Shown here piece by piece: positions 1-64,000 of a DNA stretch of 64,000 nucleotides; within the stretch, counting starts at the first letter, position 1, and each line of letters starts with the position of its first letter. The position numbers and the translations under genes were made by a program. The stretch spans positions 15,686,001 through 15,750,000 of the forward strand of contig NW_026262581.1 in assembly GCF_021869535.1 (NCBI RefSeq), read 5' to 3'. The DNA is from Mytilus californianus (taxonomy: Eukaryota). The notes below the pieces were generated by a model. That model worked only from the letters and a program-made list of their open reading frames with translations, was not told the DNA's origin and made no database searches.

Positions 1-1270
1 CAATATACCGTTGTTTGTAAGGACACTTATGTAGTTTAGGTATCCAATACAGTGATGGAAGATCCAGATCTTCATCTTTGATTGAAATTCCAAAGGAACA
101 TAGAACAGACCTATGATTATCCAGGATTTTCTCTTTGGTAAGTGTCGTGAGGGTATATGTTGAGTTTCCAAATGAATTGTCAATACCTAATTCATTTATC
201 AAGCAGTTTATGTAATGATATTTACACACAAAAACGATGTTGTTTGGGGCTTTATCTGCGGGGACAACAACATATTTGTTATGGAGGTAGGACGACCTTA
301 AAGCCTTAATCCATTCGGAAAGAGTATCTACGTCTACTTTCTCGCGTTTAGCCCATTGCCTGGCATAATCCTCGACTGAATCCATCAGTATTTTGAAGTT
401 GTATTTCCAGTTGATGGATTTAGGCTCACGATATTTCGGACCTTTGGATAACAAATTTCGCAGGGAAGTGATATTGACAATGTTGAGGTCTCCGGTAATA
501 ACGTGACCAGCCGGATTATATGTGAATTGGGAACTAGCACAGGTGCAATCAGGAGGTTTAGACTTGAAGTTGTCAATGTTGAGATCCTGCAAAACGTGTT
601 TGTAATTGAAAATTTTAGTTGCAATTGGTTTGGTATAGGTATAAGAAATTATTGGTACAGACTGATCTTTAAAATAAGGAGGTATTTTCGACTGAACTAA
701 TTTATGATGAAGGATATTGCCTCAGTTGACGCCATCGAGACCTTTGTTGGCAAAGGAAAGTTTAAGAAAAGATCTTTTCTCTTTTTCATCTTTTCCAATG
801 CGAACTGGCTTGAAAAGTTCCGAAATGATAGCTGTAAGTTTGTATTGGTTTCAATGAGGGTTTGTAACAGTGGTTTCCAAACATAAATTGAACAGAGAAT
901 GAAGTTTTAAAAGGGGTAATGAATAAAGTTTCGTGCGAATGTGATGAATACCTAACCGCTTTTGTATAAATGGCAGCAAGTCATTAATAGAGACATCATA
1001 CAAAGTAGGTGATGTATAATGACGATGACCATGACTGCGTCTACGTCGAGGAGTAGAGTTGAAAATATTCATCACATTCACCGAGCTACAGGAAGGACTA
1101 GATAGAATACCTATACCATCAATTTTGTCATTGCAACCATATGGTGTTCTAACAGACCCACAGCATGGATTAAGAAAATTGCGTTCCTGCGAAACAGATT
1201 GAAAGAATTAGAATTATCGTAGACACAAATATCTTGTTTTAGGAATATATCATACTTTGTTAGAAATTAA
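1..1270 (-). mobile_element. Penelope-like retroelement fragment (probably Naiad-type), region N-terminal to the RT core, decayed
   Basis: The reverse complement of 60-210 closely matches 57708-57860 (LINELGI.NS.GNSTYT.TTLTKE.ILDNHRSVLCSFGIS.KDE). Frameshifted ORF pieces at 385-624 and 851-1081. Clade assignment is from recall of the family, not a search. Confidence 0.7.
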
Positions 1271-1319
1271 AAAAAAGCATTCTATTTCAAACAAAAAAAA
1301 TCTCTGACATTGACATCAC

Positions 1320-1760
1320 CATGATGCTTGATTTTTTATTGACAACATGTTCGTTTTGTCTTAAAGACGTATGTTTCAATAAACAATCAGCATTCGCATG
1401 GAAACCATCTTTGCCACTCTTCTTGCCGACTTGTTGCTTTATTCATATGGATAAGGAGCTTCTCAGAAAGAATAAAATGAAGTGTGGATTATCCTTTAAC
1501 TTCACATTCCGCTATTAAAGATGATGTCCTCTTGCTAATCAACGCATAATGAACGCATCTGACACATCAAACTTTCAATAAAGGATACCATAGAAATGGT
1601 CTGCCTAATATCTCAACTGCCATCTAGAAATTGACAATGAGGGTCGGTTGATAACAACACTTTACTACAAAAGGAATAATTTCAGCTAGCCCAGGGTGAA
1701 CTTTGCATTTCTAAGTTTCAACATTCTAGCAGCGCTTGTATATGGACTATCTATCCCCGG
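1320..1760 (+). mobile_element. Penelope-like RT C-terminal fragment, decayed
   Basis: Homologous to 58270-58680: GIPM-like, FNFTFRY, LDI.NEGRL, NFAFLS.NI..A..YG segments, with frameshifts. Confidence 0.7.
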
Positions 1761-4700
1761 CTTAGTATATTTCTCGGATTTTGATTGGCTAGTGATCGTC
1801 GTTATAAAACCCATAGACCCGGGTGCTGCTAACCCTCATTATCTTCTCATTACCAATCCATTACAATCCAGTCACGTCTCAGTCATTACAACTGAACGGA
1901 CGTGCTGGGTCAGCTCTCCTTTACCCGCTATCTTCGATGAGGGTTTACAGTTACATGGATCAACGACTTACTACTTTCGATGACAGAAACCAATCCAACT
2001 CTGTACAGACTACGTTAGGCTATAATCCGCGTAGGGCAAATTCCCGCGTCAACATACACTCCAAAACCCATTATGGATTGGGGAGTGGTATGCCGAGTGA
2101 CGTCCGAGGGCTGTATCCTAGGTGTTAGATGATGGACCACCATTTCACTGTCTCACGACTTTGGTCCTGATAATGCTTCCTGTCATCGTTAATACTACGT
2201 CCGAGACTCATCTACCAGTACTCCATCATCGAGGTTAGCGGGCTGCCAAGCTGACCAATCTGGCCCTGAAAGCAGCCGTTGTGAAGACATAACATCAAAA
2301 TAGTCAACAAAAGAAAAACCAAAACAACTCACAAAACCAAGATGGCGGCCTACCCAAATGGCGTCCACCACCTGTTCCTGACCGATGGCACAAAATTATT
2401 TAAACGCTCACCAAACGCCTTCGGGCACCGAGCCGACCGTGCGAGGGATGTATATCCAGTCAAGGTCGTTAAAAACTTCCATTTGTGTTCTGCTAATCCA
2501 TATACCCGGGCGTTTCTACCACATATGCCAGGGAAGTTCACGCTCGTTTTTCTTAGTTTCGTGGTTGTTCCCAGTGAACAATTGAATATTGTAGATTATC
2601 CATGATGTCTGTAATTAAATATGTTATCCACTAAGGATTTTATTCTTATATGCCGGTCATTGGGATCCATTCTAGGAAATCAATTGGCTACCACGTCGTC
2701 AATGAACGGGACTACTGACCTAGTTATGCAAATGACCCCCGTTGACGTCACACCGTCTATGACATAACTCTTGCGACGTTGAGCGCCACATTTGATTTAT
2801 TTTAGTATCGCTGTCTCTTGATTTAAAACATCTTATATTTGACTACCTGTAGGTATAACCCTACACTCCGTAAAAATATGTCAAATAATTTTTTTAAATA
2901 ATAAAATAAAATTCGTTGCTTTCACGTTACACTTTGTTCCCGAATTTCCCTAAAAATTAACCGATTCGAACTAAGACCGGGGATAAATTCGTTATATGGG
3001 TATTTTAACACCCTTCAGTACTTCTAGTCGTAACCACAATCCTGTTCTCTTTTCCTCGATTGTGACATCACCGAATAAAACTTATCAGCGAATTTGTACT
3101 CACCATGACAGGCGCCACTAGTAGATCTGTTGATCTCGTTACCCTACCGAAGCATCCGAGATTATCCCCGGTTTTTGGTGATCATTTTTTTTATTTTCCA
3201 TGACTTGTTTTGTGGACTTGTTTGCCTATTCGTCTTCTATAGTTTTATTTTTTTGCCATTATGTAGTCAGTTTCTCTTCGATATATGGAAGACAGGCGGA
3301 AGATACCAAAGGGATAGTCAAACTCATAAGTCGAATGCAAACTGACAATGCCATGGCATCTCTTGCTATACATGCATTAACCGCCATGCGAATCCATATT
3401 CAATCAAAATGTCACAATCGGGAATAGGAAAAACTCGGTAAAATTACAGATCAGACGACTATTCTGGTATCTAAAGATATAAGACCGCAAAATAATTGTC
3501 ACCAGTGTGTTAAGACACTGACACATCGTATCGGTCACACAATTTGTAATCTGGTAATGGTGACCGTCAAAACTCATCAAAGATACCAGGCTAATTATTT
3601 TATGTACGCCAGTCTACACAAGACTCATCAGTAGCGCTCGAATCAAAACAGTTGAAAGGCCAAATAAAATACAAAATTGAGGCTAAATGCGGCTAAGGCA
3701 ATCTATTCCTAAGTATAGACATAGCAAGATCTTAATTAGTGTTTCGAATAATTCGACATTTAATAAACAGAAAATGAACATATTAATGTTATTTCATGTC
3801 AACACAAAAGTGCTAACTACTGTGGGCCGAAAAAATTAAGTGGTGTTGATTTCAGTCGTTCTTCCTAATAACTCTGTTAGAGCAGTTTTTGTGTAAGGAG
3901 CACATCCCTGAAAACATTATGTAATATTAGATGACAAACACTCATCATCATCTGTGGTAACATGACGCATCTCTACTGGAACAGTTCTGGGTACACTGCT
4001 GTTTCTTGTTTTCATGAATAACATGCCAAAAAATATTTCAACTACCAGCTTTTTCTAGACTATTGCGTCTTGTATCGTTATATTAACACACTATAACGAT
4101 GTGAAAACACCTGACTTATAAAATATTTAATTCTGATAAATGCTATGTCATCCACATCACACAGTAGATAAAATATACATTTTTATTGAATTATCTATGA
4201 TAAACGACAAGCACTTGAAGATACAAATACTTGGGGCCAAACTTTCAGCACCAACCGATCATGTATCAATCACATTTGCAATGGCGCAAAGAAAACAAAT
4301 TCCACCTGAACATTTCTGTTAACATTGCAGCTGCTGTAACAATTGCAAGCCCAATATAAAACCAACTAACTCAGACCATACGTAGTATTTGTAGAAACAA
4401 TATGAAACCCACGCACAATACAGAACATAGGCAAACTTGAATATATCCCTCTCATGCAAAGCAAAATATTCCTTGCCCGGCTTTGGCTATACTTTTTGTC
4501 CTTTTTGGTTTATTAGCTCTTCCATTTTTTAACAAGTTTAGGGTTTTCTAATATTTTGGACTCAATTTATTGTCAACATGGGCATCATGTACAGAAAAAT
4601 TGGTACCGTTAATGTTATTAAACACGTTCAGCAAAAACAAGCTGATTGGCAAATGGTGACTAGTCTACCTACGGTAGCATTTCCTCAATGATGTGAGGCC

Positions 4701-5049
4701 TAAAATTGCTGACACTTCAACAAAAGAACTCACTATGAAAGTTGTTTTGATGTTTGATGCATAATTGCTTCACCTAGTTGCCATCGAATAGCAATATAAG
4801 AATACCACAACCAGATATCTTGTGAATATTTTCATCCCCCTCTGTTCCTGTTTTAATAGTGGGAACAGTCCTGTTGCTCACAGCTGGTCTAATTCCAGAT
4901 ATGAGTCCCATTTAGTGATGCCATTAACATGGAAGCAACTGTGAATTGGATTGTGTTTTTTGCCTTGCACATACTGATTTTGTGTATCCTTTCTTTTCTA
5001 TTAGAGAAGAAATATCCTGCAATATTCTTGCTACAGAAAATAAATGGGG

Positions 5050-5468
5050 AATGTGTTCATGGGACACAGATGATGCCCTGCTTGCATTTACATGTAACGT
5101 TATAAAGGGACATAACTCAAGGACGGTAAAAGTGACGCTATCCAAATTCGTACTTCTTCTGAGTTTTGTGATAATAAGCATTGTGTATAAGTTTCATAAC
5201 ATTTGGTTGAGGCAAACTTGAGCTAGAGAACAGAAACGAAAATTTCAGCAGTTTTCCATTTTTAGCGGGACATAACTTTAGAACGGTAAAAGTGATGCCA
5301 CCAAAATTCAAACTTGATCTGCGTTTTGTGGTAATAAGCATTGTGATTAAGTTTCATAACATATGGTTGAGGAAAACTAAAGTTAGAGAACGGAAACCAA
5401 TTTTGGGACGTACAGACGGACAAGGAGAAAACTGAATGCCCCTCCGCTACGGCGGGGGCTTACAAAAA
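5050..5468 (+). mobile_element. Non-autonomous Helentron/pearl-like element: 2 tandem ~170-bp cores, ACAG/ACGG motif, 3' hairpin
   Basis: The unit cataact..aggacggtaaaagtga...ataagcattgtg..taagtttcataaca is repeated at ~5110 and ~5270. It ends in the palindrome cccctccgctacggcgggg followed by an A-run. Confidence 0.55.
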
Positions 5469-5814
5469 AGAATTTAAAAAACACAAAGCTGTGTACAATT
5501 TTATATGATGTGCCTTTATAAGGGGTGTTCCATGAAAATATGTATGAGACCAAAGAAAGACAATCTGAATTTAACACTATGGGTGGATGTGACAACACGT
5601 TTAAAATGTAAGAAGATCTCTAAAATTAATTATATTGGTGGTAAGTCAATGTTAAAGTGCCTTCCTTGGGTACCATGTATGTCAAACTAAACAGCCATCA
5701 GAAGTTTTCTTCAATAAGTTTAATCTTTACTGGTATTTTCTATGAGAAATTTTCTTCAAATGGCATAACTAATATGATAGAAAATAGCAGTTTTAAGGGA
5801 GCACACTCAGTAAT

Positions 5815-6600
5815 AAAATTGAGAATGGAAATGGGGAATATGTCAAAGAGACGACAACCCGACCAAAGAGCAAACAACAGCCGAAGGCCACCAATGGGTC
5901 TTCAATGCAGCGAGAAAAACCCGCACCGGCAGGTGGTCCTCAGCTGGCCCCTAACTAAAATTGTGTGCTAGTTCAGTGAAAATGAACGTCACACTAAACT
6001 CCAAAACATATAAATGAACTAAAAATAAAAAACATACTAGACTAACAAAGGCCAGAGGCTCCTGACTTGGGACAGGGGCAAAAATGTGGCTGGGTTAAAC
6101 ATGTTTTGTGAGATCTCAACCCTCCCCCTATACCTCTAGCCAATGTAGAATAAAGAAACACATAGCAATACGCACAGTAAAACTCAGTTTAAAAGAAGTC
6201 TGAGTCCGATGTCAGAATAGGTAACAAAAGACACTAAGCAAAATGATAATGATACATAAATGAACAAAGGACTACTAGCAGTTACTGACATACCAGCTCC
6301 AGGCCTCAATTAAACTGATTGAAAGATTATGTCTTCATCATATGAAAATCAAGTGCAATCCCTCCCATTAGGTGTTTAGTATCATACCATCATAAAATAT
6401 ATGAGAAGAACATAACCTGTATCATGCCAACAACTGGTTATAGAATAAATGTGTTTATTTCCGATGCAAAGACCCTATGAGTGAATCAATATTAATACCA
6501 AAATATGCAATCCTTAATGACTTGACAACAGTATCGTAACTATATCCTTTCCGAATAAGTCTGTTTAAAGGTTTGGTTAGCTTTTGTTGTGAATGCCGAT
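5815..6600 (+). repeat. Dispersed ~0.6-0.8 kb repeat (copy 1)
   Basis: Long collinear similarity to 32690-33293 (gtcaaagagac.acaacccgacc...gtcacactaaactcc...gtgagatctcaac...aaaagaagtc.gagtccgatgt). Confidence 0.8.
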
Positions 6601-7171
6601 ATTTTTGTGATGTCCATTTTGAAAATAGTTTAATTCATTTGCTTATGTTGTCAATAAATATGTGCATCATGAATAGATAAAATTTATGCTTTTACCTTTG
6701 TTAACGTAATGACTTTAAAGAATATATTATAAATGTGGTCCATATGACCTTCAAGACTTTACCATGTTCACTAAATAATTATAAGGAAAACAATGCTAAG
6801 AAAATATTTCCTTTTTATTATCACAGACAATCATCTAAATATATATAAACACTCATTCATACTGTACAATTCAACATTTTCTGATAACATCCATTTCAAT
6901 CACCAATCAACTTCTTACTGTCATGATTAATTTTTATCAAAAAAGTTTAAATCATTTCATTAATCTAACAAAGACAATGGAATATATAATGCACTGCATT
7001 ATAATTGCTGCAATCAAAAACAACAATTTTATTCTGATCTGGGCAATAAAACTGTCAAATCCAATATCATATTCAAAACTAGTTATACTGATGCCACAAT
7101 CTTTAACATGTAAATGCTTTCAAGTTCGTTAATTTTTCCTGAGAATTTATCTAGTATCATCTCTAATGTCT

Positions 7172-7249
7172 CTATTCCCCCTTGAACACTGGTGCTCTCT
7201 TCTCTATGAAGGACTTCATCCCTTCAATTCTATCTTTTGTTGGTATGAC
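7172..7249 (-). CDS. AUH: AUH exon 9 ([25 protein letters not shown])
   Basis: tttgtag acceptor, 78 nt, TAG stop. Confidence 0.93.
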   Translation of the reverse strand, partial: VIPTKDRIEGMKSFIEKRAPVFKGE

Positions 7250-10200
7250 CTACAAAGTTAGAAGAAATAATTTCAAAATTCTTATGCTGTTAGTTAAAAA
7301 CTTTTCCTTAAAAGTCCATTTTCCTTTTGAATAAACAAATGTTTCTGCCTCTAAAAACATCATTTTGACTAGTCCTCTATAGATAGGACACCATATTCTC
7401 GACAAGATTCTATGTGCAGAATATGCCTATTTTCTACACTTGATCACCACTATTGTAAAGGAGTAATAATTTAGACAAACAGAACACCACTCAAGCATTA
7501 TCATATTTAGAATAGAAAGGAGAAATGTGCACACTTTAAAATGTCTGAAGAACTTGCATTAATGTCATTTCACTTAGAAATATCTAATTCTGAAATCTTT
7601 AAATGTTTTAAACTTTTAAAAATACAATCATTTAAAATTTATCTTACAATAACAACATAATTATCAGTACATGTATGGAAAATACATCAAAGAATGCATT
7701 ACTACAGAAAAAATGGAAAGTTTGAAGATTATAATTTAATGAATTTTCGTCATCTTTGTTGAAAACAATGTGTCATCAATTCAAATGGTTGGGATTGCAT
7801 TACTTATGATTTGTAATTGAAAAGATCATATGAAAGGGGGTCATCTTTTGGATGCTAGTTAAGAAAAGTGATATCCAAAATTTCAACAAATTAGAAAGAT
7901 TTAAATACTTTTCTCAAAAATCAAAGATTTTCTGTGACCAAATAATTCAATGCTTATAAGATTTTTGGTGTGTGTCATTATAAAATATATAAATTTAATA
8001 ATTACCTGAGCATAACCACATTCTTCAAAAGCCATACCACTTGTGAGATCCACCTGTAATTATACAAGAAGAAAATGCAATAAACTGTAACCATGTCTTG
8101 TACTTTGTAAATTAAAATATTTTTGAAGTTCTGGAAAGATCATTTTGATCTGCATTAGGTTCTAAAATATATGCAGCATATAAACAAGGGATTAAAAATG
8201 AAAAAGTTTTTTAAATGCTACATATTCGCTACTACAGGTTATCCACAATTTTGCATGAGTTCATAAAACAAGCCTTTTTCACATAATAACTCTATTTCTA
8301 AATGAAAGTCATACAGGTGTTATACCACCAAATCATAGTACGTTGCATCCGGTTTCATATGGAAAAGGGTCGAACAAAAATATAAAATATTCCCTTGAAT
8401 TTGACTGTTGTAGGAAATTAGTCCTACATTTCATTGCAGTAAAAAATTTCTGAGTCATACACATATATCTTGGGTGTTTCAAAGCACCACTCTTTTTTTA
8501 TTTGGTGTTTCTATAAAATATTTTGGTAACTTGAGGTTACATGGTTACTAAAGCTTGTAAACAGGAAAATAGGGGGGGGATTTGATTGGTTAACTTCCAG
8601 TGACGGTTATTATCTTATATGCAATGAAATGTCATGTGAAATTTTGTCTGTAGTACTGAACAGGATAAAGCTTTACTCATGCCAAGTATTTCTTTATTTG
8701 AAACAAAGAAAAATTCTACACAATTTTTTTGAAAAGTGCCAATTTAACAAAGACTAATAGGGGAAAAACAATGGTGGTACTACTGCTATTAAGGGAAGAT
8801 GCACATGCACCTTTGACCTTGTATGTACTATCATTTCTTAAAATTTCATGCTATTTCAGTGGAATATTGCAAAAATGAAATATTCTGAGTGGATTGAATC
8901 TCAAAAACACATTTTAAGAGAAAATTGCCTTGAAATAATGCTCGGCCATGAATATTAGTAGGCAGAGCAAGCCATACTCAAGTGTTTTGGGGAGCTTCTT
9001 CCTACTTTTCCTCCTTATTTCCTATATTTTGCTATAAAAGAAAACTTTTTCCTAAGTAAAACTTGAAGAAATATAGTTATAAGTTAATGAAATTATTTTT
9101 GAAGTAGTAACAACAAATTATTCACTATGAGGGAAATATTGTATATCCCTCTCTGTAGCGCGGCATAAACTTAAGTTTTACGTGAGGACTTATTGAAACC
9201 TCCATGGAGTCAGTAAACTTTTATATTGAAAGTTTATTCAGCCTGAACACTTCAATTACTCATTTATTATCACTTTTCTTGCATAAATGTGTGATAGTTA
9301 CCCCTAAATTTTGATTTATTGGCCTAAAAAGTTGAAATTTTGAGGAAATGAGAGATATAAATGGACCAAAAGGGACCTTACAATGAAGACAAAGAGGTCC
9401 ATTTGTTGTATTTATCACCTTAGGGTCATCTTTTGTGTCATATTCAACTGTTGGTATGCAGATGAGATGAATATTTGATCATTTATCATGTTTATTGGTC
9501 CACACTGTATTCTATCATGATGCGGTGTGATTTGGATTTTTAGAAGAAATTTTGCAGTAGATGTCGTCTTAAATTATACTAAATTTCTCTCAAACAATTG
9601 AACTGATTATGACAAAACTTGACAGTAATGCTTGAAATAACCAGTATTACAAAGGGAAAAAAATCACATTCAGTTTATTCAACAAAAAAGTCTTCTTTAT
9701 ACAAAGCTATCCGAAAAAGGCAAACAAAATTAGAAATAAACATTATCAAATGTTATATATTAAAGAACCTTTTTTCTTAAATCGTATCAAAATTATATTG
9801 TAACAATAAAATAAGAAATGTATATATTGTAGATATCACACATAAGAACCTGAATTGCTCACCTGGCAAAAATTTGAAATTTTGCAATTTATTTGGACTT
9901 TTCTTCTGCTGAATTTTTATCACAGACAATTTATCTATTTTCTTATATACAGCTTTTTGAAAGCCTTCAAAAGGAATAAATACCATTAAATTATTTTAAT
10001 CCAGGATCACACTGACTGATAGTTTTAGTCATGTGACATATTTAAACATCCTGCCTTCATGGTAATTTTGGCTGCTTACAGTTTCTGTCTATCTATTATG
10101 GTTTCCAAGATAGAAGGAAAAACAGTTTTTAAATTGGTCAAAAATTTAACTTTTTTGTAGATTGCTGATTATATTTTTTGCTCACAGTTGGTAACAATAT

Positions 10201-13200
10201 AATATAGTTTTCAAGGTAGTATGCAAAAAGGCTATAATTGGTTAAATTTTGCAATTTAGAGGAAATAACTCCTATAAGAAGATTTTTCAAAAGTTTACAA
10301 AGCCCATCAAATAATGGAAGTAACTCACATAGCCCAATGGACCAGATGAGTTCATAAATTAGGCCAATAGAAATATAAAGCAAGACACAAAGAAATTATA
10401 CTTCAGATATAAAATACACTATGGATAAAATAAACTTAATCTAGCTTAAACAACCATTGGACATTTTAAAGTGAACAACAAATAATCAATCAATCAATCA
10501 AACAATCCATCCAAAACAATTATTTATATCAGCCTGAATAGAACCAATAATATCTTACTAAAAAAAAATTCCTCAATTAGAATAAAATGTATGTAAACAG
10601 TACAAACATTCACCAAATCTAGGTGCAAGAGAAGTAAAATGAATTTATTCATACTTACATCAGAACCCTTGCTTATAGCCATTTTTGCCATTCTCAGTGC
10701 TACTGGTCCCTGAAATTTGAGGTAAATAAATTACTACATGTATAAGAAAAATATTTCTTGTGAACCTATTTCTATGAACATAATGAATATTTGAATAATT
10801 GAGTATATGACAACTGGAAATATTATGTAATTTTTTTGGTCCACCTTGTTCCAAAAAGGTGTTTATTTTTGCTGATCTAAATCATTAACAATTAACCATG
10901 ATTAGGATAATCCTAGCAGACAACATTTTCACACTAAAGTTGTAAACTAGATATTCGTAATATTGATGCAATATACCTTCTATTACATAGAAAATGTTTA
11001 ATGACAGTAATGTCTTGTTTACTTGATAATAATGTAAGGCCAAATAAAAATACATGTGTGGTTCCAGTTACATCCTGAAAAAAAATAAGGTCAGTAGGTC
11101 AGCATTTTTTTTTTTGTTAAATTTTTTCCATTCCAGTATCATAAACACCCTTACTGTAAGTTTGCAATCTTCTATATGTTTGGTTGTAAAATAAACAGAC
11201 AAGTTACATTTTTAGTTAATTTTGTTGCATTCTGTTACGAATTTGTAGCATTTTTTGTCGTGGTGGATACTTCTAATGGAAATTCAGATGACAGAAGTCT
11301 GTGTATCTAATTATTGAAATTCACAATCCACCAAATAGGATCGTTCCAAAATTTATTTTTCAAAAGTGAAAAAAAAAGTTCAAGGGTCGAACCGGGTAAC
11401 TGGAACCACACATATATTTTTATTTGGCCTAAATAATCTGAAGCTGTTTTGAACTGCTTGTTATCTTGACACTAAGTTGAACTTGAGAATGTGTTTCTCT
11501 AATTTTAAAATGACTAGCAATTATGACATAAATGGCAAATAAAACAAAAAGAAAAAGGGATTTTAAACTAGAATCAATTTATAGTATCTTTGTTTCGAAA
11601 AATTCACCTATAAATGGTTGTTTTTAGGGCCTTTCTATCTTCCAAAGCATTAATAACTGATTTTGATCAAATTTATATGGCGTTGAAGATTAATGGTTTT
11701 AAGGTAGCATAGAGTAATATTCATATCTACAATCTAATTTTTAATTTTTTTTATTGCGGTGTTCAAAATATAATTTTTTTTTCATTTTTAAGGCAAATTT
11801 TTGTAATCCTAAACTGATCATGACAGATATCATTTTTACAGGTATTGTATTAGTACTATTACTAAATAATAGTGACCAAACTAGCAAGCATATTGCCAAA
11901 ACTAATGGCATAGATACTTAAATATAACAGCTATAAAGATTACCCAAATATTTCAATTCACTTGTGCATAATTATTTTTATAGACATTGGAAATATTTGG
12001 AACTACATTTCAGTGTAAGTAGATTAAGTTCCAATCATTCCAAAAAAACAGTACTTACATTTGGTGTAATTTCTAGAGCTAATTCTACAGCTCTTTGGTA
12101 AGCAGCATCCCCAGCATCATTTTGATCTACCGAGTGATTAACTACTCCCAGTTTAGCAGCTTCATGACCATCAAACATTCTGGCAGTAAATATTAATTCC
12201 TTAGCAAGTGCAGGTCCAACAACTCTAGTTAACCTCTGGGTTCCTCCTGAAATGTGAAAAATGTGAAATGTGTGGCAGCCAATCAAACATATATATCAAT
12301 TCAAGTAAAGTATAAATCTATTTATTATTTACTACATGAAATCAATTCTTTACAAATGTTTTATTCAAATATTGAAAAGGATATACATTACACTTGTTTA
12401 AAAAGTCTCTCACTTTTGTAAATATTATTCTAGCAGGTTTGTTTTCTTCATTTGAATAAAAAATGATTTCTTGTTAATAAGTAAACTTGAAAATGTCAAC
12501 TATTCATAATTTTCTAAAACAGCGATTGGATTGTCTCCCTCTATATTTTTGAGAGAAAAAATATGTGGAATCAACTTTGATATCAGTATAGAGCTTGCAA
12601 TGGCAATCATGAGGGTAGAAATCTGCACTTTTTATTTGGGGTCATATGCTATCTAAGACAGCAAAAGACTCTTTCATTAATATAATCACATAGGATTTAC
12701 ATTGAATATGCTAGAGTATTTCGTGAATTGAATAAATTGTCTTCATTTAAGCTTTTTTTTTCATTTAAGGAATGTTGAAGGTTGGTGGTAGATGATGAAA
12801 ATGTTATTTTATACTTTCTGAAAATCCTTTATACAACAATGGGTTGATTTAATGACATTAATTTAGAATCCTAACTAAGGTTAAAATCCAAATTGGTGAC
12901 ACAGAGTCAGGTTGGATGGCTCACAAATATGTAAAAAAATATATTCTAATGCAGAGAAGTAAATAAGAACTGAATTAATTATTAGTGTTTAACACCACTT
13001 TCAGCATTGTTGGCTATATGCCAGTATATGGTGGTTGTCAGTTTATATTGTGGAAGAAACTAGAGTGCTCATAGAGAACCACCTACCTTCAGCAGAAAAA
13101 TTGATAAAATTAGTCAATTAAGATTGAAGTCAAAAGCACCTACCACAAGTGGGTTGGAAATCACAATCTCAGCTATGACATAGCTGAAACCACTAGCATA

Positions 13201-13857
13201 CACTACAAACAACTGGAAATCTTATGCACAGTTAAGGTAACAAGCATTCTGTGAGTATTGCATTGCAATACATAGTCCCCTACCGGTTAAAAATTCATTG
13301 TAATGGAATGAAATTCTAACTATAACTTGTCATGGTGTAAACTACATAAAAATATCAAGTCAAAATCTTTAAGCACGACGAAAAAAACTGTTGAAAACTG
13401 ATTATTTAAGTGAATTTTCTATGTCCAAAAACTATAACTCTGCACAAAATCATCAAACCGGAACAAAATTCCAACTTGATCTGTAACTTGTCACGATAAA
13501 ACTATATACTAATTATCAAATCAATATCTTCAAGAATGACAAACAAACTTCCACTAATTTCTTCAAACAATTTACCAAAGACAAGGAAAAAAATCCAAAA
13601 TGTCATTTGGTCTTTTAAATTTTTTTTTTTAAAATGAGTTATTTCTCTTTGAATAGAAATCTACTGATTAATAAGTATTTCATCAAAAATTTAATTCTAG
13701 GGAAAGGGCTTTAAATGAACAAAGAGAAAAGCTAAAATCGTGAAAATTGAACTTGACCTGTAACTTGTCATGATAAAACAATAAACCAAATATCAAATCA
13801 ATATCTTCAAGCACGAAGACAAAAAGTCTGGAAAACTGATTTGCCTAACTGACAGGC

Positions 13858-13921
<64 letters not shown>

Positions 13922-16900
13922 GGACGGAGTGCAACCTAAAGTCCCCTTCGACTTCGTTTGTAGGGGATTAAAAATATTAAGTTTCCAAATTAACACAACA
14001 TTATACCTACCACCCCCAGGTATGATTCCTCTCTTTGTTTCTACCAAACCCATTTTGGCATTACTTGCTGAAATACAATTAAAAGTGCAATTAATATTTT
14101 ACAATAATCTACCATTATAGTTTCATCTAGTGTACATTTTACCATAATCTATGTTCCCTGCTTAATTAATATTTACCAAGATGTACAGCAAGCTATTGTT
14201 CACTAACTGTACTATCAGTCAATGTTGTTGATGCTATATGGATGAAATTAAAAAAATATAGTTTCTGCAAACAGGAATAATAAACTGTTATCACAGAGAT
14301 ATGTCTCGCCTTTTTGTAATTTTGATAATGCAAATGTTGAAATTAAAATAGCAATACTTTAACATGAAAGTTATGCAAATATTCAAAGTCGATGAACCAT
14401 GACTGAAGGTACATGGCTAAACAATCTCCATGGAATGAGATGTGCCAATGCTAATACAACTGCATACCAAATACCATTGACATATTATAAGTCGTTCCCT
14501 TTAAACAAATCTAAACACAAACATTAACTTGTAAACTATGTAAAAGTTTCAAAGTCAATGAACCATGATCAGGGGTGGGGCTATATAATCTCCATGGAAA
14601 TGATACTTGCAAATGCCAATAAATTTGCATACCAAATATCATTGACTTAACACAAACTAATACATGTAAACTAAGCAAAAGTTTCAAAGTAAATAGACCA
14701 TGACAGAGGGGGCAGGGCCAAATATTCTCCATGAAAATGAGATGTGCTAATGCTTATACAACTGAACACCAATTAACATTGGCCTACCACTAATGGTTCC
14801 CCTTGAACTGACCTAATCACAAACTAATACATGTTAACTTAGCAAAATTTTCAAAGTCTATAGACCATGACTAAGGGGGCGGAGCAAATAATCTCCATGG
14901 TAATGAGATGTGCCAATGCTAATACAACTGCATACCAAATATCATTGACCTACCACTAGTGGTTCACCATGAACTAGACCTAATCACAAACTAATACATT
15001 GTTGACGCCGCCGCCGCCGTCGCAACCGCCGCTGCCGACACCAGAAACAGCACACCTATGTCTCGCTTTTTGACTCCGTCAAGGCGAGACAAAAAATGGG
15101 AGGAACTGAAGAAGTTTCACATGGTATGGCATACCCTTACAGAAATATGTTATGGATGGATTGACAAAGCAGGGGTAAAATTATAAACTGCAGTCAAACC
15201 TCATTAAACCGAAGTCAATGGGATCAGACAAAAGTATTCTACTTATCCAAGGTCGAGTTTGTTGTCATAAATTTAGAATGCATGAAATACCGTATGAGAT
15301 TTGTGAAAACTAGATAGTTTTGGTCCATCATAATAATTAACACACACAAGTACAGATACAAAACATTCACAAATATAATCAATACACAATAATTTACAAA
15401 GGTCAGTCAATATTAATTATGGAATCACATGTGAAACAAAACAAGTCCTGAAAGATCACTGATGAGAGTTGTCTGCTTTACACTCAATAATTATAAATTT
15501 GTCATATTGTCTTAATCCTTTTAATTATTGCAATTAATGGATTTCATTTCCAATGATTCATTAATCTCGGATTTGGTCATTTACTTTTGTTTTTAGTGTT
15601 TATGTCATGTGAAATATGTTAAATTTCCACTTGGATGATCAACAAAAGGTCATCATTAACATGTCATTTTAGAAACAAGTATGTTTACACAGCTTTAAAG
15701 TCATATGAAACGAGTTTCTTGTAATTTCAATGTTATCAATATTATTGAACCAATGCATGCATACATACTAAATTAAGTCCTGTATGCACTTTTTTTAATA
15801 TTCATTACGAATCTATAACATATTATTGACAAATAATATTTCATTCAGTGATTGTTGATAGCAGGCTAATTAACTTTTGAGTATGTTGCCAAAGTTTACC
15901 AGATTGTGACATTGATAAACAATCAACACAGAGCATGTGAAGCACATAACAAATACGTGAACAGATAAAGCCATGTTTTTTTTTTATATTTTCCATGTGT
16001 TCCCATTTGTTAATTAACCTTTCCCTTAACAGTTGTTAAATGATTTGTCTTTAATCACTTATGATACCAATTAGTTTCACAAATAAAAACATCTAATTTT
16101 ATTTTTTTTCTGAAGTCTTCATTTTTCAAAATTTTTGCTTTTGAACTTTGAGACAAAGGGGTCAATTGACAATTATTTTATATCAACAGGACTATAAAAT
16201 TTACTCAACTTAACCAAGAATTTGAATCAACCACGTTCCACTCATCAGAGGTTAAAAACTTAAAATGCATTGATCAAACGTAATTATACAGGGACCAAGA
16301 AATTACCTCGACTCATCCAAGTTTTTTACACATCTCAGTTCGACTTTATGTACAAGTCATATTATGATATGCTCTGAGCAACAGAAAAAAGGAGTTAAAA
16401 AGTGTATGTATTTAATTACCTAGAAGCCCAAAACAATCAATTTGTTAAAAAAATAGCATTATTTCATTGAATATTACATGCAATTCTCATGTCACATGCC
16501 AAAGACATTTCTAATCCTCCACCAAGAGCATAACCATCTATAGCAGCTAATGTTGGCATTGGAATATTAGATAAATCTGTGACACTCTGTCGTAGTCCAG
16601 CTACAAATGGTCCTACTTCCTCATTGGTCATCTTAGCTCGCTCCTTTAAGTCAGCACCTAAAACCAAGATTATTTTACTTTAATAATAATCTTTTTAGTT
16701 ATATTAAGTATACCTTTTCCTGTTGTATTAAGTTTCTATCACCATACTTAGGTTTAAAAAAAAATGGACCACATACTAAATTCCTATTCCATGGCTGTAA
16801 CAGTGTTCCATGCTTTGAGGGATGAGCTGCTTGATTGCGATTTCAAAATTCTAAAAGTTTACAATTTGATATATAAAATACAATCCACTACTAATGAATA

Positions 16901-19900
16901 AATATAATCAAAGTGATTGTGAGCACTGAAGGGTTAAGATTGAATTTATTTTGCAGTGGGAACTAAAAATTAAGCATTACATTGTATTAAGCATTGGAAG
17001 GGAATACTATGTATGAATTATAGATATCTTCCCTTGTAGCAAATTGTAGTTTGTTCAACTACAATTATGGACAAAGGAAGATAACTCAAATTTTAAATTT
17101 TATGTTGTTCAGTCTTTAGTTTTCTATGTTGTGTTTTGTATACTGTTGTTTGTCTTTTGGTCATTTTTCGTTTTTTGCCATGGCGTTGCCAGTTTATTTT
17201 TTACTTATGAGTTTGATCATCCCTTTGGTATCTTTCACTTCTCTTTTTTTACAATGACATCATTTATATTTTTAGATACTAGATCATGCACCACTCACAA
17301 TTTATGTAATTTTCTTGACAATATAAAAATAGGCAACTATACAGCCTTCAACAATGAGAAAAACCCATACCACATAGTCGACTATAAATGGCCATGACAT
17401 GAAAAATGTGAAACAATTCAAACGAGAAAACTAACGGTCTAATTTATAACAAAACAATACTAAAAACACATATGGCATACATGAACCATACAACAAGTAT
17501 GGTTCTACACATACATTTATCTTAAATAAATTTCATGAAATATTACTGGATAAGATGTATATAGACTCAAATATATTTTAACTCAAAAGTAGTGATAAAG
17601 TCTGGATAATTGATAACTATCAAGCCAGCCTCATACAGGTTTTGTTTCAAATGCAATCTTTACCCTAAAAATTACAGTTGCACTATGTGTGCATAAGCCA
17701 AATTGCAATCTTAATTGATTTGAACATGTTGTATTAAAGGAAACAATTTCTGAGGTGGAGTACTGTTTTTTGGGGGGTTTCATTTATCCTTTTGGCAATG
17801 AATACTGGAAAGTCTGTTGGAAAATGGCTGCCATTGACTTTAATAATAAATTATGAAGAATAATGTATGTAAACAATAATATATAATCCATAAATCAATA
17901 CAAGTTAAATGTACAGGGTGTAAAAGGGTTATTTTCAAGGTAAAGTTGCAGAAGATTGAACATACATGTATGATTCAAAAGATATCATTATGAAACTTCA
18001 AATTTCAGTCTAGCAATTGCTGTGACTTTGATCTATTGATCCCAAAATCAACACTTGATAGAAATCTTCTTCACCCTGTGATGGATTATCAAACCAAGTT
18101 TGGTTCTAGTTGTAGATATGGTTCAAATATATACATGATATATACATATATAGACTCAAATTTATAGCTTGCTGTTTGGTGTGAGCCAAGGCTCTGTGTT
18201 GAAGGCCGTACTTTGACCTATAATGGTTTACTTTTACAAATTGTGACTTGGATGGAGAGTTGTCTCATTGGCACTCATACCACATCTTCTTATATCTATA
18301 TATGTATATATAAATATTTGATTTGTTGGTTAGGGTTATGTAGGATTAATTTTGGCCTAGGTTGTGGTGAATTGATAGCAATAGTCTGCCATATAGGTGC
18401 TAGATATCTCATTAGCAGTGATCTGTATCTATTTTTTCATATGAGCCATATCCTCAACATAAACCATTAGCAACAGTTTTGTACTTACCTGCACAGAATA
18501 CACCAGGCACCAAACTTCTAATAATCAGTACTCTTATGTTTTTCTCAAACTTCACATTGTTAATGCAGCCTTGAAACTGAGATAAAAATTATGAGGAATA
18601 AATATTTGTCAAATTTGAATTTGAAAATGTTTATGTGACTTACCACTTTAAAATGTAACAGGCTACAAATAGACAGAAAGTAAAGGTCAATAAGTCTGCA
18701 ACCCTCAAGTACAATAAAACTAAAAAGCACATCTACCATTTCTACCATGTTGAAGAATCTTGTAGTAATTTATTTTGGGGGAGCAGCAGCAAAAACTAAA
18801 TTTTAAGCTTTTTATTCTACGTAACTAGGGATCAAACCGACAACCTTCAACATGTTTAACATTAGAGGGGAGCACACTTCCAGGAGACCACCAAAATCGG
18901 TTCTTTTGGACGTATGATCTATACTGCAATGACACTTGTGTGTTTTCTCTCAGTAAAATAATTAAGTGTGTATCCCTCTTTTTATCAAAGTGATAGAAAC
19001 CTATCATTACATAGTCAGCCGTCAGTTATCTACAACCAATTCAAACATAATCTACATCATGATATTATACATGTTATATTAGCTACAGCATATGTACATA
19101 CAATGAGCAAAATAAAGCGTATCCTGGAATAAAAGCTGTACCCTTGATGTATAAATAATTAAGTAAAAATTCAAATTTAAATTGAAACAACATGTAATTT
19201 TGTTTACAAATTTAAATGAAATACAAAAGTGTGACAATATGAACATATCTAGTACATGTATATTTAAAACTTGGTAAAAGCATCCAAAATCATTTTTTTT
19301 AAATCTAGCTTTAGAAATTTAGGAAAAGCTAATTGAATAAATCATGTACTAATGGGAAATTCCGATACTATAAAAATCCCTTCATGCATGTACAATCTTA
19401 CATGTACCTTAATTCAATGTTTTAAGTAAAAATACATTGAACTTTATTTGAACTTTGGTGGATAGTTGTCTCATTAGCAATCATACCTCATCTCCTTATT
19501 TTTATATTGACACCAAGGGACAGAATGTTGGAACAAAAAAATTTCTGTCTGAAATATATATTAAATAAATTGCTTCACCGAGAGCAGCTGGATACGACCG
19601 CAGAGGTCCAACCCTGAACAGTTGGGTCAAAAATGGACACAATATTCTAGCTTGATACAGGTCTGAATTTGGATTGTGATTCAATATTTGACACACAATA
19701 GGTTTCTGACACAGAATAACTGTAGTCAAAGAACTTAGAATTGGTTATATGATTTGAATTTATATTCATTTTTTTGCTTTTGTGCAATACACTATGCTGT
19801 TGTGAATTGACCTTCAAGTGGAGAGAAGTCTTATTGGCAATCATACCAGATCTTCTTATTTTTACATGTTTTATATGGTCTCCAAAAACAAATTTAACAT

Positions 19901-21764
19901 CCTTTCTTTTCTACATCATGTATATTAATTACAAACCTACCTGACTGAGGAAAACTTTTCCTAAAGAATTCTTTGCTTTTGGTCTATTCATTGAGATCAC
20001 AGCAATACCTATGATAAAATAATAATTGGTTTCTAATACAATTTCACCAATGAAAATTTGTTTTTAAGTGAATATCATTAAATTAACAAATGTACAGTAC
20101 ATGTATATATTCTCTCTCATGATATACATTATAAACTTGCCATTTTGTATATATCTTATACTGACAAATGGAACTATTGTGTCAAAAATATTCAAAAGTG
20201 TTTTGACTGTTATAAATTATGTTTGGTAAAGTGTCTTGAACTTAAAATATCGTGTTAGCATAGTTAGCAAAATGGTTAGGATGGACTTGTGTTGTTTGCA
20301 GAAAACTAATTAGAATATATTTAAATACTATATTAACATGATTAAAGGTAGGATTTAACCTTAAAGATGTTATAGTTAATATACAATATTTTTCTGTTAA
20401 TATCAATCAAAAGTTAAGCTTGGTATGTACACATATGTTTAAGTTATAAAAAAAAGCAATATTGATTAATTTTGCATCTCTAACATCCTGACATCATGAA
20501 CATATCATAAGGAAGTTGACAAAATAAACCATTCTTTTTTTCTTTTCTTTTCTTTTTATGTTTTTTGGTTATTATTGAAATTAAACTATTCTTTTAAAAA
20601 TAACATAATTAAGGTGACAAAATTACTAAAAAATTAATTTATTTTTAGAACAATTTTTGAGGTCAATAATGAGATCCTGGCTTCAAACACTGAACTGTTT
20701 TAATAAAAAAGTAAGAAACTTATTTTGTCATAAATGGATTCATTGATAATTCTTTAATAAATATAAGTTACAACATTTTATAATAATATGTAATTGTAAT
20801 TTGTATCTCTTTATTTTTATATTAACAGTTCTGACAGAAAGGTCTATTGGGAAGGTCATGATGCTACTGAACATGTTGTACTGTTTCATTTATTAAATGC
20901 ACGTAAAAAAAGAGCCTCAATGAGTATACCCTTTACTATCAATGCATCACAACTTAAGGGAAACCCTGGAGGTAAATAAATGTTATGTGTTACATGTATT
21001 CAGACTAAATGAGTCTCCTCTTGATGTTTTATGCACATGCTCTTTAATTGTCTGTTGCGACCCTCTCCCTAATACTAAAAGGATACATGTACACGATCTT
21101 TGTGGTCCGTAAAAGTGGTAACCCGAACTCAGGTGCAGTTCATTCATAAAAAGGAATGTTGAAATTTACACTTTGGGTATTTAGCTGAATTTGCTCCAAA
21201 TGACCCTATATATGTATGTCTCTGTATAACCTTCTGGGTCTTGCAACAATCTCTATTAACTATGACATCAAATGTTGTACATTGTGAGGCAAAATTTTTA
21301 CGGGACGTTGTTTGACTTAAACAGAGACATATACACATGTGTATATATGTCTCTGACTTGAAGTGATGAATGACAAATTTGCAAACAATTGGATAAATAC
21401 GTCTATTACCATGATTACCCTCTCCCCTTTTCTTGTAGCAGTGGAGCGTCATATGTAGCCTGCTTCCTATGAAGTTATTATAGGATTAATGTCTGAAATA
21501 ACCCCTTCAGATTTTGTTCAATAACTGTAACACAGAACATAATAAAAAGGGGGGTCATGAACCAAAGCGACGATTAGCTTGCATTTTGTTTAAAACAAAA
21601 TTAAAAATACCTTCATTGTCACCCTCCAAAAATTCAAGACTGCATTCATCAGTATCATTTGATTTAACTAAATACGTGTTTTTTAACATAACCGAGCATC
21701 TTGACACCGAAAGGAATAAATCTTTCCTCAAACTTTGGACTCGACATAAAACGGAAGTTGCCAT
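7172..21764 (-). CDS. AUH: Methylglutaconyl-CoA hydratase, mitochondrial (crotonase fold), 9 coding exons, 303 aa
   Basis: Exons 21611-21764, 19941-20008, 18489-18576, 16478-16657, 14011-14067, 12059-12246, 10659-10709, 8006-8053 and 7172-7249 all have GT-AG boundaries. They total 912 nt in one open frame. Motifs [35 protein letters not shown] and PTKDRIEG match AUH; both catalytic Glu (E153, E173) are present. Confidence 0.97.
8006..8053 (-). CDS. AUH: AUH exon 8 ([16 protein letters not shown])
   Basis: ttacag acceptor, gtaat donor, 48 nt, phase 0/0. Confidence 0.93.
10659..10709 (-). CDS. AUH: AUH exon 7 ([17 protein letters not shown])
   Basis: tttcag acceptor, gtaagt donor, 51 nt. Confidence 0.93.
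11038..11429. mobile_element. MITE, PIF/Harbinger-like (TAA target-site duplication), in AUH intron 6
   Basis: TIR ggccaaataaaaatacatgtgtggttccagttac / gtaactggaaccacacatatatttttatttggcc; both ends are flanked by TAA. Confidence 0.75.
12059..12246 (-). CDS. AUH: AUH exon 6 ([23 protein letters not shown]...ALEITPN)
   Basis: tttcag acceptor, gtaagt donor, 188 nt. Confidence 0.96.
13238..13974 (+). mobile_element. Helentron/pearl-like non-autonomous element with ~170-190-bp tandem cores and a (GACA)n microsatellite
   Basis: Starts taacaag. The motif agtcccct occurs near both ends. Repeated core aacttga.ctgtaacttgtca.gataaa. (GACA)n at ~13850-13918, then the 3' hairpin tcccct...aggggatt and an A-run. 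Confidence 0.65.
14011..14067 (-). CDS. AUH: AUH exon 5 ([18 protein letters not shown])
   Basis: tttcag acceptor, gtagg donor, 57 nt, phase 1/1. Confidence 0.95.
14293..15096 (+). mobile_element. Helentron/pearl-like element with 4 tandem ~150-170-bp cores and a (GCC)n tract
   Basis: The motif atgtctcgc occurs at both ends. Cores tcaaagt..atgaaccatga...tctccatgg.aatgagatgtgc.aatgc at ~14385, 14550, 14685 and 14850. (GCC)n at ~15007-15037. 3' hairpin tctcgc...gcgaga plus an A-run. Confidence 0.65.
16478..16657 (-). CDS. AUH: AUH exon 4 (ADLKERAKM...LACDMRIA)
   Basis: ttttag acceptor, gtaata donor, 180 nt. Confidence 0.96.
18489..18576 (-). CDS. AUH: AUH exon 3 ([29 protein letters not shown])
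   Basis: tctcag acceptor, gtaagt donor, 88 nt. Confidence 0.95.
19941..20008 (-). CDS. AUH: AUH exon 2 ([23 protein letters not shown])
   Basis: tcatag acceptor, gtagg donor, 68 nt. Confidence 0.94.
21611..21764 (-). CDS. AUH: AUH exon 1, with probable mitochondrial presequence
   Basis: [31 protein letters not shown] is Arg/Lys/Ser-rich and acid-poor. It ends GDNE-G|gtatt in phase 1, matching exon 2. Confidence 0.88.
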
Positions 21765-21904
21765 TTTTTCTTTTGAGTTACTCCCCCTATGTTATTGCTG
21801 CCCATCGATTTACTGTTCGATGTCAAGTTAGAGTTAGAGTTTGGTCCGTGTTCGAATTTCTGTTGAAGTTAGAGATAAATCTTTCTAAAATTGTCCGTTT
21901 ATAC

Positions 21905-22770
21905 ATTTATAATAACATAAACGGTACCAATTTTTCTGCACCAGATGCGCATTTCGACAATCGATGTCTCTTCAGTGATTTGTCACGTGTGAATAATATT
22001 ATTTTTTTTTTTTGTATTAATATCTTTTAATATATCATCAAAGACATTATAAACTTTTATTTTATTCACTTTAACTAACTAATTTTATTTTAAAATTATA
22101 TTTTTCATATCGTAAATATAAAAATATCCGCTTTTTCGGTTAAGTATTTAAAATTCTAATACTCATTCGATAACTGGAGTGCTCCGATAAAACGGAGGAA
22201 TATACCAGAACAGAACAGAACAGATGTTCGAGGCCAAAATATTTAAAAATCCAAAGCTAATTAAAAAGATGACTAAGAGCTATAAACCAAAAAGGACATA
22301 AAAGTATAGCCAAAGCCGGAGAAGGATTCAGAGCTTTGCATGAGGGAGATACATTCCTTAATTTTAAATAATTTCCAAAATTTTGTAACAGCAAATTTCA
22401 AGAACACAAAATCCGTATTTTACTGGGCTGGTGATACCCTCGGGGACTTTCAGTCCACCAGCAGAGGCATCGACCCAGTGGTAGTAATAACATAAACGGT
22501 ACCAATTTTTCTGCACCAGATGCGCATTTCGACAATCGATGTCTCTTCAGTCATGCTCGAGGCCAAAATATCTTGATATATTAAAGTGATAATAACTCCC
22601 TCAGGCAAAGTTGTCCTTATATTGATTTGGCTATTTGTAGGTCCTTTTTGGTCATAAAGCTCCTCAACTGTTTCGGTTCTTATACATCACTGGCTTTCAC
22701 ATATTCGGCTTTGAGCGTTACTGATGAAGGTAAATACAGAAAAGCGCTAAACAATTTATAAAGCGTTGTT
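21905..22770 (+). repeat. Dispersed repeat family (aataacataaacggtaccaattttt.ctgcaccagatgcgcatttcgac), partly duplicated
   Basis: A near-identical ~65-bp motif at ~21911 and ~22486; a related inverted piece at ~4480-4620. Confidence 0.65.
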
Positions 22771-22869
22771 TTCATTTTTTATCTCATGATATACCATTGG
22801 ACAAATTATTAGCAAATGGTTTTCCTGACATTCAGTATCTTTGTTAAAATCATACCACATCGACATAAA

Positions 22870-25310
22870 ACAACAAATGAAAGTAAAGTCCATAACCAGA
22901 AGGATAAAAAAATACTAGAAAGACAATTCAAATAAAGACAAGGCGATATGGTCCTACATCAAATCCAAGTCGAATTCAGACACGGTCAGGTATTGCTGAC
23001 CTTCACAAAGAAGGACACAATAACAAAGAAAACAGACACTAACTTGGAAAAGGCAGAAATCCTGGCTGAATTATTTAGCAGTGTATTCACCAACGAACTT
23101 GCCAAGCAGATGGTGCAGCGACTACACTTCACTGAGCACAAAGAAATTTAACATGGTATGGGGAATCTGACGGTAAACAAAGATACAGTAACTATTTAAA
23201 AGCACTATTGAGATTGAAATAAGGACAATCACCTGGATTAGACAGTCTTCATCCCAGATTTATGAAAGAAACAAATACAACCAATCTATAAACAAATCTA
23301 CAGTACCATGTATGTGGAGGAGTGCATTAATTAGTGCAATCTTCAAGAAAAGAAATAAGTGCCAAGCTGGTAACTATGACTCAACTATTGGCCAGTCAGC
23401 TTTACGTCTGTGGCTTGTAAAGTACTTGAAAGCATTGTAAGAGAACCTATCATAGGATTTATGAAGAGGAACGCATTCTTTACTAAACGTCAGTATTGGT
23501 TTATATCAGGCCGATATACAGCTCTTTAGCTCCTAGAAGTACTTGGCAAATGGACAGAGGCACTAGACATAGGCGGTACTCGATCGACTGCTTTTATATG
23601 GACTACCCCAAAAAAATTGATAAAGTATCACATTGGCTACTACATAATTAACTAGTTTCAAACGGTATTAATGACCAACTTACAAAATTGGATCGACAGT
23701 TTTTTTTATCAGGAAGAGTACAACAATTAGGAGTCAATGGTAAAAAGTGTTCTTGGCATAAAGTTACATCAGGATTCCCGCAAGTGTCTGTATTACACAC
23801 CAGGTATATCACGATCCAAAATAAGTGGAGGGATCCGATCCCGATGAGCAATAACATGAGACCGTAAACGGTGGAGAAGTAAAATCTCGATCCGATTCCC
23901 ACGGAGCATAATCCTCGGATCCAGATTTTACTTCCCCATGCGTTTGCGATCTCCGCGGGATACTCGTTGTGTATGAGTACCACTCCTATATGTAATCTTT
24001 ATCAACGACCTACCAGAATCTCTGGAATCACCAACTTTCCACTTTGCGGACGACACCTAAATATTTAACGTTATTGTATATGATATCGAATATACAAAAC
24101 TGACACTATACGTAAATGGGGAGTTTGAATAAAGTAATACATATGACATACAATTAGCTTCTATGTCTAGATTCAATTATTTGTCTCATAAATAAAAAAA
24201 ACAACACCATTTTAGAATTGGTGAATTTGTCATGGCTTTAGTTTTACAACAACATTATAACAACAGTGAGATTTTCAAGAGGCCAACGAATAAATCATTC
24301 AATGAAAATATAATCATGTTTTTCATTGATTCAGTAAAGGGCAACCAGAACTGAAGAGGTGGTAACTGGGCTTCCAGCACCTAAATAAGATAAATTCCGC
24401 CATACACATTGATTGTTCATCTATTTTGGATCACAGCACCATCCATCAAATGTCAAAATGTATCAAAGTACTATTCTTCAAAGTCATGACGATTTAGTAA
24501 AGACTGCATACAAAATATGTACTTATAAAAAATATAAGCAGCAAACAAAAATTTTGGGTAGGGTGTGGTGGGTTAATGTCCTTGCACTCCGTCTAAAGTT
24601 TGTTGAACAATGAAACAACGTGTCCAAAACAACTAAAATTTTATTATTGTTTAAATTACCATAATTGTTGAGAAGAACTCTTCAATTCATGAATAATGAT
24701 ACATTCAACACTTGTAAGGATACAGCTAGACTATGCAAACTCGATATGGACATCATTCACAGCAAAACATATAGGACAGATAGAAGGAGTGCAGAGAAAG
24801 GCAACGAAACAAATCCCAGAACTCAGAATTTTAACATACCCAGAAAAACTAAAGAAATTTAAACTAACAACTTTAAGATACCGTCGACTGAGGTGCGACA
24901 TGATAGAGGTATAGAAGATCATAAACGGTAAATATGACGAAAATGCAAGCACACTGCTAAAACTATGGAAAGATATGGCACATAGATCGAGCATCAGAGG
25001 AAACAATTTAAAACATTATCATCAGAGGGCCAAAACATCGCCAAGGAAGAATTCTTTTGCTCTGAGAGTGGTCAAATATTGGAATATTCTACTAGACAAA
25101 ATTGTTACAGCTCAAACTTTAAACACCATTATGAACAGATACTGGGAAGATCACTACATTATATATGAAGATTTCAATTCAAACATCACATTGATCGATA
25201 TTAGAAAGGAAGAGATGTCAACTTCGAACTAACGGAAGAAAAATTAGAGTCCGGTATAGAAAAGCCAGAAGGATCCTGCACTGGAAAACATCACAAGTTA
25301 TGGCTAGGTA
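22870..25310 (+). mobile_element. CR1-like LINE, decayed RT and 3' region, interrupted by insertions
   Basis: Frame-shifted motifs AEILAELFSSVFT, SPGLDSLHPR, RPVSLTSVACKVLESIV, QYGFISGR, VTSGIPQ.SVL, IFINDLP, FADDT, then LDYANSIW, IEGVQRKATK, LRYRRLR.DMIEV, RGNNLK, F.LRVVKYWN. Confidence 0.85.
23810..23983. mobile_element. Short hairpin-bearing insertion inside the CR1 RT
   Basis: It splits SVL|(GP)LLYVIFIND. An internal 20-bp stem gaagtaaaatctcgatccga / tcggatccagattttacttc spans 23876-23934. Confidence 0.6.
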
Positions 25311-25778
25311 AGTAGTGTTCTGGGTAGCTGGTCTGTAATCCAAAAGTTTCACGGTACATCGAGGCTTAATTCAGGGATCCTTTTTTGTTTTATAACTTCA
25401 TAAACGATATTAATTTTTGTTGTTGTTAAGAAACAGTTACAGTCGTCCAGATTATTACAGTCTCAAATCTACATGACAAGCTGAGTCTAAAGTGATAGTT
25501 AGGTTGGTTCAAATGAATAAAATAAAATAAAATGCAAGCAAATCCTTATAAATTACAGGTCCTTACTGTAAAGAAAAATCTTTGCAAAACAAAAAATACG
25601 TCAATCTAAATTCAGCAAATTATCTTAAAATTCCAAGAGACTGTCTACTAACTTGGAATTGATATAAATTACCAACATAAAGACGCACATTTAAGTAACT
25701 TTAGTAGAAAGGCGACACAGAGGCTGAATATTTTAAAAAGAATTGGATTAGGATCCAGATTATTAAGATCAAGGTTAG

Positions 25779-26488
25779 GTAAATGGGCTGTGTCACAGAT
25801 TTTTTTTTGTGAAATTTTGCATACAACTTTGGCTCGTTGAACTACGTGTATAATCGAATTTCTAAAAATAATGCTTTTACCCCTGAGACATTACTGAATT
25901 GATTCTTTGAAAAAAGATGAACATTTGTATAAAAAGCACATAGATTGGCGAAGAAAACACTCTTAGATTTGTTTTAAAACTCAAAAGTTGATATGTTGTT
26001 GGTACATACAATGTACAATTTCCATTTGATAGATATAAAATAATCATAAGGCCGCCAATACGCTTGGTATAAAAAGTGTTAAAGGGTACATAGTTCCTGA
26101 GGAAGTACAATTCAAATCGAAAGAGTAAATTATATCGGTTTAAAGTTGGCTCATCAAGAAAGAAGTTGGTAAATGCCCATAGAAAGCAACGAAGTAAAGT
26201 AAATACACTTGTATTTAGTGGACAACAGGTCCTACACTTTAAAAACAATCGAAGCACATGTAATTGGAGATCTGATGATCTTAAGACAAATTTTAGAACG
26301 TTTTTCGCCAATTTTATGCGGTTTTTATTCACATGCGCATTAAAATTATTTTGAAATAATTAATTCAGTAATATTTGCAGAAAATATAAGAGATAAATGC
26401 ATAATTATTTCGAGTTTTAGTTATAATAGTTTAACGAGCAAAAGTTGTACGCAAAATTTTACCAAAAGCCATGAAATAGCCCATTTAC
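25779..26488. mobile_element. Degenerate TIR-bounded element (~100-bp imperfect inverted arms)
   Basis: gtaaatgggct...aaattttgcatacaactttggctcgttgaact versus agtttaacgagcaaaagttgtacgcaaaattt...agcccatttac. Confidence 0.55.
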
Positions 26489-27272
26489 TGTTACAGTACT
26501 TTAATAATTGTAAGAAAAAGCTTTAAGATTTTTCTTTGGCTCCTTTATGATTACAAATTTGCTTGATATCAAACACTTGAAATATTTATGCGATACAGTA
26601 ACATCCTACAGAAATACATCATGTACGAAGCCTTTTCGTTTCACCGCTGCTTCTCTATGAAATAGATTACCAGACCAATTTGGGACTGAAAATAGCTTCA
26701 CATATTACAGAATATAATTCCTGGATTTGTTCTGACTGTTGTTGCTTTGCTTGGTGGTATTTTAATACCCTTTCAATCATTTTTATGTTTCCTAACTAGC
26801 TTACATTGGATTTTTTGGGTCTCATTATGCCAGCTGGTTACAGAATACAGTAGATGCATATCGTAGCTCTAGATCTTGTTTCATGCACACTGACTCCGGA
26901 GGTGAAAAAAATACTTCTAAAAAAATCATACAAATCATATTTTGATATGCCTGCCGAACTTGCACTATTTATTAAAATTATTTTGTGCAGCGTACTTTCT
27001 GAATTTCTATGTAATAGCCAGATACAGATTCTCTGATTTTTTGTGAAAAGATTAACAGAGCTGTTACTTACATATAATGCTCATTTGACATTTCAGATAT
27101 TGCAAAAAATGTATATAAAGTTTGCCTTTATAACAGAACTGACCAGATTAAGTCGCAAACTTTTAAATTTCATCTTTTTTTTAGTATCTTAGTGTTTTAT
27201 ATGTACTTTTAATGTTGTGCTGAATTATTTGCATACTGCATCTTTGTTTTAATTATTAAAGTACACGTGTTT

Positions 27273-27370
27273 ACACACACACACAAACACACCCCTCCTC
27301 CCCCCCCCCCCACCCCCCCCCCCCCCCCCCCCACCCCCCACCCACCCCCACCCCACCCACACACACACAC
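27273..27370. repeat. (CA)n plus poly-C low-complexity tract
   Basis: Seen directly in the sequence. Confidence 0.9.
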
Positions 27371-28259
27371 GATGCAATGATCTGTGCTGTTACAGCTTTT
27401 ATCTATGTGTCTAATTGACGGAATGAAACCAGTAAAATCTATTGGAAAGTAAGTAAAAACCATTTCAATGTGATTGATATAAGCAATCATACCGTATAAT
27501 CAGCTAAAAACGAGAAAAGCTAACGGCATAATTGATAACAATACAATTTACGAAAAACAAATATGAAAAACCGATTCATGGCTTGAGACAGGCATATATT
27601 GAATCTGGCTAGATTAAACATGTTTGTGAGCGCTCAACCTCCCCTAAATTTGGACAGTGATGTAACAACACAGCATAAGAACAAAAAATCAGTTTGCTTT
27701 AAAGTTCCTTTTTTAATTGAGTCTACAAAGATTCAGTGCTCTTCCTTTTGAGCAAACAGGTAGTCAACTAAAGTGCATAGGAAAAAAAGAGAAGGAATTC
27801 ACCAAAAAGGATAATATAAAGTCATAAGTCGAAAAAAAACCCCGACAATATCTTGACAACAAAAAAACAACTACAAAAAACGTAAAGACAGACAACAGTT
27901 TACAAAATACTACAATCGTAACAAGCTAAAGATGGAGCAACACGAACCACAGTAAAACCGGGGGTGTTCTCGGGTGCTCCGGAAGGGTAAGCAGATTTTT
28001 TTTTATTTTATAGCAACTGTTCTAAACCATAAGAAATTTTATATATCCTAGGACGATTGAAAATATAACTGAGTTCACATGCTCATACACTACGACTTAC
28101 ATTTTATAAATCACAAGTTATAAAAGAAATACGCATTTATTTGTTATTTATTTCCAACAAACCTGATGCGAAATGTTGTTGAATAAAAAAAATATTCTTC
28201 TCATTTGTTAAAACCACTAGATAAAAATTGAAGTGTATATTTCATACTGACAAAACTAT

Positions 28260-30941
28260 TTACTCATCAGTATCATCAAGTTCAAGATTATCTTCACTAT
28301 TGTCTTGAATATCATCATCATCAGAAGTGTCATCATCATGATAATCATCATAATCATCACTTTCATCACTATCTAATGTCACATTCTGCCCTAAGATTTT
28401 TAGAACGAATTTAATTTCCCATTTTTCATGCTGTTTATCTTGAATGTCTTGGTCTTGAGGAAAAATGTTGACTTCAGGTAGGAAGAATCTAGGCAAAAAA
28501 TATTTTTTGTTGTAGGCTAAAAGTTTCATAAATATTAACACGGTAAGTTCCATTAGTGATGGCAATTTAGAAATGTCATCTGGTGTATTTGGGTTCCAGT
28601 GAAGTTCTTGTAATACGTGAAATGTGCAGTTTTTCAACATATAGCTACTTATGTCAGTTACATTGCAGATGTCAACAAAGAGCTTTGCAAGCGCGTAACT
28701 ATCGCGTACTTTTTGCGGAAAAGTCTCCATAAGGCAAACTTCTGCTGGCGCCGTAGAGACGCGTAAATTGGTTTGTACTGGTCTTATTCGATCAATAGTA
28801 TCCACTATGAATTCTTTGAGATATTCAGAGGTGAACGATTGCTCGTCGGAAGTTGTGTCAAGTAAAAGCAGACAGCCAGCATCATGGATATTCTGAGTCA
28901 TCATTGGTAACGAATTAGGATCGATTGGCCACCAAGCTGTTTTTCTGACGGCAGGAACCATGTCTATCTTAATCCTTAGTTGTTTATGTTTACAACCAAA
29001 CCATAGAAGACGTACCATAAAGACTGTCGTTTTCATATCTTTTTGCAAGAATGGCATTTCGAAAACGTAACACAGATTACGGATTTCATCATTCTTCCAT
29101 AAACTCGGATCGTGTAAGGCTCGATTCAAATATTTGTGGAGGTACATGAATATAGGCGGTGAAATGAAAAGTCCATTTTCATCAAAAAATTCCAATACGT
29201 CTTGATGGCCTTCAATAGGTTTAAGCTTCAATACATTACTGTTGAATTTTTCTTTGGAACTATTTCTTTCTTTATGACGATTTCTCTCTTTGGGACTATT
29301 TCTTTCTTTAGGACGATTTCTCTCTTTGGGACTATTTCTTTCTTTGATGTCACAAAATTCAGCAATTCTATCTAAACAAAGGACAAAATCAAATTCATCT
29401 GGAGCATTTACTTTTGTTTTTTCTTTTGAACTACCGGACTGAAAAACTGTCATTTCAAATCTTGAGTCGTATTTTGAGACTTGTTTGCATAGTAACTCTA
29501 CAAAAAAGCATATAGTGGAATTGATTTTTTCCTCTTCTTCTCCTTTATTTCTATATTTGTGATCAAGAAGTTCTTCAACAAATTGGTCCATTTTCATTTC
29601 TAATTTTTTTGATGTTTGCAATGACTTAAAATTTTCAAAAAACTGTTGGTTTCTGTCGTAAAGCTCTTCCGTTGTTGAGCATTTAAGTAGAGCTTCTTCT
29701 GAACTTATTCTCAAGTGACTTCTTGCTGTTTCGATAGGAGATTCTCCTAGTTTGTCTCTGATGTCATTTCTTGCTCCATTTTGAATCAACAAATTGACAA
29801 AAGCGCCAGAATCGTGGTAGGCAGCATAATGCAATGCAGACGACCCACTGTTGTCTACTGCGTTTAGAACGGTCGATGCTGTAGTTATATCATTCAGAAA
29901 TGGGAGACAATCAGAATCGTAAAATGCACTTATATACATTAACGGAAAACAGCCCCATTTATCAGATGCGTTAAATTCAATGTCTGTTGTTTTCATTACA
30001 TTTACAATTGATTTGATTCTTTCAAACGTTAAATCTTTGCTATCAACTCTCACTAAATGGGCTGTCGACTGCTCATATATGTTCTTAGCATTAGCGTCGG
30101 CTCCGGTTTCAATGAGCATTTTCAGCAACTTAACAGGTGCTTTGCGCAAGCAGGCTATAGCATAATGAATTGGATAGTTTCCTAGATTGTCTGCTATCGT
30201 TGAGCATCCTCCAGCATCAGACATTTTCCGCAAAACCTTGATGGCATTCACGTTTCGATATCTATCGAAATGGTTTATTATCAGAAGAAAAGGGGTTGTA
30301 CCATTTAAATTTCTTTGTTTCAACAACGTTATTAAATTCTTATGAGCACAGCAAGATACTTTTCCTCTAACAATGTCGTCAAGTAGTGCAAATCTGTCTT
30401 TAAATTCATCGGAGACAGGGCTTGTTTTGTTTATACTTTGTACAAAAGAATGAAGGAAATTTTCACCATCTTTGTTTATCATGTCTACGTCCAACCCAGC
30501 GCACGACTCGAGGATAAACCGTAGGACACATGGTGGGATAGTATTTCTGCTTGCTAAGTGAAGTATGGAATATCCATGCTTAGTTTGTTGATTAATATCA
30601 ATTCCTAAACTTAGTAGGACTTGAATGGTTCTTTGCCAATCGTCTATAGCAACAATGTTGTAAATTAAACTGTGTAAAACATTGTACCCGTTTAAATCTT
30701 GCTTTGTGACATCAACTCTCGGCACCTGCAGGAGCAGTTCTAGCACATATGTATTTGTGTTTATTGCAGCATAATGAAGAGGAGTTTGGTTCCATCTATT
30801 ACCGGTATTAACATCATCCCACTCCTGAGAGGCGAACCAGCACTGAAGTAAATCTGGTCGAGTATCTTTAATAGATTTATGTAGTATAGTTTCTTCACTG
30901 AAACAGCTGTCGTCACGGTTATATATCTCTTCATCTGACAT
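28260..30941 (-). CDS. Ankyrin-repeat cGAS/Mab-21-like nucleotidyltransferase (ANK-cGLR), 893 aa, single coding exon
   Basis: Uninterrupted 2682-nt ORF in repeat-rich DNA. About 10-11 ANK motifs (TPLHYAA, NVLH, SILHLA, NFLH, YPIHYA, SALHYAA) at aa ~15-420. NTase motif G503-S504...E516-F-D518 (QSGSSKEKTKVNAPDEFDFV) and D660 (IKIDMVPAV). Mab-21 C-lobe motifs RVSTAPAE, SYMLKNCTFH and LPRFFLPEVNIF. Acidic tail. Confidence 0.9.
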   Translation of the reverse strand: MSDEEIYNRDDSCFSEETILHKSIKDTRPDLLQCWFASQEWDDVNTGNRWNQTPLHYAAINTNTYVLELLLQVPRVDVTKQDLNGYNVLHSLIYNIVAIDDWQRTIQVLLSLGIDINQQTKHGYSILHLASRNTIPPCVLRFILESCAGLDVDMINKDGENFLHSFVQSINKTSPVSDEFKDRFALLDDIVRGKVSCCAHKNLITLLKQRNLNGTTPFLLIINHFDRYRNVNAIKVLRKMSDAGGCSTIADNLGNYPIHYAIACLRKAPVKLLKMLIETGADANAKNIYEQSTAHLVRVDSKDLTFERIKSIVNVMKTTDIEFNASDKWGCFPLMYISAFYDSDCLPFLNDITTASTVLNAVDNSGSSALHYAAYHDSGAFVNLLIQNGARNDIRDKLGESPIETARSHLRISSEEALLKCSTTEELYDRNQQFFENFKSLQTSKKLEMKMDQFVEELLDHKYRNKGEEEEKINSTICFFVELLCKQVSKYDSRFEMTVFQSGSSKEKTKVNAPDEFDFVLCLDRIAEFCDIKERNSPKERNRPKERNSPKERNRHKERNSSKEKFNSNVLKLKPIEGHQDVLEFFDENGLFISPPIFMYLHKYLNRALHDPSLWKNDEIRNLCYVFEMPFLQKDMKTTVFMVRLLWFGCKHKQLRIKIDMVPAVRKTAWWPIDPNSLPMMTQNIHDAGCLLLLDTTSDEQSFTSEYLKEFIVDTIDRIRPVQTNLRVSTAPAEVCLMETFPQKVRDSYALAKLFVDICNVTDISSYMLKNCTFHVLQELHWNPNTPDDISKLPSLMELTVLIFMKLLAYNKKYFLPRFFLPEVNIFPQDQDIQDKQHEKWEIKFVLKILGQNVTLDSDESDDYDDYHDDDTSDDDDIQDNSEDNLELDDTDE
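29247..29345 (-). repeat. Coding minisatellite, 18-nt unit with 36-nt higher order (KERNSP/KERNRP)
   Basis: Alternating tttctctctttgggacta / tttctttctttaggacga, ~5.5 units, frame preserving. Confidence 0.9.
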
Positions 30942-31770
30942 CGTACAGTTGTATCATCAAGTTATACTCTAATAATTTACATTTATCTGAAGTATACATA
31001 AAGAATTCATTAACAGAGTAATAATGTCATTATATCAACAATATGACAAACGTTAATCTAATGTAGTCCAATTTTATTTATGCAAGGAATTTTTTTGTGG
31101 AATGTTGTTTGAATTTGGTTGTTGATTTCCAGTCATATTTCACTTCAAAGTTAATATTAATATGTAATATGTTTTGTGTTTGGAAGTTTTCCTAGGTTTT
31201 ATATGTTCTAAAAGTGTGATTTTTTATATTAGGTAACTGATGCAAAGAACATTGAAGAATTTCCGCTGTTTATTATTCTATAACAACTCACACTGAACAA
31301 ATGTAAAGGAGGATAAGAAATATTTTTCTATTTTTTCTCTTTATATGCGTAGAAAAGCAAAGTTATTTATCTTTCCCTTTTTTTAGCTAACTTAGCCATA
31401 AAGTCATGTTCACCTGTTCGAACGTCGGTCCATCGTTAGATAATTAACATTTACTTCATCGCCTCTGAAACAACCAATCAAATGTGAACCAAACGTGGCA
31501 GAAATAGTATGCAATGTTCTCTATTTTCTGATTTCGGTACGACTGGAAATTAAATATGATCACAAATCTAAAGAGGCAATCTTTGTTTTGAATTGGCCAA
31601 TTATAAAATATTTTCTCCTCTGAAAATTTAAGGCGACATATTTTGATGACTGGAAAACATCTTGTGATTTATAAGTTTATATTCGGCGTCCGTACAATTT
31701 TCATATTTCCGACTTCTTCTCTGAATTCACTTCACAGGCACTTGTCTCTGAGATTGCGCCCACTTATTTA

Positions 31771-32604
31771 CCTTAATATAACACAAGGTACTTAACTCAC
31801 ATTTTTGAAAAATGAAAATCGGTCGTGAACTTTCGTTATATTTCGATTCCTCGTTTGTGTACCCCACTAAAACTTGTTATCCCGTAATTCTACATTGATT
31901 TATCGACACAATGGTGTATGACACACCTACCTTTGTTGTAGAAATCATTCGCAGCAAGTATATCAACCGTAATTATTTCGTCTTCTCACAGCCCTTTGGA
32001 AATATTAATATCGCAGTAAATCGTTAATTATAATTGTCCCTTTGGTATCTTTCCCCTCTCTTATACATATCTCGCTTTCCGTTTGGTCAAATCTAATTGC
32101 TAAAAATAAATGTTTTTTGGAGTTATCTCAATTTTATATGTAGTCTAGAGAGATTCTGAATGACATTGATTGACCGTGAAAATTTGAGTCTAAAAAAAGA
32201 ACTCGTAACTCATTAGACATACATCAAATCACAGTTATTAGATTTTTTTTTCACAGAATCTTTGACAAATTTACTCTCTGGATGATAAGTTCTATTCAGA
32301 GAAAAACTAACAGGTTTTTGGTAAATACTTTATATAATTAATCATTCACTGCGAGAATAATATTTCTAAAGGGCTGTGAGAAGACGAAATAATTACGGTT
32401 GACATACTTGGAAGGCCTATTACGAATGATATCGATAATAAAAATAGGTGTGTTATACACCATAGTGTAGATAATTTAATGTTGATTTACGGGATAACAA
32501 GTTTCAGTGGGATAGATAACCGCAAAAACCGAAATATAACGGAAGTTTGCGGCTGGGTGACATTCTTCAAAAATGCGAGTTAAGTACCTTGTGTTATATT
32601 AAGG
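31771..32604. mobile_element. Foldback/MITE with ~260-bp inverted arms and TA flanks
   Basis: ccttaatataacacaaggtacttaactc...aaccgtaattatttcgtcttctcacagcccttt is mirrored at 32330-32604. TA on both sides. Confidence 0.75.
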
Positions 32605-32689
32605 TATATGGGAAAAATTGTCAGAAACAAGTGCCTGTGATTCATTTGTCTTATTTTAAGTATACTGAGCAGGAATGTATGGTAAAAAA

Positions 32690-33293
32690 TTGAAAATATA
32701 AACGGGGAATGCGCCAAAGAGACAACAACCCGACCAAAGAGCAGAAAACAGCCAAAAGCCACCAATGGATCTCCAACAAAGCGAGAAAATCCTTCACCCG
32801 GAGGCGGGCTTCAGCTGGCCCCTAAACAATAATGTATACTAGTTCAGAGAAAATGGACGTCACACTAAACTCCGAAACATATAAATGAACCAAAATTAAA
32901 AAAAAACAAAACATACAAGACTAACAAAGGCCAGAGGTCCCAGTCTTGGGACAGGCGCAAAAATGCGGCGGGGTTAAACATGTTTTGTGAGATCTCAACT
33001 ATCCACTATACCTCTAGCCAATGTGGAATAAACAAACACACAGCTATACGCACAGTAAAATTCAGTTTAAAAGAAGTCCGAGTCCGATGTTAGGTAACAG
33101 AAGAAACTCAGCAAAATGACAATAATCAACATAATTTAACAAAGGACTACTAGCAGTTACTGACATGCCACCTCTAGACCTTAATTTAACTGATTGAAAG
33201 AATACGTCTTCATCATATGAAAATCAAGCACAACCATACCATCATAGAATATACGATATAAAAACATAACCCGCATCATGCAAACAACTGGTA
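32690..33293 (+). repeat. Dispersed repeat (copy 2 of 5815-6600)
   Basis: Collinear similarity to 5815-6440. Confidence 0.8.
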
Positions 33294-35020
33294 GTTTCTT
33301 TACAAAAGAGTATTAAGAAAAATATCGAATTTCAAGGTAATTTAAAAAAGGGGAAGTCAATCATTTGTCCATAAAACCTGACAAAATCAAATGTTAGACT
33401 ATATAAACCAATGGGAACAAATAGTAAACAATGTCATATTCTTGACTTGGTACAGGAATTTCCCAAAGAAAATGGTTGGTAAGACCTGGTTTTATATTTA
33501 GCTGCACCTCCCACTTCTGTGACAGTTGTTTATATCTCCATTATAATGAAAAAATTAGTCGGGCAACTGACTAAAAATTTCAGACAAACATACAAATAAA
33601 TCTAACAAAGACGGCAACAAAAAAGTTAATGTAGTTGATAATAATTTTGACATCTTATTCTTATTTAATTTTGAACGAATGAAAAACATGGCCGCTAGGG
33701 CAATCTTTGTTTCTGATGACATTGTGCCAATGTTAAACGTAGCGATTTAATTTGGTTGTTTTTTTCTGCAGTAAAACTTTGAAGTAGATTTTTCAGAACG
33801 AATAAACATATTTACGACCTTCAATATAAAAATAAGCAGATGAGGTATGATTGCCAATGAGACAACTATCCGACAGAGTTCAAATAAAGTGGATGTAAGC
33901 AATTATAGGCAACCGTACGAAAAGTGTGTAACTGATAAAAATTGTAAAATCTACTCATACAAATTTTCTCTTTTGTTCAGAATATTTTGTAGAAAATATT
34001 TCTTTAAACAGAAAACAGTTTAACAACACATTTCTTTCAGTTTACTAAGGATTATTACATAATGTTAAAATTTAAGAGCCATCCTATCCTATACATGCTA
34101 TAGCATTGCAAAAAAGAACAATGCACCATTATCTATACCTATAAATTCGTTTGTCGATGATATTATTCACATCTTGGAAAAGCTATTCATTCAGTATATC
34201 TGATAGCAATTCTATTATTATTAGTTCTATTGTAGTATCAAATTGTACAAATTTCATCCGAAATTATCTAACAATAAACTGAATCCTATCACCTTTTTAT
34301 GGTAGGCTAAGTAGGCTACTAGTTACAGTTACATGTATATTTACAAAACTTTGATTTTTTTTTTTAATACGAAGGATTTTCTCCCACAGGAATAGATTTG
34401 TAGGTCCTCAGTGCTTTTTAACTCCGTGCTTTATTTGATCCTTTTTGACTTTTTTTATTCGAGCGTCACTGATGAGTCTGTTGTACACGAATCACACGTC
34501 TGGCATACACAATTTTACCTCTGGTATCTATGATGAGTGTATATACGTGAAGTACACGTAAAAGTCTACTTAAATGTTAGAACATGTATTCCTTGTCTGT
34601 TATATTATACATGAATCGTTACTGTTTTGTGCTTGGGTTGCATCAACCATTTTAGAGTAAAGTGTTTTGTCTGTCACATTTTATTGCAAGTTTTATATTA
34701 ATCTTTATTGGTCCACTTATTAAGTATTAAAGGGGGGCATTGAGATCTAAAACACACTAATGTGTGTGCCCCAAAGTCTGGAATCTTACCAGCGGTTGTC
34801 GTATGCCTTATCGCTTTATTTGTTATTTAAGTGTTGTAATGATGTAACTCCAATTTTTCGAAATGTTTGGAAATGGATTTGAAATTTAAAAGCGCAATAA
34901 AATAGATAATTGAGGAAGATATAGAAATTGAAATCGAATATATGGACTTGAAAAGCAACTGTTTGCTCACTTGTATTTTGAATAAACAAACACCTTAAAT
35001 AGATAATAATCGCGTGTTAC

Positions 35021-35095
35021 GGAGAGAGAGAGGGAGGGCGGGGGGGGGGGGGGGGGGGGGAGAGAGGGGGGGGCGGGGGGGGGGGAGAGAGGAGA
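35021..35095. repeat. GA/poly-G low-complexity tract
   Basis: Seen directly in the sequence. Confidence 0.9.
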
Positions 35096-37715
35096 ACACA
35101 TTACAAGAAAAAACATCCCTTTAGAAGATATTTTCTTATATTTTTTTTAAGACAACCATGTATTTTGGAATTTAGTAGTATCCCAATTCTGTAATGCCTT
35201 ATTTGCTGAGAATTAATCAAAGATTAAGTTCAAATCATGCAATCAATTTGAGGATAGTATAAGAAAGATAATTTTGATAATTGTTTTAGAGCAAAAATAT
35301 ATGAAAAATGGTAGAGATACAACAATATAAACAGTTTTTTATCTGAACTTTCAGTGTCCAACTAGATGAATAAGCTACATTATAATTCAATGTGAAGTTT
35401 GGGGATAGAACAGCATAGTTCTGATAAACATTCTTAGAATGTAGAAATATCATATTATAGTTGTATAGGGAGATAGACAATTGCACCTCGATCTGAAATA
35501 AAAATGTCCATTTTGTCTTTTCTGCCATTTGTGGAAGATCATTCAAGATTCACACGACGATTTGCTTTTGAATGTATATCTTTGATAGTTTTGTTTAATT
35601 TATGCACTACTTCTTTAGACTTGAGGCGGTTTAGATCCTGACATACCGTATAGGTATCTTTCATTATAGCAGACTGTTCTAGATATCGTTTAGTTATTTT
35701 CGTCGTTGGGTTGCTGTCTCATTGACGTTTACCAAAATTCCGTTAAAATGCATATTCAATAAAAATAGCAAACTTCAAAATTAAGTCTAATTGCAATATT
35801 TTAAATTAATAGAGAAATATGTGTTGAGAATTGTTGAAATCATTAGATTTTAATCAATACATATCAATACTGAAATTGCTCTATAATCAAACATACATAC
35901 CCTTTCCTTCTTTTTCCTAGTAAATTGGACGTGTCAAAACGCAATCCATTAATCCACATAATAACACACAGCCAATCCTTTCTCTTACTTAAATTTCTTC
36001 CTTGTACGCAAAGACTTTTTAAAGTTTAATTATAGCAATGGAGGCTACAAAGGGTTTTTATGCATTAACTGTTATGCTATGTAAGGTAATATGTGTAGGT
36101 GGGTGTTTTTTTTTTATCAGCTGTGAATGAAAAATACCAAGTTTAAATCTAAGATAAGGAGGTCGAAGGGGATGTCCCCCCAATATAACATTCACAAAAT
36201 AGGATAAATAGTACATGACTGGAAAACAGTATAATATTATGGTCAAGAAAGGAGTTGCAGGACCACCAAATGGCATCAGAATTCGACGCAACCAGCCAAG
36301 ATACTAATGCTGTAAATGTAAGTTTCGGGTATGGTTTTGGACAAATGAATCAGTGTGAGGAGACTTTATAAAAATGTTTCATAACCATGATAATGAAAAT
36401 TTAGACAGATATCATTTTAAAAAAATCTAATGAGTTTAGAATAGGTTTGAATTACGTGAACTCAAAGAGGCTATGGGATAACATTTCAGGAAATAAGGTG
36501 CTAACAGTTTTAGGCTTGTTACCATACAATATCTAAATAGATACACCGTGGATACAAAATTTCTACACCACATAAAGAGAAATAAAAAAAAAAGTCAGCT
36601 AAAACAAACAAAAAACCAAACAAAAACCAAGCAAACGTTTGATACCAGTTTATGATCCTTCACAAAAGGTGTAATAAATTATGCTGACTTCTCTTATTTA
36701 ACGCTCGTCATCTTCACTATCATGTGTTCAATAATATTGATCTCTCCTTGCCTTTTCTGTCATATGGACAGAACGAGATAGATATGTATATAAAATATTC
36801 TCTGACCGAACCGAGTCATATGATTATTTCAGTTAACTTAAAAATAGACAAGATTTGTGGAGCAGAAATTAAGAAGTCTGTATCGGAATATGTATAATCG
36901 TTAAATGCACCTACGCAATAGAAGAATGTACACTAAGAGTGTCGAATGATAAAAAAAAAAAGATTTTATGTTATAATTATTCACAGTTATTTCTTTTTTA
37001 TTCGAATATCAATGTCATGAATTTTTGTATGACGCCATGATTTTTATCAGTGGCGGATTCACTGTTTTTTTCTTCAAAAAGGGGAATGGAAGGGATTTTA
37101 GAAATGTGCGCAAAATAGTTTCCATTTGAATTTGATTATTCCCATAAGAACAAATTCTAGATCTAACAAGTTAAGAAAGATACATCTAATAAGGCAATCT
37201 AGATTTTCAAAGTTTGTTTCCACATTGTGCATGGAACAAATGCATGTATATAACATGTATAATGATATGTTGGTTGCACGAATTTAAATTAGTTTGCGAG
37301 GAAGACCTATATCGTGCTATATAGTAATCAAATGACAATTTTGTCCAATTGTTGTGCTTGTTAAATTAGTCCAATGAAAGAGTATTTCTTGAGGCTAATA
37401 TTATCCATCAAAACTCATCTAGACCTACAACTAATTCAAACCTACAAACAAGAACTGCTAAAAACTTACCACAGGCTGTGTCTTTGGATTCCAGCCAAAG
37501 AGGGCAGGCAAATAGGCGGCACCAACAAACGTTTCAGCATCCTGTACAAGTCTCTGCAGCCGATACATTAGGAAAACCATCCAAACCCCAAAATGAGAAC
37601 CTCCCAGCTAGCAATTCTTCCCTATCAGTTAACTCAGGATCAATCAACCATCAAGCTCCTGAAACAATCCATAATGTACATGCTGACATTAATCGCGATC
37701 TCCACCCGAGTCATT

Positions 37716-38095
37716 AAAAGAGGGACGAAAGATACCAGAGGGACAGTCAAACTCATAGATCGAAAACAAACTGAAAACGCCATGGCCAAAAATAAAAAGA
37801 CAAACAGACAAATAATAGAACAGATGACACAAAAAAACTGGGGGTGATCTCAGGTGCTCCAGAAGGGTAAGCAGATCCTGCTCCACATGTGGCACCCGTC
37901 GTGTTGCTTATGTTATTACAAATCCGGTAAATAGTCTAATTCGGTAAGTCACATTCGTGAAAAGGGAAGGGTATTGTAGTTACGACATAAGGAACATATC
38001 CGATATCATCTGTGAAACGGTTATTCCATAACGGTCAACCAACTCGTGATGGCTTCCGTAAAATTTACGAAGGGATGATTTCAACTTCACCATTT
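37716..38095 (-). mobile_element. Penelope-like element 3' end nested in the LINE 5' region
   Basis: Translates KLKSSLRKFYGSHHELVDRYGITVSQM and is homologous to 58755-58990. It is followed by the gagcaggatctgcttaccctt.ggagcacctgagatcacccc tail seen many times in this window. Confidence 0.8.
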
Positions 38096-40445
38096 GGAAT
38101 GTGTCACGACTGCAGAAATTCATGCTATACCAACAGAGTATACTCAAAGCTCCCCGGAGTCTGATCAACAAACAACTTTTCGAACAGCTACCATAGACAA
38201 TAAACAAACTCCAAATAGAACAGGGGACAGCAAATCGAACTCTCCCATTCGCGACAACTGCCTCCAGGAAAAACCTCCAGATCAAAAGAACAAAACAGAA
38301 ATACTGTAACTACTTGTAGAACCGAGAACACCAGATTAACAACATGTAATATGGAAGGGATAAAATCCAATACCTCCTTCTTCACTCGCTTCTCGACAAT
38401 TCTCATAGCATATATCTTCAAGAACACTTCCTCTGGGAATGTCAGTCAAACATCCTACATAACCTATTGCATGAATGGGAAAACCACACCAGATGTCAGG
38501 ACTCCAACAAACCACTAGATGGATTCAAACTTCCTAAAGGGCAGGCAGGTGTATCTATTCTCTGGCCCAAATTGTGGAACAATCAAATACAAAAACTTCC
38601 AGATGGAAATGATAGAATAGTCTCTATATTGATAACCTCTAACTGGAATATCTGTTTAATTAACGGTTATATGCCAACTATGGAAACTGACTCACAGTAT
38701 GAATACGGAGACTGTCTTGATATAATTCATGCAATTATAGAGAAATATCAGTCAACGCATCAAATAATTGTATCTGGAGATCTAAACGGAATTCTTTCTA
38801 ACTGTAGGAATAACAAACATGATCGGCTACTGCAACATTTTGCTCAAGAAATGAATTTATCAACAGTTGGAAACTATGGTGAACAGATCACTTTCTTCCA
38901 CCATTCAGGGCAATCTTCCTGTCAAATTGACTATATATTGACCTCAAAAAGTGATATCTATAGTAATCATGAAATCTGGGAAAATACACCTTCGAACGTC
39001 ACAGCGCATGTACCTGTCTCGATGCTTACAAATATTGCTATTCCACTGCTTGAAAAACATTTCAATCAAAATAAAAAAAACTGTCTATAAACTGAAATGA
39101 AATAAGATAGATAAACAACTGTACCGTGAAACTATTTCTGAAAACTAAATGCCATAAAGGAAGACAACTCAACTTCAGATAACATCAAAATTCTTACAGA
39201 CATCCTACACAAAGCGTCGCATGCGGCAGTCCCGTCAAACATGACCAGGCTAAAAGGCCCGAAATGGAAAGCCTCTCCAAAAGTCAGGAAACATCTTAAA
39301 GCCTGTAAACAACTATACTCTAAATGGAAAGCTCTGGGCAAACCAGAAAATCATCAAAGCAAACAAGATCTTAAAATTAAAAAAAAAGAAACTCCGTAGT
39401 CAAACAGAAACAAGAATATGCTACTGACAGGTGAAAACTATACCAGCAAATTATAGACAATCCTTCAACCGAACTATTCTACAAACTCACTTTAGAAATA
39501 AAACCAAATACGTATGGAAATATCTGGCATAGAGATCGATAATGAATTTGACTTCTCATCCCGAAATCAAAGCCGCGCTTTCGCTAACTACTATGAAGAT
39601 CTCAGTATCCTTAAAGAGAGCTCATATGACAACTCTTACCTGGAACTCTGCTAAGTTAGACAGAAAATATTTGAGGAAACATTCAGCCAGAAAATGCCAT
39701 CAATCAACCCATACATAGAAAAGGAAGTAAAACAAGCAATTGAGAATTTCAACACAGGAAAATCATTAGATGAACACGGAATCTGTGCTGAACACCTAAA
39801 ATATGCATAACCTACCGTTGTCCCATCTCTGACTAAAATTTTAAATAAAATCTTGCAGGAAAGAAAAGTTCAAGTCAATTTTAAATCATGAATCTTAACG
39901 CCTGTCTTAAAGAAATAAAAAATCCATCTCTAGTTTATAGTTACCGTGGCATTAAGGTGACCCCAGTACTGTTAAAATTACATGAATTTTGCATTCTTGG
40001 CAAACTCTTCATTAACTCTGGTACCGACTTACCATTCGGATTCACTAAAGGTTTATGGCCACGCTTCGCAAGTCTCATAATCTTAGAATGTAAATGTGAG
40101 ATAAGTAAATCATTATCCTTATATCTTGCTACCGTCGATGTTCAATCAGCCTTTGATGTCGTTCAGCATACCATTCTTCTTGACAAACTATTAGATCGTG
40201 GAACTCACCAAGATATCTAGTTACTAATCAAAGATTTTTACAGTGGACTCACCCCCAAAGTTGAATGGCAGGGAGAAATCAGTGAAAGCTTTAATATCCT
40301 CCAGGGAGTTAGAAAAGGTGGTATTCTATCAACCCACCTATACAAAATATTTGTAGAGGATCTCCTCAAGGAAACTCATTAGGATTTATATTAGGTACAA
40401 TAAACGGTGGAGCACCAACCTGTGTTGATGATGTAGCATTACTAA

Positions 40446-42419
40446 CACTACAAACCGCTAAAGTCTGAAATGGCCTATATCTGTACTCGACTGTACTGAT
40501 TTTTACTCGACCAGTCTGAATTGGTCTGAATTTTACTCGACATTACTCGACCCCAGTCTTAACCATACTCGACCGTACTGATTTGTAATTGACCCTTATC
40601 TTTGCCATTGAAAATAGTCTGAACTATTACTCGACCAGTCTGAAACAGTCTTAACCCATTCTCAATCTGTAGTCGACAAATTTTTTCAGTCTAAACCATA
40701 CTCGACTAAAGGTCTGAACAATACTCGACCAGTCTGAACCATACTTGACCAAAAAACCTATATTTTTTTTTAATTTGAGCTGTTAAAATTAATTTCTTTT
40801 TTTCTGACATGAAAACAGCCACAATAAAATAAAGATATATATAAAAATATATTTTTACATTCTTGCATGATTCTCAGATTTATCAAATAGAGATAGTTAA
40901 ATTAAATTATCCTATATAATAATTCAATTATATTAATTTTAAAGTTTTAGAGTTTTGTTAAAAAAAAGGTTTTCTTTTAACTAAAAACCACACCTTTACT
41001 GAGGGTAATAAAACCTTATTAAGGTGCTTCTTGTTTGGCATGTGTTTTTTTTTTTTTTTTAAACTTAATTTTCCTAAATTCCTAAAGAAAACCTATATAG
41101 GTTTCATGGTTATATACAATAGTTATATAATTATCTTTTTAATGAGGTAACAACAGCCAAAAAATCACTGAAATTGTTTAACCTTATATTAGAAATATAT
41201 CTATTCTTATTATAACTTGGGATATGATATATATCAAAAGGGGATAAAAAAATTAAAGAAATAGATAAATTTTTTCTTCTGATTAGTGGTAAAGTATAAA
41301 GTAATACCTTCTGCTTGGGGCAAACTCATTAAAAATCACAACTGATCAGAGAGTATTAATTTCTAATTAACATTCATTAAAAATTGCAACATCCTGTGAA
41401 ACTTAAATCGCAAGGCCTTTTGAATTCACTAGATAAGTAATACACAAGTTTAAGAAAAAAAGGGCTTTCTTTTTACCTGTAAAACACACATGTACTGAGA
41501 TAAATAAACCTTATTAAAGTGCTTCTTGTATGCCATGTCTTTAATTTTGACAAAAGTTATTTAAATTTAATTAAAATAAATTTTTTCTGCAACTTTGGAA
41601 CACATTTCCTTTTTTAAATGGTTATCAAGGATTGCTATGGAAGTTCTATTATCATCGATTATCTTAAATTCTTGGTTTTACAAAACAAAGGTGTTATTTT
41701 TAAAATTTATTAAGTTGCGTTATATACTATTTTAAATATATTTTAATAAAAAAAATGTTCACTGCATTATTACCGTAACTAAACTCAACTGACACCATAA
41801 ATCATTACAAGGCTTAAGTAAATGGTGAAAATTGTCCAGTAACCATAAAATATATCTGAAACATTCAAAAAAATTTGAATAACATTGAAAATATTAGTCA
41901 CAATTCAGTTTTGAGATTATTTGATTAGTTTGTTTTATTTTTATTTTAAAGGTGATATATATATGTAAGTGTTGATAAATATGGTGTTGAATTTATATTA
42001 TGTTTATTGTGAAATTTTGGTTTCAATATGCCATATTGAATACATTTTAAATTTCAAATTGTTGTTCAAATTTCTAGCCAGGGGAAATAGCTGTTAAAAA
42101 CAGTTCCTAAATTGATGAAATACAATAGATAGATACAAAAATTAGCTCTAGGTTGGTTAAGACTTAGTCGAGTATGGTTCAGCCTAGGTCGAGTATGGTT
42201 CAGACTAGGTCGAGTATGGTTCAGACTAGGTCGAACATGGTTCAGACAAAAATAAAATGGTTAAGTACTGGTCGAGTACAAGTTCAGACTGTTAAGTATG
42301 GTTCAGACTACAGTCGAGTATTATCAAGTAAATATCAGACCAAATCAGACTTGTCGAGTAAAAATCAGTACAGTCGAGTACAAATATAGGCCATTTCAGA
42401 CTTTTACTGGTTTGTAGTG
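40446..42419. mobile_element. Non-autonomous CACTA (CMC-EnSpm-like) DNA transposon, 1974 bp, 3-bp TAA TSD
   Basis: taa|CACTAcaaacc.ctaaagtctgaaatggcctatat.tgtactcgactgtactgatttttactcgac ... mirrored end ggtttgTAGTG|taa. Subterminal arrays of tactcgaccagtctgaa-like motifs on both sides. It interrupts the LINE RT just after DDVALL. Confidence 0.85.
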
Positions 42420-45379
42420 TAAGCTCAACCCAGACAAACTACAGATGATGCTTAACATCCTACAAAGATATGCAAACCAACATCAGTATAATATCCACCC
42501 ATCTAAATCTAAAATTATCCACTACAAATCTTCAAAAAACTTTCAACCATATTCCTGGAACTTGTCGTGAAATGTTATCGCTGCGTCAGAGGAAACTGTA
42601 CCAACAAATATGCTCTAATGAACTTAGGTCTGCATGGAACTAACGGGTTAAACCCAAATATCTCTGATACAATATACAAAAGATACGTATTACTAAGATT
42701 CTTATACGGTTTGGAAATCCTCATTCTAACTAAAGCTCAAATGGAACTGCTGGAAAAATTCCACAAAGAAACTCTCAGATGCATACAATCATTCTCTAAA
42801 AGAACAGTTATTCCTGCTATTTATCTACTACTGTGTGTTCTACCCATTGAAGGAGAAATCCACAGAAAGAAACTGACTCTTTTACACGCCATTGTGTCAT
42901 GCGACAACTCTAAACTAAAGGAATTCTTAAGAGACAAATATCAGTAAATAGCAATAATCCAAAAAGCTTCTTCCATCAATCAATTTTATTACTAGAACAG
43001 TACAATTCGCCAAACATTCTTGACCTAAATAGAAAACCGCATTCAAAGTTGGTCTGGAAAAAACCCTAAGATCAGCAATCCACAAATATTGGACTTCTGA
43101 ATTACAAGAAACGGCAGATACAAAGTCATCACTAAAAGTCCTAAACATAACCATTTTGGAGATAGGAAATAACCATCCATTCTGGGACTATGCATCACAA
43201 AATTTATTAGATGTCAGGAAAAGCATGTTTAAGCACGTATACTCACTGGATTATACTTAGTACAGGCTGACAAGCATAAATTTAGTCAATACAAAATAAA
43301 TGCAACATGTCCGCTGTGCCACAGGGAGGATGAAGATATAATGCACGTTTTAACCTTCTGTCCGTCATTTAGGGAAATTCGTATGCAGTATTTCCTTCCA
43401 CTCAAAGATCTCGTATCATAGGATGCTAGAAATGGGAAGAACTCTTCAAAAACAATCAAGACATTACGGTATTGATGCTTGCTTTTTCAGTGTTCTGCGA
43501 TCTGCAAAACCTCAGCAAACCTCAAACGATGAATATTGAGTCACTGACGAGTGACGTCTGTTATAAAATACACATCCGTCGAATACAACTTCTGAAAAAT
43601 TTAGAAATAAAGTGAAACTGAAGTGAATTGTGTGAATTCTAGGAGAGGATATTCATGGACAATGAATTTCTAGTATTTTATGTACTTAATTGCTCTCCAC
43701 ATATTGTAGAATACATATGGCAGATAAGATGGTTTTAGATTTTAAGATTTGAAACTTGTACATTATCTTTGCTCTTTTGAACATATATGCATTCTCAAAT
43801 GTTTTATCCTTTGTATTTGCACAAATTGTACAGAGCACGTCTACTGGAGCACGTTCTATTTTTGAATTTATGTCTTAAACTCCTTTTAAAATTAAGAATT
43901 TTACCCTCTTACTTATTCGTGTAAATATTTTTCTTTTACCCAATAAGGAGTGTTCCTAAGATATGAAGTATATATATAAGAAAGAAAGACACATTTACAG
44001 ACAATTTTTCAATAAATTGGTACTGTTTTTTAATCTTGATTCTTAATAAAATTGTGAACAAATCAATTAATGAATCAAAAGAAAAATGAAGATTATAACA
44101 CATGTTATAAACATTTAGCAATGACATTTAGGTATTAGTTTTCTTAGAAATAATAAATATTTACGATTTTAAGTATAGAAAGACTATAAACATACCAACT
44201 ACATATTAAATGGAACGGAATGATAAAAGTATTATGACAACTCTTCCTTAAAATCAATTCCTTTATTGTTCGTGGATGAATGCATCTTTCATAACCTGCC
44301 AAATCCGGAATTTGATCATATGGAAACCATCAAATGCTAATGGAAGCGGTTTTCCAATCATTGCTCAGTAATACACGGAAATACAGTACTATCACAGATA
44401 TACTCAAGGTTCGCTATTATGGGAGCAAGAAACAATATGAAATATGAGAAATTGTCCTTTAGCAATAACCATCATCTGGAAGTCAATATATGAACAATCT
44501 TGGAGATTCCGGTCCACATTTTATAATCTACTGTTGTTGACAACGTTCTTAATCACAACATTAAAGGATTAAACTCCCTTTTAGAGGAATTTATTGGTGT
44601 ATAAACTCGACCAATTCCCTTACAAACAAATAAAAGTCCGAAGGACTTTTATGATATGTTTGTGAGTGACTTGGACCAGTTTATACACCAAAACATTCCT
44701 TTAAAAATGAGTTTAATCCTTATAATTCTTTAAAATTGGAGATAAGGAATTCATTTTTCGACACTCGTAACCTCTATAACATTTAAATTGTATATTTGTG
44801 TCATTGAATTGGCCTGGCGCATGAATGTATTTGTTGGTTAACGCAAAAATATGTACTCCATAAAATTTGATATCTGATAAAATATAAACTACAAAAACGC
44901 GAAGTGCAAATAAATTTTTCAACGTCGAGCCGGATTGTGATATTATCGCCGCCATCTTGTTTACATTGATTGCATAAAGAAGTTCGGTCAACGTCGTCTA
45001 TCGAAAAATAAACAACGTCAAGAACAACTACCGGAAGTCCTCTCGACCAATCATATCAACGTATTCCCTAATATGCAAATCATATAAGAATTATTCTACA
45101 ATAACTTCTACGTACAAACAATGCCTCGGTTCAAGCGACTTTACATTGATGAGACTTTTTCGGGAAAAGACGTGTTACTATGATCCATTGACAATTTAAC
45201 GTATAAACAGAAAAATGGTCGAAGGTTTGAAAATGAGAAATGAAATATCAAACAGCAACACCTAATTTTTAGCCTGTTGTAATCTACCAAATTGTACATG
45301 TAAACTCATGTGTACTATCTTATCTCATTTAAACCGACTTATCGCCTTAGGTCTCGAATGAAAGAGGAAGTCTGAGAAA

Positions 45380-45383
45380 ATGC
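45380..45383 (+). CDS. LU-FReD exon 1 coding part (ATG C)
   Basis: gagaaaATGC|gtaagt is conserved identically in the paralog at 62401. Phase 1 fits exon 2. Confidence 0.7.
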
Positions 45384-48300
45384 GTAAGTCAGTATGCCTT
45401 TTCCTTCACTATATCATACATAATTATGTTTAAAGTATGATTATACCGCACAGCAATGTATATGTAAAGCTTTATATTATCAATTGTATGTAGAAGAAAA
45501 TTAGATTATATTGTTTTGTCGTTTTATTTAGGATTGTGATTTAGATAAATGTGAACGTATAGCTATATTGAACTGATTCAATAGTTTAATAAAAGTTTTA
45601 TATGCCCTTATGTTGTGCTGTTACACCACTGTCCTAGACTATTGGGAGAGAGTTGAGCGCATTTTAGCTTACTATATACGGTATGTGTTTCCCTCATTGT
45701 TGAAAGCCGTACGGTGACCTGCACACATTCGTATCCTTCTGGTATGTGGCGGATTGTTGTCTCTTTGGCAATAATATCACTTCTCCATAATTTCATAACT
45801 AGATTTTAAAAAATTGGAGAAACCTTGCATTATATGGATTTAATATACAAACAGCTTAACTGTTTGTTTAACTTTATCGATTTAACTATGATCTAGAGTA
45901 ACAAGGATCTTAGATATCAGATGAATATTAAAATTGTATAATGTACAATTACAGCTTATTTCATGTATAACAATACGCATATGAAGCTTGCCTCCATAAA
46001 TGCTGTTGACATTTTAGTCAGTAAAATATCATTTTTACCTTGAATATCACTTTTGGACCAGTACTAAAGGATAAATGCCGGTATAAAAATGCACCATACA
46101 ACAAACATTCCCTACGCGTTTTGTTCAGTTGGCCATATTAATCTTTGAAAAATTCTTACTGTCAGAAAGTTCATTGCTGATAGAAAATGACGAGAAAATC
46201 TTCAGTGGTCATTAACGACAATTTGAGATATACTCAGTAATTTTTCTCGCAATAAAAACGGAAAAAATGAAGAATTTGACCGGAATCGTCACTTCAGATC
46301 TCGGAACCAGAAGTAGGCACTGAATATATGTTACCAAAAGTGAAACCCTGCATTCCTGGTCAAATATCAGCTGCGCGTCAATTGTCAATAGACTGATCAT
46401 AGATACCAGGCTTTACATTTTGTACGCCAGAGGTGCGTTTCGTCTATAAGACTCATTAGTGACGCTCGAATAAAAAAAAGTTAAAAAGTTACGAAGTTGA
46501 AGAGCATTGAGGACCATCATTCCGAAAGTTTTTGCCGATTACTGCTTACTGCTTATGTAATTCGATCATTCCTAGTGTTAAGTCAAGTAAGCCGGGTTCA
46601 CAGACTACTTAAAGTGATAAATGGAAGCAGCCATCTTTGTAAACTGGTTTTGCGCATACATGATCTGAAATCTATATTTTCTCGCATTTTATTTTGTTAC
46701 CGAGTTACGGACATTTTCATTTAGGGTTGATTCCAATCTGAATTGACTAGGATTGTCAGTTTTCCTACCTAAGGTCGGTGGTTCTCTCCACCAATAAAAA
46801 GTGACCACCACGAAATATCACAATAGTGCTAAAAGTAGCGTTAAACACTAATCAATCAATCAATCAATCCAACAGCTTTGATTTTAGCGCTAATGATGAG
46901 TAAACGAAACGTGTGACTGTTGTTCCAAATCATAAGTCTTTATAATCTTTTAAGTCAGAAGCCAGCCGTTGTTGTTGATTGATGTCTGCCATACTAATTT
47001 TTCCTTTAATTTTTATTATTATCCATTTTGTCATGTCGGGGCAATTTATAGTTCACTAAACGATATGGTTTTGCTCTCATAACCTTTTTAATCTTGGCTT
47101 GCTGAAGAGAGCGGTATGTGATTCATTTTAGATCCCACTTTCTCAAAAACGGTTACCGATCTGATAAATAATATTTTCCCTTAATTTAGAGTACGATTTT
47201 TTTTTAAGTTGGTGCGTCCTTTGTTCATTAAAGCTTATAATGAATAGGCGATTGCATGTCTTATCGTTTTAATTGAATCGGCTACATTGCCATGTAATCT
47301 TAATTTTCCGACATGAAAATATAAACTGTTTTGCGGTAGGAATACAATGCATTAAAGTTTGTTAAGACATATGTCTTAGGAGGTATGATGGTCCGTTCGC
47401 TGAAGTGCGATGGTCTAAATGACCTTAGTTACAGTTTCAAACTAAATGAGAGATTGTCCTTTTTAATTTTACTGCATGTGAACATAATTCTACGTGTATA
47501 GTTTATCTTTACTTACTTCCTCTCGTGAGTTCCACTTTTACTATAATATTATAATATAGAGAGTATGTTTGCGGATCAATGTGTCTTTATTTAGAGAATA
47601 CCACGTTTCATCGTTCTTAAAAAAACAAACCTGTAGATTTCGAAAATAAAAGGATCCGCTACAGAAAGCTAAATTTCCCACTCTCTACTAATCACTCCCC
47701 TTTTCTGTATTATTCAAGTTTATAAGCCTTTTATTTACTTGTTCTCATGTTGAATGTGCATTTAATACTTGCGACTGGACTTTGCACTTCGAATATATTT
47801 ATTGTTTATGTTGTTTTGTTTTGTATTTGCTATTCAAACAAATACCGAGTGTTTCCATTGACTGAATTAGTACTGGTTTTAATGAAAAATAACCTTTGCA
47901 TGCAGTGGTGAATTTCTGAACGAGTGTACGCACATTGGCTCATTTTTGTCCGATTTATCATCACAGTTTTAAATAAAATGGGTAATACTCTCGATGATTT
48001 ACTTCAAAATCCGGAAAAAAAACCTGTTTTTAACAAACAAATTGACTTCTACATCGACATGTGAACATAGACGACTTTGAAAATATAGTTTATGTAGTTC
48101 ATCGCACTTCAACGTTACCACCAACGCACTTCGGCGTAGCTATCAACAAGATAGTGTCTCAATGCCACCATCGCACTTTAGCGTGAACAAAAACGCACTT
48201 CAGTGTCAAACCATCGCACTTCAGCGTAATCATCGCCGTTCGGAGTACCATCGCGGTTCAGAGTCGTACACATATACTAGAGAACTGATGGAACAGTAAA

Positions 48301-51300
48301 GAAGAGATTTTTTAATAATAATTGCATATAGAACCCACTTTCGGTCGCGTGCTTAGTAACGTCATAAATAACGCAATTTATGGTCACATTGATGACATCC
48401 ATCAAAATTTCCCAAGTATCATAATTCTTATTAATCTGTTTCAGGTCTATTGAGATATTTGATTTAAAGTATTTGTATAAAGATTTACTATATTTTTCAG
48501 TCAAATGGTCTGTCTTTGTGTTTCTCATATCATTTATAGGTATGTATTTATCGAAAATATATAACGCTAAACCACCAAACAAAATAATGACGAATTGCCA
48601 TTTTTATGTGGTCATTTCATTTAAATTTTAACTTCAAATAAATTTATCTAGTGGTAGTATTTTTATCTGCACTGAATACAAAAAATGCTTTGAATGATTT
48701 ATTTATTTTCCAATTTTTTTTTTTAAAGTAAATATGACGCAGATATCATAGTTTTATATCATTAAGTACTGTCTATTTTATGAAGAATGGATAAAAAGAG
48801 GGGGTATGATGACTTAATAGTTTTTTGTTTCTGAAAGCATTTTGTAAGCAGTATCTCTAATATTTGTTTCAAAATTGTACCAATTCAATTTCTTGTTTTT
48901 CTCGTAAATATTGTTAACAAAATATATAGTTTTGCTTAGATCTTGAAAATAAGCACGATGATTTATATATACCTGTAATAAAAATATTTGATGGAAACAC
49001 GATAGAAGTGAATTTTAAGCAAAACATAACAGTTAAGATTGATTTCGAAACTTTAGATAAACCTGTTATATCCATATATTACTATTGGTTTCTTACAAAG
49101 TTCAACAATGGAATTGTTTGTGACAAGAAACTCAAGTTTGACAATGTCCTTTTTAGTATTATGATTTATTTGTGTGTCTCATGATAGAGTGTAAACAAGA
49201 ATGTTGGTCCTGCAGTGGAGTTGAAACCATTAGCGAGTGTAACCATCGTATACAGTGTAATGATGGTGAGGTCAGTTATATTTCATATTTTTTTTAATTT
49301 CCGATCTACATAAACAACTAAAAAGACTCAGAGTAGTTTTTATGTCTCATTCCTTTGGATGCAAATTGTCCCTCTCTTCCTGTCTGCATTTTTTTTTATC
49401 CTTATGAAGATGATTTCATACAGTAGCATTTTCAGGAGAATAAAAAGAAGCTGTAATTTACCTTTAACGTCAAGTTCCGCTATATAAAGTATGCCCTTTC
49501 ACTGAATAATGTAAATTTAGTGACTATGTTGATTGCATAGAACGAAAGAGAAGATACCAAGGTGACGATCAAAAGTCACTAAAAAGTTAAGAAAAAAACC
49601 ATGATAAAAAACGAACGACGAAAGACACACAGCAATAAAATCTTTACACAGAACACTAACATGTAGGCAAAAGGAACCCCAACCATGCTGAGGGGTAAAC
49701 TCAAGTGCTCCAGAAAGGTAAGTAATTCCTGCTCAATTCGTGACACCTTTCGTGTTAATCTTGTTAGAATACGTGTATGATTCAAATCCTGTGATAAGCA
49801 TCTTATTATAGCGGATTGAAAAATATCTCTTGTCTAACACAAGGACACCAAAATAATGCAAAAAAAAAAACATACTTTCAGTCTCTAAAACTTGCCTAAT
49901 GTGAAAGTTTGAAATGAATTCATGGTTTTCAATGACGAGCGATAAACGAGACTTTTACCGGTCATTGAAAAATAAATAAGTATTAAATACAACATTGAAT
50001 ACATCAGCAATCCGACCTCTTTCAACAAAACTATAACAAAGATAAACACAGGTACTCTTGAAGGGTAAGCACCTAATGAACTTGAAATAAGGATATCAGT
50101 TCAGTCTGTTCCGTTTTATTTCTCTACTTAAATTTATCACAAGATAGTTGTTTTTTTTTGTTAATACTAATACTTATTTTTATTGCAGGTCTGCTTTATG
50201 CACAACTTTGTAACCGAGTCCGGTACTGAAGAGTTTGATTACGGATGTGGCTCATCACTGGTATATTAAACTGTAATGTTTGATAGTTCAAAAAGACCCC
50301 AATAAAAACTGATTGCATCAAAACATCATTTGGACTGTTTTGGATAGTTGCGTCATTGGCAATTATACCACATCTCATTATTTTTATATAATACAGGTGT
50401 TTTATACGGTGAATTAATTTTCAAATGCTAGGAAATCATTTTGCTGTATAAAAATTGCTATATTCAAATAAGGATGCTTTTTATAGCAAAAAATAACGGG
50501 AAAAACATCTTTTAAAATGACAACAAAAATTCTATAATAATAGACAGACGTCTTTTTATACTACAAAAAAAGTTACATAATTTGTATTTGGCAAAAACTT
50601 TCGAAAATATTGGTCTTTAATGCTCTTCAGCTTCGTGCTTCGTTTAGCTTTTTAACTTTGTTAACTCGAGCGTCACTGACGAGTCTTTTGCATACACAGT
50701 TTTAAGTCTGGTATCTATGTGAGCTTATTATACAGTATTCCAAGCTCTAGATTGTTCTCTCTGTAAACGTTGTGAATAAATTTAACATAACCAATAAAAT
50801 GCAATATAAACCAACATCCCACATACGAAAAACATTAAAATATGACATACGAAAACTGACGACGTTCAGGACTTGGTAAAGGCAGATGAAAATAGGTTAA
50901 ATTAGTATTATGAGATCTCAACCTCCTTCTCTTTTAAAATCGCTCAGTAGATTAATAAACTCAAATAAAAGAACATAAAAACCAGTATATGAAAAACACA
51001 CAACAGAATATTCATAAAAAGGTGCATTTTTTTTCACACAATGTAAAAAAATGAATTTATAAACAAAAAAAGTTGATATAATTTATTTCTATTTGTTTCG
51101 AAAAAGGCTTGTAGTAATTCGGCTGGTTCGATACTGGGGCGCCGATCAGAAGGTCATCATGTGAAGTGCGCACTTTGCTGCTATACCAGACTATGTAATG
51201 CTAATTTGACTTGCACAAGTTCTGGTCAATTTCGTAAGTAGACTATATATTTTTATAGCTCAAGTTAGGATGTTCACTATTTAGTGTTTTAATTGCACAC

Positions 51301-54300
51301 ATACACGTAGACCATTAAAATGTATTTCCGACTTTGGAAATCATTCGTATATAGAGATGATACATCTGAAAAGAAAATACCTATCTTGTAGAGAAGTGTG
51401 TTTAACTCAGTTCTTCATTTACATGTATTGCCAGTTTTCCTGCCGATGGTCGGTGATTCTCTCTGGGTTCTTCAGCTTCCTTCACCAATTAAACCTGGAC
51501 GTGATGATATAGCCATGGTCGTCGCTTAACACAACAAAAAAAAACATATATCTTCAGTTGTTTATATTTGAACCAATAAATCATTTATCATCTAAATAGC
51601 AATAACATGATGGGGTTGTCATGTCAAACCCTCTCGTATCATTAATTGTAAAATATATCGAAAGCAGTTAAGATTTAAACCTATTTACCATATATATAAT
51701 TCTTATTTACCATACATTTCCAGCACTAAAATGTGTTTATGGTACCTTCCCTTTATCGGATAGGCTTAAATACAATCTGAAGATGACGGGAGAAAATAGT
51801 CCACTAAAACAGTTCGATCAAATCTTATTTTCTGAAATTTCAGTTCCAAACCACAATAATATATGCATAGAAACTATTCTTCTTGTTTTACATGTATATT
51901 TATTTTTGTTGCAAAAATATCAAATAAACCCTGAGTTGTTTGTTTTGATATTTCACATTTTTCGTTCTCATCTAAAAGTAAATCTGAATATCCCTTTCTG
52001 TTGATGAAATCAAACCTAAATATGTTAAAATATTCTTTGTACTGAAAAACCATAGATCTTTAAACTATGAGGCAATATTTTGTTACTTATGAAAGAAATG
52101 ATATCTTATCCCAACTGTTTATATAAATACATTTTGATAGTTACATAATTATAAAGCATGAGAAAGATTATATTAAATATCCCGGAAATCTTTTCAGCAT
52201 TAACACTTCCACGAGAATGTGCCGACTTAAAATTATCTGTAAGCGGAGTCCATACAATTTACCCATATGGACGATTGCAGCACCCTGTATCTGTCTTTTG
52301 CTATGTAGATTCAAGTTTGCATCCTTGGACCGTGAGTTTTCAATTTGTAGATATTACGAGACTTTAGCTTAATTCAATAAAAATTGCCTATCTATTTGAC
52401 TATTCTTTAGGTACCGTTTTGTCATACAGGCCCTCAAGTATTCAAAAATTTGTTGAGCTTTACTGCTGAAGGTTAACTGTTATATTCAGTTACTTGTAAT
52501 TACACCGTGATATATTATCTTAATGGACAATCTACTTTGAAATTGATGTAGAAATTGAATCCTGAACTGGTTTTAAAAATATATTTTTTTGCGTCCGAAA
52601 CACTTTTCTGGATGTACCTTCATGAGGTACACTCAAAGCCAAATGTTTGAAAGCCAAGTATGTGTAAGTATCGAAACACGTAAAGAGCTTTATGACCAAA
52701 GAGACATTACTATAATAGCCAAATTCATCTAAGGCCAACTTTGCCAGAAGGAGTTGGAACCTTAGTTTTACTGTTTTATTCAAATGTCTTCAAATAAGTT
52801 CAACAAAGTGGTGTATATATTCAAACTAAACTGAAAACAATACTACGGCATCAAATTAATATCTCAACGAATATAAAGTTAAAAGTTGTTTGTCATTTGC
52901 CAAATTATATATTAAGTATGTTCGCTTTTCTTTTGTCAGATATTCGGAATCCTCTAGTTTTATGTAGTGTCAATAAAAATTTTGCCCGCCACTAATACTT
53001 TTCTTTTCATAACTTTATTACATACAGTTTAAAAAAAAACATTTTTGAAAATCTTATAAAATCCTTGTTATTCTGTAATAGTTTTTGAAAGAAAAAAAGG
53101 GGCATATGTTAAATATATGAAAACAATCTAGAGAAAATAATTTCCCGCCAAATTTTCAATTGATTATATATCAAAAACAAGGACACGGACCATTCATTTT
53201 GTTCTGCTTTTTAAATTCTGTTATTTGAATATTATCTATTTATAACAGTCTTTTAAAAGCTTGTTTATTTTGAAACAGCGAGGCGAACATCCTCAAACTC
53301 AGTAAAAAAAGTGATGGACGTCTATTAAGGGAGATGACCCTTTAAGTTGTAAATTAATTTTTCATGAATGTTGATCAATAGTTACGATATGTGTCTCTTA
53401 ATCTATATGTAACTCCTTTTACTACTTTCAATCATTAAACTCGATTACATGATTTCAGGTCATTCAACGACGAATTAATGGATCAGTCAATTTTTATAGA
53501 GACTGGCAAGCATACAAAACTGGATTTGGACAAGCTAACGAAGAATATTGGTTAGGTAAAATAACCAGAGAAAAGACAAAAGAGAGGGGGAATATATGTT
53601 GAGGATAATAGAAAAGTCATTTGTAGAAAAGTGAATAAAAATTTAATAGGGCTCACTGACAAACCAAGAAGGGAAAAATCAAATGTGTTCGATCTATGAC
53701 GAGTTTATAGATAAATGTGTTATATCTATAATGAGTTTATCGATAAATGAAAATACCATTTTGCTAAATTCCGTGGGTTAAAAGCGCTTTTCTTAACCTA
53801 CATTCATCAGGAACGCTACAACCTTAACATTTGAAAGCCAGAGATGTAAAAATGCATCTCAAGGTAAGGAGCTATATGACCTAAAATGGAACTACAAAGA
53901 AGTGCAAAAATTATAACATTATCTTTGCCTGAGAGAGAGAGAGAGTCGGAACTTTATTTTCCTGAAAAGTTAATAATTCATGAACGAGGAATTTTAGAAA
54001 AAAAGCTATAAGTATTGTCATTACAGAAACACTGACTACTGAGATGATGATTCCATCGGGGACTTATGGTCACCAGCAGGGGTATCGAGCCAGTGGAAGT
54101 AATTGAACATAACACTTTAATAGTGTCGTGCGTCTGAAGCACCTTTGAGGACTTACCTTTATTTCGAACGCTGGAACCTTAACATTTAAAAGCCAGTTTG
54201 ATAGTAATTTATAAAAAAGATGATAGTGCGTTGTCAACGGTATTGCGGTTAAAACATTTTAATTTTTACTTTTTATCAACAAAACAATATTACCAATGTT

Positions 54301-57300
54301 GATGTAGGTACATAAAATGACAATTCAATGCCTCTGAAATTTAATCGATTATTCGTCTTTGTAACGGAAAAAAAATGTTTTAAAGATAATTTCTGAAGTC
54401 TAGTAAAACATGTTTTTCATAACAATAGATAAAGTTCTTTAATCTTGCTTTAGACAATTTGTATGGTACCTTTTAGCTCTAGAGCTGCTTAACGACGATA
54501 ACTCCAGACATGCGCATTGGTCACAACTACTTGGGCTAGTAACATGTTTATGTAAGCAAACCCTTTGTCATTCGTAGTACAAAAGTTTGGTCATTTATAT
54601 CCGGACTTATGCTTTTTACTTGTGTTCTGCTGAATATCTGAAGCTGTTCGTCTAAATTAATTTTTAATCGTTGTACTCATTTGATGATTATTTATTGACA
54701 AAAATAATTGTCAGATAGCATTAAATTCACTGTATACTAACATTGATTCTTGAGATACGTGTTGGATGGTTGGCTAAAAATATCATACATAAACCTTCAG
54801 ATACTTTTGAGTTGTGTTGGTTTGATTGTGTTTGTAGGTTTGTTGTCTTGTCTCGTCATTGTGGATTAATGTAGTTTGTTATTACTTTTCCTGTGAGTTG
54901 AAGTCTTTAGTTTTCTATGTTTTGTTTTGTTAACTGTTGTTTGTCTTTTGCTTGTTTTTCGACTTTTGCCATTACGTCGTCAGTTGATTTTTTGACATAC
55001 GGATTTGAATATTTCTTTGGTATCTCCCACCTCTCCTTGATCTGATGAAACGTTTGTACAAGTTAGAATATGTTACCATCAGTTTCCTGACTACCCCGGT
55101 TTCTTTGAGATATCATTAGATTTAGAAATTGACTAATTATATAAATTTCTATTATGCTATTATATATATCTAATGTTTACAGGGAATGATAACATACATG
55201 AGCTGACAGCAGACGCAAATCATGCATTGATGATACTGATGACAGATTTTAGTGGAGTAACAAAGTTTGCCGAATATCTATCGTTTCATATATCTTCTGA
55301 GGATAATGGTTATCGTTTGATGGTCAGTAAATATGATGGAACTGCAGGTATGTCATGTATTTCTTCAAGTAATACACTGTTGATAACAGTGTTTTCTATG
55401 TCAATACATAATAGATATCGATGACCTACAAAATCACAGGGTTTTTACTTAGATGAGTTCCACGACGGGTACCATACGTGGAGCAGGATCTGCAAACTCG
55501 TCAGGAGCACGTGAGATCACCCCGGCTTTTGGTTAGGGTTCGTGTTGCTAAGACTTTAGTTTTCTATGTCCTGTTAAGTATACTGTTGTATATTGTGTGA
55601 ATTTTGCCATTGAATTGTCAGTTCATTTTCGACTAACAAATTTAAATATCCCTTTTGTATAATTTGCCTCTCTTCTGAGTCCATGTGAACAAATTAACTT
55701 AAATATAGATCCATCAATGAGTAAAGTAGGATGTAATTAGGAAAGAAGTCAAAGAACAATATTGCTAATCATTTAATCATCAACATTAAAAAGTATATAG
55801 CAAATATTTTGCATCACATACTTAATTGTGTACGCGGATGTTGCAAAATAGTTAAAGTGTGTTTATATATGTATAACGTTTTGATGTATTATTCTTATAT
55901 ATATTTCCAAGTGGTAAAAGTATTTGAAGATAATCAAAGTCATGTTTTAACCAAGGTCACAATTTGCACACGATATCTAAGTTACGTTGAAACGTTATAT
56001 AAAGATAAGAAGATATTATATACTTGTCTTTCAGACAACAACAAAAATTGCAATATCAAAAAGTTTAACGTGCGCACAACCCCCTTTTTGCCCTTTCTAG
56101 GCCATATGCTTACAAAATTGTAAAACAAAAACCACACGATAATAACCTCAATAATGAATGATAACTAAAACGGCGCATAATTTGAAAGTTCTTATAACAA
56201 CAGGAAGCTTGCTAAGCTATCTACAGCTGTTGGCGTGGATACTGCATTCAAGAACACAATATCTGATTCACAGCTATGTAGAATAAGGGAAGTGGTATGT
56301 CTGCCAATAAGAAAACTATCCAAATGAAGCGGATTTAAGTATCTAAACCATTTAACGTTGATCTAAAAAAAAATGCTTCAAAACAGGACATGGATTCAAT
56401 GCTTAAATGAAATAATATATCTAATCATAAATAGCTAATTCTTTTTTTACATTTTTTTCTGCAAATTATTTATTTTCAATTGACAATCGCATGGAAAAAA
56501 AACGCTAATTCAGAAATCGCGATTTTCATTGCTAGTTGATCAATTTGATTAATCTTTAGTTATCTTACAAACAATTGCTCAGCTTATATCTGAAGAATAA
56601 AAAACAAAACAGTTCTTCGAAATATGTTGGCTACCATAACAGTTAAAAATGTGGTACAAATCTGTATGAAAAAAAGTAAAATAACAAAAATACCGAACTT
56701 TCTTTATTCAACACGGAAAATCCCTTATGAAAGGGCAAAATCAAAAGTTCAAACACATCAAACGAATGAAAATCAACTGTCATATTCCTGACTTGGTACA
56801 GACATTTTTCAGAAAATGGTGGATTAACTTACATAGTTTTGTACTAGTGACTAGCTATATATATATAGTCATGATTAAAATGATTAAAATTGCACTTTAA
56901 ATAGCTTTATAGTAAAATTGACGAACATTAAAAAATAGTATTCCCGAAGAGAATATATTTGGTACCAACAATATAAAATAGAAATGGAAACCTGTGTTCT
57001 TCCTTTTCTTTACCAAAAGTCAAATCGCCAAATATTAAAGATGATTGGATAATCGAAACGGAAACATTTTATAGTAATAAAATAATATTTGATAAACTAA
57101 TAAATAAACGTAAATGAATATGCGAATACAATCTAATAACGAAATCATTCCCCACTGTTTGGATTAACGAAATTAGAAGCGCTATTAGTAATCCAACAAA
57201 TTTAAAGCACGTAAATATCCCTAATAACAAAATATATGATATGGAAAGAAAATTTATTTCTCCAGAAAAAAATTCAATTAAAATCATATTTTAAAAAATA

Positions 57301-59836
57301 CTAAATAAATGTACTAGTCCAAAATGTGAAACTAAATGGAATAGAACATTTAAAATGGAACTAGACTGGCAATCAGTTTAAAAAAACTACCCAAGCTGCC
57401 TTGATCAAACAAAATTTTCCAATTCATAATATACATTATACTGAATTTAAATTGTACCAAATGCGATAGTCCGATGGCCTATGTAACCTATGTGGCAAAT
57501 TTTTGGAAACTTAAGAACTTCATTTCTATTTCTGTTATAAATTCAAAACATCATTGAAGAAATAAAAAGGATTGCTATCTCTATCTCTGTGCATTTATAT
57601 AACGCATAACTATGATGTCCAAAATATGATTATTGGATATAATCAAGAGCTTGATCAAACGCAAATAAATATTGGACATTTTTATAGTGTTTTCGGGAAA
57701 GTTTGAACTGCTTGATAAATGAATTAGGTATTAACAATTCACTTGGAAACTCAACATATACCCCCACGACACTTACTAAAGAGGATATCCTGGATAATCA
57801 TAGGTCTGTTCTATGTTCCTTTGGAATTTCAACCAAAGATGAAGAACAGGATCTTCCATTACTGGATTGGATACCTAAACTAAATAAGTGTCCTTGCAAA
57901 CCACGGTATATTGCTGGGTCTTCCAAGTGCTCCACGAAACCTCTTTCTACCTTATTAACATCAATTTTATCAGCAATCAAAGCCGGGCTTCAAAGTTATT
58001 GTGAAATTCTAGAGATGTGGATATTGAAAAATTCCAAAGATCTTTTAGAGTACATACAATCTAAGACACTTTCATCTTGCAATAGTATTTTAAAAAACAT
58101 TTGACTTTTCTACACTTTACACAAGTATTCCCTATTCCAAACTAAAAGACAAACTAAAAGAGTTGGTCCTGCTTTGTTTCATAAAAAAGAATGGCCAACG
58201 TAGATACAAATATCTTGTCTTAGGGAGGATAAATCCTACGTTTGGAGGACGTGTTTTTTAACAAAAAATTGGCATTCCCATGGAAAATACTGTGCCTCTC
58301 TTCTTGCCGACTTGTTCCTCTATTTATAGGAGGCTGACTTCATACAGGAACTTCATAGCAAAAAGAAAGAAGCTAGCAGTATCCTTTAACTTTACTTTCC
58401 GCTATATAGATGATGTTCTCTCACTAAATAATTCAAAATTTGGTGACTTTATTGAACTATCCACTCGAAATTGAGATAAAGGATGCAACATATACAGTTA
58501 AGTCTGCCTCATATCTTGACTTACATCTAGCAATTGCAGTGAGGGTCGGTTGAAAACAAAACTTTACGAAAAAAGAGATGATTTCAGCTTCCCAATTGTG
58601 AGCTTTCCATTTCTATGTAGCAACATTCCAGCAGCGCCTGCATATGGAGTATATATCTCCTAGTTGATAAATATTTCAGGGCTTGTATTTCCTATCATGA
58701 TTTCCTTGATAGAGGGTTGCTGCTAAAAGGAAGCTCTTAATCCAAGAGTTCCAAGAGGTGAAGTTGAAATCACCACTTCGTAAGTTTTATGGACGCCATC
58801 ACGAGTTGGATGACCGTTATGGGATATCCGTTTCACAAATGATAGCGGATATGTTCCTAATGTCGTAACTTCAATCCCGTCACCTTTTCCCGAATGTGAC
58901 TACCGAATTAGACTTATTACCGGTTTTGTACTAACATGAGCAACACGACGGGTGCCAAATGTTGAGCAGGATATGCTTATCCTTCTGGAGCATACTACTC
59001 ACCACAGATTGTGTTTCTTCATAAGTGCACATACATTAATTTCACAAATAATCCTTCAGCAAAAATTCTAACGTGTTTGAATCACGTGTCAAGTCGATGT
59101 TAATATCTAACAGGCATTTTACCGGGAACACAATTTAAATTACAAAAGATTTCATAATTGGTGGTCTGTTGTTTACACGAGATAGGATTTGAACTTTAAT
59201 CATTACAAATGGTTAGAAGGACCAAAAAATATATAACAGTTATTCATATCTTTATAATTGTATTTAAAGAGGACAAAGTCATATGAAAATGCAAGATTTC
59301 AAGATGTGTAGAATACTAATTGAAAACAGATACTAGTAATTATATAGAATATATTATGTAGAGAGTATTTGTTTCACCCATTCGTATTTTCCCTGGCAAA
59401 TGGGATATGTAATAAAAACAGGGAACCCTCTGTCAGCTGCCCTAAACTGATTACGGTATATGTATTCCGGATGATTTTAAATCAAAGATATTATTCATGC
59501 TTAAATAGATATAAGAAGATCTTAAAACATGTATAAGAATATAATAAGATGCTTAATCAGTAATAAATTACTCTCATTTCAATTTCAGGAGATTCTTTGA
59601 TCAGACATAATGGGTACAAGTTCACTACTTTTGACCGGGATAATGACGGCTCAGGATCTAATTGCGCCATACTTTATAAAGGTGCATGGTGGTATGAAGA
59701 CTGCCACAATTCAAATTTAAATGGAATTTATTATCATGGCCATCATGATGAATTTGCCACTGGGATAGATTGGAAAACATGGCATGGATATTATTATTCA
59801 ATGAAAACTACTATGATGATGATTAGAGAATACTAA
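45380..59836 (+). CDS. Secreted fibrinogen-related protein with an N-terminal Ly6/uPAR-like (three-finger) Cys-rich domain, 9 coding exons, 322 aa
   Basis: Exons 45380-45383, 48501-48539, 49188-49270, 50189-50260, 51107-51233, 52198-52331, 53459-53555, 55183-55347 and 59589-59836 are all GT-AG and phase-compatible, 969 nt in total. Signal peptide MLKWSVFVFLISFIEC; CWSC...CALCCYTRLCN; FReD motifs RECAD, WTVIQRR.NGSVNFYRDW..YK.GFG, EYWLGNDNIH, FTTFDRDND, GAWWY..CHNSNLNG. Confidence 0.88.
47373..48270. mobile_element. Insertion in LU-FReD intron 1 that is absent from the paralog
   Basis: The flanks are contiguous in the paralog (~63485). Repeated catcgcacttcagcg motifs at 48100-48250 have an inverted copy at ~47398. 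Possible catat duplication. Confidence 0.55.
48501..48539 (+). CDS. LU-FReD exon 2 (signal peptide KWSVFVFLISFI)
   Basis: tttttcag acceptor, gtatgt donor, 39 nt; conserved in the paralog. Confidence 0.8.
   Translation, partial: SNGLSLCFSYHL
49188..49270 (+). CDS. LU-FReD exon 3 (CKQECWSCSGVETISECNHRIQCNDGE)
   Basis: gatag acceptor, gtcagt donor, phase 1/0. Confidence 0.82.
50189..50260 (+). CDS. LU-FReD exon 4 (VCFMHNFVTESGTEEFDYGCGSSL)
   Basis: ttgcag acceptor, gtatat donor, 72 nt. Confidence 0.82.
51107..51233 (+). CDS. LU-FReD exon 5 (ACSNSAGSILGRRSEGHHVKCALCCYTRLCNANLTCTSSGQF)
   Basis: The acceptor is weak (aaaaag); gtaagt donor; 127 nt open frame with the CCxxxxCN motif. Confidence 0.8.
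52198..52331 (+). CDS. LU-FReD exon 6 (start of the FReD domain: LTLPRECAD...HPWT)
   Basis: ttttcag acceptor, gtgagt donor. Confidence 0.9.
53459..53555 (+). CDS. LU-FReD exon 7 (VIQRRINGSVNFYRDW...EYWL)
   Basis: tttcag acceptor, gtaaa donor; canonical FReD motif. Confidence 0.95.
55183..55347 (+). CDS. LU-FReD exon 8 (NDNIHELT...KYDGTA)
   Basis: tttacag acceptor, gtatgt donor. Confidence 0.94.
57050..57690 (+). mobile_element. Probable L1/Tx1-like LINE 3' fragment
   Basis: Remnant KWNRTF.MELDWQSV...CNLCGKFLET resembles the Cys motif C-terminal to an RT; heavily decayed. Confidence 0.45.
57690..59005 (+). mobile_element. Penelope-like (probably Naiad-type) RT region, decayed, in LU-FReD intron 8
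   Basis: WIPKLNK.P.K.RYIAGSSKCSTKPLS, FDFSTLYT.IP, GIPM, FRYIDDVLSLNNSKF, LYEKRDDFSFPIV.FPFLCSNIPAAPAYGVYIS, LRKFYGRHHEL. Confidence 0.85.
59589..59836 (+). CDS. LU-FReD exon 9 (P-subdomain; DRDND Ca site, CH motif), TAA stop
   Basis: tttcag acceptor; canonical FReD C-terminus. Confidence 0.96.
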
Positions 59837-60879
59837 TATGAAAATAGTTATATTAAATATTACATGAAATCTAATATGTCAGTAGAACAATTCACTTATC
59901 GGCAGTAAAAACAAATACAACATATAGAGACGCATTTCTTATAAAGAATTTTAAATATATTGAAATCAAAATCACGTGTATTATTGGTAGCACATATTGT
60001 AAAATGAATGCACAAACCCGCACATACCAATGATTGGTTAAATGTATGATATCTAAGAAACAGCACTTCTGAAAAAAACATAAGAGTTTCGAGGGTATAT
60101 GATTATGAAAAAGCAACCCGACAACACAAAAATCTGAAAGACATCTATTGATTAATATTCTGACTCGATAAAAAAACAAGTATGCTAAACAGAGGAAACT
60201 CAATAGCGCACGCTCTAAAATAAACTTAGATTACGAATCAATTAACGGAGGCTGTAGAAGATCGGTCATCAACGTCAAATTCTCTACAGAACACAACAGA
60301 ATATTATAGGATAACACACATTTTGCTAGCGGTTATTGATGCATTAACTGGGTCGATTAACTCACAAATAAGATTGTGAGTCAGCGGACCAGTTTACAAA
60401 TCAATAGCATTTATAAAAACTGTGTTTAATTGTCATGAAACTGAAATCAAACATCTTTCAATTTCAACATTTTGGAACTCATAATTCCATTTATGTGTAT
60501 TGTGTATTAATTTTTATCACAGTCAAATCGACCTGGAGTTTACATAGATAACGAAAGTAGTTTCAGCAAGATGGTTTATTGAAGTGCTATCCAGGAAAAC
60601 AAATCATAGGGACAAACTGTATTCAAGAATTTGTAGATATATAAGTCATATAGTAGTTATTAAGATATAAGTATAGACATTAACTTAATAGGTCGACCTC
60701 TTTGGACGACGTACAAATGTGTAAACATAATGCGGGTCGAAAGAATTTTTGAACTCTAATCCCGTTTTCAATTTCTATCAATGAAATGTCAAAGTTGCAG
60801 AAAATAACGTAGAACGAACATGAAGTCAGAAAAAAGGAACTTTCTTTACAAAAGTCAAAGATCAATGATAACTCTAAAG

Positions 60880-61345
60880 TTACATTACATTCAGTACAAT
60901 CAGTTTGACGACTATTTTCAGGCCCTGTCCCCTAGGTCATGGTTCAGTGATTTTGAATTAATTAGCCATGTTCAATGTTAAGTATTCTGCTTTAGTTAGT
61001 TTGATAGGATCTACTTGTGATGGATCAATAATGTTTTGTATGAAGTTGCAATACTATCAGTTCATATCAGTTTGACGACTGTTTCGAGGCCCTGTCCCCT
61101 TTGTCATGGTCCAGTGACTTTGAATTTAATAGCAATTTTCATTGTTAAGTTTATCAGTTTAAGTTATATTGATAGGAACTACTTACAATAAACAACGTTA
61201 TGTTCTATAAAGTTACATTACTGTCTGTACATCTCAGTTTCTCCCCTGCCAACTAGATCATGGTTCAGTGACTGAATTAATAAGCAATGTTACTGTCCAT
61301 CAGATTGTCTCTTTCTGAATTTTATGCCGATAGGCGAGACCTATC
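60880..61345 (-). repeat. Three ~170-bp tandem cores related (inverted) to 14385-14960
   Basis: cagtttgacgact.ttt..aggccctgtcccct..gtcatggt.cagtga at ~60901, ~61068 and ~61235. Confidence 0.6.
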
Positions 61346-62400
61346 TCTTTGTCAACAGTTTGTTTTACTGAAATTTCTTCCTTGTAAGCCTATATAAAGT
61401 TTAGATATAGCAGAAAGAGACTACAAAAGACTTTGATGCAATGTAAGTTAATATTTTCACAAAACGTGTAGTTGGATGTTTTTACCAGTAAATAACAGCG
61501 GAAAGAGCGTAAAGTGTAGTGGTTTATTTTACAACTTGTGTTATATGATAAAAAAATACCAAATTTAAAACTAAGAGATGGGAATTGAGGAGGATGTATC
61601 CCAACAGTTTAACAGAAAATAGGTTAAAAAGCACATGACGAAGGAAAACAGTATAACATTGTGGCCTAGAATTCTGATAAGTTACTCGATTTTTCTCATG
61701 TAGATGCAGATCTTAACGGAATTCAGATAAGTGTGTAACATTTACTTGATAGTAAACGTTCTGAACAGAATTCTGCATTCATCTTTTTTTGTAAAAATAT
61801 ATGCGGATCTTGCGAGTTCTGTATCTATAAAAAAAATATATGGCAATCTTGATACAGTTCTGACAAGGCTGCATCTTTTATTGCAAAAAACTGTTACGAT
61901 TAAAATGACTTATGAGTTTGAATGTCCCGTTGGTATCTTTTGTCTCTCTTTTAAATACTTTACTGAAATATGAAAAAGTGTCGCATAGCATTAACCAAAT
62001 AATTCGGAAGTCTCAATATCATTCAATAAATGACCAATTTCATCTTGGAGATTCCGGTACCACATTTATAAATCTACTGTTGTTCTTGATCACATGGTTC
62101 TACAATAACTTCTACGTATATACACTGATTCTGTTAAAGCACTGTTGTGCGACTTTATATTGATGAGACTTATACACAGAAAAAGACGTGTTACTGTGTT
62201 ACTTTCATCCATTGACAATTTGACGTATAAGGAGGAAAATGATCGGGGATTTGAAAATGAAAACTAAATTAATAATAACCAACACATATTGTATTGCCTG
62301 TAATCTATCAAATTGTACATGTATACTTATGTGTACTATCTTATCTCATTTAAGCCAACTTATCGCTTGAGGTCTTGAATGAAATAGGAAGTTTGAGAAA

Positions 62401-63723
62401 ATGCGTAAGTCAGTATATCTTTGCTTCAATCTGTCATACATAACTATGTTTATAGTTTGATTATAAGGTACAACAACGTATATGTAAAGCATTATCAGCT
62501 CGATTTTATGCCGTAGAAAATTAGATTGTATTGTTTTGTCGTTTTTTATTTATGATTAGGAGGTAGGTAAATGGGAAACCTTAGCTAGATTGAACTGATT
62601 CAAGATTTTAAGAAAAGTTTAATATGTTCTTATGTTGTGCTGTTATAGCACTGTCATGAACTGTTGAACTGTGCTCCAAAACATGGTTACCACGCCAAAT
62701 ACTTTATGTGCTTGTCCCAGGTCAGGAGCCAGTGGTTGTCGTTGATTCCTGTCTGACAAACTGATATCCGTTTATTGCCTTAGTAAAATAAGATTGTTTG
62801 TGTTCTCACATCCTTATTCTTTGGGTCTTTTGTGGATGTGATCTCATTGACATTCATATCATATCTCCATAATTCCATAACTAGATTTCAACAAATTTGA
62901 GAAACATTGCATTAAAAAGATTTAATATATAAAACAGTTGTTTTTAACAAGACTCTGATCTGCTTACTGTAAATCAATTTGTTTACCCCCTTCTATATAC
63001 ACCACTTCGCGACGATTCAATTTCACGATTTTCAAATTTATTTGATGTAGTTTTAAAAATAAGGAATGATCAAAGATTTAAATATTAGCCACGATTGATA
63101 TTCGCGTTATTTTACTACTAGCAAAAGTCGCGAAAATAAATCGCTCGTAAAATGGTTGGTTTACAGTATTTAACTTTATCGATTTAACTATGTTCCACAG
63201 CATAGCAAGCATCTTGGATTTGAGTGTAGCACCAAGTCCAAAAATTGTATGATTAACAAATATAGCTTATGTCATGTATAAAACAACGCATATGCACCTT
63301 TTTTCCAGAAATGCTGTTGAAATTTTAGTAAGTAAAATAGCGTTTACCTTGAATATCACGTTAAATTTTGGACCGGTACTAAATGATTTCTTTTGAAACA
63401 TTAAAAGTAAAATATTAAACTTTCGACATGAACATATAATGCAACTGTTTTGTGGTTAAAATACAATGCTTAGAATATTTTAAGACATGTATAGAGCTAA
63501 CGGAACTGGTACAAAAATAGTGAAGTTTTTTTATATAAGAATTGCATTGAACTCACTTTTATTCACGAGCTTAGGGAAGTCATAAATGACACCAATTCCC
63601 AAGTATTATTTATTTTCAATCTGTTCTGATCTATTGAGATATTTGATTTAAAGCATTTGCTGTAGGATCTACTATATTTTTCAGTCAAATGGTCTGTCTT
63701 TGTGCTTCTCATATCCTTTACAG
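62401..63723 (+). CDS. Tandem paralog of the LU-FReD gene: coding exons 1 (62401-62404) and 2 (63685-63723); the rest lies beyond the window
   Basis: ATGC|gtaagt, then tttttcag|TCAAATGGTCTGTCTTTGTGCTTCTCATATCCTTTACAG|gtatgt, giving MLKWSVFVLLISFTG. Exon 2 is 36/39 nt identical to 48501-48539, and the flanks are collinear with 44490-48800. Confidence 0.75.
62967..63166. mobile_element. 200-bp MITE with TA flanks (Tc1/mariner-like) in paralog intron 1
   Basis: ta|ctgtaaatcaa...ttggtttacag|ta; absent at the matching site (~45865) of copy 1. Confidence 0.65.

Positions 63724-64000: not shown

Follow-up and report, generated by a model that had tools for sequence, protein, structure and literature searches.

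Locus, transcript and coding sequence

The window analysed here, a continuous stretch of 64,000 nucleotides from Mytilus californianus (contig NW_026262581.1, positions 15,686,001 to 15,750,000), carries on its minus strand a gene for a protein of 893 amino acids, in which an N-terminal ankyrin (ANK) array is joined to a C-terminal nucleotidyltransferase (NTase) domain of the cGAS-like receptor (cGLR) type. The open reading frame at 28260..30941 begins with an ATG, is free of interruption and corresponds exactly to the one delimited in the preliminary description of this DNA. No second open reading frame longer than 210 amino acids occurs within the 64-kb window (33% GC), so a chance open reading frame is excluded; the intact frame, transcription and low dN/dS together rule out both this possibility and a pseudogene. 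Neither further copies of the family within the window nor a partner gene at the locus were found. The gene and its transcript are defined by the following features.

28260..30941, minus strand: complete ANK-cGLR coding sequence, 893 codons plus stop (open reading frame list, tiling by RNA contigs and stranded reads, orthologous Mytilus coding sequences)
30986..30988, minus strand: 3′ splice acceptor, AG at 30988-30987, with the coding exon starting from ~30986 (RNA contigs and sequence)
28136..28152, minus strand: two AATAAA polyadenylation signals (sequence)
35901..36000, minus strand: tentative non-coding 5′ exon, GTATGT donor at 35900, start undefined (loose contig end match)

Transcription is documented by stranded RNA reads, low in depth and consistent in strand, which cover the coding exon, are confined to 28120-31063 and provide the transcript on which the preliminary description had made its reading depend. 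Coverage by reads and contigs stops at ~28121, placing the transcript end at ~28120. On the 5′ side, RNA contigs from three runs diverge from the genome at 30987/30988, where a polypyrimidine tract is followed by cag, and read depth is zero from 31064 to ~31980. The coding exon begins 45 nt ahead of the ATG. As for the sequence upstream of this junction, the 22-nt string at the junction-adjacent contig end has one match, at 35899-35920, with 3 of 22 positions mismatched and none expected by chance, while the 30-nt and 21-nt loose-end strings have no match at three mismatches or fewer. The site lies within sequence that is also conserved at the M. galloprovincialis and M. edulis loci. A non-coding 5′ exon at 35901..36000 is proposed only tentatively from this string matching, because identity there is no more than ~77% over the more distant portion of the contig end.

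The catalytic domain

The C-terminal half of the protein comprises the catalytic domain with its active-site residues, a basic insert and an acidic tail.

28383..29597, minus strand: cGAS/Mab-21-fold nucleotidyltransferase domain, residues ~449-853 (family profile, structural alignment, Foldseek)
29430..29435, minus strand: G503-S504, activation loop (84/84 relatives; aligned to GS of cGAS and Cv-cGLR1)
29388..29396, minus strand: E516-F517-D518, first two catalytic acids (aligned to EFD of cGAS and Cv-cGLR1)
28962..28964, minus strand: D660, third catalytic acid (D in 82/84 relatives; strand 654-666)
29249..29346, minus strand: basic KERN(S/R)P insert, in-frame 18/36-nt tandem repeat, residues ~532-565 (TRF)
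28263..28376, minus strand: disordered acidic C-terminal tail, residues 856-893, D/E 22/38 (composition; pLDDT ~30)

Searched as a single sequence, the domain stays under the Pfam cut-off of 24.1 bits (Mab-21 14.4 bits, Mab-21_C 15.5 bits), and phmmer reaches cGAS with an E value of 3e-4 only. This sub-threshold call is settled by a family profile and by a model of the domain. The profile, built from 84 sequences obtained in an exhaustive representative search, recovers from the PDB Cv-cGLR1 at 1.1e-26, cGAS at ~7e-25 over the whole domain and Tribolium cGLR at 8e-15; OAS was not found among its matches to E 0.01. The domain was folded alone because ankyrin matches swamped the Foldseek search with the full-length model, in which cGAS appears only at rank 48. 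The isolated model (pLDDT 86.5, pTM 0.86) yields a Foldseek E value of 3.8e-13, and VIA-align superposes 328 of its residues on mouse cGAS (Z 28.4, rmsd 3.2 Å) and 328 on Cv-cGLR1 (Z 26.9). The Mab-21/cGAS-fold NTase recognized in the preliminary description is thereby borne out by both the profile and the structural alignment, and the comparison of an AlphaFold model with cGAS that it had proposed finds the C-terminal half folded as an NTase.

The activation loop and the three acids named in that description fall in the catalytic columns of cGAS and are kept in 81-84 of the 84 relatives. Position 516 is E in 81 relatives and D in 2, and position 518 is D in all 84; D660 shares its column with the D of ‘ISVDI’ in mouse cGAS and of ‘IDVDLVPAIR’ in Cv-cGLR1. 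In the AlphaFold model, E516 and D518 stand at the beginning of strand 516-523. The predicted clustering of E516, D518 and D660 is backed by their strand positions and by column alignment to cGAS and cGLR chains of known structure. In the C-terminal lobe, the nucleotide-contacting residues R727, S729, K753, S766, Y767 and K770 are conserved in 69-84 of the 84 relatives and correspond to ‘RLSFS’ and ‘SYHVK’ in cGAS. As judged from the sequence, an intact and conserved catalytic site is supported. The His/Cys insert of the Zn thumb, like any Cys cluster, is absent after RVSTAPAE in both the protein and the family profile, and the alignment to mouse cGAS agrees with the earlier reading on this point.

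The protein lacks the Zn-thumb insertion of cGAS proper and displays the fold, homology, catalytic triad and nucleotide contacts of a cGLR. The best profile match, Cv-cGLR1 of Crassostrea virginica (PDB 8gjw), is a dsDNA-activated 2′3′-cUA synthase that has in common with it the GS, ExD, D, R-x-S and SY-x-K motifs and the absence of a Zn thumb, whereas identity is ~16-17% and the isoelectric point (pI) of the NTase is 5.6-6.8 as against >8.5 for nucleic-acid sensors. With vertebrate cGAS it shares the whole catalytic-domain fold (mouse 146-503 aligned), the catalytic triad and the nucleotide-binding residues, at an identity of 17-19%; unlike vertebrate cGAS, it is acidic, is devoid of Zn thumb and basic N-terminal tail, and carries in addition the ankyrin array of 11 repeats, the basic repeat loop and the acidic tail.

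Charge is of interest given that the known nucleic-acid-sensing cGLRs, responding to dsDNA or dsRNA, have a pI >8.5 (Li et al., 2023). The NTase domain does not have a basic surface by this measure: its pI is 6.8, falling to 5.6 when the basic insert is left out, and the family has a median NTase pI of 5.9, with values <7 in 64 and >8.5 in 9 of the 84 relatives, these whole-domain figures being a proxy for surface charge with which a local basic patch is compatible.

The ankyrin array and its conservation

The N-terminal half and its junction with the enzyme are delimited as follows.

29667..30899, minus strand: ankyrin-repeat solenoid, residues ~15-425, ~11 repeats (Pfam, AlphaFold, Foldseek, dN/dS)
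29598..29666, minus strand: short one-helix linker, residues 426-448 (secondary structure; cGAS structural alignment begins at residue 449-454)

Five Pfam Ank models match the array with E values of 1e-15 to 4e-26, the latter for Ank_2. The AlphaFold model contains ~11 helix pairs over residues 19-421, mostly with pLDDT >85, and a Foldseek search started from the full-length model matches 412-420 columns with fragments of ankyrin-1 and AnkB that contain 12 repeats (TMt 0.75-0.80), the membrane-binding domains of these two proteins being the top structural matches of the array. The initial estimate of ~10-11 repeats becomes ~11 in the model. The helical linker described at the same time is retained for residues ~426-448, while the rest of it consists mostly of the N-terminal and spine helices of the cGAS-like domain itself. 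A pTM of 0.84 for the full-length model points to a defined arrangement of the two domains.

The locus is collinear with the orthologous loci of M. galloprovincialis and M. edulis, in which the coding sequence is intronless and specifies 881 amino acids. Three Mytilus species thus have a 1:1 orthologue at the same place on the chromosome, and oysters possess close relatives; accessions of this group of mussel and oyster proteins include XP_022327162, VDI25036 and CAG2197629. Both halves of the protein are under purifying selection, with a dN/dS of 0.16-0.19 overall, 0.12-0.18 for the ankyrin part and ~0.15 for the NTase, and with every indel in frame. Identity to the oyster protein is 51% in the ankyrin part and 54% in the NTase. 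At the level of segments, dN/dS of the array is not above that of the enzyme, and the pattern is not that of the rapidly diversifying repeat sensors exemplified by fungal and bacterial NLR-like ANK, TPR or WD arrays. No tandem DNA repeat was found by TRF in the ankyrin-coding region, nor any recent internal repeat expansion in the array.

The survey of the architecture suggested in the preliminary description covers the 80 nearest relatives with an N-terminal extension, of which 77 have ankyrin repeats. Many bivalves are represented among these relatives, as is at least one coral, and the other coding regions checked are intronless in five cases out of five. The gene belongs to an old clade that includes bivalves and at least one coral; its members nearly always keep the ankyrin array, and their coding region lacks introns.

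As an architecture this is not new: ANK-cGLR fusions, several of them from Stylophora pistillata, are already catalogued in a census of cGLRs (Li et al., 2023; Fig. 1C, Fig. S2A, Table S2). Two of the clade members retrieved here, VDI69555.1 (M. galloprovincialis) and XP_020601746.1 (Orbicella faveolata), are entries of its Table S2. The catalogued proteins resemble this one in combining an N-terminal ankyrin array with a Mab-21/cGLR domain that has a complete active site, and differ in that the mussel and oyster orthologue group of the present gene lies below the Pfam Mab-21 threshold. The view that bivalves possess expanded cGLR repertoires, some fused to repeats, agrees with this census. 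The description of the architecture as poorly characterized holds for its biochemistry: no functional or biochemical study of any ANK-cGLR was found in the openly accessible literature. In a screen of 140 cGLR enzymes from the same source, most gave no product in vitro, and only 15 are listed as active.

Possible function and control of the enzyme

It is considered moderately likely that the protein is a cytosolic cGLR that converts NTPs into a nucleotide second messenger under an ankyrin-mediated control that does not involve nucleic acids. The C-terminal enzyme would join nucleoside triphosphates into a small molecule, and this product, most likely a cyclic dinucleotide, would be read by a mussel STING protein. 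Control of the activity would lie with a conserved partner or ligand bound to the N-terminal solenoid; by analogy with DNA in the case of cGAS, binding at the array may either lift or create a restraint on the GS activation loop. Control by something other than nucleic acid is proposed because the enzyme domain is acidic and devoid of a Zn thumb. The support for non-nucleic-acid sensing is circumstantial, and it is to this extent that the loss of nucleic-acid sensing advanced in the preliminary description stands, on account of the acidic pI (5.6, family median 5.9).

What the array might hold is narrowed by its history. Its slow evolution and the lack of recent repeat expansion speak against the array binding fast-changing effectors directly; both are compatible with a partner or a microbial ligand that is conserved, with a host protein under guard, or with a purely regulatory role. 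A broader proposal, at present rather doubtful, is that ANK-cGLRs constitute an ancient, obligately fused and intronless cnidarian-bivalve class in which the ankyrin solenoid serves as the receptor, and which would represent the first cGLRs switched by a protein or another non-nucleic-acid ligand, possibly a guarded host factor. Most animal cGLRs are without a known ligand, and ankyrin-fused ones are obvious candidates for responding to non-nucleic-acid cues. The present gene, conserved and single-copy, offers a tractable test case, with its single-exon coding region, transcription, constraint, acidic catalytic domain and domain boundary near residue 449. If the array is the sensor, second-messenger immunity in animals extends to protein-ligand or guard-type sensing; if it is not, the gene simply adds another annotated entry to the greatly expanded cGLR repertoire of bivalves.

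One such alternative, unlikely on present evidence, is that the NTase itself senses a ligand, for example a cationic molecule in an acidic groove, the array serving only to localize, scaffold or oligomerize the enzyme, for instance close to membranes, to the cytoskeleton or to STING. Scaffolding is a classical role of ankyrin arrays, and the membrane-binding domains of ankyrin-1 and AnkB head the structural matches. Acidic cGLRs active without added nucleic acid are reported by Li et al. (2023), who propose a cationic groove ligand for them. The near-constant retention of the array (77/80) and the prediction of the protein as a single body (pTM 0.84) suggest, however, a coupling tighter than tethering, neither observation being decisive.

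A guard or decoy mechanism, in which the array holds or mimics a host protein attacked by effectors and disturbance of the complex sets off second-messenger synthesis, is the reading advanced in the preliminary description and appears improbable. Conservation of the array at the rate of the enzyme is what would be expected if a conserved host protein were bound, yet any conserved partner explains it equally well. The acidic enzyme domain without Zn thumb fits this mechanism, as does the fact that ANK and TPR are the repeat types attached to cGLRs (Li et al., 2023). Against it stand the lack of a partner gene at the locus and the lack of any guard-type cGLR in the literature searched.

In the OAS/RNase L system, a cGAS-fold nucleotidyltransferase and an ankyrin domain belong to one signalling logic; there the domains reside on separate proteins and the ankyrin part is the signal receptor, whereas here both are on one polypeptide. 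By this analogy, the array might bind a nucleotide signal, just as RNase L uses its ankyrin domain to bind 2-5A, the product of the related OAS enzymes, and act as a relay or amplifier in a network of several cGLRs. Large mussel repertoires would suit such a network, with 218 cGLR and 9 STING genes in M. galloprovincialis and 8-9 STING genes in Mytilus species (Li et al., 2023). This idea has very little probability: RNase L is absent from the top sequence and structure matches of the array, and 2-5A-binding residues could not be mapped onto it. Equally improbable, and disfavoured here, is a non-enzymatic Mab-21-fold protein of the MiD51 kind or a decaying gene copy, for which the weak single-sequence Pfam score and the presence of MiD51 among the Foldseek matches would speak, but against which stand the conservation, in 69-84 of 84 relatives, of the residues for catalysis and nucleotide contact, the constrained NTase (dN/dS ~0.15), the intact, transcribed frame and the ranking of cGAS and cGLR structures far above MiD51.

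Apart from the two conserved halves, the protein contains two variable segments. The KERN insert has a pI of 11 and is predicted to be disordered (pLDDT <50 at residues 537-567). The copy number of its repeat varies, as seen in a 36-nt skip in the RNA contig of run X13 and in M. galloprovincialis and M. edulis, which are one 18-nt unit shorter; the insert is missing from the oyster protein and other relatives. The acidic tail carries a 6-aa indel and has the top dN/dS among the segments. Both segments are lineage-specific and of variable length, and are probably tolerated or modulatory, outside the core of the enzyme.

Coding region and transcript

The ANK-cGLR gene is carried on the minus strand (28260..30941) as an uninterrupted ORF of 893 codons with an ATG start, exactly as placed in the preliminary description. 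A chance ORF is excluded, since the runner-up ORFs of the window reach only 207 and 151 aa at 30-37% GC. Stranded raw RNA-seq reads of M. californianus (run X21) cover 28120-31063 with first mates on the plus strand only, the usual signature of a minus-strand transcript, and depth is zero between 31064 and ~31980. The covered interval is also tiled by contigs from three more runs, including X13, an RNA-seq library according to its record. Contigs in all three runs depart from the genome at 30987/30988, where the minus strand shows a polypyrimidine tract and then cag; the entire coding region therefore lies in a single exon, which begins ~45 nt upstream of the ATG. Transcript ends are marked as follows.

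28136-28152, minus strand: two AATAAA signals, ahead of the coverage end at ~28121
~35901-36000, minus strand: probable, still tentative non-coding 5′ exon, matched next to a GTATGT donor by the junction-proximal piece of a loose contig end

A poly-C/CCCA-rich tract of ~70 nt (27290-27368) is located ~750 nt downstream of the transcript 3′ end (~28120), and reads seem cut at the repeats of 27200-27376. Three short segments (27384-27567, 27936-28119 and 31984-32167) reach very high depth (up to thousands) for both strands in each of the four runs, and many of their reads continue into unlike sequence; high-copy interspersed repeats on either side of the gene are the most likely explanation.

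Architecture and active site

The protein is composed of the following parts.

Residues ~15-425: ~11 ankyrin repeats forming a solenoid, with a Pfam Ank_2 match at E 4e-26
Residues 426-448: short linker
Residues ~449-853: cGAS-like enzyme domain
Window 29249-29346: KERN(S/R)P loop, basic, disordered and lineage-specific, encoded by an 18/36-nt in-frame tandem repeat (minisatellite)
C-terminal 38 residues: acidic tail, disordered and lineage-specific

The earlier count of ~10-11 ankyrin repeats agrees with the helix pairs of this region in the full-length AlphaFold model (pLDDT 81.7, pTM 0.84) and with structure comparison to 12-repeat ankyrin-1 and AnkB fragments (TMt 0.75-0.80).

Recognition of the Mab-21/cGAS-fold NTase, proposed from the ORF, depends on the approach. 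As a single sequence, the enzyme domain stays below the Pfam threshold of 24.1 bits (Mab-21 14.4, Mab-21_C 15.5) and matches cGAS with an E of 3e-4 only. In contrast, a family profile built from the catalytic domains of 84 of the 251 relatives retrieved by exhaustive search matches Crassostrea virginica Cv-cGLR1 (E 1.1e-26), a second cGLR1 structure (8gjy, E 1.7e-26) and cGAS (~7e-25), followed by beetle cGLR, MAB21L1 and MB21D2. The domain model (pLDDT 86.5, pTM 0.86) superposes on mouse cGAS 146-503 with a Z of 28.4 (rmsd 3.2 Å, 328 residues) and on Cv-cGLR1 with a Z of 26.9, and Foldseek on this model concurs with a cGAS-like fold. The proposed fusion of an ankyrin array to this enzyme is confirmed.

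G503-S504, E516-F-D518 and D660, previously read as the cGAS signature, indeed align to the GS, EFD and D columns common to cGAS and Cv-cGLR1, while R727/S729, K753 and S766-Y767..K770 align to the cGAS ‘RLSFS’ and ‘SYHVK’ columns. Catalytic residues are conserved in 81-84 of the 84 relatives and the whole active-site set in 69-84. The alignment of the family contains no insert at the position of the cGAS His/Cys Zn thumb, matching the reported lack of a Cys cluster. With the active-site columns of cGAS, but neither its Zn thumb nor its basic surface, the protein is rejected as a cGAS orthologue; it is a cGLR by every testable criterion.

The KERNSP/KERNRP loop is inserted between two core-sheet strands of the catalytic domain, and its copy number varies across individuals and species: one 36-nt unit is missing in an RNA contig of another sample (X13), and one 18-nt unit in the orthologues of M. 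galloprovincialis and M. edulis. The minisatellite makes coding length polymorphic within a surface loop of this immune-type enzyme.

Family, constraint and candidate inputs

Ankyrin repeats occur in 77 of the 80 nearest catalytic-domain relatives having an N-terminal extension. Named members belong to Mytilus (M. galloprovincialis, M. edulis, M. trossulus, M. coruscus), other bivalves (Crassostrea virginica, Saccostrea, Argopecten, Ruditapes, Mercenaria, Mactra) and the coral Orbicella faveolata. No intron interrupts the coding region in 5/5 other genomes checked, coral included; with M. californianus, this covers three Mytilus species, Saccostrea, Argopecten and Orbicella. Such single-exon coding regions are unusual for animal genes of 850-970 codons, which suggests that the fusion is old and arose within one exon, or that it spread through retroposition. 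The window holds one copy only.

The ANK + cGLR architecture, initially thought poorly characterised, is already known. The census of Li et al. 2023 shows ANK-cGLR and TPR-cGLR classes (87% of cGLRs being stand-alone), points out ANK-cGLRs in the coral Stylophora, and includes in its Table S2 VDI69555.1 and XP_020601746.1, both in the clade retrieved here. Its figures of 119-218 cGLRs and 8-9 STING genes in Mytilus species bear out the expanded bivalve repertoire, and cGLRs produce cyclic dinucleotides acting on STING (Li et al. 2023). What holds is the functional side, as the literature search found no paper characterising any ANK-cGLR. NCBI already holds the protein, its Mytilus orthologues there being labelled ‘uncharacterized protein’. 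The protein adds a member to a class that is known but functionally unexplored, and its main value is as a well-delimited construct with which to find out what cGLRs fused to ankyrin repeats sense.

Comparison with the M. galloprovincialis and M. edulis orthologues (dS ~0.28-0.30) gives the following dN/dS.

Whole CDS: 0.16-0.19
Ankyrin array: 0.12-0.18
NTase domain: 0.15

Indels are all in frame and limited to the two disordered segments. The protein is expressed and under constraint, and its cGAS-type active site is intact.

The catalytic domain has a pI of 5.6 without the KERN insert (family median 5.9; 64 of 84 relatives below 7). Known dsDNA/dsRNA-sensing cGLRs all have a pI above 8.5, and acidic cGLRs have been proposed to sense something other than dsDNA/dsRNA (Li et al. 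2023). An acidic domain, the lack of a Zn thumb and an ankyrin array that is almost always present make it most economical to propose that the enzyme responds, via its ankyrin solenoid, to an input other than nucleic acid.

Percent identities of ankyrin array and enzyme run in parallel: 93 and 93% for the orthologue cluster of M. galloprovincialis and M. edulis, 67 and 73-78% for P0002, a relative from M. galloprovincialis, and 51 and 54-55% for Saccostrea. The array also has a dN/dS no higher than the enzyme, and a tandem-repeat scan found no recent internal repeats; on these comparisons, the array is not a fast-evolving sensor. Such slow evolution makes it less likely that the array directly recognises variable pathogen effectors, and the ‘effector sensing’ form of the guard mechanism first proposed is mildly disfavoured. 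The array may instead hold a conserved host partner, as in a putative guard mechanism, bind a conserved microbial ligand, be autoinhibitory or act as a scaffold.

Locus

The locus is collinear with its orthologues in M. galloprovincialis and M. edulis, sharing with them a fibrinogen-domain gene on the upstream side and, downstream, a gene for enoyl-CoA hydratase. DNA resembling the upstream fibrinogen-domain gene of these orthologues is found at 45093-49557, and parts of it recur in a second copy of weaker similarity at ~61955-63908. On the other side, synteny is conserved through blocks at 18477-21858 that are 80-90% identical to the enoyl-CoA hydratase (ECH_1/ECH_2) region downstream of the M. 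edulis orthologue. The 207-aa ORF at 38467-39090 (plus strand) has a sub-threshold match to PF14529 (endonuclease-reverse transcriptase endonuclease domain; E 2e-5) and is probably a LINE fragment; the stretch around it is missing from the loci of both M. galloprovincialis and M. edulis and accounts for the greater distance to the upstream gene in M. californianus.

Follow-up and report, generated by a model that had tools for sequence, protein, structure and literature searches.

The locus at 45380-59836 of the analysed window, a 64,000-nt stretch of DNA from Mytilus californianus, raises the question of whether one gene encodes a secreted protein in which a three-finger (Ly6/uPAR-like, LU) module is joined to a fibrinogen-related domain (FReD). 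In bivalves, FReD lectins belong to the immune-type families that have expanded most. To our knowledge, the N-terminal partners described for these lectins are collagen, coiled-coil or IgSF segments, or none is present. A folded LU domain in this position would be a further architecture class of FReD lectins. An earlier note had read the locus, after splicing of small exons, as a signal peptide followed by a 12-Cys module and then a FReD. The gene model was rebuilt independently, and the nine plus-strand exons obtained agree with that reading to the residue. We therefore favour an intact nine-exon gene for a secreted two-domain LU + FReD protein of 322 aa, and we assign this reading, including the mechanism proposed below, a probability of about 0.78. 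The gene structure and the architecture of the family are directly observed, and the remaining parts of the reading are graded as they are discussed.

The coding sequence of 969 nt translates into 322 aa and is open up to its only stop codon, at the end. Every intron begins with GT and ends with AG (eight donors, eight acceptors), and the phases are consistent throughout (Table 1). Cysteines occupy positions 16, 20, 23, 32, 38, 44, 62, 68, 87, 90, 91, 96, 102, 116, 143, 266 and 279, of which the twelve from Cys20 to Cys102 belong to the LU module. The signal peptide is predicted to comprise 16 residues with cleavage after Cys16, which would leave these 12 Cys in the LU module, enough for six disulfides.

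Table 1. Coding exons of the LU-FReD gene, in window coordinates.
Feature	Position	Strand	Description
Exon 1, coding part	45380..45383	+	ATG + C, phase 1, donor GTAAGT (ATGC/GTAAGT)
Exon 2, signal-peptide hydrophobic core KWSVFVFLISFI	48501..48539	+	Phase 1 in, phase 1 out
Exon 3	49188..49270	+	Last two signal-peptide residues (E, C16), then LU start C20-x2-C23-x8-C32-x5-C38
Exon 4	50189..50260	+	LU module middle (finger 2), C44-x17-C62; kept in 17 paralogous loci
Exon 5	51107..51233	+	Finger 3 and C-terminal knot C68...C87-x2-C90-C91-x4-C96-N-x4-C102; phase 1 end, donor GTAAGT
Exon 6 (FReD exon 1)	52198..52331	+	Short linker and A-subdomain, Cys116-Cys143 pair; phase-1 acceptor fits exon 5
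Exon 7 (FReD exon 2)	53459..53555	+	VIQRR..GFG..YWLG; Pfam Fibrinogen_C E 3e-11
Exon 8 (FReD exon 3)	55183..55347	+	Pfam Fibrinogen_C E 1.1e-10
Exon 9 (FReD exon 4, P-subdomain)	59589..59836	+	DRDND calcium motif, Cys266-Cys279 pair, His after second Cys, stop; Pfam E 4.6e-26

The small upstream exons were compared with those of the tandem paralogue and of other relatives. Exon 1 forms the 3' end of a block of about 120 nt that is conserved with the tandem paralogue better than its surroundings, and this block is probably the 5'UTR; the paralogue has an identical first exon and donor at 62401, and its RefSeq product begins MLKWSV. Exon 2 resembles the N-termini of M. edulis P0077 and P0076 (MFKWSVFVLL..) and of the tandem paralogue (P0154), in which its counterpart lies at 63685-63723. 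Exon 3 is 96% identical to that of the tandem paralogue and 41–68% identical to those of other loci. Finger 3, encoded by exon 5, carries the family-conserved loop G-[RK]-R-x-E-G-H-H. The last intron is enlarged by a retroelement-like insert, whose ORFs gave no Pfam match.

The public annotation of this gene is shorter than the rebuilt model. RefSeq XP_052106458.1 (P0089), residues 15-58 of which are 100% identical to exon 6, has 227 aa and consists of the FReD only, with the five upstream exons omitted. It starts at 52158, within an intron, and the resulting N-terminus (MRKIILNIPEIFS) is non-secretory, although the relatives are all secreted. The RefSeq model of one paralogue, P0084 (contig C88), is likewise shortened to the FReD, with no signal peptide. 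RefSeq models the tandem copy, which lies 16 kb downstream, at full length, 322 aa, with the same exon plan, as it does the orthologues of M. edulis, M. galloprovincialis and M. trossulus at 322–326 aa; exon-wise identity to the M. edulis orthologue is 78–100%. RefSeq and UniProt thus already hold LU-FReD proteins, under FReD-only names such as 'microfibril-associated glycoprotein 4-like' and 'ficolin-like'. Wherever the searches gave domain records of family members, these listed Fibrinogen_C alone, and the databases checked held no label for the LU module. Because of such records and shortened models, annotation-based surveys would miss the LU-FReD class. The suggestion that the fusion had escaped characterisation held in the same sense: no paper describing it was found in the searchable literature, even though the proteins themselves are deposited. 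In a review of molluscan pattern-recognition receptors, FREPs are placed among the Ig-domain receptors, and an LU type goes unmentioned (PMC5877582).

Expression of the gene was examined in species-matched RNA-seq. A sample of about 6% was taken from a single run, of unknown tissue. In it, zero reads fell on the exons between 47570 and 53569, FReD exons included, and the reads that aligned were all partial matches to intronic repeats, a result that carries no information on splicing. The zero depth would suit a duplicate that is silent or decaying, still intact in structure but no longer expressed, with the tandem neighbour as the working copy. The swollen last intron and the fast turnover of Mytilus FReD families, with in-frame stops in two of the fetched paralogous loci (L021, L023), point the same way. 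Nevertheless, all nine exons are open, with canonical signals at all sixteen splice sites and no cysteine lost. About 7% of coding positions distinguish the gene from its neighbour, and dN/dS between the tandem copies is below 1 in both domains (0.51 for the LU module, 0.26 for the FReD). Exon nucleotide identity between the two copies is 92–94%, compared with 70–79% for the flanks. Expression of immune lectins is often confined to certain tissues or inducible, which lessens the weight of a small sample from a single run. We consider a silent duplicate unlikely.

In a second alternative, the LU exons lie outside the FReD transcript, either as a separate small secreted LU gene upstream or as skipped exons, with the FReD made alone. 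The RNA sample contained zero reads joining LU and FReD exons at the locus, and the RefSeq model has the four FReD exons only. In addition, the MgFREP4 cDNA (CBM41043.1) carries its signal peptide directly on the FReD, without an LU module, and its FReD shares a 90% cluster with that of the orthologue P0077, so module-less products exist in the clade. The structure of the locus opposes this alternative. The reading frame of exon 5 runs without a stop to a consensus donor in phase 1, which is compatible with the phase-1 acceptor of the first FReD exon. The RefSeq start is the intronic, non-secretory one described above, and the annotation of the neighbouring tandem copy is full-length, with both parts. 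An alternative first exon giving a secreted FReD-only isoform, as in MgFREP4, was rejected for this locus since no signal-peptide exon of that type is present in the window or its flanks. A weak look-alike of such an exon was seen in L014, with no FReD exons nearby.

Further evidence on the junction came from intronless cDNA-type contigs from Mytilus runs (L033, L034, L045), which are transcripts of other family members and not of the gene at 45380-59836. Each holds the signal peptide, LU module and FReD in one ORF, of 328 aa in 1181 nt for L033 and 325 aa in 1216 nt for L045. The alignment of L033 to the genome falls into seven pieces. That of L045 to the window consists of seven blocks, with ends that coincide with the borders predicted for the seven main coding exons, so homologous cDNAs link LU and FReD at identical borders. 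No intronless copies of LU module plus FReD were found in the M. californianus genome, where the single-exon ORFs were FReD-only; single-ORF genomic versions of LU module plus FReD (L035, L036) come from another organism, and single-exon versions are contained in the ENA assemblies ERZ25069866 and ERZ25073814. The splicing of exons 3-5 to the FReD exons, on which the earlier reading depended, is supported by the cDNAs of relatives and by the RefSeq models of the paralogue and orthologues, with the gene itself contributing zero reads in the sampled run. Separate or skipped LU exons are, in our judgement, quite improbable, and we retain the single LU-FReD transcript.

Within the FReD, the second, third and fourth exons (F2, F3, F4) each pass Fibrinogen_C (PF00147) singly, with 44, 42 and 92 bits where 22 are required, and in the orthologue the four FReD exons tile profile positions ~2-219. 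The best solved relatives of exon 9 are FIBCD1 (E 1.6e-27), tachylectin-5A and ficolin-2, and alignment to these three showed that the DRDND, NCA...C-H and aromatic pocket positions are kept; one pocket Tyr of FIBCD1 and tachylectin-5A is Phe here, as in ficolin-2. The domain is complete and closest to FIBCD1, tachylectin-5A and the ficolins, with the calcium and acetyl-pocket motifs retained. Features in common with the FIBCD1/tachylectin-5A/ficolin/MFAP4 lectins are a full Fibrinogen_C domain, a calcium motif of the form DxDxD, a P-domain disulfide with His after it, and the aromatic pocket.

The difference from these lectins lies at the N-terminus. Ficolins have a collagen-like stalk, FIBCD1 a coiled coil or transmembrane segment, and tachylectin-5A and MFAP4 a short Cys-bearing peptide, whereas a folded LU domain is predicted in the present protein. 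None of the collagen, coiled-coil or Ig stalks whose absence had been noted earlier was found: the LU domain is 85–90 residues long, and 13 residues separate Cys102 from the first FReD cysteine, Cys116. Collagen (PF01391) had no match in any family member, while the vertebrate ficolins in the same match list carry it, and no Ig-family Pfam matched in ten, nor in thirty, family proteins. The molluscan FREPs, both gastropod IgSF+FReD proteins and bivalve members such as MgFREP4, are similar in being secreted FReD proteins of a large, fast-duplicating immune-type family. However, gastropod FREPs have one or two IgSF domains before the FReD, and the protein described here has no IgSF and a predicted three-finger N-terminal domain.

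To assign the cysteine-rich module to a fold class, its framework, structure and sequence profiles were considered. The translated model shows the LU framework Cys20-x2-Cys23 ... Cys90-Cys91-x4-Cys96-Asn97, and its spacing, CxxC and CC-x4-CN included, mirrors that of CD59. The fold was examined on the AlphaFold (AF2) model of family member P0044, which is 43% identical and stands in for the product of this gene; most of its module has a pLDDT of about 90. In a Foldseek search of the PDB with P0044, the best 50 rows were all three-finger proteins. VIA aligned the whole P0044 module with GPIHBP1 (Z 9.9), CD59 (Z 8.5), PSCA (Z 8.4) and LYPD6B (Z 8.0); the top 39 consecutive rows were three-finger/LU proteins at Z 9.9-3.5, followed by unrelated rows at Z 3.4 or below. 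The model of the orthologue P0077 has the same strand pattern, and finger 3, with the loop proposed below for docking, is the low-confidence region in both models.

In profile searches, family member P0034 passes the gathering score of Pfam UPAR_LY6 (PF00021) with 25.3 against 24.8 bits over profile positions 5-82 of 82, and P0029 scores 24.5 bits against the same cutoff. Both are recognised at 82–92 bits (82 for P0034) by the module HMM built from the subfamily of this gene. Searched singly, the three LU exons had no Pfam match, the pieces being too short. For the modules of P0077 and the paralogue P0154, the best Pfam family was Toxin_TOLIP (PF00087), matched full-length at E ~0.1, below threshold. 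The family profile gave chance matches only against PDB sequences, with ribosomal L37e first at E ~0.03 and PSCA at E 1.7. An ESM Atlas feature search with the module of the orthologue returned named neighbours that were all three-finger families, at scores of 0.76–0.78, below the reliable range and serving as a lead only.

Another disulfide-rich fold (EGF-like, TNFR-like, or a zinc ribbon as the L37e matches might suggest) is very improbable: it could draw on the lack of any Pfam family above threshold for the gene's own module or nearest relatives, the first rank of L37e and the low Atlas scores, but the CD59-like spacing, the exclusively three-finger top matches of two independent aligners over the whole module, and the end-to-end UPAR_LY6 pass of P0034, tied to the subfamily at 82 bits, all oppose it, and the L37e matches are confined to the FGKR..C..C stretch. 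The three-finger/LU class proposed earlier for the Cys-rich region is supported by the matches of the P0044 model together with the P0034 result, and we accept it as the predicted fold class of the module by way of P0044.

The module resembles the Ly6/uPAR proteins (CD59, GPIHBP1, PSCA, Lynx1/2, SLURP-1/2, LYPD6B, uPAR) in domain size, in its all-beta predicted fold, and in the N-terminal CxxC and C-terminal CC-x4-CN. It differs from them in several respects. Ly6/uPAR proteins have 8–10 Cys, and the LU-FReD module has 12, with Cys87 and Cys102 as the extra pair. It is neither GPI-anchored nor free-standing but runs straight into the lectin domain, its finger-3 loop is specific to the family, and the similarity of its own subfamily to the Pfam LU models is sub-threshold.

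The module belongs to a large family. For exon 5, the M. californianus genome contains at least 44 relatives, and in 18 of the 19 fetched paralogous loci, on five chromosome-scale contigs, the order of LU exons followed by FReD exons in the same orientation is kept. The profile search returned 46 protein clusters, and the module cysteines are invariant or nearly so across the 17–30 relatives compared. The pattern as a whole is far beyond chance. The Mytilus family comprises at least some forty loci, and the present gene is one of two tandem copies. Its 322 aa fit the family plan, in which a signal peptide precedes a single LU module encoded by three exons and a FReD encoded by four, at about 315–330 aa.

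In the mechanism we propose for this protein, the FReD would bind acetylated sugars on microbes in a calcium-dependent manner, and the LU domain would fill the place of the collagen, coiled-coil or Ig stalks of other FReD lectins. Known LU domains are protein binders. Because of this, and because finger 3 has a family-invariant basic/His loop, the LU domain may serve as a protein-docking surface that links whatever the FReD has bound to a conserved partner of the host, which would be a receptor on haemocytes or a humoral effector. We infer both the sugar binding of the FReD and any LU partner.

Homologous modules were also found in sister Mytilus architectures. One combines two LU modules, EB and FReD (P0013, P0063; VDI03422.1, XP_063408749.1); the other, represented by one gene, combines LU, EGF and a C-type lectin domain, Lectin_C (P0020; XP_076111664.1). 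These modules score 74–92 bits with the subfamily HMM, have the same Cys frame and lie N-terminal to the lectin head. Being flanked by phase-1 introns, the three-exon LU cassette can be shuffled. Its presence in dozens of Mytilus loci and on a C-type lectin leads to a concrete question, the binding partner of the module. One tentative and rather doubtful answer is that the module acts as a shared adaptor of mussel-specific humoral recognition, in which the cassette would have been shuffled onto FReD and C-type lectin heads and the invariant finger-3 loop would dock them all to one host partner. The cassette occurs singly or as two copies, and EB/EGF spacers may be present or absent; the partner might be a receptor on haemocytes, or else an effector of the lytic or complement-like kind. 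If this were true, LU would play the part of the collagen stalk plus MASP in the vertebrate lectin pathway, or that of CD59-type LU proteins with pore formers. Compared with the sister architectures, the gene at 45380-59836 is the minimal form, with one module, no spacer and a FReD head.

The locus at 45380-59836 (+) is an intact gene of a class that joins a Ly6/uPAR three-finger (LU) domain to a fibrinogen-related domain (FReD), and its public model is truncated. The surrounding DNA is AT-rich, of animal origin, and contains 0 N. To rebuild the gene model, open stretches were combined with their splice signals and reading phases; the resulting exons are listed in the table, together with a tandem copy that extends past the window end. 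All acceptors are AG and all donors are GT, and the spliced coding sequence of 969 nt, with a single stop at its end, encodes 322 aa. The N-terminus of the product is MLKWSVFVFLISFIEC, and its cysteines lie at residues 16, 20, 23, 32, 38, 44, 62, 68, 87, 90, 91, 96, 102, 116, 143, 266 and 279. This independent rebuild gave exons and residue positions identical to the exon model and cysteine numbering of the earlier note. Much of the 4.2-kb exon 8/9 intron is made up of + strand open frames (57688-58474) with a reverse-transcriptase-like ..FRYIDDVL.. motif recognized by eye; Pfam gave no match to these frames at E<=0.01.

Coding exons of the LU-FReD gene and position of its tandem copy
Feature	Position in the window	Strand	Basis or detail
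Exon 1, coding part	45380-45383	+	ATG plus C, donor GTAAGT
Exon 2	48501-48539	+	open frame, splice signals, phase
Exon 3	49188-49270	+	open frame, splice signals, phase
Exon 4	50189-50260	+	open frame, splice signals, phase
Exon 5	51107-51233	+	open frame, splice signals, phase
Exon 6	52198-52331	+	open frame, splice signals, phase
Exon 7	53459-53555	+	open frame, splice signals, phase
Exon 8	55183-55347	+	open frame, splice signals, phase
Exon 9	59589-59836	+	open frame, splice signals, phase
Tandem LU-FReD copy	62401-64000, onward into L013 (G000:C1:15750001-15760000)		ATG 62401, signal-peptide exon 2 63685-63723

Database searches were run per exon or with database relatives as queries. The M. 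californianus genome holds at least 44 relatives of exon 5, and in 18 of the 19 paralogous loci fetched from five chromosome-scale contigs the FReD exons follow downstream with order and orientation preserved. Amino-acid identity at these loci spans 35% to 100%, and their cysteines are invariant; the comparison argues strongly that the upstream exons belong to the FReD. The nearest paralogue is the tandem copy (RefSeq XP_052072194.1, 322 aa, N-terminus MLKWSV), which follows the same exon plan and begins with an identical first exon, ATGC|GTAAGT. Nucleotide identity between the two genes is 92-94% in exons vs 70-79% in flanking non-coding DNA, with dN/dS values of 0.51 (module) and 0.26 (FReD). 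Orthologues of M. edulis, M. galloprovincialis and M. trossulus are annotated with 322-326 aa, at an exon-wise identity of 78-100%. Two family loci look damaged: in L021 (G000:C143:62105700-62115699) FReD exon 3 is interrupted by an in-frame stop and FReD exon 1 could not be detected, and in L023 (G000:C13:50343000-50352999) FReD exon 2 has a stop or frameshift.

Spliced transcripts of relatives were found as three Logan contigs, L033 (1181 nt), L034 (1080 nt) and L045 (1216 nt), in which signal peptide, module and FReD form one uninterrupted ORF of 328, 318 and 325 aa, respectively. The M. californianus genome matches L033 in seven separate pieces, and L045 aligns with the window in seven collinear blocks whose ends lie at most a few bases from the predicted exon borders, the sole exception being an 11-nt chance overrun into an intron. 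Two Mb-size ENA contigs carry single-exon genomic ORFs, one with one LU module and FReD (L035, ERZ25069866, 317 aa) and one with two LU modules and FReD (L036, ERZ25073814, 436 aa); no intronless module and FReD copies were found in the M. californianus genome. Because the comparative evidence, the spliced transcripts of relatives and the single-frame genomic ORFs are in agreement, the module and FReD architecture is real. The proposal that exons 3-5 are spliced to the FReD therefore stands for the family, through collinearity and the cDNAs of relatives, whereas for this copy itself we infer the junctions. In one M. californianus RNA run, sampled at ~6%, exons within 47570-53569, FReD exons included, had 0 reads, an uninformative result. 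Short repeats in the introns (52931-53170 and 50353-50389) collect material from all four runs, hundreds of partial RNA reads as well as contig pieces of high depth, with many variant letters; these elements look like members of a dispersed repeat whose transcription takes place at other sites of the genome.

The cysteine spacing of the module, C-x2-C-x8-C-x5-C-x5-C-x17-C-x5-C-x18-C-x2-CC-x4-CN-x4-C, follows the LU frame of CD59 with one additional pair (Cys87 and Cys102). An exon-5 profile built from 17 loci matched 46 protein clusters among 1.84 billion representatives, and all named proteins among them are from Mytilus. A fold was predicted for the module-only family member XP_063416090.1 (P0044) from a 30-sequence alignment, with a pLDDT of about 90 except in finger 3. 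The top 50 Foldseek rows against the PDB were all three-finger proteins (GPIHBP1, PSCA, Lynx, CD59, uPAR, TGF-beta/BMP receptor ectodomains and snake toxins). VIA, an independent search of 48,161 chains, ranked 39 consecutive three-finger rows (GPIHBP1 Z 9.9, CD59 8.5, PSCA 8.4, LYPD6B 8.0) before unrelated rows at Z <= 3.4. In the model of the full-length M. edulis orthologue, the strands of the module show the same pattern. Against Pfam, the closest relatives of the window gene matched only Toxin_TOLIP (E about 0.1, whole profile covered), and the family proteins P0034 and P0029 scored 25.3 and 24.5 bits against the UPAR_LY6 gathering score of 24.8. An HMM of the window gene's subfamily scores P0034 and P0029 at 82-92 bits, which makes the sequence link to them solid. 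The earlier three-finger reading is supported by both structure searches and by P0034 passing UPAR_LY6. The module profile gave chance matches only against PDB sequences, and the language-model neighbours were all three-finger families at scores too low to count.

Within the FReD, each of exons 7, 8 and 9 alone exceeds the Pfam Fibrinogen_C threshold. The best relatives of exon 9 are FIBCD1 (E 1.6e-27), tachylectin-5A and ficolin-2. Aligned with them, exon 9 retains the calcium motif DRDND, the two Cys with the His that follows, and the pocket's aromatic positions; one pocket Tyr is replaced by Phe, in common with ficolin-2. RefSeq XP_052106458.1, 'ficolin-1-like [Mytilus californianus]' (227 aa), is 100% identical to the four FReD exons. 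It looks like a truncated model of the LU-FReD gene, since it starts at an intronic ATG (52158), reads on over 52158-52197 through the exon-6 acceptor and lacks a signal peptide. A paralogue on contig C88 (P0084, 215 aa) is shortened in a like manner, and its closest relative has a 329-aa cDNA-type contig (P0073).

The set of three module exons is in phase 1 at entry and at exit, which makes the module a shuffle-ready cassette. Besides the single module and FReD of the window gene, the family includes two modules and FReD (P0027) and two modules, EB modules and FReD (P0013 and P0063; VDI03422.1 and XP_063408749.1). The module also precedes EGF repeats and a C-type lectin domain in P0020, 'neurocan core protein-like', and so is not confined to FReD heads. 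This M. galloprovincialis protein and P0151 (XP_076111664.1 and XP_076111663.1) have the LU module, one complete and one partial, followed by two EGF domains and the C-type lectin domain.

We showed that the N-terminus of the LU-FReD product is of secretory type, that its module has the LU fold, and that the calcium and acetyl-pocket motifs of its FReD are intact. The signal peptide would be cleaved after Cys16, a position at which relatives carry Cys or Gly. The FReD would bind acetylated glycans in a calcium-dependent manner, and the LU module may serve as a protein-docking surface through which a target, once bound, is coupled to a conserved partner of the host. We prefer docking over oligomerisation because known LU domains bind proteins, the finger-3 loop has stayed invariant instead of diversifying, and the same module occurs on different lectin heads. 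This loop, G-[RK]-R-x-E-G-H-H (51134-51163, exon 5), is the most strongly conserved non-Cys feature of the module family-wide and its least confidently modelled part; the dibasic pair in it is invariant and could be either a docking motif or a site of processing.

The LU and FReD fusion is not known to have been characterised, and our full-text literature search found no paper linking a three-finger/Ly6/uPAR domain to a FReD lectin in molluscs. FREPs are classed with the Ig-domain receptors in a review on recognition proteins of molluscs (PMC5877582). The family proteins are public under FReD-only names, with Fibrinogen_C as the sole recorded Pfam domain; a Mytilus-wide LU-FReD lectin class is real, and its front domain is unannotated. 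The published M. galloprovincialis MgFREP4 (CBM41043.1, P0160) shares a 90% cluster with the M. edulis orthologue (P0077). Unlike the LU-FReD gene, its deposited sequence joins its own signal peptide directly to the FReD. No signal-peptide exon of this type was found in the window or 10-30 kb around it, and MgFREP4 could be the product of a separate paralogue or arise through use of an alternative first exon.
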